Shown piece after piece: positions 1 to 64,000 of a stretch of 64,000 nt of DNA. The notes below the pieces were generated by a model that was not told the DNA's origin, did not search any database, and saw only the letters and a list, made by a program, of their open reading frames with translations. This DNA is from Candidatus Eiseniibacteriota bacterium. Its GTDB lineage: Bacteria > Eisenbacteria > RBG-16-71-46 > CAZAMP01. Each line of letters opens with the position of its first letter. Position 1 is the stretch's first letter. The DNA lies in contig OZ245046.1 in the NCBI GenBank assembly GCA_965224245.1, positions 3,680,001 to 3,744,000 on the forward strand. The letters run 5' to 3'. The position numbers and the translations under genes were made by a program.

Positions 1-350
1 AAGAACGTGATGAGGTTGCCGTCGTGCTGGCTCTCGGCGTCGATGAGCTTCATGTCGAGGCGAAGCCGCTTGACGCGCTCGCGGCAGATGCGAACCGCCT
101 CGGCCTCCTCGGCACGGAGGCGGGTCTGGGTCTTCAGGTCGCGAGATGTCGCGCGACGCAGGATCGATCGGAAGCGCCCCAGCTTCTCGTTGGGCTGTCG
201 GGCCACGGCGATGTGGCGGACCTCGCCGAGATCGACGCCGCGCTCGGCCTCGACGAGCACCTTGTCGCCGGACGCGATCGCGACACGATCGGGATTCACG
301 AAGTAGTCGAGCCGTTGGCCCTTGAACTCGACCTCGATGGCGTCCGCCAT
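1..350 (-). CDS. ricT: PSP1-domain protein (RicT/YaaT family), runs off the left edge of the window
   Basis: Manual translation from ATG at 350: MADAIEVEFKGQRLDYF...GDKVLVEAERGVDLGEV...ILRRAT...LDMKLIDAESQHDGNLITF. Lies directly downstream of holB, the usual synteny. Not in the ORF track because it is truncated. Confidence 0.85.
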   Translation of the reverse strand, partial: MADAIEVEFKGQRLDYFVNPDRVAIASGDKVLVEAERGVDLGEVRHIAVARQPNEKLGRFRSILRRATSRDLKTQTRLRAEEAEAVRICRERVKRLRLDMKLIDAESQHDGNLITF

Positions 351-372
351 GCGGGCATGTCCTTCGAAAACA

Positions 373-1518
373 TCATGCCGGGGACGGAGCGTCCTCGGCG
401 ATGACATCGGTGAGCGTCGTAAAGAGCGCGAGGGATGGCGTGACGGAGCCTTCGACGGCTCCGACGAGCTCCTCGAGCGCACGCACGCGCCGGGCGATTC
501 CGGGCACGTCCAGCGTCTCCGATGCGGCGCGAAGCCCGACCAGTGCGTCGTGATTGACGACACCGGACTCCGACACGCCGCACTTCAGACGTAATACGTC
601 ACGATACCACGTGAGCAGCACCTCGGCCACGTGGCGCACCCGCGGGGCGTCCCAGGCCCGGGAATCGCCCAGCACATCGGTCGACAGGCGCGCCACGAGG
701 TCGTCCGGGGAGAGCCCGAGGAGTCCCAGAACCCACGCGCGGGTCTCCAGGACCCCGGCGCCTCCGAGGACGAGGGCGCGCGCGACGCTCCCGCCGGCGA
801 GCGCCGCCACGGGTCCGGCGTCCTTCTCGGGGATCCCGGCTCCGGTCACGAGGAGGTCCCGGATGTCGTCGGCGGGTACGTCCCCGAAGCCGACGCGCTG
901 GCAGCGCGAGCGAATGGTCGGGAGCACGCGGTGCAGCCGACTGGTCGTCAGCACGAAGACGGTGCGGGGACCGGGCTCCTCGAGCATCTTCAGCATGCGA
1001 TTGGACGCCTCGACGCCGGTGGAGTCCACGCCCGCGAGAACGATGACCTTGCTCCGGCCCTCGAACGTCTTGCGCGAGGCCTCCTGCTTCACCTCCAGAA
1101 CCCACTCGGTGGCGATCGACGGCCGCTTGCTCCAGCTGTACACGTGCAGCGGATCGGCGGCCCACTCGGCGTACAGCCGGCAGAGCGCCCCCTGTGCGGC
1201 GTCGTCGCCCCGTTTGGCGGCCTCTTCCTTCCACAGCGCCGCCGGAAACACCGGCATGACCAGATGGACGTCGGGATGATTGAACGAGGCCGTCTTCCGG
1301 CACGACAGACACGTCCCGCAGGGCCGCCGGGGGGTGTCCGCCTCGCAGTTCAGCGCGGCGGCCAGGGCCAGGGCCGCGGTCGTCTTGCCGACGCCCCACG
1401 GGCCGTGGAACAGATACGCCTGCGAGACCCGATCGAGCCGGACGGCGTCGCGGAGCGCGCCGATCGCGCGGGACTGCCCCCGGACGCGATCGAAGACGAA
1501 CGGCGCGGGACTGGTCAT
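373..1518 (-). CDS. holB: DNA polymerase III delta' subunit
   Basis: Motifs QAYLFHGPWGVGKTT, zinc module PCGTCLSC, HPDVH, ASNRMLKMLEEP and LPTIRSRCQ. Start placed at ATG 1518, which overlaps the upstream stop. Confidence 0.93.
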   Translation of the reverse strand: MTSPAPFVFDRVRGQSRAIGALRDAVRLDRVSQAYLFHGPWGVGKTTAALALAAALNCEADTPRRPCGTCLSCRKTASFNHPDVHLVMPVFPAALWKEEAAKRGDDAAQGALCRLYAEWAADPLHVYSWSKRPSIATEWVLEVKQEASRKTFEGRSKVIVLAGVDSTGVEASNRMLKMLEEPGPRTVFVLTTSRLHRVLPTIRSRCQRVGFGDVPADDIRDLLVTGAGIPEKDAGPVAALAGGSVARALVLGGAGVLETRAWVLGLLGLSPDDLVARLSTDVLGDSRAWDAPRVRHVAEVLLTWYRDVLRLKCGVSESGVVNHDALVGLRAASETLDVPGIARRVRALEELVGAVEGSVTPSLALFTTLTDVIAEDAPSPA

Positions 1519-1926
1519 GGGGATTCCGACGGCGACGAGGATTGCGCCCGGAGCCACGACAGCGGGTCGAGCGCCTCCGAGCCGCGCCTAGGCTCGAAGT
1601 GCACGCACGAGCCGACCAGAGAGTCGGTCGCGCCCGCGAGCGCGATCGCCGACCCGGCCTCGACCTGGTCGCCCGGCGCCACCAGGATCCTCGATGCGTG
1701 CGCGTAGAGCGTATAGTAGTCGTCCCCGTGGGCCAAGATCACGGTCTTGCCGTAGCCGCGCACCCAGTCGACGTACTCCACGCGGCCCGAGGCCACCGCG
1801 CGGACCGGCTCCCCGGCGGGCGCGCGAATGTCGATCCCGGAGCTCCAGGTCGACGTTCCGTGCAGGGGTGGAGAGCACGGCCGAAGCCGCGCAGGATCTC
1901 GCCGGGATGCGGCCACGCGAGCGTGC
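1515..1926 (-). pseudogene. envC: 3' remnant of an M23/LytM murein hydrolase activator (EnvC-like)
   Basis: LAWPHPGEILRGFG..HP, then after a 1-nt shift at about 1865, GIDIRAPAGEPVRAVASGRVEYVDWVRGYGKTVILAHGDDYYTLYAH...VHFE...LDPLSWL. No signal peptide or coiled coil. Confidence 0.75.
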
Positions 1927-2069
1927 GCTTTCCGGCGCCGCTGGGACCGGTCACGATCAGGAACTCGCCCTTGGCGATCTCGAGGTCGACCTCGTGGGAG
2001 CACGTCGAGCTTCGATCCGCCGGGGTACCGCTTGGACACGCCACGAAGCGAGACGATCGCGTCGCTCAC
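1919..2069 (-). pseudogene. ftsE: 5' remnant of an ABC ATPase (FtsE-like)
   Basis: MSDAIVSLRGVSKRYPGGSKLDVL, then after a 1-nt shift at about 1997, HEVDLEIAKGEFLIVTGPSGAGK (Walker A), after which the sequence switches abruptly to M23. The ftsE identity is inferred from the envC context. Confidence 0.65.
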
Positions 2070-2338
2070 GGCGCGCTCTCGCCGGGCGGCAGCACGTCGA
2101 TCCGGCAGTACCGGTCGCGGTCCTTCTTGCTGACGTTACCCGCAGGCACCTCCAGCACCGTCACGCGCCGGCGGACCGTGGGCTCGACCAGCGTGATGCA
2201 ATCACCGGCTCGGACGACGTGGCTGGCCCGGGCGGGCCGATCGTCGACGAGCACGCGGTCGGATCGGATGGCCTTGGACGCCGCCGACCGCGTCTTGAAC
2301 ACGCAGACGGCGTCGAGGAACTTGTCGAGTCTCACCAT
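2066..2338 (-). CDS. S4-domain RNA-binding protein (Hsp15/RqcP-like)
   Basis: MVRLDKFLDAVCVFKTRSAASKAIRSDRVLVDDRPARASHVVRAGDCI; 90 aa. Confidence 0.88.
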   Translation of the reverse strand: MVRLDKFLDAVCVFKTRSAASKAIRSDRVLVDDRPARASHVVRAGDCITLVEPTVRRRVTVLEVPAGNVSKKDRDRYCRIDVLPPGESAP

Positions 2339-2404
2339 GTCCTGCCGTTCGACGCGGGCGTGCGGCTCGACCCGGCTCGCGCTCCGGAACGTCGCCCCTC
2401 GGAC

Positions 2405-3718
2405 CTAGCCGCGCTCGCCGATGCCGGGCTTTCGGATGTCGACGTAGGATCGTTCGCGAAGCTGGTCGACCCACTCGTTGTAGCGCGTGGCGATCGCCTC
2501 GCGCCGGAGCGCGTCGCGGATGTCCGGCGCCACCTCGTCCAGCGTGTAGGGCTGGGCCGCCTTGCGGTCCAGGAGCTGGAAGACGTGAAAGCCCACGTCG
2601 TCCTCGACGACCTCCGAGTACGCGCCGATCATCAACGGCTCGATGGCCTCGCGGAACGCCGGATAGAGCTGGTCGAGCGGGAAGTAGCCGACGTCGCCGT
2701 CACCGGTGGGATCGTCGGAGTACGCGCGGACGACCTCAACGAAGTCCACGCCCTCCTCGAGCCGGCGGCGCGCGGTCTCGACCAGCGCTCGGGCGCGCGC
2801 ACGATCCGCGTCGGTCAGGACGTTGGGGATGACGATGTGACGGAAGTGCGCCGACGTGCCGCGCGTGCCCAGTCTCTGAATGATGTGATAGCCGTAACGG
2901 CTGCGCACGATGTCGCTGATCGCCGAGTCGGGCAGCGCGAACGCGGCGGACGAGAAGAGGTCGTCGGCCAGATCACCCGGCGCGATCCAGCCCAGATCGC
3001 CGCCGCGAGAGGCCGTCGGATCCTGGGAGACGTCGGCGGCCACGGCGGCGAACTCCTCGCCGGCGTCGAGCCGGCGCCGGGCCGCCCGGAGCGTCTCCAG
3101 AATCGCCGCCTCGGTCTCGGCCTCGGGCTTGGGCCGGACGACGAGGTGCCGGAGGCGCACGCTGGCCGGCTTCGCCGGCAGTGCGTCACGGTTGGCCTCG
3201 AAGTAAGCGACCACCTGAGCGTCGTCGATCTCGATCTCGGTGTCGAGCTCGGCCCCGACCAGCCGGCGCGACAGGAGCTGACGCCGGATGTCCTCGCGGT
3301 ACACCGCCCGCATCTGCTTCAGCGTGAGGCCCTCGCGCTCGAGCTGGGAGAGGAACGCGTCGGTGCCGCCGAAGCGCTCGACCTGATCCTCGATCTGCTG
3401 ATCGAGATACGCCTCGAGCTCGGTCGCGGGCACCTCGATCCCGCGGCGCTCGGCCTCCTTGACCACCAGGATCTGGTCGATGAGCTGCGTGAGCACCTCG
3501 GTCTGGAGGCTGTCGGCCAGCGCCGGCGTGGCCCGATCGGGCGGCACCTGCATCTCGATCATCAGAAGCTGCGTCTGCTCGACGACGTCCGACACCGTGA
3601 TGATCTCGTTCTCGACCACGGCGACGATCTCGTCGACGACCTCGTACTCCGCGCGGGCGGCCGTCGCCGTCAGCACGGCCGCGACCAGGATCGCGATCCA
3701 CTGTCCTGTTCGGTTCAC
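2405..3718 (-). CDS. surA: SurA-like periplasmic chaperone/peptidyl-prolyl isomerase
   Basis: Signal peptide, VVDEIVAVVENEIITVSDV N-domain and two parvulin domains (SQDPTASRGGDLGW...YGYHII; GDVGYF...GFHVF). Start at GTG 3718. Confidence 0.88.
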   Translation of the reverse strand: MNRTGQWIAILVAAVLTATAARAEYEVVDEIVAVVENEIITVSDVVEQTQLLMIEMQVPPDRATPALADSLQTEVLTQLIDQILVVKEAERRGIEVPATELEAYLDQQIEDQVERFGGTDAFLSQLEREGLTLKQMRAVYREDIRRQLLSRRLVGAELDTEIEIDDAQVVAYFEANRDALPAKPASVRLRHLVVRPKPEAETEAAILETLRAARRRLDAGEEFAAVAADVSQDPTASRGGDLGWIAPGDLADDLFSSAAFALPDSAISDIVRSRYGYHIIQRLGTRGTSAHFRHIVIPNVLTDADRARARALVETARRRLEEGVDFVEVVRAYSDDPTGDGDVGYFPLDQLYPAFREAIEPLMIGAYSEVVEDDVGFHVFQLLDRKAAQPYTLDEVAPDIRDALRREAIATRYNEWVDQLRERSYVDIRKPGIGERG

Positions 3719-3883
3719 GCCTCGAGTTCCCTCCGTCGTCGCTCCGCCGGACGCAGCCCCCATCGGGCGGGGCGCTCCGCATGCGCGGCCGCGACGCTAG
3801 CACACGCGTCGAAAGCCGATCAAACCCGCCTCGCGGCGGACGGGCGGGCCGATCCGGTGAACCCCGGCGACCCGGGCCCGGTT

Positions 3884-4510
3884 TCAGGTTCCGGGCTGGC
3901 GATCGGCGCCGAGGTGCCGAACGTCCGGCGCGGACGTCAGATACCACCGCGAAGCGTGCCGCTCCATGCGGTGGATGCTCCCCAGCTCGACCGGAAGCGG
4001 GCGCAGCTCGCGCACCGGGAACGACAGGAGGAGCCGGTAGCACTGGCGGATGATGCCCTTGTGCGCCACCACGAGCGTCGCGGCCGCCGAGTCGCGGAGC
4101 TGCTCCAGGATCGCGCGATCGACGCGGTCGCGGAAGCGTTCGCGGGGCTCGGCCCCGGGGAAGTCGAACGTCTCGGGCGACCCGCGCCAGCGCGCGTAGT
4201 CCTCGGGCGCCCGATCGCGGATCTCGTCGAGTGTCCAGCCCTCCCAGTGTCCGAAGTCGACCTCCGAGAACCGGGGCTCCACGACCGGCTCGACCCCCGG
4301 CGGCGCCATCAGCTCGGCCGCCGTTCGGGCCCGCGTCAGGGGGCTGGTCACCACGCGCTCGAACCGCTCGGTCGCGAGCGCGGCCTTCGCGCGCTCCATC
4401 TGGCGGCGGCCCTGGTCGGAGAGCGGCAGATCGGTCCGTCCGTAGAAGCGTGTCGCGGAGCCGCCGGTGGTGTCGCCGTGTCGGACCAGGACGAGGCGGA
4501 TCGGGCTCAC
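3884..4510 (-). CDS. Histidine phosphatase family protein (CobC/phosphoglycerate mutase-like)
   Basis: LVRHGDT, SPLTRARTA, EVDFGHWEG and VAHKG motifs. Confidence 0.9.
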   Translation of the reverse strand: MSPIRLVLVRHGDTTGGSATRFYGRTDLPLSDQGRRQMERAKAALATERFERVVTSPLTRARTAAELMAPPGVEPVVEPRFSEVDFGHWEGWTLDEIRDRAPEDYARWRGSPETFDFPGAEPRERFRDRVDRAILEQLRDSAAATLVVAHKGIIRQCYRLLLSFPVRELRPLPVELGSIHRMERHASRWYLTSAPDVRHLGADRQPGT

Positions 4511-6687
4511 GTCCGACTCCCGATCGGCTCGGGCGTCGAGTCCTGCATGTGGCCCTCACGGGCCCCGTCCTCGGGTGTTCCGGGCAGAGCCAGCCGCTTC
4601 AGCACGATCATCGTGACGTCGTCGACCTCCGGGGCATCACCCTGAAACGCCCGGAGCGCGCCCGAGAGCGCCTCGACCATCCGGGACGGCGTCTGCCGGA
4701 TGACCGGCCGGAGCGCGGCCTTGACGCGCTCGATCGCGAACGGCTCGTCCTTCGGGTTGACGGTGTCCACGAGCCCGTCCGAGTACGCCACGACCACGTC
4801 GCCGGGCGCCAGCGCGATCTCGCGATCCTCGAGGCTCACGCCGGGCAGCGCGCCGAGCATCACGCCGGACGCCTCGAGCTCGGCGGTGACCTCGCCGCGG
4901 GAGTTGAACACGATGGGCCAGTCGTGACCGGCGTTCGCGTACCGGAGGCAGCCGGTGTGCATGTCGTACTCGGCGTAGAACATCGTCACGAAGCAGTCGG
5001 GCGCCGTCGATCGGTGCAGGACCGCGTTCAGTCGTTCGAGGAGTCGGGCCGGGCTCGACGGCTCGTCGAGGGTCACGAAGCTCCGCACCGCCGAGACGGC
5101 GTTGGACATCACGAGCGCGGCCGACACCCCCTTGCCGCTGACGTCGCCGATCAGGATCCCCACGCGACCGGGCCCGATCGGGATGAAGTCGTAGAGATCG
5201 CCACCGACGTGCTTGGCCATGATGCACGCGGCCGCGCCCTCGAGCCCCGGCACGGAGGGAAACGCCTTCGGCAGCATCGTGCGCTGGACGTCGGCCGCGA
5301 TGGACATCTCGTTCTCGAGCGCCTGGCGCTCGGTTCGCTCCTCGAGGAGGTTGGTCACCGAATCGGTCATCTCGTTGAACGACTGGGCCAGGGCCCCGAG
5401 CTGATCCCGGGACTTCACGTGGATGCGGTGATCGAGGTCCCCGGCCGCGATGCGGCGCGTACCGCGATGCAGCGCGTTGATCGCCCGCGTCACCGATGCG
5501 GTCAGCGTGACACCGATGACCACGGCGATGATCATGAGCCCCAGGAGCAACGCGGCGGTCAGGATGATGGCGATGCGCACGACGTCGGCGTTCTCTCCGC
5601 CGAGGAACCGGTCGCGCAGGAACTCGATCCCCTCCACGTGCAGGCGCAGAACCGGGATCTGCTGCACCGCGCCCCCATCCAGGATCGCGCCCCCGGAACG
5701 GAAGTCGACGATGTTCACGAACATCGCCGAGTTGAACAGCGACCAGTCCTCGACGGTCTCCGCGACGTCGGATTCCGGGTCTTGCTCGTCCTCGGAGAGC
5801 CGCCGCACCGAGACGCCGACGTCCCGGTCCCTGCCGATGTCGACCGTGAGCTCGCGCTCCTCGTCTCCGGTCCGCCGCACGAGGTCGTAGCCGCCCAGCC
5901 AGATCGAGGCCCGGGCGCCGGTCGCGTCGGCCACCTCGCGGGCCACGGAGTCGTCGAACGGACGCATCACGAGCGACAGATACGCCCGTCCATCGTTGAG
6001 GCGACCCGGACGGGAGCCGATCATCACCAGCGAGTCCGCGACCGCACACAACCCCTGGAACGGCGTGTCCAGAAGCCAGCCGGGCGGACGACCGTCGCGC
6101 GGTCCGCCCAGAAACACGACGGGTGCCCACTCGATCGCGGCCTCGGTTCCGGGAACGGGAGGACCGTCGGGTCCGCCGACCCAGACCAGCCGATGGAGCG
6201 ACGAGCCCGCATCGCCGGGCAGCTGGATCCACCCGGACGCCGAGGACGCCCCGATCGGAAGCTCCTCGGCGATCAGCTCGCGCGAACGTGCGGCCTCGTC
6301 ACCGAGGTCGTCCAGGATCCGGGCGAACGCGTGCTGGGCCTCGAAGTTCACGAGACTCGCGAGCCCGAGCGCGGCCACGATGAGCACCAGCAGTGTCAGA
6401 CACACGAACGGGAACACGCCCAGAAAGAAGTAGGCGACCCCGAGCCGCCGGCTCACCGCGAACAGGTACCGCCGGACGAGCCACCGGATGAGGGCGAGCG
6501 CACCGACGACGAGCACGATCGTGGACAGCACCGAGAGCGTCTCGCCGATGCCCCCCAGGCGGCCCAGTGGCCCGAGCGGGGTCAGATCCCACACCCGGAT
6601 CAGAATCGCGGCCACCACCAGGAGCTTGGCGTTGCGGCCGATCCAGCGTCGCGTGCGAACGCGCATTCGGGGCTGAGACGGATTCAC
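4507..6687 (-). CDS. Membrane PP2C/SpoIIE (RsbU-like) phosphatase with HAMP domain
   Basis: N-terminal TM helices, HAMP (RDQLGALAQSFNEM), then VGGDLYD, GDVSGKG, NAGH, YSDGLVD and DDVT. GTG start preceded by GGGAG. Confidence 0.88.
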   Translation of the reverse strand: MNPSQPRMRVRTRRWIGRNAKLLVVAAILIRVWDLTPLGPLGRLGGIGETLSVLSTIVLVVGALALIRWLVRRYLFAVSRRLGVAYFFLGVFPFVCLTLLVLIVAALGLASLVNFEAQHAFARILDDLGDEAARSRELIAEELPIGASSASGWIQLPGDAGSSLHRLVWVGGPDGPPVPGTEAAIEWAPVVFLGGPRDGRPPGWLLDTPFQGLCAVADSLVMIGSRPGRLNDGRAYLSLVMRPFDDSVAREVADATGARASIWLGGYDLVRRTGDEERELTVDIGRDRDVGVSVRRLSEDEQDPESDVAETVEDWSLFNSAMFVNIVDFRSGGAILDGGAVQQIPVLRLHVEGIEFLRDRFLGGENADVVRIAIILTAALLLGLMIIAVVIGVTLTASVTRAINALHRGTRRIAAGDLDHRIHVKSRDQLGALAQSFNEMTDSVTNLLEERTERQALENEMSIAADVQRTMLPKAFPSVPGLEGAAACIMAKHVGGDLYDFIPIGPGRVGILIGDVSGKGVSAALVMSNAVSAVRSFVTLDEPSSPARLLERLNAVLHRSTAPDCFVTMFYAEYDMHTGCLRYANAGHDWPIVFNSRGEVTAELEASGVMLGALPGVSLEDREIALAPGDVVVAYSDGLVDTVNPKDEPFAIERVKAALRPVIRQTPSRMVEALSGALRAFQGDAPEVDDVTMIVLKRLALPGTPEDGAREGHMQDSTPEPIGSRT

Positions 6688-6916
6688 GAGGTCTCCCGCT
6701 CTCACGTCGAGGGCCTGCACCGCCGGCGTCTGGAACGCTCCCGGGGGGTGGCTCGGCCCGGCCGGCGCCGGGAATCGAGCGCACGGGTCCCAATCGTGAG
6801 GGCTCGGCGCCCAGAACTCAACGCTTCCGAGCGCTCGATCGTTGCCCACGGGACCCTCGGAACCGCACCGGCCTCCCCCGGGTGAACTCCGACACATCAC
6901 CGTGGAGACGACGCAC

Positions 6917-7525
6917 GTGTCCGACATCCCGTTCGATCTGACCCCGACCTCCGACGACGACGAGCTCTGCGCGCGCAGCCGCTCGGGCGACCCCGCCGCG
7001 CTCGCCATCCTCTACCGGCGACACGCCCCGGTTCTTCGACGCCACCTCCGGCATCTCGCCGGCGATGCCGCCGACGATCTCGTCCACGAGACGTTCATCC
7101 GGCTGTTCGAGGGACGCGGTCGCTATCGAGGACGCGGACGGTTCAGGGCCTGGCTGTTCACGATCGCCTCCCGCCTGGCCCGCGACCAGGGCCGCCAGCA
7201 CGCGCGGCGGCGCGATCTGACCACCGAACACGCGGCCGATCTCGCTCCCGCGGACGCCATCGACGCCGAGGCCTCGGTCGACGCCGACGCGCTGGCCCGG
7301 CACGTCGAGTCACTGCTCGACGACCTTCCCCCCGCGTACGCCGAGGCATTCCGCCAGCGCGTGGGTCGTGATCTCTCCTATCGCGAGATGAGCGCTCTGA
7401 CCGGCGAGCCCGAGGGAACGCTCCGTTCGCGCGTCCACCACGCGCTCAAGCGCATACGACGGGCGATGGTCGAGGAGGCGGGCCCCGCGGCGCGGCATGC
7501 ACCGTCCACGGAGGAGACGTCATGA
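6917..7525 (+). CDS. ECF RNA polymerase sigma factor
   Basis: ADDLVHETFIRL, FRAWLFTIASR and LSYREMS...GTLRSRVHHA. GGAG precedes GTG 6917. Confidence 0.88.
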   Translation: MSDIPFDLTPTSDDDELCARSRSGDPAALAILYRRHAPVLRRHLRHLAGDAADDLVHETFIRLFEGRGRYRGRGRFRAWLFTIASRLARDQGRQHARRRDLTTEHAADLAPADAIDAEASVDADALARHVESLLDDLPPAYAEAFRQRVGRDLSYREMSALTGEPEGTLRSRVHHALKRIRRAMVEEAGPAARHAPSTEETS

Positions 7526-8058
7526 GCCCCTCGGTGACCGAGGATGCGATCATCCGCTACGTGCTCGGCGACCTGGACCCGACCGCACGGGACGACGTGT
7601 CCGCCGCGCTCGCGGATCCCGACGTGCGGCGGGAGGTTCGCGAGTACCGTCGGATCGTCGCCGCGGCCCGATCCCGACGCGAGGCGGCCCGCTCGTGCGG
7701 GGACACCGATCCGGGAAACGCACGCACGGAGCGCGACGCGAGCCCGCGATCGACACCGCGGCGGGCCCGGCGGCGCCTCGCCGTCCTGACCGCCGGGCTC
7801 GTGATGTTCACGCTCGGGCGGGCGTCGCTGGAGGTGGCCGGCCGGGAGGACATCCTCGGCGCGCGCACGCTCTCCGACACGCTGAGCGTGGCCGCCGCCG
7901 AGGTGCTGCACGACGTCCCCGAGCGCATCGATCCCGCCGACACGATCCGCACACCTGGGGTCGCCCGGACGCCGGCTACCCGGGGCACGAGCGGAGCCCC
8001 GGGCGCTCGGGCATCGTGGGATCTCGGCGTCGACACGGTCGCCGTCGCCTCGCGATAG
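7522..8058 (+). CDS. Putative membrane anti-sigma factor
   Basis: ATGA overlap with the sigma gene, N-terminal IIRYVLGDLD anti-sigma-like helix and one TM segment. Confidence 0.6.
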   Translation: MSPSVTEDAIIRYVLGDLDPTARDDVSAALADPDVRREVREYRRIVAAARSRREAARSCGDTDPGNARTERDASPRSTPRRARRRLAVLTAGLVMFTLGRASLEVAGREDILGARTLSDTLSVAAAEVLHDVPERIDPADTIRTPGVARTPATRGTSGAPGARASWDLGVDTVAVASR

Positions 8059-8144
8059 CCGCCTGCGCGCAGCGCCAGCGGCGCCCGCGCCAGCGGCGCC
8101 TGCCGCGAGCGACCTCCCCACCGGGCGAGACACGGGCGCTGCGA

Positions 8145-9261
8145 TCAGGGCACGAGCACCCACCGGGTCGGAATCGAGCGACCGGACTCGTGGAGCATCG
8201 AGACGACGTACACCCCCGGAGGCAGACCCGGGCCGACGTCCCAGCGTGCGATGCCCCCTTTCCCGATCACGACCGTCCCGGCTCGGCACAGGCGGCCGGT
8301 GACGTCGTGGAGAGTGAGCGTCATCGGCTCCGCGGACCCGGCGCCGCGGACGTCGACGTGCAGCACCGGCGTCCCCGCACGCGCCGGGTTCGGCCACGCG
8401 CGGGGCGTCGCCGGGACCGACGGTCCGGGATCGCTCGTCGCGAGGAGCGGTCGATCGGTACCCAGCGCCACGGTGTAGAGCTGACCGGTGGCGCCCACGA
8501 CGTTCCAGGACGCCCCGTCGTCGTCCGAGGCGTAGACCTCGCCGGTCGAGCCGCACGCCAGCAGCGTCCCGCCGCTCGCGACCTCGAGGTCCGTCATGCC
8601 CACCTGGGAGATCGTACCGACGGCCGGCCACGTCGCGCCGGCGTCGTCGCTCCCGTGGATCGTGCCCGACGACGTGAGCGCGTGCAGGGTCCCGGTGTCG
8701 TCCCCGGCCAGCGCGACCAGATCGAACGCGGTGATCGAGCCGATCGGGATCCAGGTGACCCCGGCGTCGCCGCTCTCCACGAGGAGACCGGTTCGCGTGA
8801 GCGCGAGGAGTCCCGACCCGGAGCCCGCCCGGTTCAGCGCCACGTGATCCGCCGCGATCGAGGCGCCGACGAGAGAGAACGTCGCGCCACCATCGAGCGA
8901 CGCGAACACGCTCCCCGACCGGGTGAGCGCGACCGGTCCGGACGGCGTGTGGACGAGGTCCACGCAGTCCGATGCGGTCACCGCTCCGAATCGGGCTCCA
9001 GCTGAGCCCGCCGTCGTCCGACCGATACACCGACCCGGACCCGGTCAGCACCAGCAGCTCGCTCGCGGACGCGGCCGCCGTGAGCGCGACCGCGTCGTGT
9101 ACGGGCAGTGTTCCGACCGCACTCCAGGTGACACCGTCGTCGACGGAGCCGAAGACCTCGCCGGTGTCGACCAGCGCGAACAGGGTCTCGGCGGGAGCGA
9201 CCATCGGGGCGAGCGTCCCCACGACGACGAGCGTCGACACGAGGCGCGTCCGGCGTCTCAT
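8145..9261 (-). CDS. Secreted BNR/Asp-box repeat beta-propeller protein with FlgD-Ig-like C-terminal domain; frameshift near 8990
   Basis: Signal peptide MRRRTRLVSTLVVVG after GAGGAG. Repeats of SxDxGxTW continue across two frames. C-terminus AWPNP...HDVTGRL...WD...PGVYVV. Confidence 0.72.
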
Positions 9262-9309
9262 CGGCTCCTCCTCCCGGTCGGCGTGACGGCGTCCACGTGG
9301 CTCGCGCAC

Positions 9310-12300
9310 CTACCGAATCGGGACCTTCAGCGTCCGAACGCCGTCGGTGCGCGTCAATCGAAGCACGTAGACACCCGCCGCGACGCGCCGGCCGCGATCG
9401 TCCCGCCCATCCCACACGACCTCGTGATCACCCGCACCGAACGTGCCGTGCGCGAGCGACGCGAGTCGCCGGCCGCGGACGTCGTAGAGCCCCAGATCCA
9501 CGAGCTCTCCACCGGCGTCGAGCCCGAACGCGGCGAACCGCACGCGCAGCGTTCCGGCGGTGAGCGGCAGCGGCGATGCACCGAGCAGGACGCGCGGGCG
9601 CGGCGTCTCGGCCGCGAGCACGTACGGCTCGTCGAGCCCGTTGACCGCGGTGAGCCGGTATCCCGCACCCGCCGATCCGTCCGGGTCGAGGTACGTGCTC
9701 TCGCGGAGATCGCCGGTGATCGGCTGCCACGCATCGCCCCCGCTGTCGCGGCGCTCGAGGCGATAGCGGATGCCCGCGTCGGGGCCGGGGCGCGTCTCCC
9801 ACGCCAGGTGAACGCCGTCGGCCTCGTGGCTGGTGCGGAAGTAGAGCAGCGAGATGTTCGTCTCGACCGTGAAGAGCCCGTCCGTGATCACCTCGCCCGA
9901 GACGTCGGGGTTCGACGGCGAGAGCCTGAGGCGGGCGAACCGCGTGGGCCGGTGCGGCACCTGGATCTCGGTCGCGTTCAGCGGGGAGCCGCCCGCGTCG
10001 GCCAGGAGTGGCTCCCACGAGGAGCCGCCGTCGACCGACAGCGAGACGTCGACGGGCTCGGATCCGCTCCAGCTCAGGACCGCGCTCGTTCCGACCGTCC
10101 ACGTCTGCCCATCCAGCGGATCGACGTGGTAGCGTGCCGCGTCGATGACCGGGACCAACCCCACCGCCGCGTCGGGAGCGCCGCCGACCACCGCCGCAAA
10201 CGCGTCGGCACCGCGGTCGAGCCCGCCCACGCTGCTCCCGAACGCCGAGCCCGGATCGCCCGGGACGAGCACGTCCGGGCGCGCATCGAGGAGCGGCCCC
10301 CCGAAGTAGATCCCGACGAGCCCCGCGCCGGCCCCGGCGCCCGGGGACCCGATCGCGACGTCGTCGAAGCCGTCGCCGTTGACGTCGGGAACGAACGCGA
10401 GGGCGCTCCCCAGCCGATCCCCGGCGGCGGCACCGGTGATGATGAGGTCGGCCGTGTCGTCGAAGGCTCGCCCCCCGAAGAACACGTGAACCCGCCCTGC
10501 GTCCGCGCCCGCGTGATCATCGGCGGGCGCGCCGACGGCGAAGTCGACGAGGCCGTCCCCGTTGACGTCACGCACCGACGCGATCGCGGTGCCGAAGTCG
10601 CTGTCGGCCACGCCGCGGAGCGTGGGGCTGGAGTGGTAGTAGCCGCTGGTCTCGATCACGCGCAGGGAGACCTCGTCGCGTCCGGCATCGCCGATGGCAT
10701 AGCCGGCACCGTCGATGCCGAGGAGATCCCCGATGGGGCCGCCGCACGATGACCCCTCGAGGCCAGAGTCGTCGGGCTCCCCGCTCATCGGGTCCCCGCC
10801 GGGGAAGATGTAGATGCCCTCGGCACCCGGGTTGGTCACCCCGACGTCGTCATACGCATCACCGTTGATGTTCCCCAGCGAGACGACCAGCTCGCCGAAG
10901 CGGGTCAGGTAGGACCCGTCGACCATCAGGGTGACGTCGGGTGTGGCGTCGACGGCCGGACCGCCGAAGTACACGTACGCGACGCCTTCGCCGTTCCCCG
11001 GCGCGCCGGCGGCGAAGTCGGCGTGGCCGTCCCCGTTCACGTCGCCCACGGCGCAGACCGAGAAGCCGAGCTCGTCGCCGGTCGCGCCGAAGATGCTCAG
11101 GTCGGGGGCCGCGTCCATCGCCGGCCCCCCGAAGAACACGTGGGCGGCGCCGGCGCTCGCGCCGCCGGTGGCGTCGTCGGGCGCGCCGGCGAGCACGTCC
11201 TCGTGGCCGTCGGCGTTCACGTCGCCGAGGATCACCAGACGGGCGCCGAGTCGATCACCGGCGACGCCCGCGGTCAGATCGAGTGCGCGCCGTGTGCTGA
11301 TCGACGGCGGATCTCCCTCGGGCAGGATCGTGAAGAGCTCGCTGACCACCGAGGTTCCGGGGGTCGGCGTGTAGCCACGATAGGTCAGCCGGACCTGTGC
11401 GTTCGCGGTCGGGATCCCCGGGACCGCGATCGTCAGGGAGTTCCGGAGATCCCCGCCGACGTCGGTCGCGACGCGGCTCCAGCTCGCCCCCCCGTCGAAC
11501 GAGAGGTCCACGTCGGCGTGGTCGCGGCCCCGCCAGGACACGGTGGCCGGACGGCCGGCGATCCAGTGCGTGCCGGCCCGCGGTCCCTCGATCTTGTACG
11601 TGTAGTACGTGTAGATGGCGCCGCGCGGCAGCTCCGGGCACACGAACTCGACGAACCCGTCGCCGTTCATGTCCCCCACGCCGAACACGTCATACCGGCT
11701 CGGAGAAAGATCGGACGTCGAGCTCAGATAGGATCCGCCGAAGCGGATTCCCCCCTCCACACAGACATCCGGAGACCCATCGCGGTTGACGTCGCCCGCA
11801 TGGCGAAAGTAGTCGGGGTAGAACGATCCGTACTCGGTGAGGATCTGCGGATTGCTCCACGCACCCGAGAAGATCGACCCGCCGCGATAGAAGAAGAGCG
11901 CGCCGTTGATGGAGTCGTAGCTTCTCGCACCGACGAGGAGATCGTCGATGCCGTCGCCGTCCAGGTCGCCGGGACAGTAGAGCGGATCGCCGAACTCGTC
12001 GCCGTACTCGTACGTCGAGAGACCGAGCACGTGCTCGAAGTTCCCCGCGGGCCGCCCCATGAAGAACTGGACGAACGAGTCGCCGTAGACCTGGGTCTCG
12101 CTGGCGGCGATGTCGCGAAAGCCGTCGCCGTCGAAGTCGCCGGTGGTGAGGCGGGCCCCCACGTGGGACGCGGTGGTGGCGAGGGTGAGATCCGCATTGC
12201 CGTCGGCGTTGTGCCCACCGCGAAAGACGAGAAGCGCCTGGCTGGTCGCATCCCTCGCGATCAGGTCGTCGTCGCCGTCCCCGTCGAGGTCGCCGGCGGC

Positions 12301-12774
12301 CTCGACGTTGTTGATCCCGACGCCGGAGCCACCGAGGACGATGTCGGCCGTGGCATCGAAGCCGGGCCCACCCAGGTAGACGTAGGCCTGCTCGCTGGTG
12401 TAGCTCGTGGCCACGATGTCGCCGTAGCCGTCGTCGTCGTAGTCGAGCGTGGCGAGGTCGAATCCGAGGCTCTCGTTCGCCACCGATCCGTAGATCACCC
12501 GCTGGGGGCTGTTCCGGAGCGTGGATCCCCCGAAGTAGATGTAGATCGCCCCGCGGTACGCGAGCGCCCCCGCCCCGTAGAGCGGGTTGCCGGCAACCAT
12601 GTCCAGGTAGCCGTCCCCGTCGATGTCGACGGGATCGCCCACGTCGCCGGAGAACTCCGAGTAGCCCTGCAGGAGCGTCGCGATGCGCTCCTTGGTGAGC
12701 GCCGGGGCGTCACCCGCCAGCGCCGCCGCGAGAACGACGGGCACCACGAGGACGGCGCAGTGTCGGATCGTCAT
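9310..12774 (-). CDS. Secreted FG-GAP (integrin-alpha-like) repeat protein with Ig-like domains and FlgD-Ig C-terminus
   Basis: Many GDxNGDGxxDxxxGAP repeats. C-terminus YDVRGRRLASL...WDGRDDRGRRVAAGVYVLRL. AGGAGG RBS before ATG 12774. Confidence 0.88.
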   Translation of the reverse strand: MTIRHCAVLVVPVVLAAALAGDAPALTKERIATLLQGYSEFSGDVGDPVDIDGDGYLDMVAGNPLYGAGALAYRGAIYIYFGGSTLRNSPQRVIYGSVANESLGFDLATLDYDDDGYGDIVATSYTSEQAYVYLGGPGFDATADIVLGGSGVGINNVEAAGDLDGDGDDDLIARDATSQALLVFRGGHNADGNADLTLATTASHVGARLTTGDFDGDGFRDIAASETQVYGDSFVQFFMGRPAGNFEHVLGLSTYEYGDEFGDPLYCPGDLDGDGIDDLLVGARSYDSINGALFFYRGGSIFSGAWSNPQILTEYGSFYPDYFRHAGDVNRDGSPDVCVEGGIRFGGSYLSSTSDLSPSRYDVFGVGDMNGDGFVEFVCPELPRGAIYTYYTYKIEGPRAGTHWIAGRPATVSWRGRDHADVDLSFDGGASWSRVATDVGGDLRNSLTIAVPGIPTANAQVRLTYRGYTPTPGTSVVSELFTILPEGDPPSISTRRALDLTAGVAGDRLGARLVILGDVNADGHEDVLAGAPDDATGGASAGAAHVFFGGPAMDAAPDLSIFGATGDELGFSVCAVGDVNGDGHADFAAGAPGNGEGVAYVYFGGPAVDATPDVTLMVDGSYLTRFGELVVSLGNINGDAYDDVGVTNPGAEGIYIFPGGDPMSGEPDDSGLEGSSCGGPIGDLLGIDGAGYAIGDAGRDEVSLRVIETSGYYHSSPTLRGVADSDFGTAIASVRDVNGDGLVDFAVGAPADDHAGADAGRVHVFFGGRAFDDTADLIITGAAAGDRLGSALAFVPDVNGDGFDDVAIGSPGAGAGAGLVGIYFGGPLLDARPDVLVPGDPGSAFGSSVGGLDRGADAFAAVVGGAPDAAVGLVPVIDAARYHVDPLDGQTWTVGTSAVLSWSGSEPVDVSLSVDGGSSWEPLLADAGGSPLNATEIQVPHRPTRFARLRLSPSNPDVSGEVITDGLFTVETNISLLYFRTSHEADGVHLAWETRPGPDAGIRYRLERRDSGGDAWQPITGDLRESTYLDPDGSAGAGYRLTAVNGLDEPYVLAAETPRPRVLLGASPLPLTAGTLRVRFAAFGLDAGGELVDLGLYDVRGRRLASLAHGTFGAGDHEVVWDGRDDRGRRVAAGVYVLRLTRTDGVRTLKVPIR

Positions 12775-13091
12775 GTCGTTGGGCCTCCTGGTTGTGCTGC
12801 CGCGTGGGTATCCGACAGAGAGACACCGACGCCGGGCCAGATCGCACGCGGCCTCGCCGCCTGCGCCGCGAGCGAGTCGACGCGCGGCCCGACCCGGACG
12901 AGAGGCGGGCGTCCCGCCCTCGCCGACCATTCGAACGACGGCCGAACGCCGGGCTCCTCGTCGCCGTAAGTCGTTGTCCCGACACATGGAGATCGCTATC
13001 CTAGGGGGCTCGTGAAACCGACCATGAGCCTCCACCGGCCGCGCTCGCGCCATCCCGTGGAGCCGACTCGGAACGTCCGGCGGAGGAAGAC

Positions 13092-14957
13092 ATGGAGAGA
13101 ATCGTTCTGGCGGTGCTCGTGATCGCGTCGGCTGTCGCGTTCTTGGTTCCGACCTTCCGTCGCTACCAGCTCGTCGCCGTCGGCAAGGGGCCGTGGACGA
13201 TCGATCGCGCCGGCGACCGAATCAGCCGGTTCGTCTCCGAGGTGCTCTTCCAGTCCAAGATCATCCGCGAGCGGCCCGCGGCGGGCCTCATGCATGCGTT
13301 CGTCTTCTGGGGCTTCCTCGCGTTCGCCGTCGAGACGCTCGATCACTTCGTCTCGGGCTTCGGGGGCACCGTGCTCGGGCACGGCGCGGTCGACCAGGTG
13401 GTGTCGATCGTGCTCGTGCCGTTCTCACTCCTCGTCCTCGTGGGAACCGTCTCGCTCGCCTACCGCCGCGCGGTTATCCGCCCGGCGGCGCTGGGCAAGT
13501 TCTCGATGGAATCGATGGTCGTGGCCACGTTCATCTCGATCCTGATGATCACGTATCTGCTGCCGCAGCTCGGTCTCGTGGACGAGGCATCCGCGGCCGG
13601 GCGCATCAACTGGTGGACGCACGCGCTGGTGATCCTCGTGTTTCTCCCCCTGATCGTGCACAGCAAGCATCTGCACCTCGTGCTCTCCCCGGTCACGACC
13701 TTCCTGAAGGACTTCGAGCTGGCGCGCATCCGTCCCCTCGACTTCGAGAACGAGGAGTTCGGCGCCGAGAAGCTCGGCGACCTCTCCAGACACACGCTTC
13801 TCGGCGCGTTCACGTGCGTCGAGTGCGGCCGCTGTCAGGACCACTGCCCGGCCTTCAACACCGGGAAGGTGCTGAACCCCAAGCGCATCATGCTGGATCT
13901 GGAGGACGGCCTTCTGGCCGCATCGGACCCGGCGTCCGCCCGCGAACGCGAGGTGGTCGCCGAGGGCATCCTGTCGGCCGACGCGCTGTGGCAGTGCACG
14001 ACGTGCGGCGCGTGCACCGACCAGTGCCCGGTCGGAATCGATCAGGTGGTGCCGATCCTCGATCTGCGCCGCGGCCTGGTGGCGAACGGCGCGTTCCCGA
14101 GCACGTTCACGACGTTCTTCAAGAACATGGAGACGGCCGGCAACCCATGGGCGTATCCGGCCCACTCGGCGGAGGAGTACCTGGAGAGCGAGAAGCACCC
14201 CGCGTTCGACGCCGAGGAGGTCGAGGTCCTCTACTGGATGGGATGCATGGCGCGGTACGACGACACGTACCGCAAGATCTCCAGGGACTTCACGCGTGTC
14301 CTGGACGCGGCGGGCGTGAAGTGGGGCGTGCTGGAGAGCGAGTGCTGTACCGGTGACGCCGCACGGCGGGCGGGCAACGAGTTCATCTTCTCGGCGCAGG
14401 CCGAGCAGAACATCGAGCTTCTGAACACGGCAAAGCCGAGGCACATCGTCTCGACGTGCCCGCACTGCATTCGCAGCATCGACGAGTACCGCGACTTCGG
14501 GCTGGACGCATCGATCCGGATCAGCCATCACACCGAGCTGATCGCCGACCTGATGGCGGCCGGGCGCATCCCGCAGAAGGAGTCCGCGGAGCGGCAGAAA
14601 ACCGCCTACCACGACCCGTGCTACCTGAGCCGGTACCGCAAGCCCGAGGGCGTCTCGGCCCCGCGTCGGGTGCTCCGCGAGAGCGGCGCCGAGCTGCAGG
14701 AGCCCGAACGCACCGGGACGCGCTCGTTCTGCTGCGGCGCGGGCGGTGCGATGCTCTTCGCCGAGGAGACCGAGGGCAAGCGCATCAACCACGAGCGGGT
14801 CGACGAGCTGCTCGGCACCGGCGCCTCGTCGGTCGCCGTGGGGTGTCCGTTCTGCCGCATCATGCTGGCCGACGGGCTGGCGGATCGTGGTCGAGACGAC
14901 GTGGCCGTCGAGGACGTGGCCCAGGTCGTCGCCTCACGCCTTCCGGACGCGTCGTGA
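13092..14957 (+). CDS. Membrane-anchored Fe-S oxidoreductase (FadF/HdrD/GlpC-like)
   Basis: N-terminal TM region, CVECGRCQDHCP and CTTCGACTDQCP 4Fe-4S motifs, and two CCG domains (ECCTG, YHDPCY, FCCGAGG). Confidence 0.9.
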   Translation: MERIVLAVLVIASAVAFLVPTFRRYQLVAVGKGPWTIDRAGDRISRFVSEVLFQSKIIRERPAAGLMHAFVFWGFLAFAVETLDHFVSGFGGTVLGHGAVDQVVSIVLVPFSLLVLVGTVSLAYRRAVIRPAALGKFSMESMVVATFISILMITYLLPQLGLVDEASAAGRINWWTHALVILVFLPLIVHSKHLHLVLSPVTTFLKDFELARIRPLDFENEEFGAEKLGDLSRHTLLGAFTCVECGRCQDHCPAFNTGKVLNPKRIMLDLEDGLLAASDPASAREREVVAEGILSADALWQCTTCGACTDQCPVGIDQVVPILDLRRGLVANGAFPSTFTTFFKNMETAGNPWAYPAHSAEEYLESEKHPAFDAEEVEVLYWMGCMARYDDTYRKISRDFTRVLDAAGVKWGVLESECCTGDAARRAGNEFIFSAQAEQNIELLNTAKPRHIVSTCPHCIRSIDEYRDFGLDASIRISHHTELIADLMAAGRIPQKESAERQKTAYHDPCYLSRYRKPEGVSAPRRVLRESGAELQEPERTGTRSFCCGAGGAMLFAEETEGKRINHERVDELLGTGASSVAVGCPFCRIMLADGLADRGRDDVAVEDVAQVVASRLPDAS

Positions 14958-14997
14958 GGATCCGCCGACCAGTCGACCGCCGGCGCGGTGCACGACG

Positions 14998-16128
14998 ATG
15001 CTGAGCGTGCCGCGTCCCGGGGCGCGCACGGGCGCCGAGCTCGGGGGACCGGGGCACCTCGCGGCCACGTGCCTGCTCCTCGTGAGCCTGGCCGTCGTTC
15101 CGGCGGTCCACGCCGAGGTCGGTCATCCCGAGCGGAGCATCGTGGGCGTTCCCCAGTTCCGGCACTCGTCGGAGACGGGCTACGGGATCGGCGTGAAGGT
15201 GCTGGCCCTGTTCCGGAGCGCGAACGCCGCGCCGCGGGCGCACACGTCGAGCCTGGGTGGATCGATCGTGGTCACCCAGGAGGATCAGGTGTCGGGCTCG
15301 CTGGTGACCGACGTGACGACGCCGGACGGCCGCCTCTCGGTGAAGACACGCTTCGGATATCGCAACATGCCGCAGCGCTTCTACGGGATCGGCCCCGAGA
15401 CGCCCGGCGAGGCCGAGGAGATCTACACTCCGGACCAGACGCGCTTCTACGTCGAGGTCTTTCGCCGCCTGACGCCTCAGTTCGAGGCGGGGCTCCGATA
15501 CGAGTTCGAGAACGTCGACATCTCAGAGATCGAGCCCGGTGGGCAGCTCGCGGCCGGGTCCGTTCGCGGAAGCGACGGCATGACGGTCTCGGGCGTGGGC
15601 TTCCTGACCACCTGGGACACTCGTGACCAGAGCTACGCGCCCTCGACGGGCACCTACGTCGAGACGCACGCGTACGCGTTCCACGACGCGCTGGGCAGCG
15701 AGTACGACTTCCAGAACTTCATCGTGGACGTCCGGCGCTTCTGGTCGCTCTCGGAGCGGAACGTGCTGGGCGCGCAGGTCTTCTGGTACCACGTGTCGAA
15801 GTATGCGCCCTTCGAACGGCTCGCCTCGCTCGGCGGTCGCTCGCACTCGCGCGGCTACCGGCGCGATCGGTACCTCGATCGATCGCTCCTCGCCATGCAG
15901 GCCGAGCTCCGTTTCGCCTGGCGGCCGCGATTCGGTCTGGTCGCGTTCGGCGGCGTCGCCGCGGTGGGACGGAACTTCGGGTACTTCCAGCTCGAACAGC
16001 TACGCCCGATGGTGGGGGTCGGCGCACGCGTGGGGGTGATCCGGCTCGAGCGGGTGAACCTGCGCTTCGACGCCGCGATGGGGCTCGAGACGCCCCGGTT
16101 CTACCTGTCGTTGAGCGAGGCGTTCTGA
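14998..16128 (+). CDS. Omp85/BamA-TamA family outer-membrane beta-barrel without POTRA domains
   Basis: Signal peptide, WDTRD, LGG..SRGY motif and C-terminal FYLSLSEAF. Confidence 0.82.
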   Translation: MLSVPRPGARTGAELGGPGHLAATCLLLVSLAVVPAVHAEVGHPERSIVGVPQFRHSSETGYGIGVKVLALFRSANAAPRAHTSSLGGSIVVTQEDQVSGSLVTDVTTPDGRLSVKTRFGYRNMPQRFYGIGPETPGEAEEIYTPDQTRFYVEVFRRLTPQFEAGLRYEFENVDISEIEPGGQLAAGSVRGSDGMTVSGVGFLTTWDTRDQSYAPSTGTYVETHAYAFHDALGSEYDFQNFIVDVRRFWSLSERNVLGAQVFWYHVSKYAPFERLASLGGRSHSRGYRRDRYLDRSLLAMQAELRFAWRPRFGLVAFGGVAAVGRNFGYFQLEQLRPMVGVGARVGVIRLERVNLRFDAAMGLETPRFYLSLSEAF

Positions 16129-16147
16129 GGCCGTGTTCGCGGTGCGA

Positions 16148-16930
16148 TCAGTCGCGCCGCGCGAACAGCAGCCCCGACCACGTCGCGTCGATGGCCGCGA
16201 TCTTGTAGTCCACGAATCCGGCGTCCAACCCGAAGCGACGCACGTCGGCCTGGGTCACGTCGGTCGGCACGCCGGACGCGCGCTTCGGCCACGCGATCCA
16301 GATGCCGCCGCCGTCGGCCATCGCGCGCGCGGCGGCCGGAAACCGCTCCACGAGATCGGCCAGCGACCTCGCGAACAGGATGACGCGCTCGGCCCGGCCA
16401 CGGGCCTGGCGCCGGACGGTGACGCCCTCGGGCAGCTCGCCGAGCGTCGCCTCGAAGTCGGAGGGTGCGCCGAGAAGGGTGAGCACCGTGCCCGGCCGGA
16501 TGCCGAGCTTCTTCACGAGCGGCGTCTTCCCCTCGAAGTGCGGAGAGGCCGGCACCACGGGGTCGGCGGGGGGTCCCGATGCGATCGCACGGCGGAGGGC
16601 GCCGCGAATGCGTGGCCACGACGTGTAGGTGGCATCGGGAAGCCGTTCCCGCACCCGCGTGACCTTCTCCTCGGCTCCATCCACGAAGATCAGGGGCACG
16701 TGCCGGGTCCCCCGCTGCTGGCGGAACCAGATGCCGCACTCGCGGCCGTGAGACGGAAGCCGGCCGAGGTCGATCACGATGGCGGCCGGTGGCGCGTCCC
16801 GGTGCGCCCGGAGCCCCTCCCCACCCTGGGCGTGATGGATCACCACGACATACCCGGCGTCTCGCAAGCGCGTCGCGCGCTCGCGGGCCTCGGCCCGGTT
16901 CCAGTGGACCAGGAGAACGCGTGACGCCAT
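16148..16930 (-). CDS. Receiver-like domain fused to a DUF3052-like domain
   Basis: N-terminal CheY-like pattern (VLLVHW...PAAIVIDL...HVPLIFV). C-terminal TPLVKKLGI...IWIAWPKRASGV.TD...VDYKIAAIDATWSGLLF. Confidence 0.7.
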   Translation of the reverse strand: MASRVLLVHWNRAEARERATRLRDAGYVVVIHHAQGGEGLRAHRDAPPAAIVIDLGRLPSHGRECGIWFRQQRGTRHVPLIFVDGAEEKVTRVRERLPDATYTSWPRIRGALRRAIASGPPADPVVPASPHFEGKTPLVKKLGIRPGTVLTLLGAPSDFEATLGELPEGVTVRRQARGRAERVILFARSLADLVERFPAAARAMADGGGIWIAWPKRASGVPTDVTQADVRRFGLDAGFVDYKIAAIDATWSGLLFARRD

Positions 16931-16990
16931 GCTCGTCTCCTTTCCGCTCAGACGACTCTCTGGGGGAGGTGGCTGGCGGCAGCGGGCTCG

Positions 16991-19867
16991 TCAGTCGCGC
17001 TCCCGCACGCAGGTGACCCAGTGACGGGACTCGACGCCGACCCCGTCGGCGATCTGATGGCGGCAGCTGAAGCCCGGGGCGACGACCACGGCTCCCGGCG
17101 CGCGCTCGCGGAGCGCGGGGAAGAGCCGATCCTCACCGATCCGCATCGAGATGTCGACGTGATCGTAGCCGAACGCACCCGCCATGCCGCAACAGCCGGC
17201 GTCCAGATCCCGAACGCGCACGGGGCCCTCACCCGACGCCGCCGACACGCTCGCGAAGAACCGCACCAGGTCGCCGGTCCCGTACAGCGCCTTCTGATGA
17301 CAGTGCCCGTGCAGCAGGATCTCGTCGGCATCGGTCACGAATCCGCGCGGCGCCGAGGCCACGTAATCGGCGGCGATGGACTCGATCGGACGCACACGGT
17401 CAGCGAGTCGGCGCGCGAGCCCCACGTCGTCCATCAGGTCGGGCAGATCGTCGACGAGCGCCGAGAGACAGCTCGGCTCGCAGACCGCGATCATGGTCCC
17501 GTCGGAGTCGAGCGCCGCCTCCATCGCGCTCAGCGTCGCTCGCCCCCTGGCGGCGGCGTCGCGAAGGAGCCCGTTCGAGATCCGGGGACGCTGGCAGCAG
17601 TGTCCGGCCAGAAGATCCACCGCGAAGCCGAGCGCTTCGAGAAGGTGCACGGCCTCGCGCCCCACGTGCGGCTCGTGGTAGTTGATCGTGCAGTCGCCGA
17701 ACAGGGTGATCCGCCGTGGCGACAGGAAGCCGGGTCCGCGTCGCGCGACCCAGCGTTCCAGGGTCTCCGATGCATAGCGCGGGAGCGGGCGGCGCGGATC
17801 CACACCGGCCAGCCAGGTCGCCATGCGTCGCCCGACGGGGTTGGCCATGGCCGCGTTGGCGATCGACGCGAACGGCCCGGACAGCATCCGGGCCACGTCC
17901 ATCGACGCCCCCACGGCGCGTACCTGTCGCGGCACGCCGCGTGCGTCGTAGCGGGCCTGAAGCGCCTCGCTCTTCAGTCGAGCCATGTCCACCCGGCTGG
18001 GACACTCGCTCTTGCACGCCTTGCAGGACAGGCACAGGTCCAGTGCCGCGTCGAGGCTCGGGTCGCCGAGCCCGGCCATGCCGAGCCGTCCCACCATCGC
18101 CCGCCGGAGCGCGTTCGCGCGGCCGCGGGTCGAGTCGATCTCGTTCCGGGTCGCGATGTAGCTCGGACACATTGTCCCCGGGCCGACCTTGCGGCAGGCA
18201 CCGACCCCGGTGCAGAGCTCGACCGCGGCGCGCACGCCGCCGCCGTCACGAAACCGGAAGTGCGTCGCGATCTCGCCGCGCGGATAGTCCGCGCCGTACC
18301 GGAGATGCCGGTCCATGGGTTCGGCGTCGACGATCTTGCCCGGGTTCATCTTGCCGTCGGGATCGAACAGACGCTTCACGTCGCGAAGGAGGCCGTAGAC
18401 GCGGGGCCCGAAGAACGCCTCCAGCCGTGGGCTGCGTACGAGACCGTCGCCGTGCTCTCCGCTCCAGGCGCCGCCGTACTTCATCACCAGCGCCAGTGTC
18501 TCCTCGGAGATCGTCACCATGCGCTGGATGTCGGCCGGCTCCTTCAGGTCCAGGATCGGTCGCACGTGGATCACGCCCACGCTCGCATGTGCGTACATGG
18601 CCACGTCCACGCCCAGCCGGCGGCACAGCGCGACCACCTCGTCTACGTACGCGGCCAGGTGGTCGACCGGCACCGCGGAGTCCTCGATGAACGCGATGGG
18701 CTTCCGCTCGCCCTCGTAGGTGAGCATGATGCCGAGCCCGTCCTTGCGGACCGACCAGACCTCGGCCTGACCAGCGGCGTCGGTGATGGGGATCAGACGC
18801 CGGCAATGCATCCTCTCGCCGATGGCCGACGCGAAGTCGTGTGCCCTGGCCTCGGCCTCGGCCGTCGAGTCCGCGTAGAACTCGACGATCAGCACGGCAT
18901 CGGGCGAGCCCTCGAGAAACGCGCACCGCGGCGCGATCGTCGGGTGCGAGAGCGCGAGACCGACGAAGTGTGAATCCAGGATCTCCACCGCGGACGGCCC
19001 GTGCGTCAGGAACTCCGGCACGGCACCGATCGCATCCCCGCGCGAGTCGAAGTGCGCGATCACGAGCGACTTCGCGGCCGGGACGGGATCCAGGTTCACG
19101 GTCGCCTCGAGCAGCACGCCGAGCGTCCCCTCGCTGCCGGTGAAGAGCCGGGCCAGGTTCCACTCGTCGGTGTCGACGAACGCGTCCAGCGGGTACCCGG
19201 CCACCCGGCGCATGACCTTGGGGTAGCGCGAACGGATCTCATCGGCGTTCGCGGTCACCAGCGCATGGAACGCGCCGCGGATCTCGGCCTCGCGACCGGC
19301 TCCGTCCGGCGCGCGAAACGCGTCGGACGGCTCGGGCCCCAGCGTCATCTCCGTGCCGTCGTAGAGGAGCACGCGCGCGCCCAGCACGTGGTCGATCATC
19401 TTCCCGTGGACGAGGCTCCGCGTTCCCGACGAGTTGTTCCCGATCATCCCCCCGACGTTGGCCCGGTTCCCGGTGGCGGGGTCCGGCGAGAGGTGGAGCC
19501 CGGTCGGGGCCAGCGCCGCGTTCAGTCGATCGCGCACCACTCCGGGCTGGACCCGCGCGCGGCGCGCCCCGACGTCGATCTCCAGGATGCCGTCCATGTG
19601 TGCGGAGAAGTCGATGACCAGGGCGTGACCGACGCTCTGGCCGCCGAGACTCGTTCCGCCGCCCCGCGGCAGGATGGCCGCCCCGTGGCGGCGGGCCGCG
19701 CCGACGGCGGCCCGCACGTCGTCGTCGTCCAGCGGGGTCACGACGCCGATCGGCTCGATCTCGTAGATGCTCGCGTCGGTCGCGTACGCGGTCCGCGTGA
19801 GGGCGTCGAAGCGGACACCTCCGCGCACCACCGCGTGAAGATCGCGTTCGAGAGATGTGACGTCCAC
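16991..19867 (-). CDS. FAD-linked oxidase fused to Fe-S/CCG domains (GlcD/GlpC, YdiJ-like 2-hydroxyacid dehydrogenase)
   Basis: YATDASIY, PRGGGTSLGGQ, GSEGTLG, SGEHGDG, CTGVGAC, CLSCKACKSECP, HGHCHQKA and CCGMAGAFG. Confidence 0.9.
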   Translation of the reverse strand: MDVTSLERDLHAVVRGGVRFDALTRTAYATDASIYEIEPIGVVTPLDDDDVRAAVGAARRHGAAILPRGGGTSLGGQSVGHALVIDFSAHMDGILEIDVGARRARVQPGVVRDRLNAALAPTGLHLSPDPATGNRANVGGMIGNNSSGTRSLVHGKMIDHVLGARVLLYDGTEMTLGPEPSDAFRAPDGAGREAEIRGAFHALVTANADEIRSRYPKVMRRVAGYPLDAFVDTDEWNLARLFTGSEGTLGVLLEATVNLDPVPAAKSLVIAHFDSRGDAIGAVPEFLTHGPSAVEILDSHFVGLALSHPTIAPRCAFLEGSPDAVLIVEFYADSTAEAEARAHDFASAIGERMHCRRLIPITDAAGQAEVWSVRKDGLGIMLTYEGERKPIAFIEDSAVPVDHLAAYVDEVVALCRRLGVDVAMYAHASVGVIHVRPILDLKEPADIQRMVTISEETLALVMKYGGAWSGEHGDGLVRSPRLEAFFGPRVYGLLRDVKRLFDPDGKMNPGKIVDAEPMDRHLRYGADYPRGEIATHFRFRDGGGVRAAVELCTGVGACRKVGPGTMCPSYIATRNEIDSTRGRANALRRAMVGRLGMAGLGDPSLDAALDLCLSCKACKSECPSRVDMARLKSEALQARYDARGVPRQVRAVGASMDVARMLSGPFASIANAAMANPVGRRMATWLAGVDPRRPLPRYASETLERWVARRGPGFLSPRRITLFGDCTINYHEPHVGREAVHLLEALGFAVDLLAGHCCQRPRISNGLLRDAAARGRATLSAMEAALDSDGTMIAVCEPSCLSALVDDLPDLMDDVGLARRLADRVRPIESIAADYVASAPRGFVTDADEILLHGHCHQKALYGTGDLVRFFASVSAASGEGPVRVRDLDAGCCGMAGAFGYDHVDISMRIGEDRLFPALRERAPGAVVVAPGFSCRHQIADGVGVESRHWVTCVRERD

Positions 19868-20077
19868 GCCCTGCTCCGGGTGGTCCCGCTCGGTCCGGTC
19901 GCCGTAACTCACTCGGCCACGGCCCACTATAGCGGCCCTGCCTCCGCGTGTGCAGAACCAAACGGTATACATCATGACCGCGGGAGGAAACGCAACCCAC
20001 GTTCAACTACACCAGTAGATGACGCCGACCCGTCCCCCTCGCACGGCGCTCCCGCGGATCGCAGGAGACCAGCGGAC

Positions 20078-22753
20078 ATGACGACAAGGAGCCTATTCGA
20101 CATGCGCCCGACGCGTCTCGACCCCAGAACCTCGCCGCGGGCGCGTACGCTCGCCATCGGGATCGCCATCGCGCTACCCGTGTCTCTCGCCTCGGTCGTC
20201 CCCGCTCTGGCGGGGTATGCATCGTTCGCGCGCCCCGACGGTGGAGGTGGGATTCCCACCCACGCCAACGGGCAGGCCAGCACCCCGCCATCGGTGAAGG
20301 CCTATCGGCTCTCCGGCGGCGAGACCATCCAGATCGACGGCGCGCTGGACGACGCGGCCTGGGCACGCGCCGAGACCGGCGGCGGCTTCCGGACCTGGGA
20401 TCCCGATCGCGGTCAGCCCGAGAAGGAGCGGACCGCGTTCAAGGTCGCCTACGACGAGCACGCGGTCTACTTCGCCATCGCGTGCTACGAGCACGACCCG
20501 AACCAGATCGCCAGCACGCTCTCGCGGCGCGACCGGTTCTCGAACTCCGACTACGTCAGCGTCCACATCGATCCCTACCACGACAAGACCACCGGCTTCA
20601 GCTTCCGCGTGAACCCGCGCGGCGTGCAGCAGGACGCGTACTACTACAACGACGGCGACACGGACTTCGACTGGGACGCGGTCTGGGAAGCCAGGACCAC
20701 TCGGGATCGGGACGGCTGGTACGCGGAGATCCGGATCCCGCTGGCCTCGATCCGGTACCGGACGACGGTGGACGCCTGGGGTCTCCAGGTTCAGCGGTTC
20801 ATGCAGTCGCGCGGCGAGTCCACGGCCTGGACGGTGTGGGATCGGGACGTCCCGGGATACGTGAGCCAGTTCGGCACCGTGACCGGCATCCGCGACATTC
20901 CGAATCCGCGCCAGCTGGAGGTGATGCCGTACACGGTGCTGCGCAGCACGGACTACGCGGCTCCCGGGTCGGACGAGATGGACGACTTCGAGAACCTGGG
21001 GCTCGACATGAAGTACGGCGTGACGTCGGATCTGACGCTGAACGCCACCTTCCAGCCCGACTTCGGTCAGGTCGAGGCCGATCCGGCGACGTTGAACCTG
21101 TCCCCGTTCGAGACGTTCTACTCCGAGAAGCGCCCGTTCTTCATCGAGGGCTCCCGGTACTTCGAGCATCCCGACTTCAATCTGTTCTACTCGCGCCGCA
21201 TCGGCACCGGCAGCGAGAGCGCACGCATTCGCTACGCGGGCAAGCTCACGGGAAAGACCGCCGGCGACGTGTCTCTGGCCGCGCTCTTCGCATCCACCGA
21301 CGTGACACAGAAGGGGCAGGCCCACAACTTCATCAAGGGCGGCGAGCAGCAATCGAACTACTTCGTGGGGCGCATGGCCAAGGAGTTCGACTCGGGACGT
21401 CACCGCGTCGGCCTCACCCAGACGGCGGTTGCGAACTCGGCATCGCGCGAGGACGTCGGAGACTTCGGCTCGCGCGAGGCGTACACGACCGGCGTCGACT
21501 TCATGTCGCACTTCTCGGGCCGCACGTACCGGCTGGAGGGATCGTTCGTGGGATCGGTGATCGACCCCGAGAAGCTCGCGTCCGCCGAGGACGCACCGTC
21601 CAAGCGATACGGGACGGGCGGCGAGATCGGCCTCCGTCGGCGCGGCAATCTCTCGGCGGGCACCTGGTTCCGATGGGAGTCCGATCGTCTCGATCTCAAT
21701 GACATGGGCTTCCTGAGCGCGCCCGACGAGATGAACTCGGGAGCATGGGTCTCGTACGGCATCAATCCCGACGGCGAGAGCTCGTGGCTCAACCGGGGAA
21801 ACCTGAACGTCAACCTGTACAAGAGCTGGATCTACGGCGACCGGACCGGCTACGACATCCGAACCGGCGAGCAGACGTGGCGGTACTCGAAGGGTCATCG
21901 CGGGTTCGCGAGTGGAAACGTGAACGGCTGGATGCAGTTCACGAACTACATGGAGGCCTGGTGGGGCTTCGACGCGATCGCCGAGGGCACGCAGCGATAC
22001 GAGACGCGTTCCTGGGTCGAGCGCAGCGACGGTAGCTTCGAGTCGATCCCCGGTGGTGGACCGCTCATGACCGAGCCGACCACGTACGGGTTCTGGGCCG
22101 GCTACAACACCGACACGCGCAAGGACCTCGAGGCCTCGATCGAGATCAGCGACTACTGGGACGTGGCGTCCAACTACAGTGCGCGGATCGGACTCGGCGT
22201 GGGCTGGACGCAGTCCGCGGCCATGAACCACGAGGCCCACGTCTCGTACCGGAAACGGATCGACGACACGCAGCACGTCGGCAACTTCGAGTCGACCGAC
22301 GGCGGCGGCATCGGCGGCGTCGACCACGTCTTCGGCAAGATCGACCAGCGCACCGTGGATCTGACGCTCCGGACGAACCTGCTGTTCACGCGAAACCAGT
22401 CGCTCGAGCTGTACGCTCAGCCCTTCATCACGGTCGGCGACTACACCCAGCCGAGGCGTCTGGCCCAGGCCGACACGTACGATCTGGAGGCCTACGAGGC
22501 CGATGGGTTCGACGTCGCCGACAACGACTTCTCGTTCTCGGCGGTCAACGTGAACGCGGTCTACCGCTGGGAGTACCGTCCGGGCAGCACGCTGTTCCTC
22601 GTCTGGGCACACAGCCGGTCGTCGTACGACCAGGCGGCCTTCCACGACGGGTCGCCGGGGGCATTCGACAACGCACTCACCGGCGACGCGCTGTTCTCGA
22701 ACGAGCCGGAGAACACGTTCCTGGTGAAGCTGACGTACTGGCTTCCGATCTAG
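20078..22753 (+). CDS. DUF5916 protein (CBM9-like N-domain plus outer-membrane barrel)
   Basis: IDGALDDAAW, IDPYHD, WDAVW, QPDFGQVEAD...FYSEKRPFFIEG...FYSRRIG; ends FLVKLTYWLPI. GGAG before ATG 20078. Confidence 0.85.
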   Translation: MTTRSLFDMRPTRLDPRTSPRARTLAIGIAIALPVSLASVVPALAGYASFARPDGGGGIPTHANGQASTPPSVKAYRLSGGETIQIDGALDDAAWARAETGGGFRTWDPDRGQPEKERTAFKVAYDEHAVYFAIACYEHDPNQIASTLSRRDRFSNSDYVSVHIDPYHDKTTGFSFRVNPRGVQQDAYYYNDGDTDFDWDAVWEARTTRDRDGWYAEIRIPLASIRYRTTVDAWGLQVQRFMQSRGESTAWTVWDRDVPGYVSQFGTVTGIRDIPNPRQLEVMPYTVLRSTDYAAPGSDEMDDFENLGLDMKYGVTSDLTLNATFQPDFGQVEADPATLNLSPFETFYSEKRPFFIEGSRYFEHPDFNLFYSRRIGTGSESARIRYAGKLTGKTAGDVSLAALFASTDVTQKGQAHNFIKGGEQQSNYFVGRMAKEFDSGRHRVGLTQTAVANSASREDVGDFGSREAYTTGVDFMSHFSGRTYRLEGSFVGSVIDPEKLASAEDAPSKRYGTGGEIGLRRRGNLSAGTWFRWESDRLDLNDMGFLSAPDEMNSGAWVSYGINPDGESSWLNRGNLNVNLYKSWIYGDRTGYDIRTGEQTWRYSKGHRGFASGNVNGWMQFTNYMEAWWGFDAIAEGTQRYETRSWVERSDGSFESIPGGGPLMTEPTTYGFWAGYNTDTRKDLEASIEISDYWDVASNYSARIGLGVGWTQSAAMNHEAHVSYRKRIDDTQHVGNFESTDGGGIGGVDHVFGKIDQRTVDLTLRTNLLFTRNQSLELYAQPFITVGDYTQPRRLAQADTYDLEAYEADGFDVADNDFSFSAVNVNAVYRWEYRPGSTLFLVWAHSRSSYDQAAFHDGSPGAFDNALTGDALFSNEPENTFLVKLTYWLPI

Positions 22754-22825
22754 CTCCGTGTGAGCGGCGCTCGCCACTCGCGAGCGATGCTCGCCAAACG
22801 CAAACGATGTTCGTGCCTCCTGTCC

Positions 22826-22947
22826 GCGAGCCGGGGTGGGGGCATGAACCCCTCTGCTCAAACAGTCCTCGCGCGGCCGGGCCCCTCGAAGGGCCGGCCT
22901 GATTCCCTGCGGAACTCGCCGGGGTCCATGCCCCCACCCCGACTCGC
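22826..22947. repeat. 27-bp inverted repeat enclosing an inner hairpin (REP/MITE-like element or structured RNA)
   Basis: Arms 22826-22852 and 22921-22947 match 25/27 as reverse complements. Inner hairpin at 22875-22899. Confidence 0.75.
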
Positions 22948-23057
22948 TACGTCGGTGGAACGTCACCCGGACATTAGGTCTCGTGCGTGAACGGCGACAC
23001 GTGCGATCGAAGCGAGCACGGCGCCGTGATGGAACCATCGACGCGAGCCGTACCTGA

Positions 23058-23761
23058 TGTCTCGACCTCCTTGCTCTGACGGGCGGGGAGCCGGTGCAGC
23101 TGACGACCGACGGAGGGCGTTGCGCAACGTGGTCTACGGACGGGAGTCGGATCGCGTACCGGTCGACGTCCGTTTGTAGCGGCATTCACGTGATTCCGGC
23201 CGGCGGCGGCATCCCTACGTGCCTGGTGGAGGATGCCGGGGACCGGACTGGTCCGCCGACGGAACCCAGATCGCGGTCTCGTGCTGCAACGAATCGCAGG
23301 TTGCGATCACGCTCGTCCAGCGGTCCGACCCCGGCGTGTGGCAGACCGTCACCGATCCGCCGTCGGGCTACGACATTCAGCCCTCGTGGATGCCCGACGG
23401 GCAGCGGATCGCGTTCACCTCGACCCGATCGGGAAGCTTCGACCTCTGGATGATCGACCTCACCACGGTGGGCGCGCCGCCGGACGCGAGTCCGGGACGG
23501 CCCGGGCTCATGGTGGCACCGAACCCGGCCGACGGCTGGGTGACGATCCGCTTCGCGGCGTCGGCGCTCGAGGCGGGACGCGTGGACATCCACGACGTCG
23601 CCGGGCGGCTCGTGCGCCGCATGACGCTGGATGGCGCCGCGCGCGGCACGATCACGTGGGACCGGCAGGACTCGGGCGGGCGCCGGATCGCGGCCGGCAC
23701 GTACCTGGTCCGTCTGACCACGGACGACGGGCACACGACGCGCCGCGTCGTCGTGCGGTAG
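23058..23761 (+). pseudogene. 5'-truncated, frameshifted TolB/PD40-repeat protein with FlgD-Ig C-terminus
   Basis: GGEPVQLT...WSTDGSRIAY, shift in the G-run at 23238-23241, then PDWSADG...PSWMPDGQRIAFTSTRSG...APNP...HDVAGRLV...AGTYLVRL. In-frame TGA at 23055 and no signal peptide. Confidence 0.65.
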
Positions 23762-23824
23762 ACGCCTCGTCGCTCGCGCCCGGCCCGCATCGGCTCCCTC
23801 CATGGGCCGAGGTCCGGGTGCTCG

Positions 23825-25255
23825 TCAGCGCGCTTTCAGGACGATCAGCTTCTCCTCGGTCATGTCGTGGATGCCGTTCTCGACGCCGCCCATGGCCAGG
23901 CCCGCGTTGCCCCGACCGCCGAACGGCATCCAGTCCACGCGAAACGCGGTCAGATCGTTGATCATGTAGGCGGCCGCCCGCACCTCGCGGGCCGCGTGGA
24001 ACGCGCGGTCGACGTCCTGGGTGAAGATCGACGACTGGAACGGATTCTCCGACGCGTTGACCTTCGCGATCGCCTCGTCGAGCGTGTCGACCGGCTGGAC
24101 GACCACGACGGGTCCGAAGATCTCGTGGGTGATCACGCGGGCGTCCTCGGGAACGCCCCGGAGGATCGTCGTCGGATAGAGCGTCTCGGACGACAGCGCG
24201 CCCCCGAGCAAGATCTCGGCGCCGGCGCTCTTCGCCTCGCCGACCCACTCGTCGACCCGGGTCACCTCGGCCTTCTCGATCAGCGCGCCGACATCGGTGT
24301 CCGCGTCGCGCGCGTCACCGCACACGAGCTCCGACGCGGCCGCGCGGAGGCGCTCGGTGAACGCCGGCTCGATGGACCGCTCCACGTAGAGCCGCTGGGT
24401 CGACACGCACACCTGCCCCGCGTGATAGTACGATCCGCGAGCGATCAGCGGCATCGCGTGATCCAGATCGGCGTCCGCGAGCACGATGCTGGCCGCGTTG
24501 CCACCGTGCTCGGCGGCCATGCGCGTGCCGTCCGCCGCCTCGCGACGGATGCGCCAGCCCATCTCGGCCGAGCCGATGAACGTGATGAAGTTCACGAGCG
24601 GGCTCGACACCAGCGCACCGGCGCGACGACCGGGCACCGGCAGGACCTGCAAGACCCCCTCGGGCAAGCCCGCCTCGCGCATCATCTCGCCGAGCTCGAG
24701 CGAGCACATCGGCGTGGACGAGGCCGGCTTCAGGATGCACGTGTTCCCCGCCGCGATCGCGGTTCCCGCCTGGTGACAGGCCAGGTTCAGCGGATGGTTG
24801 AACGCGCAGATCGCCAGCACGACCCCGATCGGCTCGGGAACCGTGAACGCGATGCGGTTCTCGGTGCCGGGGGCGCGCTGCATGCTCCACTGGCGGCCCT
24901 CGAGTCGTTCGGCCACCGCCGCGCACTCGTCCAGGGTCACGGCCGCCCGTGTCACCTCGACCTTCGCGTCCTTCAGAGGCTTGCCGCCCTCGGCGGCGAT
25001 CAGCGCGGAGAGCGCGTCGTGACGCTCGCGGATGAGCACCGCGGTCCGCCGAAGGATCGCGGCACGCTCCCAGGCCGGCACCTTGCGCCAGCTCGCGTCC
25101 TGGATCCGTCTTGCGGTCTCCAGCGCCACCGGCAGCGCGGCGAGTGGCGCGAGCTCGACCTCGCCCACGACCTCACGTGTGAACGGCGTCTCCACGGGCA
25201 GCATCTCGGGCTCGGTGGACTCGTAGTCCGGGATGCTCAGTCGGTAGCTCTTCAT
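23825..25255 (-). CDS. NAD(P)-dependent aldehyde dehydrogenase (EHGG subtype; possible succinic semialdehyde dehydrogenase)
   Basis: AFNHPLNL, LKPAS, FIGS, EHGGN, catalytic GQVCVS, EIFGPV and DWMPFGG. Start at ATG 25255. Confidence 0.9.
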   Translation of the reverse strand: MKSYRLSIPDYESTEPEMLPVETPFTREVVGEVELAPLAALPVALETARRIQDASWRKVPAWERAAILRRTAVLIRERHDALSALIAAEGGKPLKDAKVEVTRAAVTLDECAAVAERLEGRQWSMQRAPGTENRIAFTVPEPIGVVLAICAFNHPLNLACHQAGTAIAAGNTCILKPASSTPMCSLELGEMMREAGLPEGVLQVLPVPGRRAGALVSSPLVNFITFIGSAEMGWRIRREAADGTRMAAEHGGNAASIVLADADLDHAMPLIARGSYYHAGQVCVSTQRLYVERSIEPAFTERLRAAASELVCGDARDADTDVGALIEKAEVTRVDEWVGEAKSAGAEILLGGALSSETLYPTTILRGVPEDARVITHEIFGPVVVVQPVDTLDEAIAKVNASENPFQSSIFTQDVDRAFHAAREVRAAAYMINDLTAFRVDWMPFGGRGNAGLAMGGVENGIHDMTEEKLIVLKAR

Positions 25256-25272
25256 GTTTCGACTCCAGACAC

Positions 25273-26979
25273 TCAGTGGGCGATGAGCCGCCCGAGACGG
25301 TGTGTGAGCTTCAGGTTCTCGGAGTAATCGACGGGCACCACGACCACCGACGGACGTGAGGTCTCGCGCGCCGCGGCCTCCATCGCCGCGGTGAATCCGT
25401 CGGCGCTCTCCACGCGCGTTGCGAACGCACCGAACGAACGGGCCAGCGCCACGAGATCCGGGTTCCGGAACGACGTGTGAGACGTCGTTCCGAACTGGGC
25501 CTCCTGCTTCCAGGCGATCAGACCGTACCCGTCGTCCTCCCAGACGAGGGTGATGCTGGGCACCTCGTACTGGACGGCGGTGGCCAGCTCCTGGACGTTC
25601 ATCAGGAAGCCGCCGTCCCCGCACAGGCCGACGGCGCGCCGCTCCGGATGGACCAGCTTTGCCGCGACGGCGCCGGGAAGCGCAATGCCCATCGAGCAGA
25701 ACCCGTTGGAGATGATCACGGTACCGGGCACGAACGCGGGATAGTAGCGGGCGATCCACATCTTGTGGGCGCCGACGTCCGAGATCAGGATGTCGTCGTC
25801 GTCCATGAACGCGCGCAGGTCGCGGAGGATGCGCTGCGGCTTCATCGGAAACGAATCGCTCAGCGCGGTCTCGCGCGCCTCCCGGAACGCGGGGTTCTCG
25901 CCCTGGATCTCGTCGGCCGCGAGGCTCGCCCATCCCAGCTCGTGGATCATGTGCTGCCGCACGTGCCGGAACTCGGGCACGTCGAAGCGAACGTCGTCGC
26001 CGAGCTTCTCGTTGATCTCCCAGAGTGCCGACGCCACGTCGCTGACGACCTCCACCTCGGTCCGGTAGTGGTTGTCCACCTCCGCCGGCGCGAAGTCGAT
26101 GTGGATGATCTTCTTGTCCTGATCGGGATTCCACCGATCGGGGTGCCACTCGATCATGTCGTACCCGATCGCGAGCACGACGTCGGCCTTTGCGAAGGCC
26201 TCGTTGATGTGGTCCTTCGAGCCCAGCCCCGCCACGAAGAGCGAATGCGGATCTCGATCCGAGATCACCCCCTTGCCCATGAACGTGTGAACCACCATCA
26301 CGCCCGTGCGATCGACGAGGCGCTGGAGCTGCTTCGTCGCCCGCTTGCGAACGCAGCCGTTGCCCGCGATGACCAGCGGCCGCTCGGCCGAGCGCAACAG
26401 GTCCACGGCCTGCCGCACGGCCTTGTGGTCGGGCGCCGCGCGCCGGAACTTGTGTCCCCGAACGGGGATCGGCGTCTCGGTGGTGTCGTCCTTCGCCACG
26501 TCCTCGGGCAGCTCCACGTGGGTCGCGCCCGGCTTCTCGAGCTGCGCGAGGCGGCTCGCCTTGCGGACGACCTCGGGGATGTTGTCGGCGCGATGGACCG
26601 AGGTCGCCCACTTCGTGATCGGTCTGAACATCTCGACGACGTTCATGTTCTGGTGCGACTCCTTGTGGAGACGCGTGAGGGCGCCCTGACCGGTGATCGC
26701 CATCACGGGCGATCGATCGAGGTGGGCGTTCGCGACACCGGTCACGAGGTTCGTCGCGCCGGGTCCGAGCGTGGCCAGGCACGTACCGGGCTTCCCGGTG
26801 AGGCGGCCGTAGACGTCGGCCATGAAGGCGGCGCCCTGCTCGTGGCGGCAGATCACGAACCGAATCGGGGAGTCGAGCAGCGACATCATCAGGTCGGCGT
26901 TCTCCTCGCCGGGAACGCCGAAGATGTACTCGACCCCCTCCTCTTCCAGGCACCGAAGGAACAGATCGGACGCTTTCAT
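25273..26979 (-). CDS. ThDP-dependent enzyme of the acetolactate synthase-like family (possible 2-oxoglutarate decarboxylase)
   Basis: FGVPGEEN, RHEQGAAFMA, GPGATN and GDGGFLMN ThDP motif. No ilvN or ilvC nearby. Confidence 0.88.
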   Translation of the reverse strand: MKASDLFLRCLEEEGVEYIFGVPGEENADLMMSLLDSPIRFVICRHEQGAAFMADVYGRLTGKPGTCLATLGPGATNLVTGVANAHLDRSPVMAITGQGALTRLHKESHQNMNVVEMFRPITKWATSVHRADNIPEVVRKASRLAQLEKPGATHVELPEDVAKDDTTETPIPVRGHKFRRAAPDHKAVRQAVDLLRSAERPLVIAGNGCVRKRATKQLQRLVDRTGVMVVHTFMGKGVISDRDPHSLFVAGLGSKDHINEAFAKADVVLAIGYDMIEWHPDRWNPDQDKKIIHIDFAPAEVDNHYRTEVEVVSDVASALWEINEKLGDDVRFDVPEFRHVRQHMIHELGWASLAADEIQGENPAFREARETALSDSFPMKPQRILRDLRAFMDDDDILISDVGAHKMWIARYYPAFVPGTVIISNGFCSMGIALPGAVAAKLVHPERRAVGLCGDGGFLMNVQELATAVQYEVPSITLVWEDDGYGLIAWKQEAQFGTTSHTSFRNPDLVALARSFGAFATRVESADGFTAAMEAAARETSRPSVVVVPVDYSENLKLTHRLGRLIAH

Positions 26980-27141
26980 GGCGTGCACTCCGTCACGACG
27001 GATGGGGTTGCGGAGAGGATCCCGGCCGTTCCCCGGCATGACGAGACACTAGAGCATCATCGGGCCCGGAATCCACCGGACGACACCGCCGGAGATCGTC
27101 TCCGGCCGGTACGCGCGAACTGAAGTGGTCGAGACGACCAC

Positions 27142-27174
27142 AAAAAAACGCCGGCCCCGCGGAGGAGCCGGCGT
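27142..27174 (-). terminator. Rho-independent terminator
   Basis: GC stem ACGCCGGC/GCCGGCGT followed on the minus strand by a T-run, about 20 nt after the stop at 27196. Confidence 0.85.
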
Positions 27175-27195
27175 CGGAACCGAACGGAGCCGACG

Positions 27196-28020
27196 CTACG
27201 CGTCGGTGCTCGCGATGGCGCGAATGCGGGCCTGCATGACGGCCAGGTTGGCCATGACCGGATCGTCGAACTTCTGGTCGGCGAGGGTCATCGTGCACGT
27301 ACCGTGCGACTTCGTGTAGCCCACGGCGCACCCGTCGACGGTCTCGCCCTTGTCCGTGGCGAGCTTGATGGCCTCGACGCGCTCGGTGACCTTGGTGAGG
27401 AACGCCTGGGCCTCGGCCTCGGTCTTGAACGTGCGGTTGGCGACCTTGTAGCGCATCTTCGACGTGCAGCCGGCGTCGGCGGCCTTCGCGCTGGCGGTGG
27501 CGGCACAGTGGAGCGTCTCGTCGCTGCCCTCGACGCCGTAGGCGACCGTGAGCATCTCCTGCATGTCGGCGCGGAGCCCCTGGACCAGGGCGCTGGCGGC
27601 CTCGTGCTCGTCGGAGTAGGTCGTTCCGCGGGCGATGTAGGAGACGTTCGACCAGCTCGCGGCCTCGTCGCGGCTCATCGTGTACGTCGGCTGGCCGTCG
27701 ACCTTCGCCATGTAGACGAGCGTGGTCTTGCTGCAGTCCACGCCCTTCTCCAGGCAGGCCTCGTACGAGCAGTCGGACGCGTTCTTCGTGGCGCAAGCGG
27801 CCGCCATCGTGGCCGAGCATCCGGACATCTGGGCCGAGGCCGTCGTGACCTTGGACGCGCAGTGGTCGGACGCGCTGGCCGCCTTGGCGGCGCAGGAGGA
27901 GCTGGTGAGGCCAGCCGTCTTCGTCTCGGCCTTGGAGCCGCAGCCGGGCCCGGCGTCGGCAGTGAAGGCCACGATGCTGACGGCCGCGGCGGTCATCGCG
28001 AGGGTGCGGAAGAGCTTCAT
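27196..28020 (-). CDS. Secreted Cys/Ala-rich hypothetical protein
   Basis: Signal peptide MKLFRTLAMTAAAVSIVAFTADA, many spaced Cys residues, AGGAG RBS and its own terminator. Confidence 0.8.
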   Translation of the reverse strand: MKLFRTLAMTAAAVSIVAFTADAGPGCGSKAETKTAGLTSSSCAAKAASASDHCASKVTTASAQMSGCSATMAAACATKNASDCSYEACLEKGVDCSKTTLVYMAKVDGQPTYTMSRDEAASWSNVSYIARGTTYSDEHEAASALVQGLRADMQEMLTVAYGVEGSDETLHCAATASAKAADAGCTSKMRYKVANRTFKTEAEAQAFLTKVTERVEAIKLATDKGETVDGCAVGYTKSHGTCTMTLADQKFDDPVMANLAVMQARIRAIASTDA

Positions 28021-28097
28021 GTGCATTCAACTCCTGTGACGAAGGGAACTTACCCAGCCCGTAGTACGACGAAGCCCGGCGGACCGGGCGACACCGA

Positions 28098-28126
28098 TTA
28101 GAGTCGTCGAAGGCGGCGCCGGTTCC
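28098..28126 (-). promoter_or_regulatory. Putative ECF (sigmaE-like) promoter
   Basis: Minus strand GGAACC-N18-TCTAA, about 80 nt upstream of the Cys-rich gene. Confidence 0.4.
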
Positions 28127-28276
28127 ACAAATCCCGGCCCGGGAGCGGACACGGCCCCGACAGCCCGTATTGTCGGCGATCGAACGCCGTTCTTCAACCG
28201 CCTCGACCCTCGGAGCCGACAGCACACCGATTTGTCCAGGTTTCCACCCGGGCGCGACGGTGATCCGGGGCTCTGC

Positions 28277-28314
28277 TTGACGCGTTTCGACCGATAATGT
28301 AACCTACTTGTTAC
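28277..28314 (+). promoter_or_regulatory. sigma70 promoter with overlapping palindromic operator
   Basis: TTGACG-N17-TAACCT, with the inverted repeat GTAAC-N6-GTTAC (28299-28314) just before ATG 28317. Confidence 0.7.
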
Positions 28315-28316
28315 CT

Positions 28317-28664
28317 ATGAACGACCACACGACCGATCTCGTCTTCTCCGCGCTGGCCCATCCCGCGCGCCGGCGGATCCTCGACCTCCTGGTGAGCTCG
28401 CCGGGCTCGAGCGTGAAGGACATCGCATCGCACTTCGAGTTCACCCGGATCGCCACCATGAAGCACCTGGCGACGCTCGAGTCCGCCGACCTGGTCATCA
28501 GCGAGAAGACGGGACGCGTACGGCGTCACTACTTCAACGCCATTCCGATCCAGCTCATCTACGACCGGTGGACCAGCGACTACGCCGCGTTCTGGGCCGG
28601 CCGGATGGCCGACGTTCGAGACCGCGTCGAAGCGCGCCAGAAGGAGACGACGAAGCGTGCCTGA
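28317..28664 (+). CDS. ArsR/SmtB family transcriptional regulator
   Basis: VFSALAHPARRRILDLL...TRIATMKHLATLESADLV...GRVRRHYFNAIPIQ. Confidence 0.9.
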   Translation: MNDHTTDLVFSALAHPARRRILDLLVSSPGSSVKDIASHFEFTRIATMKHLATLESADLVISEKTGRVRRHYFNAIPIQLIYDRWTSDYAAFWAGRMADVRDRVEARQKETTKRA

Positions 28665-29181
28665 ACCATCCAAGTTCCGGGTCTTCATCCGGGGGACGAT
28701 CGAAGACGTCTGGCAGGAGATCACGCGTACCGACGCCCCGATCGCGGCGTTCTTCAACTCCCGGATGGACGTGGGCCGGCTCGCCCCGGGGTCGAAGCTC
28801 GCGATGCGGTCCCCCAGCGGCAAGTACACGGGTGTCGTCGGGGAGATCACCGACTACGACCCTCCGACGCGGTTCGGTCACACGTTTCGGTTCACGAACC
28901 TCGACGATCCCCCGTGCCGCGTCGTCTACGACCTCGAGGCCGTCGAGGGAGGCGTCCGGTTCACGCTCACGATCCACGACCTGCCCCTCGGAACGAAGAC
29001 CGCCAAGCAGATGGTGCGCGGCGGCACGATGATCGTGAACACGCTCAAGAGCGTCATCGAGACCGGCCGCCCGAGCTTCGGCACGCGGTTGCTCTTCGTT
29101 CTGTTCAGGCTTCTCGAGCCCACCACGCCCAGGCGGTGCCTGAGCGTCGAGTGGCCCGTGCGCGAAGGAGGTGATGCGTGA
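28657..29181 (+). CDS. SRPBCC/AHSA1-domain protein
   Basis: FIRGTIEDVWQEIT...GEITDYDPP...LKSVIETG. Overlaps the ArsR gene, a typical pair. Confidence 0.82.
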   Translation: MPEPSKFRVFIRGTIEDVWQEITRTDAPIAAFFNSRMDVGRLAPGSKLAMRSPSGKYTGVVGEITDYDPPTRFGHTFRFTNLDDPPCRVVYDLEAVEGGVRFTLTIHDLPLGTKTAKQMVRGGTMIVNTLKSVIETGRPSFGTRLLFVLFRLLEPTTPRRCLSVEWPVREGGDA

Positions 29182-29334
29182 CCCGGGTCGTGGGCTCGAT
29201 CGTGCTCGGCGGAAGCGCCGTCTTCTTCGGGGAGGCTCGCGCTCGTCCCGCCGGTCGTCCAGCTGCGGGGCGACTCGCGGCCCGGATGGCCCGAGCGGGT
29301 CGGCACGTGGCGTCGCGTTCAGCCGGTCGCCCGG

Positions 29335-30024
29335 TCACCTCTCGGGACGTGCATGCGGAGACGTCCCGCTGGGTCCCGGCGACGCGTCACCGATCCGGGA
29401 TGGCGAATCCACGACGATCCGGGATCGAACCTGTGTCGGGTTGACGATGCTGGCGAAGCCCGGGGATCGCGAGGTCACGGACTGGAAGGCCGCCCGGACG
29501 GCGGCCGGAGGCGCGGGCGAGGACACCCGAACGGTGACCGAGAGCGTCTCGTAACCCGCGCGAGCCCGCGGATCGAGCCCGAGCACGGTTCGCGGATCGA
29601 TCGATCCCTCGGTGCCGATCTCGAGGGAGTCGATCTCGATGCCTCTCGCCGTGCACGCCATCACGAACGTCGCCACGAGACAGCTGTTGAGGCCGGACAG
29701 GAGGAGCTCCAGTGGATCGGGCGCGCTCGCGTTCACGCCGGACTCCGCGCCCATGTCGCTCTCGATGGAGATGGACGTTCCGGCATCGCTTCCACCGCCC
29801 TGCGCGAGCCGGCTCCGCGAGCGTAGGCCGCCGAGCCAGCGGGTCACGACCGCGCTGCGGGCCCGCTCCCCGTTGCGTTCCGGCAACCGGGCGGAGGTCG
29901 CCCCGAGCACCTCCGGGTCGAGTCCGTTGAGTCGGGTCGCATTCCGCGGTCCGCACCCCGAGGGGTTCGTATTATGCTCCCCGCAGCTCGTACCGTCGGG
30001 GTCGGCGGCCTCAATTCGCGTCAT
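29335..30024 (-). CDS. OsmC family protein
   Basis: LNGLD, TRW, PDPLELLLSGLNSCL, GIEIDSLEI..EGSID...LGL and GYETL. Confidence 0.8.
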   Translation of the reverse strand: MTRIEAADPDGTSCGEHNTNPSGCGPRNATRLNGLDPEVLGATSARLPERNGERARSAVVTRWLGGLRSRSRLAQGGGSDAGTSISIESDMGAESGVNASAPDPLELLLSGLNSCLVATFVMACTARGIEIDSLEIGTEGSIDPRTVLGLDPRARAGYETLSVTVRVSSPAPPAAVRAAFQSVTSRSPGFASIVNPTQVRSRIVVDSPSRIGDASPGPSGTSPHARPER

Positions 30025-30163
30025 GGGTGGTTCCTCCGATGCTCAGTTCGAAATCCCATCGCGGAACCTGCAACGCCGAATGCACGATCCGATCCATCCA
30101 GCCGAGGTCGACCTCACCGGTGGCCCGTGATCCGGCGGTGCCCCAGCCCGCTGCCCATCCGCC

Positions 30164-33100
30164 ATGCCCACATCCAACGACGTAGAGCGCCTGTTTCAGG
30201 AGGCGCTCGGTCTCGACGAGACCGCCCGCGAGGCGTTCCTCCATGCGCTGGAGCCGTCCGTCCGGCGAGAGGTCGAGGAGCTGCTCGTGCACCTCGTGGC
30301 CGCGGAGACCGGCTTTCTCGAGACCCCGCCCGCGGACGTGGCCGCCTCGCTCGACGCGCCCGAGCCGGAGATCGTGGGGCGGTATCGGGTGATCCGGAAG
30401 CTCGGCGAGGGGGGCATGGGTCTGGTGTACGAGGCCGAGCAGCCCGAGCCGCTCCGGCGCGTCGCGCTCAAGATCATGAAGCCGCTCCTGCCGTCGTCCC
30501 AGCTCCGGCGCTTTCAGGTCGAGAGCGAGATCCTGGCCCAGCTCCGTCATCCCTCGATCGCGCACATCTACGAGGCCGGCGTCGAGACCGTCCACTACGC
30601 CGGAGGGCTCTCGACGCAGCAGCCGTTCCTGGCCATGGAGCTCGTGGACGGGCTGCCGCTGGACGATCACGCCCGCCGGTCGGGGCTGGGGCTTCGCGAG
30701 CGGCTCGAGCTCGTGGCCCGCGTGGCCGACGCCGTCCAGTCCGCCCACCAGCACGGCGTCATCCACCGCGACCTGAAGCCGGCCAACATCCTCGTCGACT
30801 CGACGGGGCTCCCCAAGGTCCTCGACTTCGGCGTGGCCCGCATCTGCCGATCCGAGGCCGTGGACGAGACCCTGCGCACGAACGCGGGCGAGCTCATCGG
30901 GACTCTGCCCTACATGAGCCCCGAGCAGCTGCGCAGTGAGGACGTCGACACCCGGAGCGACGTGTACGCGCTCGGGGTCATGCTGTACGAGCTCCTGACA
31001 GGACGCCGTCCCTTCGAGTTCCCGCGGGGTGTGATCACCGAGGTCACCGCGCGGCTCGCCGACGACCGCTACCCCAGCCCCGGCCAGCTCGACAGACGTC
31101 TCAGGGGCGACATCGAGGTCATCATCGCCACCGCGCTCGAGCGAGACCCCGACCGCCGGTACGCGTCCGCGGCCGCCCTCGCGCTCGACATCCGGAGGTT
31201 CCTGGCCGGGCATCCCATCGAGGCGCGGGCCGACAGCGGGTTCTACGTGCTGCGCAAGCAGCTCCGCCGCCATCTGGGCCCCGTGATCACGGGTGCGGCC
31301 TTCGTGGCGGCGCTGATCGCGTTCGCGGCGATCGCGTTCTCCCTGTACCGATCCGCTGAGGAGGCCCGGGCGATCGCGGATCGACAGAGAGCCGAGGCCA
31401 CGGACCGGCTGTTCTCCTCGTATGTGGCGTCGGCCAGGCTCGGGCGCTCGGCGCCCTTGCCCGGACGCCGCACCGAGAGCCTCGCGGCGCTCGCACGGGC
31501 GGCCGAGATCCGCATCGAGCCCGTCCTGCGGGACGAGGCGGTCGCCTCGCTCGCGCTGTCGGACCTGGTCGTCGTGCGCGAGATCGAGGCGCCCGGACAG
31601 ACCCTGAGCTCCGACGGACTGGCACACGTCGATCGGGTGGCCTGGACCCGGAACGACACCAGCGTGGTCACGCGCCTGGAGGACCTCGTGGAGCTGGCGC
31701 GGCTCCCGACGACGGGTCCGGTCCTCGCCCACGTCTTCTCGCCCGGGGGGCGGTACCTGCTCGTGCGCGAGCACACACCGGAGGGGCAGCACGGTCGTGT
31801 GTGGGATCTGACGACGTCCGAGCTTCTGTTCGACGCCGATCCGGTCACGTTCTACTCCGCGCGGGGCACGTTCCATCCCCGCGAGGAGCGGGTCGCGTTC
31901 GCCGCGCGGGATTCGAGCGTCCATCTGATCCCGCTGGATCGGGCTCCATCGCGTCGTCTGCCGGTCGGAATGCCGGCCACTCACCTCGCGTTCGACGCCG
32001 ACGGCTCCCGCCTGGCCCTGGCGGATGGCGCGACGCTGGCCATCTGGGATCTGATCGAGGATCGGCGGCTCGGCTCCTGGACGCTTCCGACGTCCCTGTT
32101 TCAGCTCGCCTGGACCCCCGATGGCACGAGGATCGTCCTGGGAGGGGCCGACCGGGGCGTCCACGTGTGGGACGTGGCCGCGGCCGCGATCTCGAGCACG
32201 CTTCGAGGCCACGACGCCGAGGTGGTCGACGTGGCCGCACCGGCGCCGGGACGCGCGGTGTCTCAGAGCTGGGACGGGACCACCCGGCTCTGGGACCTGA
32301 CGCACGAGGCCCTGATCTTCGATCCGCTCCGGAACGTCGGATTCTGCGGCGCGGTCGGCGATCTCATCGCGCTTCGGCAGCCGGGAGGCGCTTATCGGCT
32401 CTCGAGACTCGAGCCCTCGCCGGTGATCACGGTCGTGGAGTCGGACACCGCCTTCGTGGGACCGGCGCAGGTCGCCATGGATCCCGGCCGGAGCCTCCTG
32501 GCGGTCTCCTCGCGCACCGGGGTCCGCCTCTTCGACCTCGAGACCGGCGTCGGCCGGGGCAAGCTCCCGGTGGCGGGAACGTCGGACGTCATCTTCGAGG
32601 CTCCCGGACGCCGTCTGTACACGGTGTCGAGCGGTAACGTGCAGGGGTGGGAGATCGAGCGGAGTGGATCGATCGCGACCGTCACGCGGGTCGTGGGGTT
32701 CCGGATCGAGCACGGCAACAGCGTCTGCACGGATCCGCAGGAGAACCTCATCGTGGCCTGCGGTCGGGGAGGTCTCGTCCAGGTCGATCGCGACACGGGC
32801 GAGATCGAACGCACGTGGTCGACCCCGTTCGGAACCGAGCACGCATCGTGCTCGGCCGACGGTCGATACCTGGGGATGGGAACCTGGCAAGGCCCCGGCG
32901 GGCGCGTCATCGACGCGGCCACCGGCGACCTCGTGCGCGAGTTTCCGGGGTCCAGCGTCGGCATGGGGTTCTCACCGGACTCTCGCACGTTGCTGGTCAC
33001 CGAGCGGCACCAGTCTCGCATCGTGTCCACGGACACCTGGGAGGACCGGGTCGTGATCGAGCACCCCACCGATCCGTTCCGCGCCCACTGGGCGTTCCAT

Positions 33101-33340
33101 CCGACCAAGCCGGTCGCGGCGCTCACCGCGTCACGCTATGCCATTCGACTCCTCGACCTCGAGACCGGCGAGACGCTCACCGAGCTCGAGAATCCCGATC
33201 ACCGGATCATCACCGAGGTCGAGTTTCACCCGGATGGCTCACGGATCTTCGCCATCACGACCGGTCGGACGATTCTCGTGTGGAACATCGAGCGGACACG
33301 GACCGAGCTGCGCGCTCTCGGGCTCGACTGGGCGGACTGA
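30164..33340 (+). CDS. Ser/Thr protein kinase with TM segment and WD40 repeats
   Basis: LGEGGMG, VALK, HRDLKPAN, DFG, GTLPYMSPEQ and SDVYALG; WD40 repeats such as LRGHDAEV...SWDGTTRLWD. Confidence 0.92.
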   Translation: MPTSNDVERLFQEALGLDETAREAFLHALEPSVRREVEELLVHLVAAETGFLETPPADVAASLDAPEPEIVGRYRVIRKLGEGGMGLVYEAEQPEPLRRVALKIMKPLLPSSQLRRFQVESEILAQLRHPSIAHIYEAGVETVHYAGGLSTQQPFLAMELVDGLPLDDHARRSGLGLRERLELVARVADAVQSAHQHGVIHRDLKPANILVDSTGLPKVLDFGVARICRSEAVDETLRTNAGELIGTLPYMSPEQLRSEDVDTRSDVYALGVMLYELLTGRRPFEFPRGVITEVTARLADDRYPSPGQLDRRLRGDIEVIIATALERDPDRRYASAAALALDIRRFLAGHPIEARADSGFYVLRKQLRRHLGPVITGAAFVAALIAFAAIAFSLYRSAEEARAIADRQRAEATDRLFSSYVASARLGRSAPLPGRRTESLAALARAAEIRIEPVLRDEAVASLALSDLVVVREIEAPGQTLSSDGLAHVDRVAWTRNDTSVVTRLEDLVELARLPTTGPVLAHVFSPGGRYLLVREHTPEGQHGRVWDLTTSELLFDADPVTFYSARGTFHPREERVAFAARDSSVHLIPLDRAPSRRLPVGMPATHLAFDADGSRLALADGATLAIWDLIEDRRLGSWTLPTSLFQLAWTPDGTRIVLGGADRGVHVWDVAAAAISSTLRGHDAEVVDVAAPAPGRAVSQSWDGTTRLWDLTHEALIFDPLRNVGFCGAVGDLIALRQPGGAYRLSRLEPSPVITVVESDTAFVGPAQVAMDPGRSLLAVSSRTGVRLFDLETGVGRGKLPVAGTSDVIFEAPGRRLYTVSSGNVQGWEIERSGSIATVTRVVGFRIEHGNSVCTDPQENLIVACGRGGLVQVDRDTGEIERTWSTPFGTEHASCSADGRYLGMGTWQGPGGRVIDAATGDLVREFPGSSVGMGFSPDSRTLLVTERHQSRIVSTDTWEDRVVIEHPTDPFRAHWAFHPTKPVAALTASRYAIRLLDLETGETLTELENPDHRIITEVEFHPDGSRIFAITTGRTILVWNIERTRTELRALGLDWAD

Positions 33341-33371
33341 GCACCGCGCCCCGCACGACCCCGTCCCTCGG

Positions 33372-34826
33372 TCACCCGCCGGCGGTGGTGAACGTCACCT
33401 CGACCGGCTCGAGCGGGTACCCGTCGGCGCTGGAAAATCCGACGTATCGTCCCCCGTTGAGTCCGAACCGATAGGTCCTCCCCGGTGCGAGTGCGATACC
33501 GACCGAGAACGTGCGCCGCCCGGTGTCGTAGTGGGGCTCCCCGACCAGCGTGGGGAACGCCGGACCGCCGCCGGTCACCGACCAGCTCCCGTCGATCATG
33601 GGCCGATCGAACACGACGACGATCTCGTTCAGATCGGGGTCCACGTCACCGGCCCCGTTCGCGGGCGTCATCGAGATCACGCGGGGGAACCGGGCCACGA
33701 GCGCGTCGTAGTGCGCGACCGTGTCGTCGAAGAACGCGACCACGCGGGGCATGAACGCGTCGAAGGTCTCGTAGGTCGCTCGCGCCACGTCGTACTCGGC
33801 CACGAGCTCGCCGAGGCTCTTCACCCACTTGAATCCGCTGGCCATCTCCATCCGGGCCTGCCTCTCACCGGCCGCATCGCCGTCCATCGCTCGCATGAAG
33901 TGAACCACCACGGCTCGCACCAGGGACTCGTAGAGCACGGTCTGCCCGCTGCCATAGGCCTGACGCCGCATGACCTCGGCATTCCGCTCGAACAGGGCGT
34001 CGCCCGCCGTCGCAAGCGACGACGCGTTCGCATCGACGAGCGCGTTCGTGTAGGCGTGGCAGAACTCGTGCACGATCGTGCCCGTGATCCCAGCGCCGGC
34101 GACCGGCACGCCGTCGGCATCCCAGGTGCTGACGCCGATCACGGGCGTGATCTCCTCGCGGCCGTCCTGGTGGCGCATGCTCACGCCGTAGTTGCCCCAT
34201 CCGTTCAGCATGCCGATGACGACGAGGAAGCGCCCCTGGGGCCGAGAGCCGAAGAAGCGATCGAACCAACCCACGTAGTCGCGCGCGTTGACCACCGGGG
34301 AGAACGCCGCCGCCGCCTTTGCGTACAGCTCGCGGTGGTCCGCGACGAACCCGGCAAAGCCGGTGTCGGACACGAACACCGAGAGCGCCTCGATGAAGCG
34401 CTCCGCGTCGTCGATCGTCCAGCGTCGCTCGAGGAGCGGCGGGCGCGGATCGAGCGCCGTTCGCGGTCGGGGATGCGCGACGTCGTCGTCGAGGTGAACG
34501 GCCAGACTCATCACGGCGTCGAACGAGATGCCGCGCGCCTCCCGGAGCTCGCGCGCCATGTGCACGGTCGGATGCTCACGAAACGGGCCGAACACCTCCT
34601 CGACCGCGTCGGCGTACGGAGAGGCGGAGCTCTCCATCGCGTACTCCGGATTCCCGGCCAGGCGAAACACGATCGAGAGGAGCTCGACGCGCGGATCCAC
34701 CCGTGTCTCCAGGGACGCGGCGTCCGATGTGCCGACTCCCACGGTCACGTTCATCGTGAGCGACAGGGTCAGCGCACACCGCACCGCGTGCCTTACGCGA
34801 CGTGGCGTGAGGATCCCGATCGTCAT
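33372..34826 (-). CDS. DUF4932 protein with HExxH motif and C-terminal Ig-like domain
   Basis: VDPRVELLSIVFRLAG, HEFCH, and PANGAGDVDP...VFDRPM Ig-like domain. GGAGAGG RBS. Confidence 0.78.
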   Translation of the reverse strand: MTIGILTPRRVRHAVRCALTLSLTMNVTVGVGTSDAASLETRVDPRVELLSIVFRLAGNPEYAMESSASPYADAVEEVFGPFREHPTVHMARELREARGISFDAVMSLAVHLDDDVAHPRPRTALDPRPPLLERRWTIDDAERFIEALSVFVSDTGFAGFVADHRELYAKAAAAFSPVVNARDYVGWFDRFFGSRPQGRFLVVIGMLNGWGNYGVSMRHQDGREEITPVIGVSTWDADGVPVAGAGITGTIVHEFCHAYTNALVDANASSLATAGDALFERNAEVMRRQAYGSGQTVLYESLVRAVVVHFMRAMDGDAAGERQARMEMASGFKWVKSLGELVAEYDVARATYETFDAFMPRVVAFFDDTVAHYDALVARFPRVISMTPANGAGDVDPDLNEIVVVFDRPMIDGSWSVTGGGPAFPTLVGEPHYDTGRRTFSVGIALAPGRTYRFGLNGGRYVGFSSADGYPLEPVEVTFTTAGG

Positions 34827-34906
34827 GTCGTTCCTCTCCACGCGCCTCGGCGCCGAGCGGGAGCGATACCGCGAACGAAGCCGGTCGAGAGCCCGCGCAC
34901 CCTGCA

Positions 34907-36352
34907 TCAGCGCAGCGAGACCGCCGGGAGAACCTCGGCCCCGAGGCGGAGCGGCACGCGTCGTCCGTAGGTCAACGACCGCCACAGCCACTCGGCCGGG
35001 CCGTACCGGAAGTGCCGGAGCCAGATCGGCGTGAGGGTCAGCTGGACGATCCACCAGGCCACGACGAAGCCCATCTGCGGGAAGCGATTCACCTGGCCGA
35101 AGAGCCCGTCGAACCCCCACCCGTAGAAGATCGCGGTGAACACGATCGACGTCAGGAGATAGTTGCTGAGCGCGGTCCGCCCCACCGCGGCCAGACGCCG
35201 CTGGAGGCCGGTCAGGATCCCGTATCGGACCATCAGCACGACCACGCCCACGTGGCCCAGTGCGGCGAACAGATTGCCCACCTCGTTCACCAGGAGATTG
35301 AGTGCGAGGTAGTGCTCCATGCTGAACCCGTGCTGCGCGTGGTCCCACGCGCTCCAGACGCTCAGCGGAATCCCGATCGCGTAGCCCACTCCGATGACGG
35401 TCACGTAGAACCGGGTCGACCGCCGGCCCGCGAGCACTCCGGTCTTCATGAGCCCCATGCCGATCAGCATGATCCCACCCACCAGCCACAGCAGCGCAAT
35501 GAGCTGGTTCCCGAGCTGCTCCTGGAAAACGCTCGGTGCCCGCTTCGTCACGATCTCGATGTAGCTTCCGCTCCGGTACACGGTGACGACCGAGTCGATC
35601 TTGGCCGGGGTCGGTCGCGCGAGACTCTTCTGGGCGTCCGTCCACTTGTCGAGGGCCGCCTGCTGCTCGTCGTCGATCTCCTGGCCGGCGTCCACCAGCG
35701 CCTGAGCCTCGGTCGCCTGCTCCTGGAGAGGGGCGACGTAGAAACGCTGCGCGAGCATGGCGCTGACCGGGACGAGCAGGAAGAACGCGACGCCCCAGGT
35801 GATCAACGTGCGCGGCGCTCGCTTGCGGAAGAGGTAGATCAGGAACCCGCACAGGGCGTAGTTGACGAGGATGTCGCCCCACCAGATGAAGTACGCGTGC
35901 ACGATGCCGAAGACCAGCAGCCAGAACGTGCGGCGGTAGTAGAACCGCCGGAACGAGAATCCCTCGCGCTCGAGGCGATCCCCCATCAGGACGAGTCCCG
36001 CTCCGAACAGCATGGCGAAGATCGAGATGAACTTCCCGTAGACCGCGATGTGCGTGACGTACCACGTCCCGAGGTCCAGACCGCTCGCACCGCCGTACGC
36101 CGATGGATCGTCCAGCGCGGCCTTGGGCATCGCGAAGGCATAGACGTTGATGATCAGGATGCCGAGTAGCGCGACCCCGCGCAGCACGTCGAGGGTCCGG
36201 ATGCGATCGAGCGTCCGGACCGGAGCGGCGGGTGCATGGGGGATCGGGTCGGCTTCGGGTTCCGCGGCGGACACGTGAGGGATCGGATCAGGCGGGGCAT
36301 CGGCATCGTCCTCGGGGACGGCGTCCGGATGCGGCGAGGGATCGGTGCTCAT
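34907..36352 (-). CDS. DUF418 (YeiB-like) membrane protein
   Basis: RIRTLDVLRGVALLGIL, KFISIFAMLFGAG, WGDIL, VGRTALSNYL and FRYGPAEWLWRSLTY. Confidence 0.9.
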   Translation of the reverse strand: MSTDPSPHPDAVPEDDADAPPDPIPHVSAAEPEADPIPHAPAAPVRTLDRIRTLDVLRGVALLGILIINVYAFAMPKAALDDPSAYGGASGLDLGTWYVTHIAVYGKFISIFAMLFGAGLVLMGDRLEREGFSFRRFYYRRTFWLLVFGIVHAYFIWWGDILVNYALCGFLIYLFRKRAPRTLITWGVAFFLLVPVSAMLAQRFYVAPLQEQATEAQALVDAGQEIDDEQQAALDKWTDAQKSLARPTPAKIDSVVTVYRSGSYIEIVTKRAPSVFQEQLGNQLIALLWLVGGIMLIGMGLMKTGVLAGRRSTRFYVTVIGVGYAIGIPLSVWSAWDHAQHGFSMEHYLALNLLVNEVGNLFAALGHVGVVVLMVRYGILTGLQRRLAAVGRTALSNYLLTSIVFTAIFYGWGFDGLFGQVNRFPQMGFVVAWWIVQLTLTPIWLRHFRYGPAEWLWRSLTYGRRVPLRLGAEVLPAVSLR

Positions 36353-36462
36353 GCCGAGGTCCTTTCTGAGCGGAATCCGGTGGCGCCGTCGTCCCATCCA
36401 CGGGCGCGTGGCGGGCGCCGGGTCTCCGGAAGGGGGGCCTGCTGCCACGATCCTCGATCAGT

Positions 36463-36487
36463 AACGTAACCCTCGCCCACGTGTTGC
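36463..36487 (-). promoter_or_regulatory. Putative ECF promoter
   Basis: Minus strand GCAAC-N16-CGTT upstream of the DUF418 gene. Confidence 0.4.
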
Positions 36488-36510
36488 GGAAGTCTGCGCG
36501 TGTGGCGCCC

Positions 36511-37503
36511 TCACCGGGCGCCGCCCGCCGAGCGGGGACGGGCTTCGATCTCCCGACACATCCACTCCAGAGTGGCCGGCTGCCTGACGAACCCGAGACC
36601 GTCGTTGATCGCGAGCATCGGCGCGTTGCGTGAGGAGTTGATCGCCCGGATTCTCTTGAATCCATTGGACTTCGCGAACTCGATGCCGAGGAGCTTCATG
36701 CCCCACGCGATTCCACGTCCTCGGTACTCGCGTCGCACGCCGGTGAAGCTCGTGAACAGCTCGGTCGGATCGCTCGGCTGCCGCCCGAACCAGGTTGCCG
36801 CGACGCACTCGTCGGCATCCACTGCCACGAGGAACGCATCGGTGAAGCCGGCCACGATCGTCTCGAGCAGCCGGTGCCACTCCTCGAAGCCGGGACGGGT
36901 GTATGCCTGTGGAATGGGAACGTCGCGCTCGACGCTCGTCGCCAGATCGTAGAGCTTCTCGCGCCAGTCGACGTCGCCGGCCAGGGATGCCAGCGAGCGG
37001 ACCTCGAGACCGAGCGCCTGGAAACGCGCTCGGCGCGCGTCGAACCGGCCGCCGTCGAACGCCATCAGGTCCAGCGTCGACGTGTACGACCGGCTGCATT
37101 CGGTGAACCCACGCCTGAGCAGAAACCGAACCGACTCGAGCTGATCCTCCCGACACGCCGATCGCAGGCACGTGGCTCGACAATCGGGAAGATCGGCGAC
37201 GACTCTCTCGTACAGCGCGGTCCCGACCCCTCGACGCCGCGCCTCCGGACACACGTCGACGGCGATCCAGAAGGTCTCGGGATCGAACGAGTCGAACGGG
37301 GTCGACCGCAGAGCCGCTCCCACGACGACGCCGGAGCTGCGGGCGACATAGCGCGACCGGGGAAAGCGGGCGGGAAGGCGTTCATCCCACGAACGAAGCT
37401 CGTCACCCGAGACGAGCGGCTCACCGGACAGCGCACACGCGTTCGTCACCGCCGCGATGGCATCGTAGTCGTCGACGCTGGCGAGTGCGATCCGGACATC
37501 CAT
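36511..37503 (-). CDS. Tandem GNAT acetyltransferase
   Basis: Two acetyl-CoA motifs (VCPEARRRGVG and TGVRREYRGRGIA) plus NAPMLAINDGLGF. Confidence 0.88.
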   Translation of the reverse strand: MDVRIALASVDDYDAIAAVTNACALSGEPLVSGDELRSWDERLPARFPRSRYVARSSGVVVGAALRSTPFDSFDPETFWIAVDVCPEARRRGVGTALYERVVADLPDCRATCLRSACREDQLESVRFLLRRGFTECSRSYTSTLDLMAFDGGRFDARRARFQALGLEVRSLASLAGDVDWREKLYDLATSVERDVPIPQAYTRPGFEEWHRLLETIVAGFTDAFLVAVDADECVAATWFGRQPSDPTELFTSFTGVRREYRGRGIAWGMKLLGIEFAKSNGFKRIRAINSSRNAPMLAINDGLGFVRQPATLEWMCREIEARPRSAGGAR

Positions 37504-37874
37504 CAGACGTCAGTCTCGGCTGGGGTCACACGTCCGTCGGCCGACCGACGACCCGGGCACGTCGAGAAGCCGAGCGAACCTGTAACGTTTCGTTTCACGC
37601 GTCGCGTCAAGGACTCCGGCGGTCGCCGATGGGACCCGTGCGCGATGCTCGATCGAAGCGTACGCCCTCGAGGACGCCCGCCACAAGCGCCGGTGCGCCG
37701 ACGGCCTCGAGCGGTTGCATGCCCGGATCGGCGCGACGCTCCGTGATACGATTCCGCGTGACGTCAGAGCGTCAGAGAGGCGGCGGCGTCACCGTAACGT
37801 CGCCGGATCCGTCTCGACCATCAGGCGTCGCGCGCGTGGCGTCGCACGCGACGTCGGCATCGGGGAGAAGGACC

Positions 37875-39455
37875 ATGCCGCATCGACGGTCTCGTGACCC
37901 GCACGCGTCGTGGCGAGCGATCGCCGCGTTCCTTCTGATCGGTCTGCCGGCCGCGGTGCACGCGACCACCTTCGTCGTCCACCCCGACGGCTCCGGTGAC
38001 TTCGCGACCATCCAGGCCGCGCTCACCGCCGCCGCCAGCGGCGACTCGATCTTGCTCGGCGACGGCGTCTTCACCGGAGCCGGCAATCGCGACCTCAACT
38101 ACCTGGCCAAGACGCTCGTCGTGCGCTCGCAGAGCGGCGACCCGGCCACGTGTACGATCGACTGCGAGAACCTCGGGCGCGGTGTGACATTCGTCTCGGT
38201 GTCGAGTCGCGACGCCACGCTGGGCGCGGTCACGATCACGAACGGGATCGGCGACGGGGGAGCGATCTACTGCGAACACTCCAGCCCCACGATCGAGGGC
38301 TGCGTCCTGACCGGCAACGGCACGACCGACCGCGGCGGCGGCGTGCACTGCCGACTGAGCTCCATGCCACTGATCACCGGATGTCTGATCACCGACAACC
38401 ACGCGCAGGCGGGGGGCGGCGTCTACTGCTACTCCGCCGGCGCCGAGATCGTCGAGACGACGATCTCGGACAACACGTCCAACGGCAACGGCGCCGGCAT
38501 CTGGATGAACGTCAGCGCGAGCGTGATCCTGACCGACTCGCACGTGACGTCGAACGTGGCCGGCGGCTGGGGCGGTGGCGTCTGGTGCAGCGGGACCTTC
38601 GCCACCCCCTCGAGTCTCGTGGTGGCCCGATCGGCCCTCGCCGGAAACGACGCCGAGCAAGGCGGCGGGATCCTGTGCATCGGCATGGCGCCGACCTTCA
38701 CGCTCACCTCCCTCACCGGCAACCGCGCCAGCGTCTCCGACGGTGGAGGCGCGCTATTCTTCGACTCGGATCCGAGCTTCGTCCGGTGCACCGTTTCCGG
38801 CAACCACACCGCCGGCAGCGGCGGCGGGTTGACGCTGAACGGATCGACGGCGGTCTTCGATCACGTCGTCTTCTGGGGCGACTGTGCGTCGGCGATGGGC
38901 GACGAGATGCACACGATGGGCACCGGCGCCGCGGCCGGCTTCTTCTGCAGCGACATCTCGCCGGGGGCGGTCAGCGGAACCGGATCGATCACGATCGACG
39001 GGAACAGCATCGACGCCGATCCGCTCTTCTGCGCGCCGGAGCTCTGCGACGCCGCCCCGATCCCCGACGGTGACTACGCGCTCCAGCCAGGGTCCCCCGC
39101 CGACGACCCCGTGTGCGGTCTGATCGGCGCGTACGACGTCGGCTGCTCGGCGATCTCGGTACCCGACGCGCGGCCGCGCGTGGTGGCGAGCGTGGCCGCC
39201 CCCAATCCCACCCGGGGTACGCTCCGGATCGACTTCACCGGATCGGCGTCCGCGATGGGAGCCGACGTCGCAGTGTTCGACACACGCGGTCGCCTCGTCC
39301 GCGAGTGGCGACGTGTTTCGCTGGCCGGCGGACGGGGACACGTAAGCTGGGACGGAGCGGACGATCGCGGTCTGGACGTTCCGGCGGGGCTCTACTTCTA
39401 CCGGGTCCGCATGGGGACCGCGGAATCGGTGGGACGGATCTCGCTCGTCGGATGA
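37875..39455 (+). CDS. Secreted right-handed beta-helix (pectin-lyase/POMP-like) repeat protein with FlgD-Ig C-terminus
   Basis: PDGSGDFATIQAA, repeated N...GGG(I/V)xC, ADPLFC, and C-terminus APNP...FDTRGRLV...WDG...AGLYFYR. Confidence 0.82.
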   Translation: MPHRRSRDPHASWRAIAAFLLIGLPAAVHATTFVVHPDGSGDFATIQAALTAAASGDSILLGDGVFTGAGNRDLNYLAKTLVVRSQSGDPATCTIDCENLGRGVTFVSVSSRDATLGAVTITNGIGDGGAIYCEHSSPTIEGCVLTGNGTTDRGGGVHCRLSSMPLITGCLITDNHAQAGGGVYCYSAGAEIVETTISDNTSNGNGAGIWMNVSASVILTDSHVTSNVAGGWGGGVWCSGTFATPSSLVVARSALAGNDAEQGGGILCIGMAPTFTLTSLTGNRASVSDGGGALFFDSDPSFVRCTVSGNHTAGSGGGLTLNGSTAVFDHVVFWGDCASAMGDEMHTMGTGAAAGFFCSDISPGAVSGTGSITIDGNSIDADPLFCAPELCDAAPIPDGDYALQPGSPADDPVCGLIGAYDVGCSAISVPDARPRVVASVAAPNPTRGTLRIDFTGSASAMGADVAVFDTRGRLVREWRRVSLAGGRGHVSWDGADDRGLDVPAGLYFYRVRMGTAESVGRISLVG

Positions 39456-39496
39456 CACCCGGGGCCGCTCGCAGGCCGCGAGCGGCCCCCTGGCGA

Positions 39497-41902
39497 TCAT
39501 CGCTCTCGATCTCTCCACTGCACCGGCTCGTCCGACGGCCACAGGTCCCGCGCCCGGCTGATGAGCTCGGCCAGCTCGATGGTGTCCGGATCCGATCCCC
39601 GCTCACCGGCGAGGTCGTCGGCCAGAGATGCCAGCTCGCCGAGGTCGGCGTCCTTGGCCCAGTACGAGCCCCGGAGGATCTCCGCGAACTCGGCCACCAC
39701 CGCGTCGCGCCGGAACGACTGCGGCGCGCGGTCGAACGCGCGGGCCACGTCGCGGGCCCGGAGCGTCCGGGCAGTCTCTGAGATCCGGCCGGTCTCCGGA
39801 TCCTCGTACCGGATGCGTACGGTCGCGATCTCGTCGTCACGCCGCACGCGGTCGTCGAGCGCGAGCTCGAACAGCGCGGTCACCTCGTGCCCGGCGCCGA
39901 CCTCGCCCGCGTCGACGGCGTCGTTCCGGAAGTCCCGATCGGCCACGTCGCGGTTCTCGTAGCCGAGGAGGCGATACCGATCGACCGCGTCCTCGTCGAA
40001 CTCGACCTGGATCTTCGCGTCGCGCGCGATCACCTGGAGCGTGCCCATGAAGTTCTCCTTCAGGACGCGCTCGGCCTCGTCGGGTCGGTCCACGTAGTAG
40101 TAGTTGCCGTCGCCCTGGTTCGCGAGCTTCTCGAGCAGCACGTCGTTGTAGTTGCCCATGCCCACGCCGATCGCCGTCAGGTAGATGCCGCGGCCCGCCT
40201 GGCGCTTGATGTCGGTCAGGATCGACTCGGCGCCCGTGTTGCCGACGTTGGCCACACCGTCCGAACACAGCACGACCCGGTTGCTCTCGTCGGGGTCGTA
40301 CATGCGCTCGGCCAGCCGGTACCCCTCGACCAGCCCCGCGCCGGCGTTGGTGCCGCCCGACGGCACCAGGCGCCCGATCGCGTCCTCGAGCGCCCAGCGA
40401 TGACGCACCGACGTCGGCTCGGCGACCGTGCCCGCCCGGTTGTTGTAGGCCACGATCGCGACCTCGTCGTCCGGGTGCAGCTCGTACAGAAGATCGACCA
40501 GCGCGCGCTTGACCAGCCCGATCCTGTTCTCGCGGTCCATCGAGCCCGACACGTCGATCACGAACGTCAGGTTCAGCGGCTTGCGATCGGCAGTCGAGAT
40601 CTCCCGCCCCTTCAGCCCTACCCGCAAGAGCGTCAGCCCCTCGCCGAAACGCGACGGCGCGGCGTCGAGGTGAATCGCGAACTGATCCGCGTCGTCCGCG
40701 AGCTCGCTCCGGCCGAACCAGCCGGATCGGTCACCGCTGGCCACGTCGTAGCCCTCGGGGGGGTCGTAGTCGTGGCGGAACGCGTTGACGAACTCCTCGA
40801 CCCGGATCGCATCCCTCGGCGGCAGGACGCCACGGCGGAGGTAGCTCCGGGCGAGCGTGTACGATGCGGCGTCCACGTCGACCGCGAAGGTCGCGAGCGC
40901 GTCTTCCCTGGTCTCGACGAACGGATTGACGCCGTAGTGCTCGAAGTACATCGCGTCGATCTCCTCGCCGTTGACGGGATCGGTCCCCCCCACGGCGATG
41001 GGACCCGTGCCGATCGCGCCTTCGTCCGCCACGCCGCTCCCGCTGCCGTACAGCTGCTTCGTGGCGGTCCACGACCCCTCCCTGAGCTCCGGCTCGGCCG
41101 GTGGCGGGGAATGGTAGCGAGCCCCGCGCTTCGAGGCGCTCCCGGCGGCCTCCGACATCGGACCGGAGAGGGGATCGTTTCGTGAACGTTCCTGCTCCGC
41201 CACCAGGGCCGCCACCTCTTCGGGTCGACCCCCTCGAACACGGAGCGGGTCACGCACCGCGACCGTACCGGGGCTCGACGTGACCTCGCCGGCGTCGTCG
41301 GACATCCCGTCCACGCGCTGCGTCGAGAACGTGGCCTCGCCTGGATCGAGAACGAGAGTCGGCGACTCCTTCTGCGCTCGCCCCTCCCGGGCGTCGACGG
41401 ATCCGGCGACGTCGCCGTGCGACTCGACCGGTGCGGACGGCGGCGAGGCATCGGTCACATCCGAGTCGGCTTCGTCCTTCACTTCGGCGACGTCGGACCC
41501 GGCGGGAAGCTCGACCGCATCCTCCACGGCCGCGGCGTCCCCCGACATTCCCTGCTCCGAGGTCTCGCTCGCACGACGCGGGGGGACGTCCGCGTCCACA
41601 CGGCCCTCGCCGGTCTGTCCTGCCGGATCGTGGGCGCTGCCAGCCGGCGCACCCGGCACCTTCGAGAGCTCGGTGACCCTCGGAATCTCGTTCGCGACCG
41701 GGACGCTCCCGGGCGTCACGCCGCGGTCCCACATCACCACCACGAGCGCCACGACGCCCAGCGTCGAGATCGCCGTGGCCGGGATCCCGAGCCAGCGCCA
41801 GCCGCGACGCTTCTTCGCGTTCGCCGACTGGATCGCGCTCCAGACCTTCTCGTCCTCGTCACGCGTCAGCCGGGCCCGGTGGCTGTCGAATTGCTCCTTC
41901 AT
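39497..41902 (-). CDS. Membrane-anchored YfbK-like vWA protein (vWF_A + VWA + DUF3520), probable anti-sigma partner
   Basis: TFAVDVDAASY, RVEEFVNAF, MIDAS DVSGSM, SDGVANVG, YRLLGYENR and DAGEVGAGHEVTALFE. N-terminal TM; overlaps the ECF stop. Confidence 0.88.
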   Translation of the reverse strand: MKEQFDSHRARLTRDEDEKVWSAIQSANAKKRRGWRWLGIPATAISTLGVVALVVVMWDRGVTPGSVPVANEIPRVTELSKVPGAPAGSAHDPAGQTGEGRVDADVPPRRASETSEQGMSGDAAAVEDAVELPAGSDVAEVKDEADSDVTDASPPSAPVESHGDVAGSVDAREGRAQKESPTLVLDPGEATFSTQRVDGMSDDAGEVTSSPGTVAVRDPLRVRGGRPEEVAALVAEQERSRNDPLSGPMSEAAGSASKRGARYHSPPPAEPELREGSWTATKQLYGSGSGVADEGAIGTGPIAVGGTDPVNGEEIDAMYFEHYGVNPFVETREDALATFAVDVDAASYTLARSYLRRGVLPPRDAIRVEEFVNAFRHDYDPPEGYDVASGDRSGWFGRSELADDADQFAIHLDAAPSRFGEGLTLLRVGLKGREISTADRKPLNLTFVIDVSGSMDRENRIGLVKRALVDLLYELHPDDEVAIVAYNNRAGTVAEPTSVRHRWALEDAIGRLVPSGGTNAGAGLVEGYRLAERMYDPDESNRVVLCSDGVANVGNTGAESILTDIKRQAGRGIYLTAIGVGMGNYNDVLLEKLANQGDGNYYYVDRPDEAERVLKENFMGTLQVIARDAKIQVEFDEDAVDRYRLLGYENRDVADRDFRNDAVDAGEVGAGHEVTALFELALDDRVRRDDEIATVRIRYEDPETGRISETARTLRARDVARAFDRAPQSFRRDAVVAEFAEILRGSYWAKDADLGELASLADDLAGERGSDPDTIELAELISRARDLWPSDEPVQWRDRER

Positions 41903-42519
41903 GACCGCTTCTCCTGAACACCCGCCCTGGCTCCGCCGCCGGAATCGATCGCACGCTCGCCGGTCGGCTCGAGAACGACCTCACCGCGAAGTCGCGCCCG
42001 GAGCGCATCGCGCCCGCGGAACGCGTGAACGCGCGCGGTCGACGCCGAGATGCCGAGCATCTCGCCCACCTCTTCGAACGAGTAGCCCATCCACTCGTGG
42101 AGCAGGACCGCCGACCGTTGCCGGTCGGGCAGCTCCCCGAGCGCGCGCCCGAGGCGCCGGGCCTCCTCGGGATCGCCGCCGGCGGCGACGTCCTCGGGGT
42201 CCGGGGCCTCCTCCATGGAGACGGTGCGCTTGAGCCGACCGAGCAGCCGCCGCTTCCAGTCCTTTGCCCGCCGAATCGCGATCCCCACGAGCCAGCTCTC
42301 GAGGCTCCCGTGCCCTCCGTAGGAGCCGATGCCTCTGAGCGCGTGCAGATAGGTGTCCTGAAGCACGTCCAGTGCCTCCTCGCGATCGCCGAGGTGATAG
42401 ACCAGGAGCCCGAAGAGACGCTCGCGGGTGGCGCGGTAGATCTCGTGCCACGCGGACTCGTCGCCCGCGGCTGCCTGCTGAGCCAAGGCCATGTCGGAAT
42501 TGAAGTTAGAAGCTTCCAT
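41899..42519 (-). CDS. ECF RNA polymerase sigma factor
   Basis: ALDVLQDTYL, SLESWL and LPDRQRSAVLL...GYSFEEVGEMLGISASTARVH. Confidence 0.88.
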   Translation of the reverse strand: MEASNFNSDMALAQQAAAGDESAWHEIYRATRERLFGLLVYHLGDREEALDVLQDTYLHALRGIGSYGGHGSLESWLVGIAIRRAKDWKRRLLGRLKRTVSMEEAPDPEDVAAGGDPEEARRLGRALGELPDRQRSAVLLHEWMGYSFEEVGEMLGISASTARVHAFRGRDALRARLRGEVVLEPTGERAIDSGGGARAGVQEKRS

Positions 42520-42895
42520 CCGGTCGTCCCCAGCCCCCCGGTTGCCAGATGTCCACGCGGCGGGGCGCGCTCCCGGCGTCCCTGGCCGCGTGCATCGTTC
42601 GGACTCGACCCACCCCCGAAGGCGCCACCCGAGGGTCGGTCTCAAAGAGTCGGTCGTGATCGCGATCGGGTTCGTTTACCCGCTCGGCACGTTTTCTCAT
42701 TATCTTCGCCCCGGACCCTCGCGAACAGACGGAGGTCGCGTTCCGGGGTGCCGGGAGCGGCGCTCCGCGTCACGCCGGAGGCTCCGGCTCGTGGGATTGG
42801 ACAGCTCCACCGTCGGGGTGGGTCCGGCGGGGACGCCTCGGCGGTACGATCGGGGTGACACGGAGGTGGCGCGGCGGGGAGCCGCGCCCGGCCGC

Positions 42896-45067
42896 TCACG
42901 GGGTCAGGATGATCCGCCGGGCCGTCACCCGGCCGTCCACGCGGAGGCGTGCGTGGTAGACGCCCGCGGCGACCGGGGTCCCGTCGTCGGTCTCGCCGGT
43001 CCAGGCGACCGAGTGGGCGCCGGCGCCGGCGCGTCCGTCGATCAGTCGTCGAACCCGGCGACCGGCCGTGTCGAAGATCTCGAGGCGCACGTCCGCCGCG
43101 CGGGCGAGGACGAACCCGATCCGCGTGGCCGAGGCGAAGGGGTTCGGGCGCACCGCCATGGCCACGACCGGCCCGGGCGCGGCCTCCTCCTGCACGGACA
43201 CCGCCTCGGTCTCGGTGAAGACGTACACCCCGTCGTAGCCATCGCCCACGATCACCCGATCGCCCTCGACGGCCACGCCGCGGGCCCAGTGGCCGGTGTC
43301 GTAGAAGCCGACCTCCTCGAGCGCGGACGGATCGGTCACGTCGATCACGCGGAGACCGCCCCACTCGTCGGCCACGTAGGCACGATCGCCCTCGAGTGCG
43401 ACGTCCTGGGCCGCGTGCGGCGTATCGAAGCGCCCCACGAGGAACGGGCTCGACCGATCGGTCACGTCGATGATGCGAAGGCCCACGTTTCCGTCGGCGA
43501 CGTACGTCCGGTCGTCCCGGTAGGCGACGCGCGCCGAGGAGCCGGCGGTGGAGAGCCCGCCCACGAGCACCAGATCGGTCGGGTTCGAGACGTCGTAGAC
43601 CCGCAGGCCCTCGGCGCGCTCGGCCGTGAACACGAAGCCGGCCCCGTCCGATGTGACGCCGGTGACGGAGTTGTCGAGCCCCGCGTCGATGCGATCGAGG
43701 AAGACCGGCGACGACGGATCGGCCACGCTCACCGACGAGAAGCCCGACCCACCGTTGGCCACGTAGGCGATGGTCCCGCTCACGTGCACGTCGTAGGCCC
43801 AGTCGGGAAGGACCAGCGACCCCAGCTCGACCGGGGCCGTCGGGTCGGCGACGTCCAGGATGCGGAGTCCGCTCGCTCCGTCGGCGAGGTACGCGCGATC
43901 GGCCACCACCGACACGCCGAACGCGACATGCCCCGGTGCCGAGGCCGCGACCAGCACCGGCGCCTCGGGGATGGAGAGGTCGAGGATGCGGAGCCCGGCG
44001 ATCCAGTTGGCCACGTACGCGTGATCGCCCACCAGATCGACGTCGTACACGAAGTAGCCGCCGGGCACCGTCGTGTGCACGGCGGGCGCGGCGGGGACGC
44101 TCGCGTCGACGAGGCGGAGACCCTCGGGCCCATCGGACACGGCGAGCTGGCTTCCGGCCACGGTGACGCCGATGGCGCCGTCGGCGCCGCTTCCGGGCAG
44201 CGAGCCGATCTGCACCGGCGCGCCGGGATCGGACACGTCGATGACCCGGAGGCCGTCCTCGCTGTAGCACGCAACGAAGGCGAGACCGCGCGTCGCATCC
44301 AGCGCGACGTCCCAGAAGAGGTAGCCCCCCGAGCTCAGCGTCGAGATGGGCGTCGGCGACGTGGGATCTCCGACGTCGATCACCGTGAGCGCGAACCAGC
44401 CTGCCACGTACGCGACGTCGCCGTCGACGACGACGGCCTCGGCGAAGTCCAGCGCGGGGACGTAGGCCCCCACCTCGACCGGGGCGGAGGGATCGGACAC
44501 GTCGATCACCCGGAGGCCGTTGGTATCGTCGCACACGTACGCCAGACCGCCGGCCACGTCGACCCCCAGCGCGACGCCGGCGGTCTCGATGAAGCCCAGC
44601 GGCGCCGGATCATGCGGATCGGCGACGTCGAGAACGTGTAGCCCGTGTCCGTCCACGACGTACGCGCGATCCCCGACCACCCGGATGTCGTGTGCGATCA
44701 AGACGTCGTCGAACGCACCGACCTCGACCGGCGCTGCCGCGTCGGACACATCCACGATGCGCAGCCCGCGGCTGTCGTTTCCGACGTAGGCGAGCGTTCC
44801 GTGAATCTCGACGTCCACCACGAGCGAGGGCAGGATCGTGGACCCGAGCGTGATCGGCGCACCCGGTGTCGACGCATCGACGACGAGGAGCTCGGCGCCT
44901 CGACCCATGTAGACGAGGTCTCCGACGCGCGTGGCCGCGTTACAGGGGCCATCGGGCCACCGGCCGGTCAGCTCGATCGTCCCGGCGCGGCCGGTCGTGG
45001 GCACGGCGCTCGCGCAGAGCGCGACGAGCCACATGACGACGTCGCGGATGCGAGGACGGGGATGCAT
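42896..45067 (-). CDS. Secreted LVIVD-repeat beta-propeller protein with FlgD-Ig C-terminus
   Basis: About 13 repeats of AYVAD..GLR(I/V)(I/V)DVSDP.AP, then PNPF...FDTAGRRV...AGVYHARL. Confidence 0.88.
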   Translation of the reverse strand: MHPRPRIRDVVMWLVALCASAVPTTGRAGTIELTGRWPDGPCNAATRVGDLVYMGRGAELLVVDASTPGAPITLGSTILPSLVVDVEIHGTLAYVGNDSRGLRIVDVSDAAAPVEVGAFDDVLIAHDIRVVGDRAYVVDGHGLHVLDVADPHDPAPLGFIETAGVALGVDVAGGLAYVCDDTNGLRVIDVSDPSAPVEVGAYVPALDFAEAVVVDGDVAYVAGWFALTVIDVGDPTSPTPISTLSSGGYLFWDVALDATRGLAFVACYSEDGLRVIDVSDPGAPVQIGSLPGSGADGAIGVTVAGSQLAVSDGPEGLRLVDASVPAAPAVHTTVPGGYFVYDVDLVGDHAYVANWIAGLRILDLSIPEAPVLVAASAPGHVAFGVSVVADRAYLADGASGLRILDVADPTAPVELGSLVLPDWAYDVHVSGTIAYVANGGSGFSSVSVADPSSPVFLDRIDAGLDNSVTGVTSDGAGFVFTAERAEGLRVYDVSNPTDLVLVGGLSTAGSSARVAYRDDRTYVADGNVGLRIIDVTDRSSPFLVGRFDTPHAAQDVALEGDRAYVADEWGGLRVIDVTDPSALEEVGFYDTGHWARGVAVEGDRVIVGDGYDGVYVFTETEAVSVQEEAAPGPVVAMAVRPNPFASATRIGFVLARAADVRLEIFDTAGRRVRRLIDGRAGAGAHSVAWTGETDDGTPVAAGVYHARLRVDGRVTARRIILTP

Positions 45068-45346
45068 GGCGGCTCCTTCGGATCGAGGTCCCGAGGCCAT
45101 CGTCGCCCGTCGCGCTCGTCGACGCGCCGCCGAACCGAGCGCGAGGCGTCCGTCGCCGGGGTAGTCCCGGCCCGAGCTGCGCGTGATACATCGCGTACGG
45201 CGCACGCCGTCCCGCTCCGCCACCTGCGTCGCGCCAACCGATCTCACAACGCGTTGCCGAGAAGGGCGTTGGGGCGTATCCTGGGCGCGTTTCCGTCAGC
45301 GCCCACCGCGCGCCGGACGCGGCGCCACGCCCCGCCAGGAGGACCG

Positions 45347-46069
45347 ATGGCTTCGGATGCGTTCAAGATCCTGATCCTCAACGGACGCCCCGCATCGGGC
45401 AAGTCCGAGACGATCGACTTCCTGAAGAAGATGCCGGCCGCCGAGCGCCGCGCGCGCTTCCACATCGGCGAGCTGGACGAGATCGACGACTTCCCGATGC
45501 TCTGGACGTGGTTCGAGGAGGACGCGATCCGCACGAAGCTCCTCGGCGTGGAGCGCGTGCACACCGACGACGAGGGCTACTTCAAGCACCCGCACCAGTG
45601 GAACCTCCTCATCCGGCGCATGAACCTCGAGTACGAGAAGCGTCTTCGCGACCCCGGCTACCACGACCGCCATACGACGCTGATCGAGTTCTCTCGCGGC
45701 ACCGAGCACGGCGGCTACCGCGAGGCATACTCCCATCTCAGCCCCGAGGTCCTTCGCGCGGCCGGGATCGTGTACATCGACGTCTCGTTCGAGGAGTCGC
45801 TCCGGAAGAACCGCCGGCGCTACAACCCGGAGCGTCCCGATTCGATCCTCGAGCACGGTCTCCCCGACGAGAAGCTCCGCAAGATGTACACCGAGGTCGA
45901 CTGGGAGACGTTCCGCGGCTCCGATCCGGAGGTGATCGACGTCGGAGGCATCGCCGTCCCCTACGGCGTCCTGCACAACGAGCCCGAAGTGACCGATGCG
46001 TTCGAGACGTGGGCACCGGCCTTCCAGGCGATCACCGATACGCTGTGGCGGCGACGAGGCGGTGCATGA
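45347..46069 (+). CDS. Uncharacterised P-loop NTPase/kinase-like protein
   Basis: ILILNGRPASGKSE Walker A; AGGAGG RBS. Confidence 0.75.
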   Translation: MASDAFKILILNGRPASGKSETIDFLKKMPAAERRARFHIGELDEIDDFPMLWTWFEEDAIRTKLLGVERVHTDDEGYFKHPHQWNLLIRRMNLEYEKRLRDPGYHDRHTTLIEFSRGTEHGGYREAYSHLSPEVLRAAGIVYIDVSFEESLRKNRRRYNPERPDSILEHGLPDEKLRKMYTEVDWETFRGSDPEVIDVGGIAVPYGVLHNEPEVTDAFETWAPAFQAITDTLWRRRGGA

Positions 46070-46512
46070 GCGACGTCCTGCCCGAGTACGAGCACACGGA
46101 GATCGGCTGGATCCCACTGGTCGTGATCGGCTTCGTGGGTCTGGTGGTCACGGCGGTGAAGCCCCCGACGCCGACGCTCGTGGTCATGGTACCCGTGCTG
46201 CCGCTCGTGCTCCTGCTCGCCGGATGGATGCGGGTGGTCGTGTCGCGCGACGACGTGCGCTGTCGACTGGGGCTCTTCGCGCGGCGACGGATCACGATCG
46301 CGCGCATCGTGTCCGCCGAGGCGGTCGGGCTCCCCTGGTACTACGGCTGGGGGATCCGCCTGACCCCCAAGGGGTGGCTCTGGCGCGTGTCGGGACTTCG
46401 CGGGGTGCGCCTGACGTACGAAGACGGCGGCCACTTCACGATCGGTACCAGCGACGACGAGGCGCTGGCGCGCGCGATCAATCGTTGCATCGCGATCGCG
46501 CGCCCCGGGTAG
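46066..46512 (+). CDS. Small membrane protein (two TM helices plus PH-like domain)
   Basis: ATGA overlap with the upstream gene; YGWGIR...W.VSG..GV.L....G..F.IGT pattern. Confidence 0.7.
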   Translation: MSDVLPEYEHTEIGWIPLVVIGFVGLVVTAVKPPTPTLVVMVPVLPLVLLLAGWMRVVVSRDDVRCRLGLFARRRITIARIVSAEAVGLPWYYGWGIRLTPKGWLWRVSGLRGVRLTYEDGGHFTIGTSDDEALARAINRCIAIARPG

Positions 46513-46647
46513 ACCGACGGAGTGAGCTGGGCACGGTGCGAGCGGTGCGGCGGTGTCCAATCGCGCCAGGGCGGAGCTTCATCTGACGACGTGCTACGAT
46601 GTCGTCGCCTGGGGCGGCGCAGCGTACGATCCACCGGGAGTGTCCTC

Positions 46648-47373
46648 TTGGCCCGTTCCTCGATCAGACCGCTCCTGACCGGCGGCGCACTCCTCGCGGC
46701 GACCGGCATTGCCGCAGCCGCGGCGAGCGCGGGCGGCGGCTACGGCTGTGCGTCCGGCGGCTTCATCTTCTCACCGCCATCCTACGCCGGGTGCGACGAC
46801 GCGGCGATGTACGTCGATCCGTACGACTGCGAGACGCACACGTTCGGCGGTGCCGACACCGGGATAGCCTCGTTTGCGTGGGTGGTGATCGGACATCGAT
46901 TCGCCGACACCGGGCGTGGCATCTCCGAGCTGTGGTTCGGGGTCGAACACGACCTCCTGATCCGCACCGACGGCACGGGCAATCCCGCCTGGGCGCTGTG
47001 CACGGGCGGCGATGAGATCCCCACGGCGGACTGGCCGGAGTCGGGAAGCGCCAATCACGTGACGTGGGCCGGATGCGCGGAGCCCGATCGCCTGACCGCG
47101 GTCGGGTTCCTCGTCATCGACCCCGACGCCGCGGCACGGACGGCCGAGCTGGCCGACCACCCGGCGGTGGATGACGTGATCTGGAAGGACTGTGACGGCT
47201 CGCCGTTCTTCATCTGCGGGTTCAACCGGTGGACCGCGTTCACCGATCTCGGTGGGCACACCGGTTGCGGCGATGCCATGTGCGCAGATACGTTCGAGGA
47301 CCCGCCGCCGTGCACGCTCGCGACACCGGTGATCGACCGCTCGTGGGGCTCGGTCAAGTCCCTGTTCGACTAG
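46648..47373 (+). CDS. Secreted Cys-rich hypothetical protein with C-terminal SWGSVKSLF motif
   Basis: GGGAG then TTG 46648, a signal peptide, and the end TPVIDRSWGSVKSLFD. Confidence 0.7.
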   Translation: MARSSIRPLLTGGALLAATGIAAAAASAGGGYGCASGGFIFSPPSYAGCDDAAMYVDPYDCETHTFGGADTGIASFAWVVIGHRFADTGRGISELWFGVEHDLLIRTDGTGNPAWALCTGGDEIPTADWPESGSANHVTWAGCAEPDRLTAVGFLVIDPDAAARTAELADHPAVDDVIWKDCDGSPFFICGFNRWTAFTDLGGHTGCGDAMCADTFEDPPPCTLATPVIDRSWGSVKSLFD

Positions 47374-47737
47374 GAGCCGGACCCGCACCTCGCCGCGCGA
47401 GCGCGTTCGATCGCGCCGTCCCTCGAGGGGTCGCGGCCAGCGCACCGAGGAGCGTGAACAGCGCCACGCCCCCCAGGATCACGAGCATCCGCGCGTAGGG
47501 CTCACCGAACGCGGCCCGCTCCCGGGCCAGGACGATCGCGGTTCGCATCCACTCGACCGCACCCACCACGAGTACGACCTGCACGGCTCTCCGGCTCCAC
47601 GGCCGGCGTACGGCGAGCAGCGCGAAGGCGCCCGCGAACCCCACCGCAATCGCCGGCAGCGGAATGCCGGCCCGGAGGAGATGCGCCCCCTGGAGCAACA
47701 GGCTCAGCACGACGGCGATCATGCGCAGGAGATGCAT
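47354..47737 (-). CDS. Small four-TM hypothetical membrane protein, last gene of the hem operon
   Basis: MHLLRMIAVVLSLLLQGAHLLRAG...EWMRT...GEPYARMLVILGGVALFT. Start overlaps the hemY 3' end. Confidence 0.7.
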   Translation of the reverse strand: MHLLRMIAVVLSLLLQGAHLLRAGIPLPAIAVGFAGAFALLAVRRPWSRRAVQVVLVVGAVEWMRTAIVLARERAAFGEPYARMLVILGGVALFTLLGALAATPRGTARSNALARRGAGPAPSRTGT

Positions 47738-49182
47738 CGATCCCTCCCGGATCGCTCGCGGACGTCGTCGCAGACCCGATCGGCTACCCGGAAGGCGTCC
47801 TTCACGCAGAGATTCATCGAGATGCCGCGCAGCCAGTTGCCCGTCAGCGAGAGCGTGGGTCGGCGCGCCTCCAGCGTGTCCACGGCCCCGACGACGTCGG
47901 GATGTCCGATGTCGTACTGGGGGATTCCCATGCGATGGCGGAAGACCCGGGTGAACACCGGATCGTCGCGCTCGCCGAGAATCGATTCGACGTCGGCGCG
48001 AACGCCCGCGAGGGTCTCTGCCTCGGACAGATCCGCCACCTCCGGATCGTGGGCGCCCCCGACCAGCGCGCGCACGAGCACGTGGTTCGCCGGGGCGCGA
48101 CCGGGAAAGAGGGTCGACGTGAAGAGCACGCCGAGCGTGCGGATCCCCTCGCTGCGCGGGATCAGCAGGCCGAAGCCGTCCAGCGGGTGGGCGAGGGCGT
48201 GTCGCGGGTAGCCGAGACACACCACCGAGATCGGTGCGGCCGTGATGCGTCCGAGCGCCGACGCCGCCTCGGCCTCCCACGGTGCGAGCCAGCGCGCCTG
48301 GGCCGGTGCCGGTGAGGCCATGACCACCGCGTCGGCGGGGACGACCTCGCCGTCGACACGAACGTCGAACGCCCGGTCCCCGTGCGGCGTCACGGACTCC
48401 ACGTCGACTCCGGTCTGGACCGCATCGCCGAGCGCATCGGCGAGCGTCCGGACCAGGGTCTCCATGCCACCCTCGAGGCTGTGAAGCACGCCGCCGGGCC
48501 CGGCGGGCCCACGGGCACCGGAGCCGTTTCCGGCCGCCGTGTCCGGAGCTTCCGTCCTGGCGGCGGCCTTTCGCTGCCGCTTCAACGCGATCATCGCCCG
48601 GAACAGCCCGCCGTGATCGCGCTCGAGCTCGACCATGCGCGGGAACGCCGCGCGCAGGCTCAGGCGATCGATGTCACCGGCGAAGATGCCGGAGACCATC
48701 GGATCCAGGAACGACGCCGTGAAGCCCCGACCGAGCCGGCGCCGCCCGAAGCTCGCCACCGTCTCGTCCTCGCCATCGCGCCTGGCGGGGACCATCGGCT
48801 CGGCCAGAACACGCGCCTTCGACAGCGGGCCGAGAAGCCCGGTGCGGAGGAACCCGGCCGGGGACTCGGGGAGTGCGTGGAGCGCGCCGCCGCGATGGAT
48901 GAAGCGACGCCGCGCGAGATCGTCGCTCCGCAGGAGCCGGGAGCCGAGACCGAGCATCTCGACGAGCTCCAGCATCCGGGGCTCGTTGTCGAGGAACCCG
49001 TTGGGTCCCCACTCACATCGGAAGCCGTCGGCCGCGTCGGTCCGGACGTGTCCGCCGGCCCGGTGGGCCTTCTCCAGCACGAGGACACGGCTGTCGGCCT
49101 CGGTTTCGGCCAGCCGGCGCCGGATCAGGTACGCGCACGCGAGGCCGCTGATGCCGCCACCGATGACGACGATCGTTCTCAT
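47719..49182 (-). CDS. hemY: Protoporphyrinogen/coproporphyrinogen oxidase (HemY type)
   Basis: VIGGGISGL, EWGPNGF, GIFAGD...LS...FP, GFGLLIP and IPQYDIGH. Confidence 0.92.
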   Translation of the reverse strand: MRTIVVIGGGISGLACAYLIRRRLAETEADSRVLVLEKAHRAGGHVRTDAADGFRCEWGPNGFLDNEPRMLELVEMLGLGSRLLRSDDLARRRFIHRGGALHALPESPAGFLRTGLLGPLSKARVLAEPMVPARRDGEDETVASFGRRRLGRGFTASFLDPMVSGIFAGDIDRLSLRAAFPRMVELERDHGGLFRAMIALKRQRKAAARTEAPDTAAGNGSGARGPAGPGGVLHSLEGGMETLVRTLADALGDAVQTGVDVESVTPHGDRAFDVRVDGEVVPADAVVMASPAPAQARWLAPWEAEAASALGRITAAPISVVCLGYPRHALAHPLDGFGLLIPRSEGIRTLGVLFTSTLFPGRAPANHVLVRALVGGAHDPEVADLSEAETLAGVRADVESILGERDDPVFTRVFRHRMGIPQYDIGHPDVVGAVDTLEARRPTLSLTGNWLRGISMNLCVKDAFRVADRVCDDVRERSGRDRCISCA

Positions 49183-50243
49183 GCGCCCACTCCCGATGCC
49201 GGGACCAGCTCGTCGGCCACCAGCGTGGCCAGGGCGCGAACGAAGCTCGGTCGCACGTTGAGACCCGGTGAGCGCTCGTACTCGGTGATCCCGAGCTCGT
49301 GCGCGACCTCCCGGTACTGCACGTCGAGCTCCTCGAGCGTCTCGATGTGATCGGACACGAAGCTCACCGGAACGACCACGACGCGGTGATGACCGTCCTT
49401 CGCGAGCGCCTCCAGCGCGCTCGGCGTCGACGGCGTGAGCCAGCGGACCGGGCCGGTGCGACTCTGGAACGCGAGGCGCCACTCACCCGTCCAGGCGAGC
49501 TCGGCGACCACCGCGCGCACCGTGCGCTTCACGTGTGCGAGGTACGGATCCCCCTCTTCGATGAACCGGACCGGCAGGCTGTGCGCGCTGAACAGGAGCA
49601 CGGGCTCCTCGCCCCCGGTCGCCATCGCACGCCCGATCGACTCCCGCACCGTCTCGGCCAGTGCCGCGACGTACGGCGGAAACGCCTCCCAGGACTTGAC
49701 CACGCGGAGGTCGAGGGTCGATCCGAGGCGGCGCGTCGCGTCGTCGAGCGCGTTCAGTGACGAGCCCGTCGTCGCCTTGGAGTACTGCGGGTACAGCGGC
49801 AGCACGACCGCCCGCTCGATGCCGTCGGCCATCATCGCCTCGATCGCCTCGTCCACGAACGGCTTCCAGTACCGCATGCCCACGTAGACGCGTGTGGACA
49901 CGCCGCGCTCGGCGAGGCAGTCCTCGAGCGCCTCGGCCTGATCGAACGTGAAGGTGAGCTGGGGCGAGCAGCCCCCCATCATCCGGTACCCCGGGGCCAC
50001 CTTCGGAGCGCGCGACCTCGCGATCAGCCGCGCGAGCAACATCTGGCTCCACGCCGGCATCGGAAACCGGATGATCTGCCGATCGGAGAAGAGATTCCGG
50101 AGGAACGGCCGGATCGACTCGATGCGATCGGGCCCCCCCATGTTCAGCAGCAGCACCCCCGTCGCGGACTCGCCGGGCGGGACGCTCGTGCGCCGCCTCG
50201 GCGCCCACTCGGTGATCTCGCGGGCCGGCGCGTGCGTGCTCAT
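49179..50243 (-). CDS. hemH: Ferrochelatase
   Basis: GVLLLNMGGP, GMRYWKP, LPLYPQYS, FSAHSLP, FQSR.GP..WL.P and FVSDHIETLEELD. Confidence 0.95.
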   Translation of the reverse strand: MSTHAPAREITEWAPRRRTSVPPGESATGVLLLNMGGPDRIESIRPFLRNLFSDRQIIRFPMPAWSQMLLARLIARSRAPKVAPGYRMMGGCSPQLTFTFDQAEALEDCLAERGVSTRVYVGMRYWKPFVDEAIEAMMADGIERAVVLPLYPQYSKATTGSSLNALDDATRRLGSTLDLRVVKSWEAFPPYVAALAETVRESIGRAMATGGEEPVLLFSAHSLPVRFIEEGDPYLAHVKRTVRAVVAELAWTGEWRLAFQSRTGPVRWLTPSTPSALEALAKDGHHRVVVVPVSFVSDHIETLEELDVQYREVAHELGITEYERSPGLNVRPSFVRALATLVADELVPASGVGA

Positions 50244-51634
50244 ATCGTCCTCGAGAAAATGGGCTTGTCGTCGGGTCGCGCCGTCAGGTAGCGATCGAAG
50301 AGCATGCAGAGGTTGCGCACGAACAGCCGGCCCCGCGGCGTGACCTCGAGCCGATCCGACCCGAGGGCGAAGAAGTCGGGGTCGATCGTGTCCCCCAGCT
50401 CCTCGAGCTCCGCGTCGAAGTACTCCAGGAAGTGGACGCCATGATGCTCGCGGATCGCGTCGAAGCGAACCTCGAAGTTGCACATCAGCTCGCGGATGAC
50501 CTCGGCGCGGACGAGATCGTCGTCGTCGAGCACATACCCCCGATGAACGGGCAGCTCGTCCCGATCGAGGCTCTCGTAGTAGCGCTTGAGCACGAGACCG
50601 TTCTGGGTGAAGGCGTTCTGGACGTAGCTGATGGACGAGATGCCGAACGCCAGCATGTCCTGGGCGGGGCGCGTCGTGTAGCCCATGAAGTTCCGGTGGA
50701 GCCGCTTCTCGCGCCGGGCCACGGCCAGCTCGTCCTCGGGCAGCGCGTAGTGGTCCATGCCGATCTGCTCGTACCCGGCGTCCACGAAGTCGCGAATCGT
50801 GTCGAGGTAGATCTGGAACTTGTCGTCCACCGACGGCAACGTCGCCTCGTCGATCCGGCGCTGATGGCCCTTGATCCACGGCACGTGCGCATAGCTGTAG
50901 ACGGCCAGACGGTCGGGGCGCATCTCGCGCACGATCTCGCGCGTGTACCGGAATGCCTCGGGGCTCTGGTTGGGCAGCCCGTAGATCAGATCGAAGTTGA
51001 CGCCGGTGAAACCGGCCTCGCGACACGCATCGTAGATCTCGCGGGTCACGTCCACCGTCTGCGGCCGGTTGACCGACGAGAGGACGGTCATGTCGAAGTC
51101 CTGCACGCCGAGCGAGACCCGGTTGAATCCGAGCCCGCGGAGCGTGGCGATGTGATCGCGCGTCGTCACCGTGGGGTCGATCTCGATCGAGAGCTCCGCT
51201 CCGTCGAGCATCGTGAAGCGTTCGCGGATCACGCCGCCCAGACGTTCGAGCTGCTCGGGGCTCAGAAACGTCGGCGTTCCCCCGCCGATGTGGAGCTGGA
51301 TCACGTTCCGGCGGGTACGGAGATCCCGCTGGACGAGATCCATCTCCCGGGCGAGTGCGTCGATGTAGCGATCGGCGGCCCCCTGGTGCTTGGTCACGAC
51401 CACGTTGCAGCCGCAGAACGTGCATCGCTCCTTGCAGAACGGCACGTGCACGTAGACCGACAGCGGCGCGTCGGGTCGCTCGTCGGCCGCGGCCAGGTGG
51501 CGGCGGTGGATCGCCTCCTCGAAATCGGGCTTCCATACCGGCGCCGTCGGATAGCTCGTATAGCGCGGTCCGGGCCGGTCGTAGCTACGGAGAAGCGCCG
51601 CGTCGACACCGTCCAGCCAGCTTCCGGTGCTCAT
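50240..51634 (-). CDS. hemN: Oxygen-independent coproporphyrinogen III dehydrogenase (radical SAM)
   Basis: GPRYTSYPTA, YVHVPFCKERCTFCGCN, GGGTPT, IGMDHY and RNFMGYT. Confidence 0.95.
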   Translation of the reverse strand: MSTGSWLDGVDAALLRSYDRPGPRYTSYPTAPVWKPDFEEAIHRRHLAAADERPDAPLSVYVHVPFCKERCTFCGCNVVVTKHQGAADRYIDALAREMDLVQRDLRTRRNVIQLHIGGGTPTFLSPEQLERLGGVIRERFTMLDGAELSIEIDPTVTTRDHIATLRGLGFNRVSLGVQDFDMTVLSSVNRPQTVDVTREIYDACREAGFTGVNFDLIYGLPNQSPEAFRYTREIVREMRPDRLAVYSYAHVPWIKGHQRRIDEATLPSVDDKFQIYLDTIRDFVDAGYEQIGMDHYALPEDELAVARREKRLHRNFMGYTTRPAQDMLAFGISSISYVQNAFTQNGLVLKRYYESLDRDELPVHRGYVLDDDDLVRAEVIRELMCNFEVRFDAIREHHGVHFLEYFDAELEELGDTIDPDFFALGSDRLEVTPRGRLFVRNLCMLFDRYLTARPDDKPIFSRTI

Positions 51635-52722
51635 CCCTGCCTCCCTGCCACGAGGGGTGCGTTCCCGCGCTCGTAGGCCCGGACGCACGAAACCAGAACG
51701 CCGACGTTCTCGGGTGGAACGCCGGGCAGGATCCCGTGTCCGAGGTTGAACACGTAGCCGCCGCCGGTCGCCGCCCCTGCGTCGAGCGTCGCGCGCACGC
51801 GATCGCGGATCGTGTCGGGGTGGCCGAACAGGATCGTCGGATCCAGGTTTCCCTGGAGCGCCCGGCCCGGAAGGCGGCGGTGCGCGGCCGTCAGCGGCGT
51901 TCTCCAGTCCACGCCGACGACGTCGGCATCGATCTCGGCGATCACATCCAGAAGGTGCGACCCCCCGTTCACGAACAGGATCCCCGGCGCACCCTTGGCG
52001 CGCAGGCGCGAGAAGATGTCCGCCAGGTACGGGGCCGCGAACGTGCGGTAGTCCTCGGCCGAGAGCATGCCGCCCCAGCTGTCGAAGACCTGAAAGGCGG
52101 ATGCCCCCGCGTCGAGCTGGGCGCTCAGGTGCTCGACGATCATGTCGGCAAAGCGGCGGAACAGCGCATGCGCGAGATCGGGCTCGGAGAACATGAGACC
52201 CTTCAGCCGCGCGAACTGCTTCGACGAGCCGCCCTCGACCGCATAGCTGGCCAAAGTGAACGGGGCGCCGGTGAAGACGATCAGCGGCGTGCCGTCGAGT
52301 CGCCGAACCGCCAGCTCGACCGCGTCCGTCACGTAGGCCAGGTCGCGACGCGTGTCGACGCGACGCAGACGCTCGACGTCCGCCGCGGTCCGGACGGGGT
52401 TGGCGATCCTGGGTCCGCCCTCGGGATAGGCGACCTCGAGGCCCATCGCCTCCAGGGGAACCAGGATGTCGCTGAACAGGATCGCGGCATCGAACCCGAA
52501 CCGCCGGATCGGCTGGAGCGTCACCTCCACCGCCAGCTCCGGCGTCCGGCACATCTCCAGGAACGAGGCGCGCTCGCGAACGGCCCGATACTCGGGCAGG
52601 TAGCGCCCCGCCTGACGCATGAGCCACAGGGGGATGCGCTCGGTCGGCTCGTTGCGGCACGCCCTGAGGAACAGTGCGTTCACGTCGCCGTTCGCCTGGC
52701 GGTCGCCGGGTGTCGTGCTCAT
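51631..52722 (-). CDS. hemE: Uroporphyrinogen decarboxylase
   Basis: WLMRQAGRYLPEY, AAILFSDIL, QGNLDP and FNLGHGI. Confidence 0.96.
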   Translation of the reverse strand: MSTTPGDRQANGDVNALFLRACRNEPTERIPLWLMRQAGRYLPEYRAVRERASFLEMCRTPELAVEVTLQPIRRFGFDAAILFSDILVPLEAMGLEVAYPEGGPRIANPVRTAADVERLRRVDTRRDLAYVTDAVELAVRRLDGTPLIVFTGAPFTLASYAVEGGSSKQFARLKGLMFSEPDLAHALFRRFADMIVEHLSAQLDAGASAFQVFDSWGGMLSAEDYRTFAAPYLADIFSRLRAKGAPGILFVNGGSHLLDVIAEIDADVVGVDWRTPLTAAHRRLPGRALQGNLDPTILFGHPDTIRDRVRATLDAGAATGGGYVFNLGHGILPGVPPENVGVLVSCVRAYERGNAPLVAGRQG

Positions 52723-54089
52723 CGCTCACCTCCGATCGCGGCCCCCGATGGACGTCCGTGCGCGATCGCGAGGGCCTCTCCGATGGCCGTCACCGTGCGG
52801 CGCAGCGTATCCGCGTCGTGCGCGGCGGAGATGAACCCGACCTCGTAGCCCGACGGCGCGAAGTAGATGCCCCGCTCGAGGAGCGCACCGTGGAATGCCG
52901 CGTACCGATCGATGCCGTCGGTCTGGATCTCGTGGAACGAGCGCGGCGCCGGCGCGGGCTGGAACGCGAGCCAGAAGATCGAGCCGGCCCGGACGAGCGT
53001 CACGGGCACGTTCAGGGTCACGATCGCGTCTCGCACGCCTCGCTCGAACGCCGCGCTCTTCTCCTCGAGCGCCTCGAAGAACCCGTCGCGGAGCACCTCC
53101 CGCAGCGCCGCGGTTCCGGCCGCCATCGCGACCGGGTTGCCCGAGAGCGTGCCCGCCTGATAGACCGGCCCCATCGGGGCCAGGAGCGCCATCAGGTCCG
53201 CTCGGCCGCCGAAGGCCGCCATCGGCATGCCGCCGCCGATGACCTTGCCGAACGTACGGAGATCGGGCTCGATCCCGTACAAACCGGCAGCGCCGGCGGG
53301 ACCCACGCGGAAGCCACTGATCACCTCGTCGAAGATCAGGAGCGCGCCCGCGTCGCGCGTCGAGCGGGCCAGGGTCGTGAGAAACTCGGGCCGCTGAAGC
53401 AGCAGCCCCGCGTTCGCCGGAATGGGCTCCACGATGACCGCGGCCACCTCGGCGCCCCGCTCGGCGAAGAGGCGCGCGACCGCGTCCTCGTCGTCGAGAG
53501 GAAGCACGATCGTCTGCCGCGTCATGTCGGCCGGGACACCCGAGGAGGACGGGGTCCCGAACGTCGCGAGCCCCGATCCGCCCTTCACGAGCAGGTGATC
53601 CACGTGTCCGTGGTAGCAGCCCTCGAACTTCACGATCAGATCGCGGCCGGTCGCCCCGCGCGCCAGGCGCACGGCCGACATCACGGCCTCGGTGCCGCTG
53701 TTGACGAACCGCACGCGTTCGAGCCCGGGCACCGCTCCGGTGACGAGTTCGGCCAGCTCGACCTCGCGCCGCGAGGGGGCGCCGAAGCTGAGCCCCTCGG
53801 CGGCCGCGGACGTCACCGCATTCACCACGGCCTCGTGCGCGTGCCCGAGGATCAGCGGGCCCCAGGAGCAGCAGTAATCGACGAAGGTGTTGCCGTCCTC
53901 GTCGACGAACGTCGCCCCTTTCGCCTCGCGGAAGAAGATGGGTGTTCCGCCGACCGCGCCGAACGCGCGGACCGGGGAGTTCACGCCACCGGGCATCAGC
54001 GCGCGAGCCCGGTCGATCAGCTCGCGCGAACGGTCCAGGGTCGGACCGCCCCGCTGCGAGCGCGCGGTGTCGGGGGTCTTCAGAGCCAT
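52719..54089 (-). CDS. hemL: Glutamate-1-semialdehyde 2,1-aminomutase
   Basis: PGGVNSPVRAF, SWGPLILGH, NSGTEA, FDEVISGFR, GKVIGGG and YQAGTLSGNP. Confidence 0.96.
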   Translation of the reverse strand: MALKTPDTARSQRGGPTLDRSRELIDRARALMPGGVNSPVRAFGAVGGTPIFFREAKGATFVDEDGNTFVDYCCSWGPLILGHAHEAVVNAVTSAAAEGLSFGAPSRREVELAELVTGAVPGLERVRFVNSGTEAVMSAVRLARGATGRDLIVKFEGCYHGHVDHLLVKGGSGLATFGTPSSSGVPADMTRQTIVLPLDDEDAVARLFAERGAEVAAVIVEPIPANAGLLLQRPEFLTTLARSTRDAGALLIFDEVISGFRVGPAGAAGLYGIEPDLRTFGKVIGGGMPMAAFGGRADLMALLAPMGPVYQAGTLSGNPVAMAAGTAALREVLRDGFFEALEEKSAAFERGVRDAIVTLNVPVTLVRAGSIFWLAFQPAPAPRSFHEIQTDGIDRYAAFHGALLERGIYFAPSGYEVGFISAAHDADTLRRTVTAIGEALAIAHGRPSGAAIGGER

Positions 54090-55075
54090 CGGTTCTCCAG
54101 TACGTCGCGTGCGTGATACGTGATCAAGATGTCCGCCCCGGCGCGGGCGATGGCCGTCAGGTTCTCGAGCACGATCGCGCGCTCGTCCGCGAGCCCCTCG
54201 CGGGCAGCCAGCTTCACCATCGAGTACTCGCCGCTGACGTTGTAGGCGGCCAGGGGAAGCGTCGTCGCGTCGCGCACCCTCCGGATGACGTCCAGGTAGG
54301 CGAGCGCCGGCTTGACCATCAGGATGTCCGCTCCCTCCTCCTCGTCGATCAGCGCCTCATGGAGCGCCTCGCGCGCATTGCGTGCGTCCATCTGATACGA
54401 GCGGCGATCGCCGGACGCCGGTGCGGAGTCGGCGGCGTCACGGAACGGGCCGTAGTACGCGGAGGCGTACTTGACCGCGTAGGACATGATCGCCGTGTTC
54501 GTGAACCCCTCCCGATCGAGCCCGGTCCGGATGGCGGCCACGCGCCCGTCCATCATGTCCGACGGCGCGACGACGTCGGCGCCTGCCCGTGCGTGTGAGA
54601 GCGCCATGTCCGCCAGAAGGGGCAGGGACGCGTCGTTGTCGATGACGCCGCCGTCGAGCACACCGCAGTGCCCGTGGTCGGTGTAGGCACACAGACACAC
54701 GTCGGTGGCAACCGTGACGTCGTCGCCGAAGCGGCTCTTCACCGCGGCGACGGCGCGGGAGACCAGCGCGTCCTCCTTCGTGGCGGCGCTCGCGACCGCG
54801 TCCTTGTGGTCGCTGAGACCGAACAGGAGCACGCGCCGGATGCCGCGTTCGAGGTCCCGTTCGACGGTCTCGAGAAGCGTGTCGGGGGTTTCCCGGTGAA
54901 TGCCGGGCATGCTCGGGATCGGCTGGCGATCCCCACCGCGACCGGGCGCGCCGTCGCGCACGAAGTGCGGCTGCATCATCTGGTCGGGATGGAGACGGGT
55001 CTCGGCGACCAGATCCCGGATGCGGGCGCTCGCGCGAAGCCGCCGCGGCCTCGCGATCAGTCCTTCGTCAAGCAT
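54080..55075 (-). CDS. hemB: Porphobilinogen synthase (Zn type)
   Basis: DVCLCAYTDHGHCG, APSDMMDGRV, YGPFRDA, MVKPAL and YNVSGEY. Confidence 0.96.
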   Translation of the reverse strand: MLDEGLIARPRRLRASARIRDLVAETRLHPDQMMQPHFVRDGAPGRGGDRQPIPSMPGIHRETPDTLLETVERDLERGIRRVLLFGLSDHKDAVASAATKEDALVSRAVAAVKSRFGDDVTVATDVCLCAYTDHGHCGVLDGGVIDNDASLPLLADMALSHARAGADVVAPSDMMDGRVAAIRTGLDREGFTNTAIMSYAVKYASAYYGPFRDAADSAPASGDRRSYQMDARNAREALHEALIDEEEGADILMVKPALAYLDVIRRVRDATTLPLAAYNVSGEYSMVKLAAREGLADERAIVLENLTAIARAGADILITYHARDVLENRWL

Positions 55076-56715
55076 GCGATGAGACCTTCCATCGTGTGGC
55101 GTGTCGCCTCGGTGAACACATCCACCGAGCGCGCACGGGCCTCGGCCGAGGTGACCGGTCCGATCGTGACGACGCGGGCACCGGCGGGAACGTCCGTGAC
55201 GTCCGTGAAGTGGCGGACCGCCGACGGCGACGCGAAGAGGACGTAGTCCGCGCCGGCGAGCGCCTCCACGTCCAGCGTGGACGGGTCGGTGGCTCGCGTC
55301 CGATAGACCGGCAGCGTGACCACGTCGTGGCCCGCCGTGGCCAGTCCATCGGCCAGCACCGTGCGTCCCTCACGCGCGGACGGGATGAGCACGCGATACC
55401 GCCCGGTTCCGTTCTGCGAGAGCATCGCGTCGAGGAGCGCGTCCGAGATCGCCTGGGCCGGCACGAGGTCGGGCTCACGCCCCAGCTCCCGGAGGGCGGC
55501 CGCGGTCCCGGGACCGACGACGCCGATCCTGGCGCCCTCGGGCAGTGTCCGCCGCGCTCGTGCGAGTCGCTCACCGAGCTGCCGGACGGCGTTCGCACTC
55601 GGAAACAGGATCCAGTCGTAGGCGTCGAGCTCGGCCAGCGTGGATGCCTCGAGATCGGGATCGGAGTCGGGGACGATCTCGAGCACCGGGAAAGATACGA
55701 CGACGGCACCCTGCGCCTCGAGACCCGCGATCAGAGGATCCTCGTCGGCAGCCTCGCGCGTCACGACGACGCGCTTGCCGGCGAGGTTCCGACCGGGACC
55801 GACAGACGCGGCGCGGATGCGCTCGTGGGCATGTCGCGCGAGAGCCAAGGAGTCACGAGCGCTCGCGCGAACGCGCACCGCATGGGTGCCGTCGTCGTGG
55901 GAGTGATAAACCATGATCGTGTGGCGATCGGAGTCGTCGGGATCGGTCAGGATGTGCGCACCGAGAGGAAGCGAGCATCCGCCGCCGAACATGCCCAGGA
56001 GCGAGCGCTCCGCGTCGACGACAGCCGCCACGCCGGCATCGTGCAGCATCGCGACCGGCCCCACCACCCGGTCGTCGCCTGCCCGCACCTGAACCGCGAG
56101 CGCCCCCTGACCCGGGGCGGGAACGAACACGTCGACGTCCAGCGGCACCGCGATCAGGCCCCCGAGATCCAGCTCCAGGCGCGATACGCCGGCCTGGGCG
56201 ATCAGGATGGCGTCGTGCGCGCCCTCGCGGAGGCGACGCACGCGCGTGGGCACGTTGCCGCGGAGCGACTCCACCGCGAGATCGGGGCGGAGGTTCAGAA
56301 GCTGTGCGCGACGCCTCACCGAGCTCGTGCCGACCCGTGCGCCGGGCGCCAGCGGCAGCGGCGCCATCTTCGGATCGTGGTGCGCCTCGGCCACGAGCAG
56401 GAGGTCACGCGGGTCGGCGCGCTCCGGAACCGCGGCGATCGCGAGGTCCGGTGGCATCTCGGTCGGAAGGTCCTTCAGCGAGTGCACGGCGATGTCGATG
56501 CGCCGTTCGCGCAGCGCCTGCTCGAGCTCGGCGGTGAAGAACCCCTTCCCCTCGATCTCGATGAAGGGACGGTCGTCGATCCGGTCGCCCTGGGTGCGGA
56601 TGATGTCGATGCGCGACTCCATCGCCGCGCGCTCGCGCAGGAGCGACTGAACGTGGCGGGCCTGCCACAGGGCGAGGTCGCTCCCGCGACTTCCGATGAC
56701 GAGGGGAGTGTTCAC
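55057..56715 (-). CDS. hemC: Fused hydroxymethylbilane synthase/uroporphyrinogen-III synthase (HemC-HemD)
   Basis: GSRGSDLALWQA, AVHSLKDLP, GTSSVRR, RGNVPTR and GGCSLPLG, followed by HemD motifs VVVTR, F.SANAV, VGPGTA, YRT, FASPSAV and IGPVT. Confidence 0.93.
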   Translation of the reverse strand: MNTPLVIGSRGSDLALWQARHVQSLLRERAAMESRIDIIRTQGDRIDDRPFIEIEGKGFFTAELEQALRERRIDIAVHSLKDLPTEMPPDLAIAAVPERADPRDLLLVAEAHHDPKMAPLPLAPGARVGTSSVRRRAQLLNLRPDLAVESLRGNVPTRVRRLREGAHDAILIAQAGVSRLELDLGGLIAVPLDVDVFVPAPGQGALAVQVRAGDDRVVGPVAMLHDAGVAAVVDAERSLLGMFGGGCSLPLGAHILTDPDDSDRHTIMVYHSHDDGTHAVRVRASARDSLALARHAHERIRAASVGPGRNLAGKRVVVTREAADEDPLIAGLEAQGAVVVSFPVLEIVPDSDPDLEASTLAELDAYDWILFPSANAVRQLGERLARARRTLPEGARIGVVGPGTAAALRELGREPDLVPAQAISDALLDAMLSQNGTGRYRVLIPSAREGRTVLADGLATAGHDVVTLPVYRTRATDPSTLDVEALAGADYVLFASPSAVRHFTDVTDVPAGARVVTIGPVTSAEARARSVDVFTEATRHTMEGLIACLTKD

Positions 56716-56737
56716 GACGTGCCACCGATTCTTCCAG

Positions 56738-57847
56738 CTAGAGCATGCCTGCCGCGACGGGGTCGACGCAGAGCACGTCGACGAGCCGGCGGCTCATGGC
56801 TGCCGGATACGTGACCACCGCCTCCGCGACCGCCCGCTCGGCGGCGTCGACGGCCACGACGGCTTTCTCGGAGTTGCTGCGCGACTCCTCGCGCAGATCG
56901 TCGATCGTGACCACGCGCACGTCCGGCAGATCGTCCAGGTCGGGGTCGGTGTCGCGCGGCGCGGCCAGGTCGACCACCAGCAACCGATCGGGGTCGCCGG
57001 CGCGCGCGGTCCCGAGCCGCGGCGCAGGACGCGGCGCATCGAGGAGCGGCGCCAGCGACGACCGATCGAGGATCGCATGCGGCGCGGAGGTAGCCGTCAC
57101 GATCACGTCCGTGGGCGGGGGATCGGCGAGGAACGCCTCGAGCGACATCACGCGAGCGCCGTGACGCTCGGCGGTCGCGCGGATCTTGGCCGGCGTGCGA
57201 TTCACGAGACGGAGGTTCGTGTAGCCGCGGCCCGAAAGGAACATCGCGATCTTCGAGCTCATCTCGCCGCTGCCGATGATCGCGATCGCCGAATCGCTCG
57301 CGCGGTGGCCGGCGGTCACGACGCCCACGGCGAGCGTCGCCATCGAGACGGAGCCGGCTCCGAGCGAGGTCTTCCGGCGCACGTCGCGCGCGCAGCGGAA
57401 GGTCTCCTCGAAGATGCACTCGAGCCACGAGCAGGCGATGCCGGCGGCATGCGACGCGTGGTAGGCCCGCTTCACCTGTCCGAGGATCTGCGCCTCGCCC
57501 ACGACCATCGAGTCGAGCGAGCAGGCCACCCGGAAGAGGTGGCGCACCGCGGCGTCCCCCCGGTGCACGTGGAACGCGCGGCGCCACGTCGGATCGGGCA
57601 GGACGCCCCGCAGCCGTGCGAAGTAGCCGAAGACGCGCCCGAGCAGCTCGCTGTCGGGCGTGTGACGGGTGTCGGCGACGACGAACTCCACCCGGTTGCA
57701 GGTCGGCACGTACACGAGCTCGTCCACACCCAGCGCGCGGTGGAGGTCCCGGAGGCTCCCCGGGTCTTCGGACGGCAGATGAAACACGTCGCGAAGCGCC
57801 CCGTCACTCTCTCTAAAGCTAGTCCCGACAACCACATACCGTTCCAT
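56738..57847 (-). CDS. hemA: Glutamyl-tRNA reductase (short C-terminus)
   Basis: TCNRVE, HLFRVACSLDSMVVGEAQILGQVK, GSGEM, NRT and DLAAPRD. GGAGG RBS before ATG 57847. Confidence 0.92.
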   Translation of the reverse strand: MERYVVVGTSFRESDGALRDVFHLPSEDPGSLRDLHRALGVDELVYVPTCNRVEFVVADTRHTPDSELLGRVFGYFARLRGVLPDPTWRRAFHVHRGDAAVRHLFRVACSLDSMVVGEAQILGQVKRAYHASHAAGIACSWLECIFEETFRCARDVRRKTSLGAGSVSMATLAVGVVTAGHRASDSAIAIIGSGEMSSKIAMFLSGRGYTNLRLVNRTPAKIRATAERHGARVMSLEAFLADPPPTDVIVTATSAPHAILDRSSLAPLLDAPRPAPRLGTARAGDPDRLLVVDLAAPRDTDPDLDDLPDVRVVTIDDLREESRSNSEKAVVAVDAAERAVAEAVVTYPAAMSRRLVDVLCVDPVAAGML

Positions 57848-57887
57848 CACCGACCTCCGACGCTCGATGTCTCTTCCGCAGCAGGAG

Positions 57888-57931
57888 AGTCTATGAGGGC
57901 GGCGGTGTCGAGTTGTCATGCAGTTGTCATG
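57888..57931 (-). promoter_or_regulatory. hemA promoter with OmpR/PhoB-type direct repeat TGACA-N6-TGACA
   Basis: AGTTGTCATG repeated at 57911 and 57922 (11-bp period). Minus-strand -10 TAGACT at 57893-57888. Confidence 0.72.
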
Positions 57932-57995
57932 ACGGAGGTAGGTGGTTTCCGAGACGTCTCCGTGTGATGATCCGCGCTCGCTGGAGGGAGACACG

Positions 57996-59378
57996 ATGCG
58001 ACCGATCCGCCCCATCACGACCTGGATCTTGCCGGCCGCGATCGCGCTGGCCCCGGTGACTGACGCCATGGCCCGGGACGCCGGGGCCGCCGACCTGACC
58101 GAAGGCGGCTCGACCACCGGCGAGGCCGCGGCGTCGGCGTTCGCGTCGGCGTTCTTCCGGGGCGATCGCGTCGCGTTCGCGGACCGGCTCTCGGAGGACA
58201 TGTCCGACGCGCTCGACGATGCACAGTACCGATCGCTCCTGGCGTCGCTCGCGGACCAGCTCGGCGCGCTGGAGTCGATCGGCGCGCCCTGGCCGGAGTC
58301 CGACGTGCAGGGCTTCCAGCGCTATCGGATCCCCCTGGCCTTCGCCGCCGACACGCTGGACATGCGCCTCGTCTTCGACGGCGCCGGCGACGTGGCGGGC
58401 CTCTTCTTCGTCCCCCATCTCGCGCGGCCGAGCGGCCCCGAGCCGGAAGCACCGGTGCGCGAGGAGGACGTGATCATCGGCGGCGATCCGGAGACCGGCC
58501 TCGGCGGAACGCTGTCGTTGCCCGACGGCCCCGGTCCGTTTCCGGCCCTGGTGCTCGTGCACGGATCGGGGCCGAACGACCGGGACGAGACGATCGGGCC
58601 CAACAAACCGTTTCGGGACCTCGCCTGGGGGCTCGCCACACGCGGCGTCGCCGTCTTGCGCTACGACAAGCGATCGTACGCGAGGCCCGAGACGCTGCAG
58701 CCGCTGGGCACCTCCCTGACCGTGGCCGAGGAGGTGATCGACGACGCGCTCGACGCGGTGCGCGTCGTCAGCGCGACCCCGGGGATCGACGCGACGCGTG
58801 TGTTCCTGTGCGGACACAGCCTCGGTGGCACGCTGGCCCACCGGATCGCCGCGACGGACGGCGTGATCGCCGGCGTCATCGTGCTCGCCGGGGCCACGCT
58901 TCCCCTGCCCGAGAAGATCGTCGAACAGACCTGGTACATCGCCAACGTCGACGGCGTCGTGACCGAGCACGAGCAGCGGAGCTACGACGCAACCCGGCAG
59001 GCCGCCGAGACGATCCGCCGCGCGCTGGACGGCGAGATCCCCGAGCCCGAGGGGCCGCTCCTGGGCGCCCCGGTCGGCTACTACCGGGATCTGGGCGCAC
59101 ACGACCCGGTCGATCTCGCCTGGCGTCTCCGACTGCCGACGCTCGTGTTGCAGGGCGATCGGGACTATCAGGTGACGCTGGCCGACTTCTCGCGCTGGGA
59201 GGAGCTCCGGGGCGAGGCGTTCGCATGCCTCGTCCGGTATCCGGATCTCGACCACCTGTTCCACGCCGGCGAAGGACCGTCGCAGCCCATCGACTACGAG
59301 CGCCCCGCCCCCGTCGATGCCCGCGTGATCGACGACATGGCCGCGTGGATCGAACAGGGGACCTGCCGGTCCCGCTGA
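57996..59378 (+). CDS. Secreted alpha/beta hydrolase with N-terminal DUF3887-like domain
   Basis: VHGSGPNDRDE, LRYDKR, GHSLGG nucleophile, QGDRDYQV and LDHLF. Confidence 0.88.
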   Translation: MRPIRPITTWILPAAIALAPVTDAMARDAGAADLTEGGSTTGEAAASAFASAFFRGDRVAFADRLSEDMSDALDDAQYRSLLASLADQLGALESIGAPWPESDVQGFQRYRIPLAFAADTLDMRLVFDGAGDVAGLFFVPHLARPSGPEPEAPVREEDVIIGGDPETGLGGTLSLPDGPGPFPALVLVHGSGPNDRDETIGPNKPFRDLAWGLATRGVAVLRYDKRSYARPETLQPLGTSLTVAEEVIDDALDAVRVVSATPGIDATRVFLCGHSLGGTLAHRIAATDGVIAGVIVLAGATLPLPEKIVEQTWYIANVDGVVTEHEQRSYDATRQAAETIRRALDGEIPEPEGPLLGAPVGYYRDLGAHDPVDLAWRLRLPTLVLQGDRDYQVTLADFSRWEELRGEAFACLVRYPDLDHLFHAGEGPSQPIDYERPAPVDARVIDDMAAWIEQGTCRSR

Positions 59379-59434
59379 CGCCGGGATCGCCCATGCGTCC
59401 CCGCCCGCGCGATCGAGAACCAGATCTACAGCGC

Positions 59435-59713
59435 GCGATCGCCGGGTGCGCCGGCATGCTGCCGTTCGTCGACAATGCGGACATTCACCACTCGCAGTGC
59501 GGCATCTTCACCCCCAGCGACTTTCCGTTCGCTCGGGACGTGGTGGCCAGCGAGAGCATGCCGAACACCGAGACCGTCGTCGTGCACGACGTCGATCTCG
59601 AGCTTCTCCGGCGCAATCGCCAGGCCGGAACCGTCCGTCCCTGGACCGATCGCATCAAGGACGTGTACGCCGTCCGCTACACCGACCCCGAGCTGGGTCC
59701 GATCGAGTACTGA
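59435..59713 (+). pseudogene. C-terminal remnant of a carbon-nitrogen hydrolase (nitrilase family)
   Basis: AIAGCAG.LPFVDNADIH..Q.GIFTPSDFPFARD....E..PNTE.V...DVDLELLR...GTV..W.DR. The catalytic N-terminal part is absent. Confidence 0.72.
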
Positions 59714-59728
59714 GCGGTCGCGCGGGCC

Positions 59729-60007
59729 ATGGACCTCATCCAGAGTCGTCGCGGCCGCGCGTTCCTTCTCGCGCTCCTCTACTTCGCCGAGGGCGCACCC
59801 ATCGGGTGGCTCTGGTGGGCGCTTCCCACGCGACTTCGGGCCGCGGGGGCGCCGCTGGACGAGGTCAACGGGATCGCGACCGGGCTCGGCGGCGACGTCG
59901 GTCCGGAGTCCTACGCCGGGGCGTGGCTCGTCCTGGCGGGTGTGGCGCTCCTGGGACTGATCGCGCCGCCGCGGACCCGCCCCCCGTCCGAGCCCCTACC
60001 GAGGTGA
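59729..60007 (+). pseudogene. Internally deleted MFS transporter (AmpG-like) remnant
   Basis: First helix LYFAEGAPIGWLWWALP.RLR joined directly to a last-helix-like segment; only 92 aa. Confidence 0.6.
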
Positions 60008-61123
60008 CGGCACCTCGCCGGGCGCGCGGGCCCCGGAGTTCCGGTGGCACCACATGCAGGCGCGCCCGAAGCCGTGGTCGGCGCCCTCGCTGTAGTGGCA
60101 CTTGACGCACAGCGCGCGCTGGTCGGGATGCGGGTACGGACTCGGAATCGGATATGACCCCGAGGCCGCGCCGTCGTCGGCGAGGAATCGCACGTTGGGA
60201 TCCCATCGGGTGGCGGCCGGCCCGCTGGAGGCGTGCGCCCGGTGGCAGGTCAGGCAGGTCAGTCGACTCGTCGACGACGCTCCGGTCGTGCCCGACACGG
60301 TGGCTCCGGGATCCTCCAGCGCGACCTCGGGGATGTAGGCGGTCGCGGCGTCTCCCCCGCCGGGATCGGTGGGGCCGGCGTAGGCGTTGTACGCGTCACG
60401 CACCGCGGAGCCCAGCAGCGCCGAGACCGGATGTTCGAACCCTCCGCCGCCTTCACGGTGAACGCTCGCATGACAGTTCCCGCACCAGTCGCTGACGCCG
60501 CGCCGGTAGGCCGTGTGGTTCGTCGGGGACTCTCGATCGGCGTACAGGTCGATGCCGATCGCATCGGGCGCCCCGGCGGTGAAGGCGAACCCCGAGGCGT
60601 CGGTGGAGCCGGCATCGCGCAGCATCCGGAACCGGGGGTTGCCGTGAGGGTCGTGACAGCTCGTGCACGTCAGGTCGGCGGACGCGTAGGTTCCTCCCGG
60701 GGCCGTCGCATGCCGGGGATCGACCGGGATCCCCCAGCTCGCGCTGGCCACGTTGTGGCCGGCATGACTTCCGTCGATCGGCGAGAGGCCGCCACCGATC
60801 CCGTCGTTCAGGTTGTCCTCGTAGAGAAACGTGAAGTTGCCCGCGCCGCGCTCCAGAGGAGGAGCGGTGGGATCGACACCGAGCACCGCACCGTTCTCGG
60901 TGGCGTGACAGGCGAGACAGACGTCCGTGCTGGTTGCGTGACGCAGCAGGAACGGGGCGCCGAAGGGGTCGTCGGGATCGACCGGAAGGCCGTCCTCGCT
61001 CCCGTGCATCGTATGACAGCCCGCACAGCTGGCTACCCCGCCGTCGTGAAACGCGGAGACGGGCCCCGACGGGAGACCCGCGAGAACGACGGCCGATAGC
61101 GCGCCCGCGAGCCGTGTCGTCAT
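59996..61123 (-). CDS. Secreted OmcS-like multiheme c-type cytochrome with seven CxxCH motifs
   Basis: Signal peptide, then FHDGGVASCAGCHTMH. Heme motifs CAGCH, CLACH, CTSCH, CGNCH, CLTCH, CVKCH and CMWCH. Confidence 0.9.
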   Translation of the reverse strand: MTTRLAGALSAVVLAGLPSGPVSAFHDGGVASCAGCHTMHGSEDGLPVDPDDPFGAPFLLRHATSTDVCLACHATENGAVLGVDPTAPPLERGAGNFTFLYEDNLNDGIGGGLSPIDGSHAGHNVASASWGIPVDPRHATAPGGTYASADLTCTSCHDPHGNPRFRMLRDAGSTDASGFAFTAGAPDAIGIDLYADRESPTNHTAYRRGVSDWCGNCHASVHREGGGGFEHPVSALLGSAVRDAYNAYAGPTDPGGGDAATAYIPEVALEDPGATVSGTTGASSTSRLTCLTCHRAHASSGPAATRWDPNVRFLADDGAASGSYPIPSPYPHPDQRALCVKCHYSEGADHGFGRACMWCHRNSGARAPGEVPSPR

Positions 61124-61169
61124 GCCACGGGATCTCATCGCGTGGGGATCCCGGCGCCCAATCCGTGCA

Positions 61170-61742
61170 TCAGCCGGTGCTCCCGGTCGACCCGGCGCGG
61201 CGAACGACCGATTCGAGGCGTCCGGCGAGCGTGTCCTCGCTCGGTCCCGACGTCAGGAGGAGCACGAGCGACACCATGGCGAACGGTACGACCACCATGA
61301 ACGCGTAGGTGATGAACACGAGCACGAGTCCGATCACGGAGACCAGCTCCTGGACGGCCCACACGATCACGAACGACTGCTGCAGCCGTGCCAGCGCGCT
61401 GACCATCGGGCGGGCGACCTCGGACACGCCGGTGAGATCCGCTCTCTTCGGCGGGCTCGACACCGCGGCAATCAGTGCCTCGTCGTCGGTGAGACGGCTC
61501 CGGAGCCGTATCGAAACCACCGCCAGCACGGCCGCGGCCGCCAGCCCGATCCCCAGCATGCTCGTCGGCGAAAGCGGAAGCCCGGCGGCGATCTCCTCGC
61601 GGCGCTCCGGCGAGACGTTCATCGTGACCAGGTAGGCCACCAGCGTGTACAGCAGCGGCGCGGACGAGAACGCCAGCCAGATCGTGCGAAGCGCCCTGAA
61701 CCGTGGTGAGAAGACGTCCCTCAGCTCTTCGGCCAGTGTCAT
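61170..61742 (-). CDS. Hypothetical membrane protein (about four TM helices)
   Basis: 190-aa ORF with hydrophobic helices, 46 nt upstream of the cytochrome on the same strand. Confidence 0.65.
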   Translation of the reverse strand: MTLAEELRDVFSPRFRALRTIWLAFSSAPLLYTLVAYLVTMNVSPERREEIAAGLPLSPTSMLGIGLAAAAVLAVVSIRLRSRLTDDEALIAAVSSPPKRADLTGVSEVARPMVSALARLQQSFVIVWAVQELVSVIGLVLVFITYAFMVVVPFAMVSLVLLLTSGPSEDTLAGRLESVVRRAGSTGSTG

Positions 61743-61929
61743 CGTGCGCCCCCCCGGCTCTCGTCCTCATATGTCGACGGTAACACCGCAATTTACCGCC
61801 GGTGGGCATCGGCTCGCAAGACGACGCGCCGGCGACGAGACCGTGGGGACGGCAGACGGTCGTGCATGCGGTACAATGCCGTCTTCGCGAGGCTTTCAGG
61901 AGGTGCACGTCCCGCGCCGGAGCCCGACC

Positions 61930-64000
61930 TTGTCGCTTGCCCCCGAAGACATTCTCGACGCCGCACTCGCCCTGCCGGCCGGTGAACGGTCCGCGTATGT
62001 GGAGTCGAGGTGCGGCGACGATTCCGAGCTGCGTCGCCGGATCGAGCGCCTGATCGGCCTGCACGCGCGCTTCCCCGAGCCACCCCGGCCTCCGGATCGG
62101 CAGGCACGGCGCGCGCCGCGCGTCACGTCCGTGGCCGGATACGTGATTCGCGGCGAGCTCGGTCGCGGCGGCATGGGCCGGGTGCTCCTGGCCGAGGATC
62201 CCGAGCTCGGCCGCGAGGTCGCGATCAAGATGCTACCCGACGCGCTGGCCCGCGATCCCGATCGCATCCGGCGGTTTCGTCGCGAGGCGAGAACGCTGGC
62301 CGGACTTCGTCATCCCGGCATCGCGATCATCCATCGTTTCGGCGTCGACGGCGAGCATCCCTACCTCGTGATGGAGTGCGTTCCCGGCAAGACGCTCGGG
62401 GAGCGAATCGCCGCCGGCCTCGAGCCCGACGAGGCCATCGCGATCGTGGCCCAGGCGGCGGATGCGCTCGCCGCGGCTCACGACGCCGGCGTCGTCCATC
62501 GCGACGTCACGCCGGCCAACGTTCTCGTGGGCCCGGACAGTTCGGTCAAGCTCGTGGACTTCGGTCTGGCGAAAGCGCCGGACGAGACGGCCACCGGAGA
62601 GAGGCCGGCCGCGTCGGCCGGCGTGATCGGAAGCCCCGGATACACGAGTCCCGAGCAGCTGCGCGGCCAGCCCATCGACGCGCGCTCGGATCTGTGGTCG
62701 CTCGGCTGCGTCCTGTTCGAGTGTCTGGCCGGCCGGCCCGCGTTTCCCGGAGACGTGGCGCTGGAGCGCCTGATGGCCGTCTGGTACGACGAGCCGGACT
62801 GGGCGGCCTTGCCCGAGGCGGCGGCCCGGTGCTGGCGCCCCCTTCTCGAACGTTGCCTGGCCAAGGCCCCCGAGGACCGACCGGCGAGCGCGGCCGAGGT
62901 CGCGCGCGAGCTTCGAGGGACCCCCGGTTCGCCCCCCGGCCCGCCTCCTCGCCACAGATCGCTCGTGCCATCACGCGTCGCAACGGCGGTGGGACTCGTC
63001 GTGATCGGGGTGGTGAGCGTGCTCGTGTGGTCGTCTCGCCGTCCGGGACCGGTCACGCCTCCGGTCGAGCGCGCGGTCGCGACGAGACAGATCACCTTCG
63101 ACGGTCTCCCGAAGCGAGCCGCGATCTCGCCCGACGGCGACCTCGTCGCCCTCAGCGCCGGCGGCACCCAGCTGATGTTCCTCGATCTCGAGACGGATGC
63201 GCGGGTGCGGTCGGCTCGATTCGGATCGATCCGGGATCTCTTCTGGACTCGCGACGGGCGGGAGCTGGTCGTCGTCGGCAACGAGGAGACCCGGGGGCGG
63301 CGGCTGGTCACGCACGTCGTCTCGCGGGGCGATTCGGTGGCCCGTCGCGTCGGGCCACCGGGCTTCGTCGCGTGCGATGCCTCACCGGACCGACGCCGAT
63401 TCATCGGCTACGACACGCGATCGGCGGATCCGGACCACATCGCGCTCCTGGATCGGGACACCGGTGTCATCACGAGCCTCGCGTATCCACCCGGCCTGCG
63501 CGGCCGACCGGACGTTCACTGGTCTCCGGCCGCCGACCTCTTGCTGGTGGGAGGCGCGGGCGCCGACAGCGTGCGGGCCGCGGCCTGGGTCGTTCCCGTC
63601 GGCAGGGGTGAGCGCCGGCGCGTCGAGACCGGCGACGGAAGCCGTGGCTGGGCGTGGTCGCGCGACGGCACCGAGATCTACTATCGATCCGGTGGGAACG
63701 CGTTGATGGCGCTCCCGGTGGATCCCCGGAGCGGGCGCACTCGGGGTCGGGCGCGCGTCCTTCTCGATCGGTGTCCCGAGTCCGTGTCGCTGTCGTCGTC
63801 GATCCCCGCGCGGGCGGTGTTCGTGCGCACGTTCTCGTCGGCCAATCTCTGGTGGGCCGAGCGCGACGACGCCGACGGATCGGCGCCGATCGGCTGGACG
63901 CGCTTGACGAGCGGCACCTGGTCCGAGCGAGGATGCCGGCTCTCCCCCGACGGCCGCCGGGCGGTGTTCGTGCGTGCGGACCGCCATCCCGACCTGTTCG
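61930..64000 (+). CDS. Ser/Thr protein kinase with TM segment and TolB/PD40-like repeats, runs off the right edge
   Basis: Manual translation: LGRGGMGRV, VAIK, HRDVTPAN, DFGLAK, GSPGYTSPEQ, SDLWSLG, then ISPDG, WSP and WSRDG repeats. Start TTG 61930 (GGAG upstream) or GTG 61903. Confidence 0.85.
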   Translation, partial: MSLAPEDILDAALALPAGERSAYVESRCGDDSELRRRIERLIGLHARFPEPPRPPDRQARRAPRVTSVAGYVIRGELGRGGMGRVLLAEDPELGREVAIKMLPDALARDPDRIRRFRREARTLAGLRHPGIAIIHRFGVDGEHPYLVMECVPGKTLGERIAAGLEPDEAIAIVAQAADALAAAHDAGVVHRDVTPANVLVGPDSSVKLVDFGLAKAPDETATGERPAASAGVIGSPGYTSPEQLRGQPIDARSDLWSLGCVLFECLAGRPAFPGDVALERLMAVWYDEPDWAALPEAAARCWRPLLERCLAKAPEDRPASAAEVARELRGTPGSPPGPPPRHRSLVPSRVATAVGLVVIGVVSVLVWSSRRPGPVTPPVERAVATRQITFDGLPKRAAISPDGDLVALSAGGTQLMFLDLETDARVRSARFGSIRDLFWTRDGRELVVVGNEETRGRRLVTHVVSRGDSVARRVGPPGFVACDASPDRRRFIGYDTRSADPDHIALLDRDTGVITSLAYPPGLRGRPDVHWSPAADLLLVGGAGADSVRAAAWVVPVGRGERRRVETGDGSRGWAWSRDGTEIYYRSGGNALMALPVDPRSGRTRGRARVLLDRCPESVSLSSSIPARAVFVRTFSSANLWWAERDDADGSAPIGWTRLTSGTWSERGCRLSPDGRRAVFVRADRHPDLF

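Follow-up and report, generated by a model that had tools for sequence, protein, structure and literature searches.

OmcS of Geobacter sulfurreducens (PDB 6EF8/6NEF), a hexaheme nanowire subunit, is the reference conductive protein wire, and within its family it is the only protein known to polymerise. Its His16, which we take to be a ligand of heme 5 in the neighbouring subunit, presumably lies beside heme 1 and far from heme 5 in the OmcS fold. One heme of OmcS is coordinated by a histidine of the adjacent subunit, and the hemes of the Geobacter octaheme nanowire OmcZ are all ligated within one subunit (PMC9473688); OmcZ is described as branching, with a solvent-exposed heme (PMC13712944). 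The omcS gene has a companion cluster, described as an eight-gene block, GSU2500-2493 (PMC12977616). In Geobacter, OmcS reportedly requires this dedicated cluster for its folding and secretion, with proposed roles for OscH in folding, OscE/F/G in secretion and OscD in morphology (PMC13194489, citing Shen et al. 2025). Geobacter also has dispersed paralogs (OmcJ GSU0701, OmcT and GSU2501), which are OmcS-family copies, some of them located away from the companion cluster; OmcS itself, unlike any of these paralogs, is known as a wire former (PMC12977616).

The first-pass annotation of the gene studied here presented it as an OmcS-like nanowire candidate outside Geobacter. Such an occurrence is not new, as OmcS homologs have already been published for Geoalkalibacter and Anaeromyxobacter (PMC10954620) and, in 2021, for Krumholzibacteria (PMC7914226), and OmcS genes have been assigned to MAGs of Thermodesulfovibrionia and Desulfobulbaceae (PMC8478452); for Ignavibacteriales and Zixibacteria the latter states only iron-reduction and iron-oxidation genes and names no gene. 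Among the papers listed by a full-text search on OmcS and heptaheme, none deals, by title and abstract, with an OmcS-family protein of seven hemes. Shen et al. (2025) or its supplements may catalogue such a variant or its distribution. Within the literature covered, the seven-heme tail subfamily described below and its separation from a cluster-linked six-heme type appear to be new.

Identification of an OmcS-family cytochrome gene

The gene lies near the end of a 64,000-nucleotide stretch of DNA, which was analysed as a whole and which we call the window. The features of the gene and its product are as follows:

59996..61138, minus strand: seven-heme OmcS-family cytochrome gene, 380 aa plus stop (from ORF, translation, homology and predicted fold)
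61123, minus strand: alternative start of the cytochrome ORF, the internal Met6
61052..61138, minus strand: putative Sec-type signal peptide, residues 1-29, with VSA before F30 (read from the sequence)
61004..61051, minus strand: mature N-terminal arm, residues 30-45, with His2, the heme-1 CxxCH and the His16 equivalent, H45 (from numbering and conservation)
60083..61051, minus strand: OmcS-homologous six-heme core, residues 30-352 (from the VIA alignment to OmcS 1-407 and ligand conservation); core CxxCH motifs at residues 38, 74, 158, 219, 295 and 344, distal histidines at residues 31, 45, 128, 165, 236 and 302
59999..60082, minus strand: C-terminal tail without OmcS counterpart, residues 353-380 (from sequence)
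60074-60076, minus strand: H355, in the tail
60044-60058, minus strand: seventh CxxCH (CMWCH), residues 361-365
61170..61742, minus strand: gene for a predicted membrane protein of 190 aa, lying 31 bp upstream of the cytochrome ORF; no Pfam or NCBIfam family

Of the gene span given in the first-pass annotation (59996-61123) the lower end stands; its upper end corresponds to the internal Met6, and the ORF runs from 61138. Either start, Met1 or Met6, leads to the identical predicted cleavage site between VSA and FH. The residue before this site, A29, is nearly invariant in the subfamily, and F30 aligns with residue 1 of the mature OmcS chain both in the phmmer match and with the family profile, so that at the sequence level, and with the cleavage itself predicted, the mature chain begins F-H as in OmcS. 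Besides the signal peptide we saw no lipobox, sorting domain or dedicated channel for the cytochrome. A scan of positions 59300-62200 for promoters and terminators found none, and a search for sequencing runs listed no RNA run; the four matching runs belong to one study and are probably of the source sample.

When the window protein was compared by phmmer with all PDB sequences, OmcS (6ef8_A) was the sole match at E ≤ 10 (1.6e-32, in two stretches), and the match is thus not due to chance. A profile built from 150 members of the family (alignment A2) gave a single alignment with OmcS (E-value 2.5e-112), in which OmcS residues 1-407 fall on profile positions 30-351, the next PDB matches scoring 0.0012 or worse; a poor full-length alignment to OmcS, which the first-pass annotation had named as grounds for rejecting its proposal, is therefore not what we found. 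The only Pfam or NCBIfam entry above cut-off was a generic doubled-CxxCH domain. An AlphaFold2 model built on the same alignment (mean pLDDT 90.5, pTM 0.86) matched OmcS in a Foldseek search of the PDB with an E-value of 1.7e-19 (TM 0.67/0.63), all other matches being at 1.9 or worse, and VIA-align superposed residues 30-352 of the model on OmcS 1-407 (Z 29.3, rmsd 2.9 Å over 317 residues; next Z 5.9). By sequence, the window protein is a genuine OmcS-family member with OmcS as its only solved relative, and the OmcS fold is found in its predicted model.

The two proteins are ~28-35% identical and have in common the order of six CxxCH motifs, six distal histidines including His16, and the mature N-terminus F-H. 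However, the window protein is compact since it is missing two long OmcS insertions (~34 residues after DPHG and ~23 before heme 6), and while OmcS ends three residues past its sixth heme histidine, the window protein runs on for a further 32 residues, which include a seventh CxxCH. The motifs quoted in the first-pass annotation all occur in the translation in the order given, and the OmcS strings given there match the OmcS chain in the HMMER output. Its description of a compact OmcS homolog also holds, given the end-to-end alignment to OmcS 1-407 and the predicted fold; its heme set, however, ended at the sixth motif and overlooked the CMWCH beyond it. By their descriptions the dispersed Geobacter paralogs, which are hexahemes of OmcS length from Desulfuromonadia, are set apart from this compact seven-heme protein. 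OmcZ has no sequence or fold match to it in the phmmer and Foldseek searches of the PDB.

Conservation of the heme ligands

To compare ligands we aligned 202 full-length members (at least six CxxCH motifs and at least 330 aa), comprising the query, 113 of its 120 closest homologs and 88 of the 150 listed cluster representatives. Exactly 12 histidines were essentially invariant: those of the six core CxxCH motifs and H2, H16, H99, H136, H207 and H273 (mature numbering). All 12 are present in the query, in 112/113 close homologs and in 80/88 representatives. As this is the number that six bis-histidine hemes need, none is spare. The His16 equivalent (H45), which is the histidine after the first CxxCH and is residue 16 when F30 is residue 1, stands at the OmcS spacing, as had been noted from the sequence, and occurs in all 113 close homologs and in 81 of the 88 representatives; the other distal histidines, whose absence would have spoken against the annotation, are likewise conserved. 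Two further histidines, H179 and H198 (mature numbering), are conserved in the compact clade (98% and 97%, respectively); either could in principle serve as a cis ligand, a point that counts against ligation in trans.

A seventh heme motif in a C-terminal tail

With seven CxxCH motifs the window protein departs from the exactly six hemes of an OmcS nanowire subunit. Among its 120 closest homologs, seven motifs were counted in 54, six in 63 (some of these being N-terminally truncated), eight in two and five in one; the two eight-heme proteins (P0011 and P0052) have one more unit added to the same tail. H355 and the seventh motif occur together: 56 of 113 close homologs have both, 53 have neither and only four are discordant, and both were present in 1/88 cluster representatives. 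This co-occurrence suggests that H355 serves heme 7 rather than heme 5. On these sequence grounds the tail defines a recurrent seven-heme subfamily. In the AlphaFold2 model this region has a pLDDT of 92 at residues 351-360, falling to 77 at residues 361-370. In our reading H355 would serve as the distal ligand of heme 7, which would pack on heme 6 and, by analogy with the OmcS filament, lie at the subunit end that faces the neighbouring subunit. As the tail starts right after heme 6, it could also sterically block an OmcS-type junction. The likeness to OmcZ is functional only, the extra heme being a possible site for side entry or exit of electrons if compared with the description of that protein (PMC13712944).

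Genomic context and the six-heme paralog

The cytochrome gene is beside a heme-biosynthesis run at 51631-58201 (hemA, a hemC/D fusion, hemB, hemL and hemE), with a plus-strand hydrolase gene in between. The upstream gene for the 190-aa membrane protein may be co-transcribed with it but is not a conserved partner: none of the 80 related loci has a counterpart of this protein, of the alpha/beta hydrolase, of HemA or of a 92-aa ORF, and two have one of the kinase. Several other proteins of the window have T9SS-type C-terminal domains, whereas the cytochrome is without a T9SS-type sorting domain.

The genome (6.94 Mb in 27 contigs, 97.4% complete) encodes one other family member, a six-heme paralog at C1:457116-458120, 3.3 Mb from the window gene. 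It is 53% identical to the window protein, shares with it the compact core and the N-terminal arm, and ends shortly past heme 6. The paralog is part of a cluster on one strand (C1:449-460 kb, locus L003) that encodes an NHL beta-propeller protein, a 753-aa protein, a 196-aa LpoB/CsgG-like lipoprotein, a 362-aa protein, a 565-aa double prolyl isomerase (PPIase) and cytochromes with 26 and 16 heme motifs; an NCBIfam scan of the cluster proteins gave no dedicated family. In domain types and gene order this cluster resembles the Geobacter omcS-companion cluster, where OscH and OscD are the prolyl isomerase and the beta-propeller, respectively. As a separate observation, and a lead only, Thermodesulfobacteriota is the commonest phylum in some of the Atlas clusters that resemble the 753-aa protein. 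Each of five markers of the paralog cluster was found in 40-44 of the best 80 loci (41-45 including L003), the adjoining cytochrome gene being of the six-heme type. All five are at the paralog locus and none is in the last 14 kb of the window; unlike omcS, the window gene is thus without a companion-type cluster.

Elsewhere among the best 80 loci, 13 have a cytochrome with a seventh heme motif in a C-terminal tail; left out of this count were L007, with a fragmented ORF, and L017-L019, in which the seventh motif is elsewhere in the protein. None of the five markers was found within nine of the 13 (L004, L005, L006, L008, L009, L013, L037, L058 and L060, of which L004 and L060 are only ~4.4 kb long), and the other four (L069, L072, L073 and L078) are adjoined by a six-heme copy and a beta-propeller gene. 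An all-against-all comparison of the 14 seven-heme loci found in common the cytochrome itself, shadow ORFs on the opposite strand and, in the four tandem loci, the cluster genes. The neighbours of seven stand-alone loci were unrelated, including a short-chain dehydrogenase, an integrase, a sulfatase, an aldo-keto reductase, SecDF, a class I (Glu/Gln-type) tRNA synthetase and a peroxiredoxin. In five genomes with a stand-alone seven-heme gene we found a second OmcS-like copy in three, the 753-aa protein in two and a match to the lipoprotein profile in two. Genome G032 (94% complete) has a seven-heme copy and in our searches gave no second OmcS-like gene, 753-aa homolog or lipoprotein-profile match, and in G005 we likewise found a seven-heme copy alone and no cluster markers. 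The lack of a dedicated export cluster, together with presence in genomes without one, argues that the window protein works independently of the six-heme system.

As to the machinery that an exported multiheme cytochrome would use, CcmE, CcmF and CcmC are encoded at C1:531-537 kb, so the cytochrome c maturation genes that the first-pass annotation proposed to look for are present, while a search of the genome did not find ResB. The genome has 37 ORFs with three or more CxxCH motifs (up to 26). Secretin genes were found here as well as in G032 and G005, which makes a general route out of the cell possible.

Distribution and phylogeny

The family is large. A word-indexed protein search gave 1980 matches at E ≤ 1e-5 among 8000 scored candidates; an exhaustive search of 50%-identity representatives gave 694 at E ≤ 0.001, 54 of them at E ≤ 1e-30; and in species-representative genomes a relative is encoded in at least 522 of at least 591 matched stretches. 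By MAG label the best 80 loci belong to Eisenbacteria, Krumholzibacteriota, Zixibacteria, Ignavibacteria, Calditrichaeota, Fibrobacteria, Acidobacteriota (Thermoanaerobaculia and Polarisedimenticolia) and Delongbacteria, with a few labelled Alpha- or Gammaproteobacteria or Polyangiaceae. In MAGs with the labels Eisenbacteria, Krumholzibacteriota, Zixibacteria, Ignavibacteria, Fibrobacteria and Acidobacteriota the family is common, and so is the six-heme gene with its cluster. Within the class of the window genome it is patchy, being found in 3/31 genomes searched (the window's own included), and a search of one genome of the same taxonomic family (97% complete) found no OmcS-family member. The contig is not from Desulfuromonadia, an origin that would have undone the first-pass proposal, as its genome is of the same class as G032, the genome of locus L005, which is labelled Candidatus Eisenbacteria. 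The nearest named relatives of the window HemB are in Krumholzibacteriia and Acidobacteria MAGs (69% identity in both cases), and in view of these relatives and the T9SS-type domains the earlier suggestion of an FCB-type lineage was a fair one.

A quick maximum-likelihood tree was made from 127 sequences with the tail columns removed and the root placed at the midpoint; it took in all 55 tail-type sequences and 10 odd ones, while the compact and long six-heme sequences were sampled at 35 of 70 and 26 of 64, respectively, with the genome's own paralog added to the compact set. Forty-two of the 55 tail-type sequences fall in one group of 48, with an SH-aLRT support of 83 that is below the 95 mark, and the others form a grade; the tail-type label requires at least eight changes on the tree. 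Long OmcS-type sequences are nested among compact ones in a group of 40 (support 99). As the tree has only a midpoint root, we make no claim on whether six or seven hemes is the ancestral state.

Possible roles of the seven-heme cytochrome

The best explanation of these observations as a whole, to which we give a probability of about 0.5, is an exported, stand-alone seven-heme cytochrome of OmcS fold that self-associates through a trans histidine-heme bond. The protein would be exported by Sec and then matured by the Ccm system; it would keep the complete OmcS core (six hemes, six distal histidines and the OmcS fold, minus two loops) and carry a seventh heme on its C-terminal tail (H355, then CMWCH), probably next to heme 6. 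Its subunits would associate head to tail by the OmcS-type bond into a dimer, oligomer or filament, in which the electron path would be lengthened or branched by the extra heme wherever two subunits join. The protein would act as a paralog independent of the secretion/assembly-type cluster that flanks the six-heme copy. Heme occupancy, the position of heme 7, self-association and cellular location are parts of this reading that we infer. The association rests on the N-terminal arm: because the His16 equivalent is kept and no other family-invariant histidine is spare, head-to-tail ligation in trans is the most likely mode, and because this histidine has no cis target in the OmcS fold, the subunits probably join head to tail, which would bring heme 7 to or near the junction. 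Polymerisation is plausible on the same sequence grounds, since the trans-ligand histidine is retained. We counted against this explanation the missing companion cluster, the missing T9SS sorting domain and the standing of OmcS as the only wire former among the Geobacter paralogs. A homodimer prediction, limited to two copies of the mature protein with four hemes only and run with no controls, gave an ipSAE of 0.00 in both runs and was weighed neither for nor against self-association.

The same evidence bears on three other explanations. The stand-alone gene with its unrelated contexts, its occurrence in genomes without a detectable cluster, and a signal peptide unaccompanied by lipobox, sorting domain or dedicated channel would all suit a periplasmic carrier that does not polymerise and that shuttles or stores electrons between components of the inner and outer membranes, its heme coordination being completed in cis by the tail or by another histidine (the conserved H179, H198 and H355 are at hand). 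We consider such a carrier rather unlikely, if a serious candidate, as an His16 equivalent invariant in 113/113 close homologs is hard to explain without a trans contact, and H355 tracks the seventh motif, which suggests that it belongs to heme 7 and not to heme 5. The protein might, at the other extreme, be secreted and polymerise into long extracellular conductive filaments for long-range extracellular electron transfer, as the first-pass annotation had it. It has the fold and ligand set of OmcS, trans-ligand histidine included, its genome is rich in multiheme cytochromes, and the secretins offer a possible generic route across the outer membrane; however, the secretion/assembly-type cluster is linked to the six-heme paralog and not to the window gene, the seventh-heme tail is at the end of the subunit that makes the OmcS junction, the run search listed no RNA data, and among the Geobacter paralogs only OmcS is known as a wire (PMC12977616), so that we hold this outcome to be unlikely. 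An accessory role in the filament of the six-heme paralog, as a cap, base or adaptor joined through the shared N-terminal arm with heme 7 leading to another redox partner, would account for the presence of both copies in one genome, for the six-heme copy and beta-propeller gene beside 4/13 seven-heme loci and for the second OmcS-like copy in three of the five seven-heme genomes examined. Yet G032 (for all its completeness) and G005 gave only a seven-heme copy and no cluster markers, and here the two genes are 3.3 Mb apart; we regard this role as improbable.

A wider form of the self-associating reading, which is speculative and which we think distinctly unlikely, is that the seven-heme tail proteins are a separate class of filament with OmcS-type trans-histidine joints, an extra heme at each junction that makes a seven-heme chain or a side branch, and no companion cluster. 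If this were true, self-assembling cytochrome wires would be widespread among uncultured Eisenbacteria, Krumholzibacteriota, Fibrobacteria and Acidobacteriota. The analysis separates two gene types, a compact six-heme type with a conserved secretion-type cluster and a seven-heme tail variant that is usually solitary, and metagenome marker surveys that score 'OmcS' therefore lump at least two gene types with different contexts. The occurrence of both types in one genome would offer a clean test of what makes the OmcS fold polymerise and of whether an added heme alters the wire.

Multiheme cytochromes of the genome

The genome to which the window belongs (G000; the whole genome, contig C1) was found to contain 37 open frames with at least three CxxCH motifs, among them frames with 26, 19, 16 and 14 motifs. 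One group of these lies around a six-heme OmcS-like paralog of the window's cytochrome:

L003 (G000:C1:444001-464000), 4068-15324, minus strand, six-heme OmcS-like paralog cluster

The members of this cluster, all on one strand, include an NHL beta-propeller, a 753-aa protein, an LpoB/CsgG-like lipoprotein and a 362-aa protein. A double prolyl isomerase also belongs to it, as do cytochromes carrying 26 and 16 heme motifs, and the same gene order was seen again in about half of the best 80 related loci. Within G000, this six-heme paralog is the better nanowire candidate. Several more multiheme clusters are present on C1, at about 739-748 kb, 1128-1132 kb and 1422-1432 kb.

Gene neighborhood of the seven-heme cytochrome

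The window's cytochrome gene lies beside a heme-biosynthesis run; other features were also identified in the window:

51631-58201, minus strand, hemA, hemC/hemD fusion, hemB, hemL and hemE
9310-13053, 23219-23761, 37485-39455 and 42896-45247, large repeat proteins (FG-GAP, PD40, beta-helix, LVIVD)
30164-33340 and 61645-63999, plus strand, two Ser/Thr protein kinases, each with a fused beta-propeller region of the WD40 or PD40 type

P0002, which is the cytochrome's closest homolog, and P0276, a near homolog of HemB, are listed with the same source, with a longest contig of 8542 bases for both; therefore, the linkage between the heme run and the cytochrome gene may be common to a near relative too. 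The kinase at 61645-63999 is divergent from the cytochrome operon, and its listed frame overlaps one end of the membrane-protein gene that precedes the cytochrome gene. The large repeat proteins terminate in FlgD-Ig or Por_Secre_tail domains, C-terminal domains that are a type IX secretion sorting signal; unlike these, the cytochrome has no domain of this kind.

Variation among OmcS-like proteins

At three loci a tandem pair of six-heme and seven-heme OmcS-like genes and a beta-propeller gene have a large multiheme frame immediately upstream, and a single seven-heme gene was located in an Eisenbacteria-titled relative (G032):

L069 526-5031, L073 1651-5112 and L078 1130-5194, each an open frame with 42 CxxCH motifs (lengths 1150-1500 aa)
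L005 10854-11912, plus strand (G032:C19:139422-140471), seven-heme gene

The G032 frame continues upstream through one TGA, and a phage-type integrase gene is found ~1.8 kb away. At L017, L018 and L019 the seven-motif OmcS-like protein is of another type, whose extra CxxCH precedes the fifth heme motif instead of lying in a C-terminal tail; the cluster markers are absent near these genes too. Two family members, P0011 and P0052, have eight hemes, with two extra CxxCH units in the C-terminal tail, which therefore looks to be extendable by modules.
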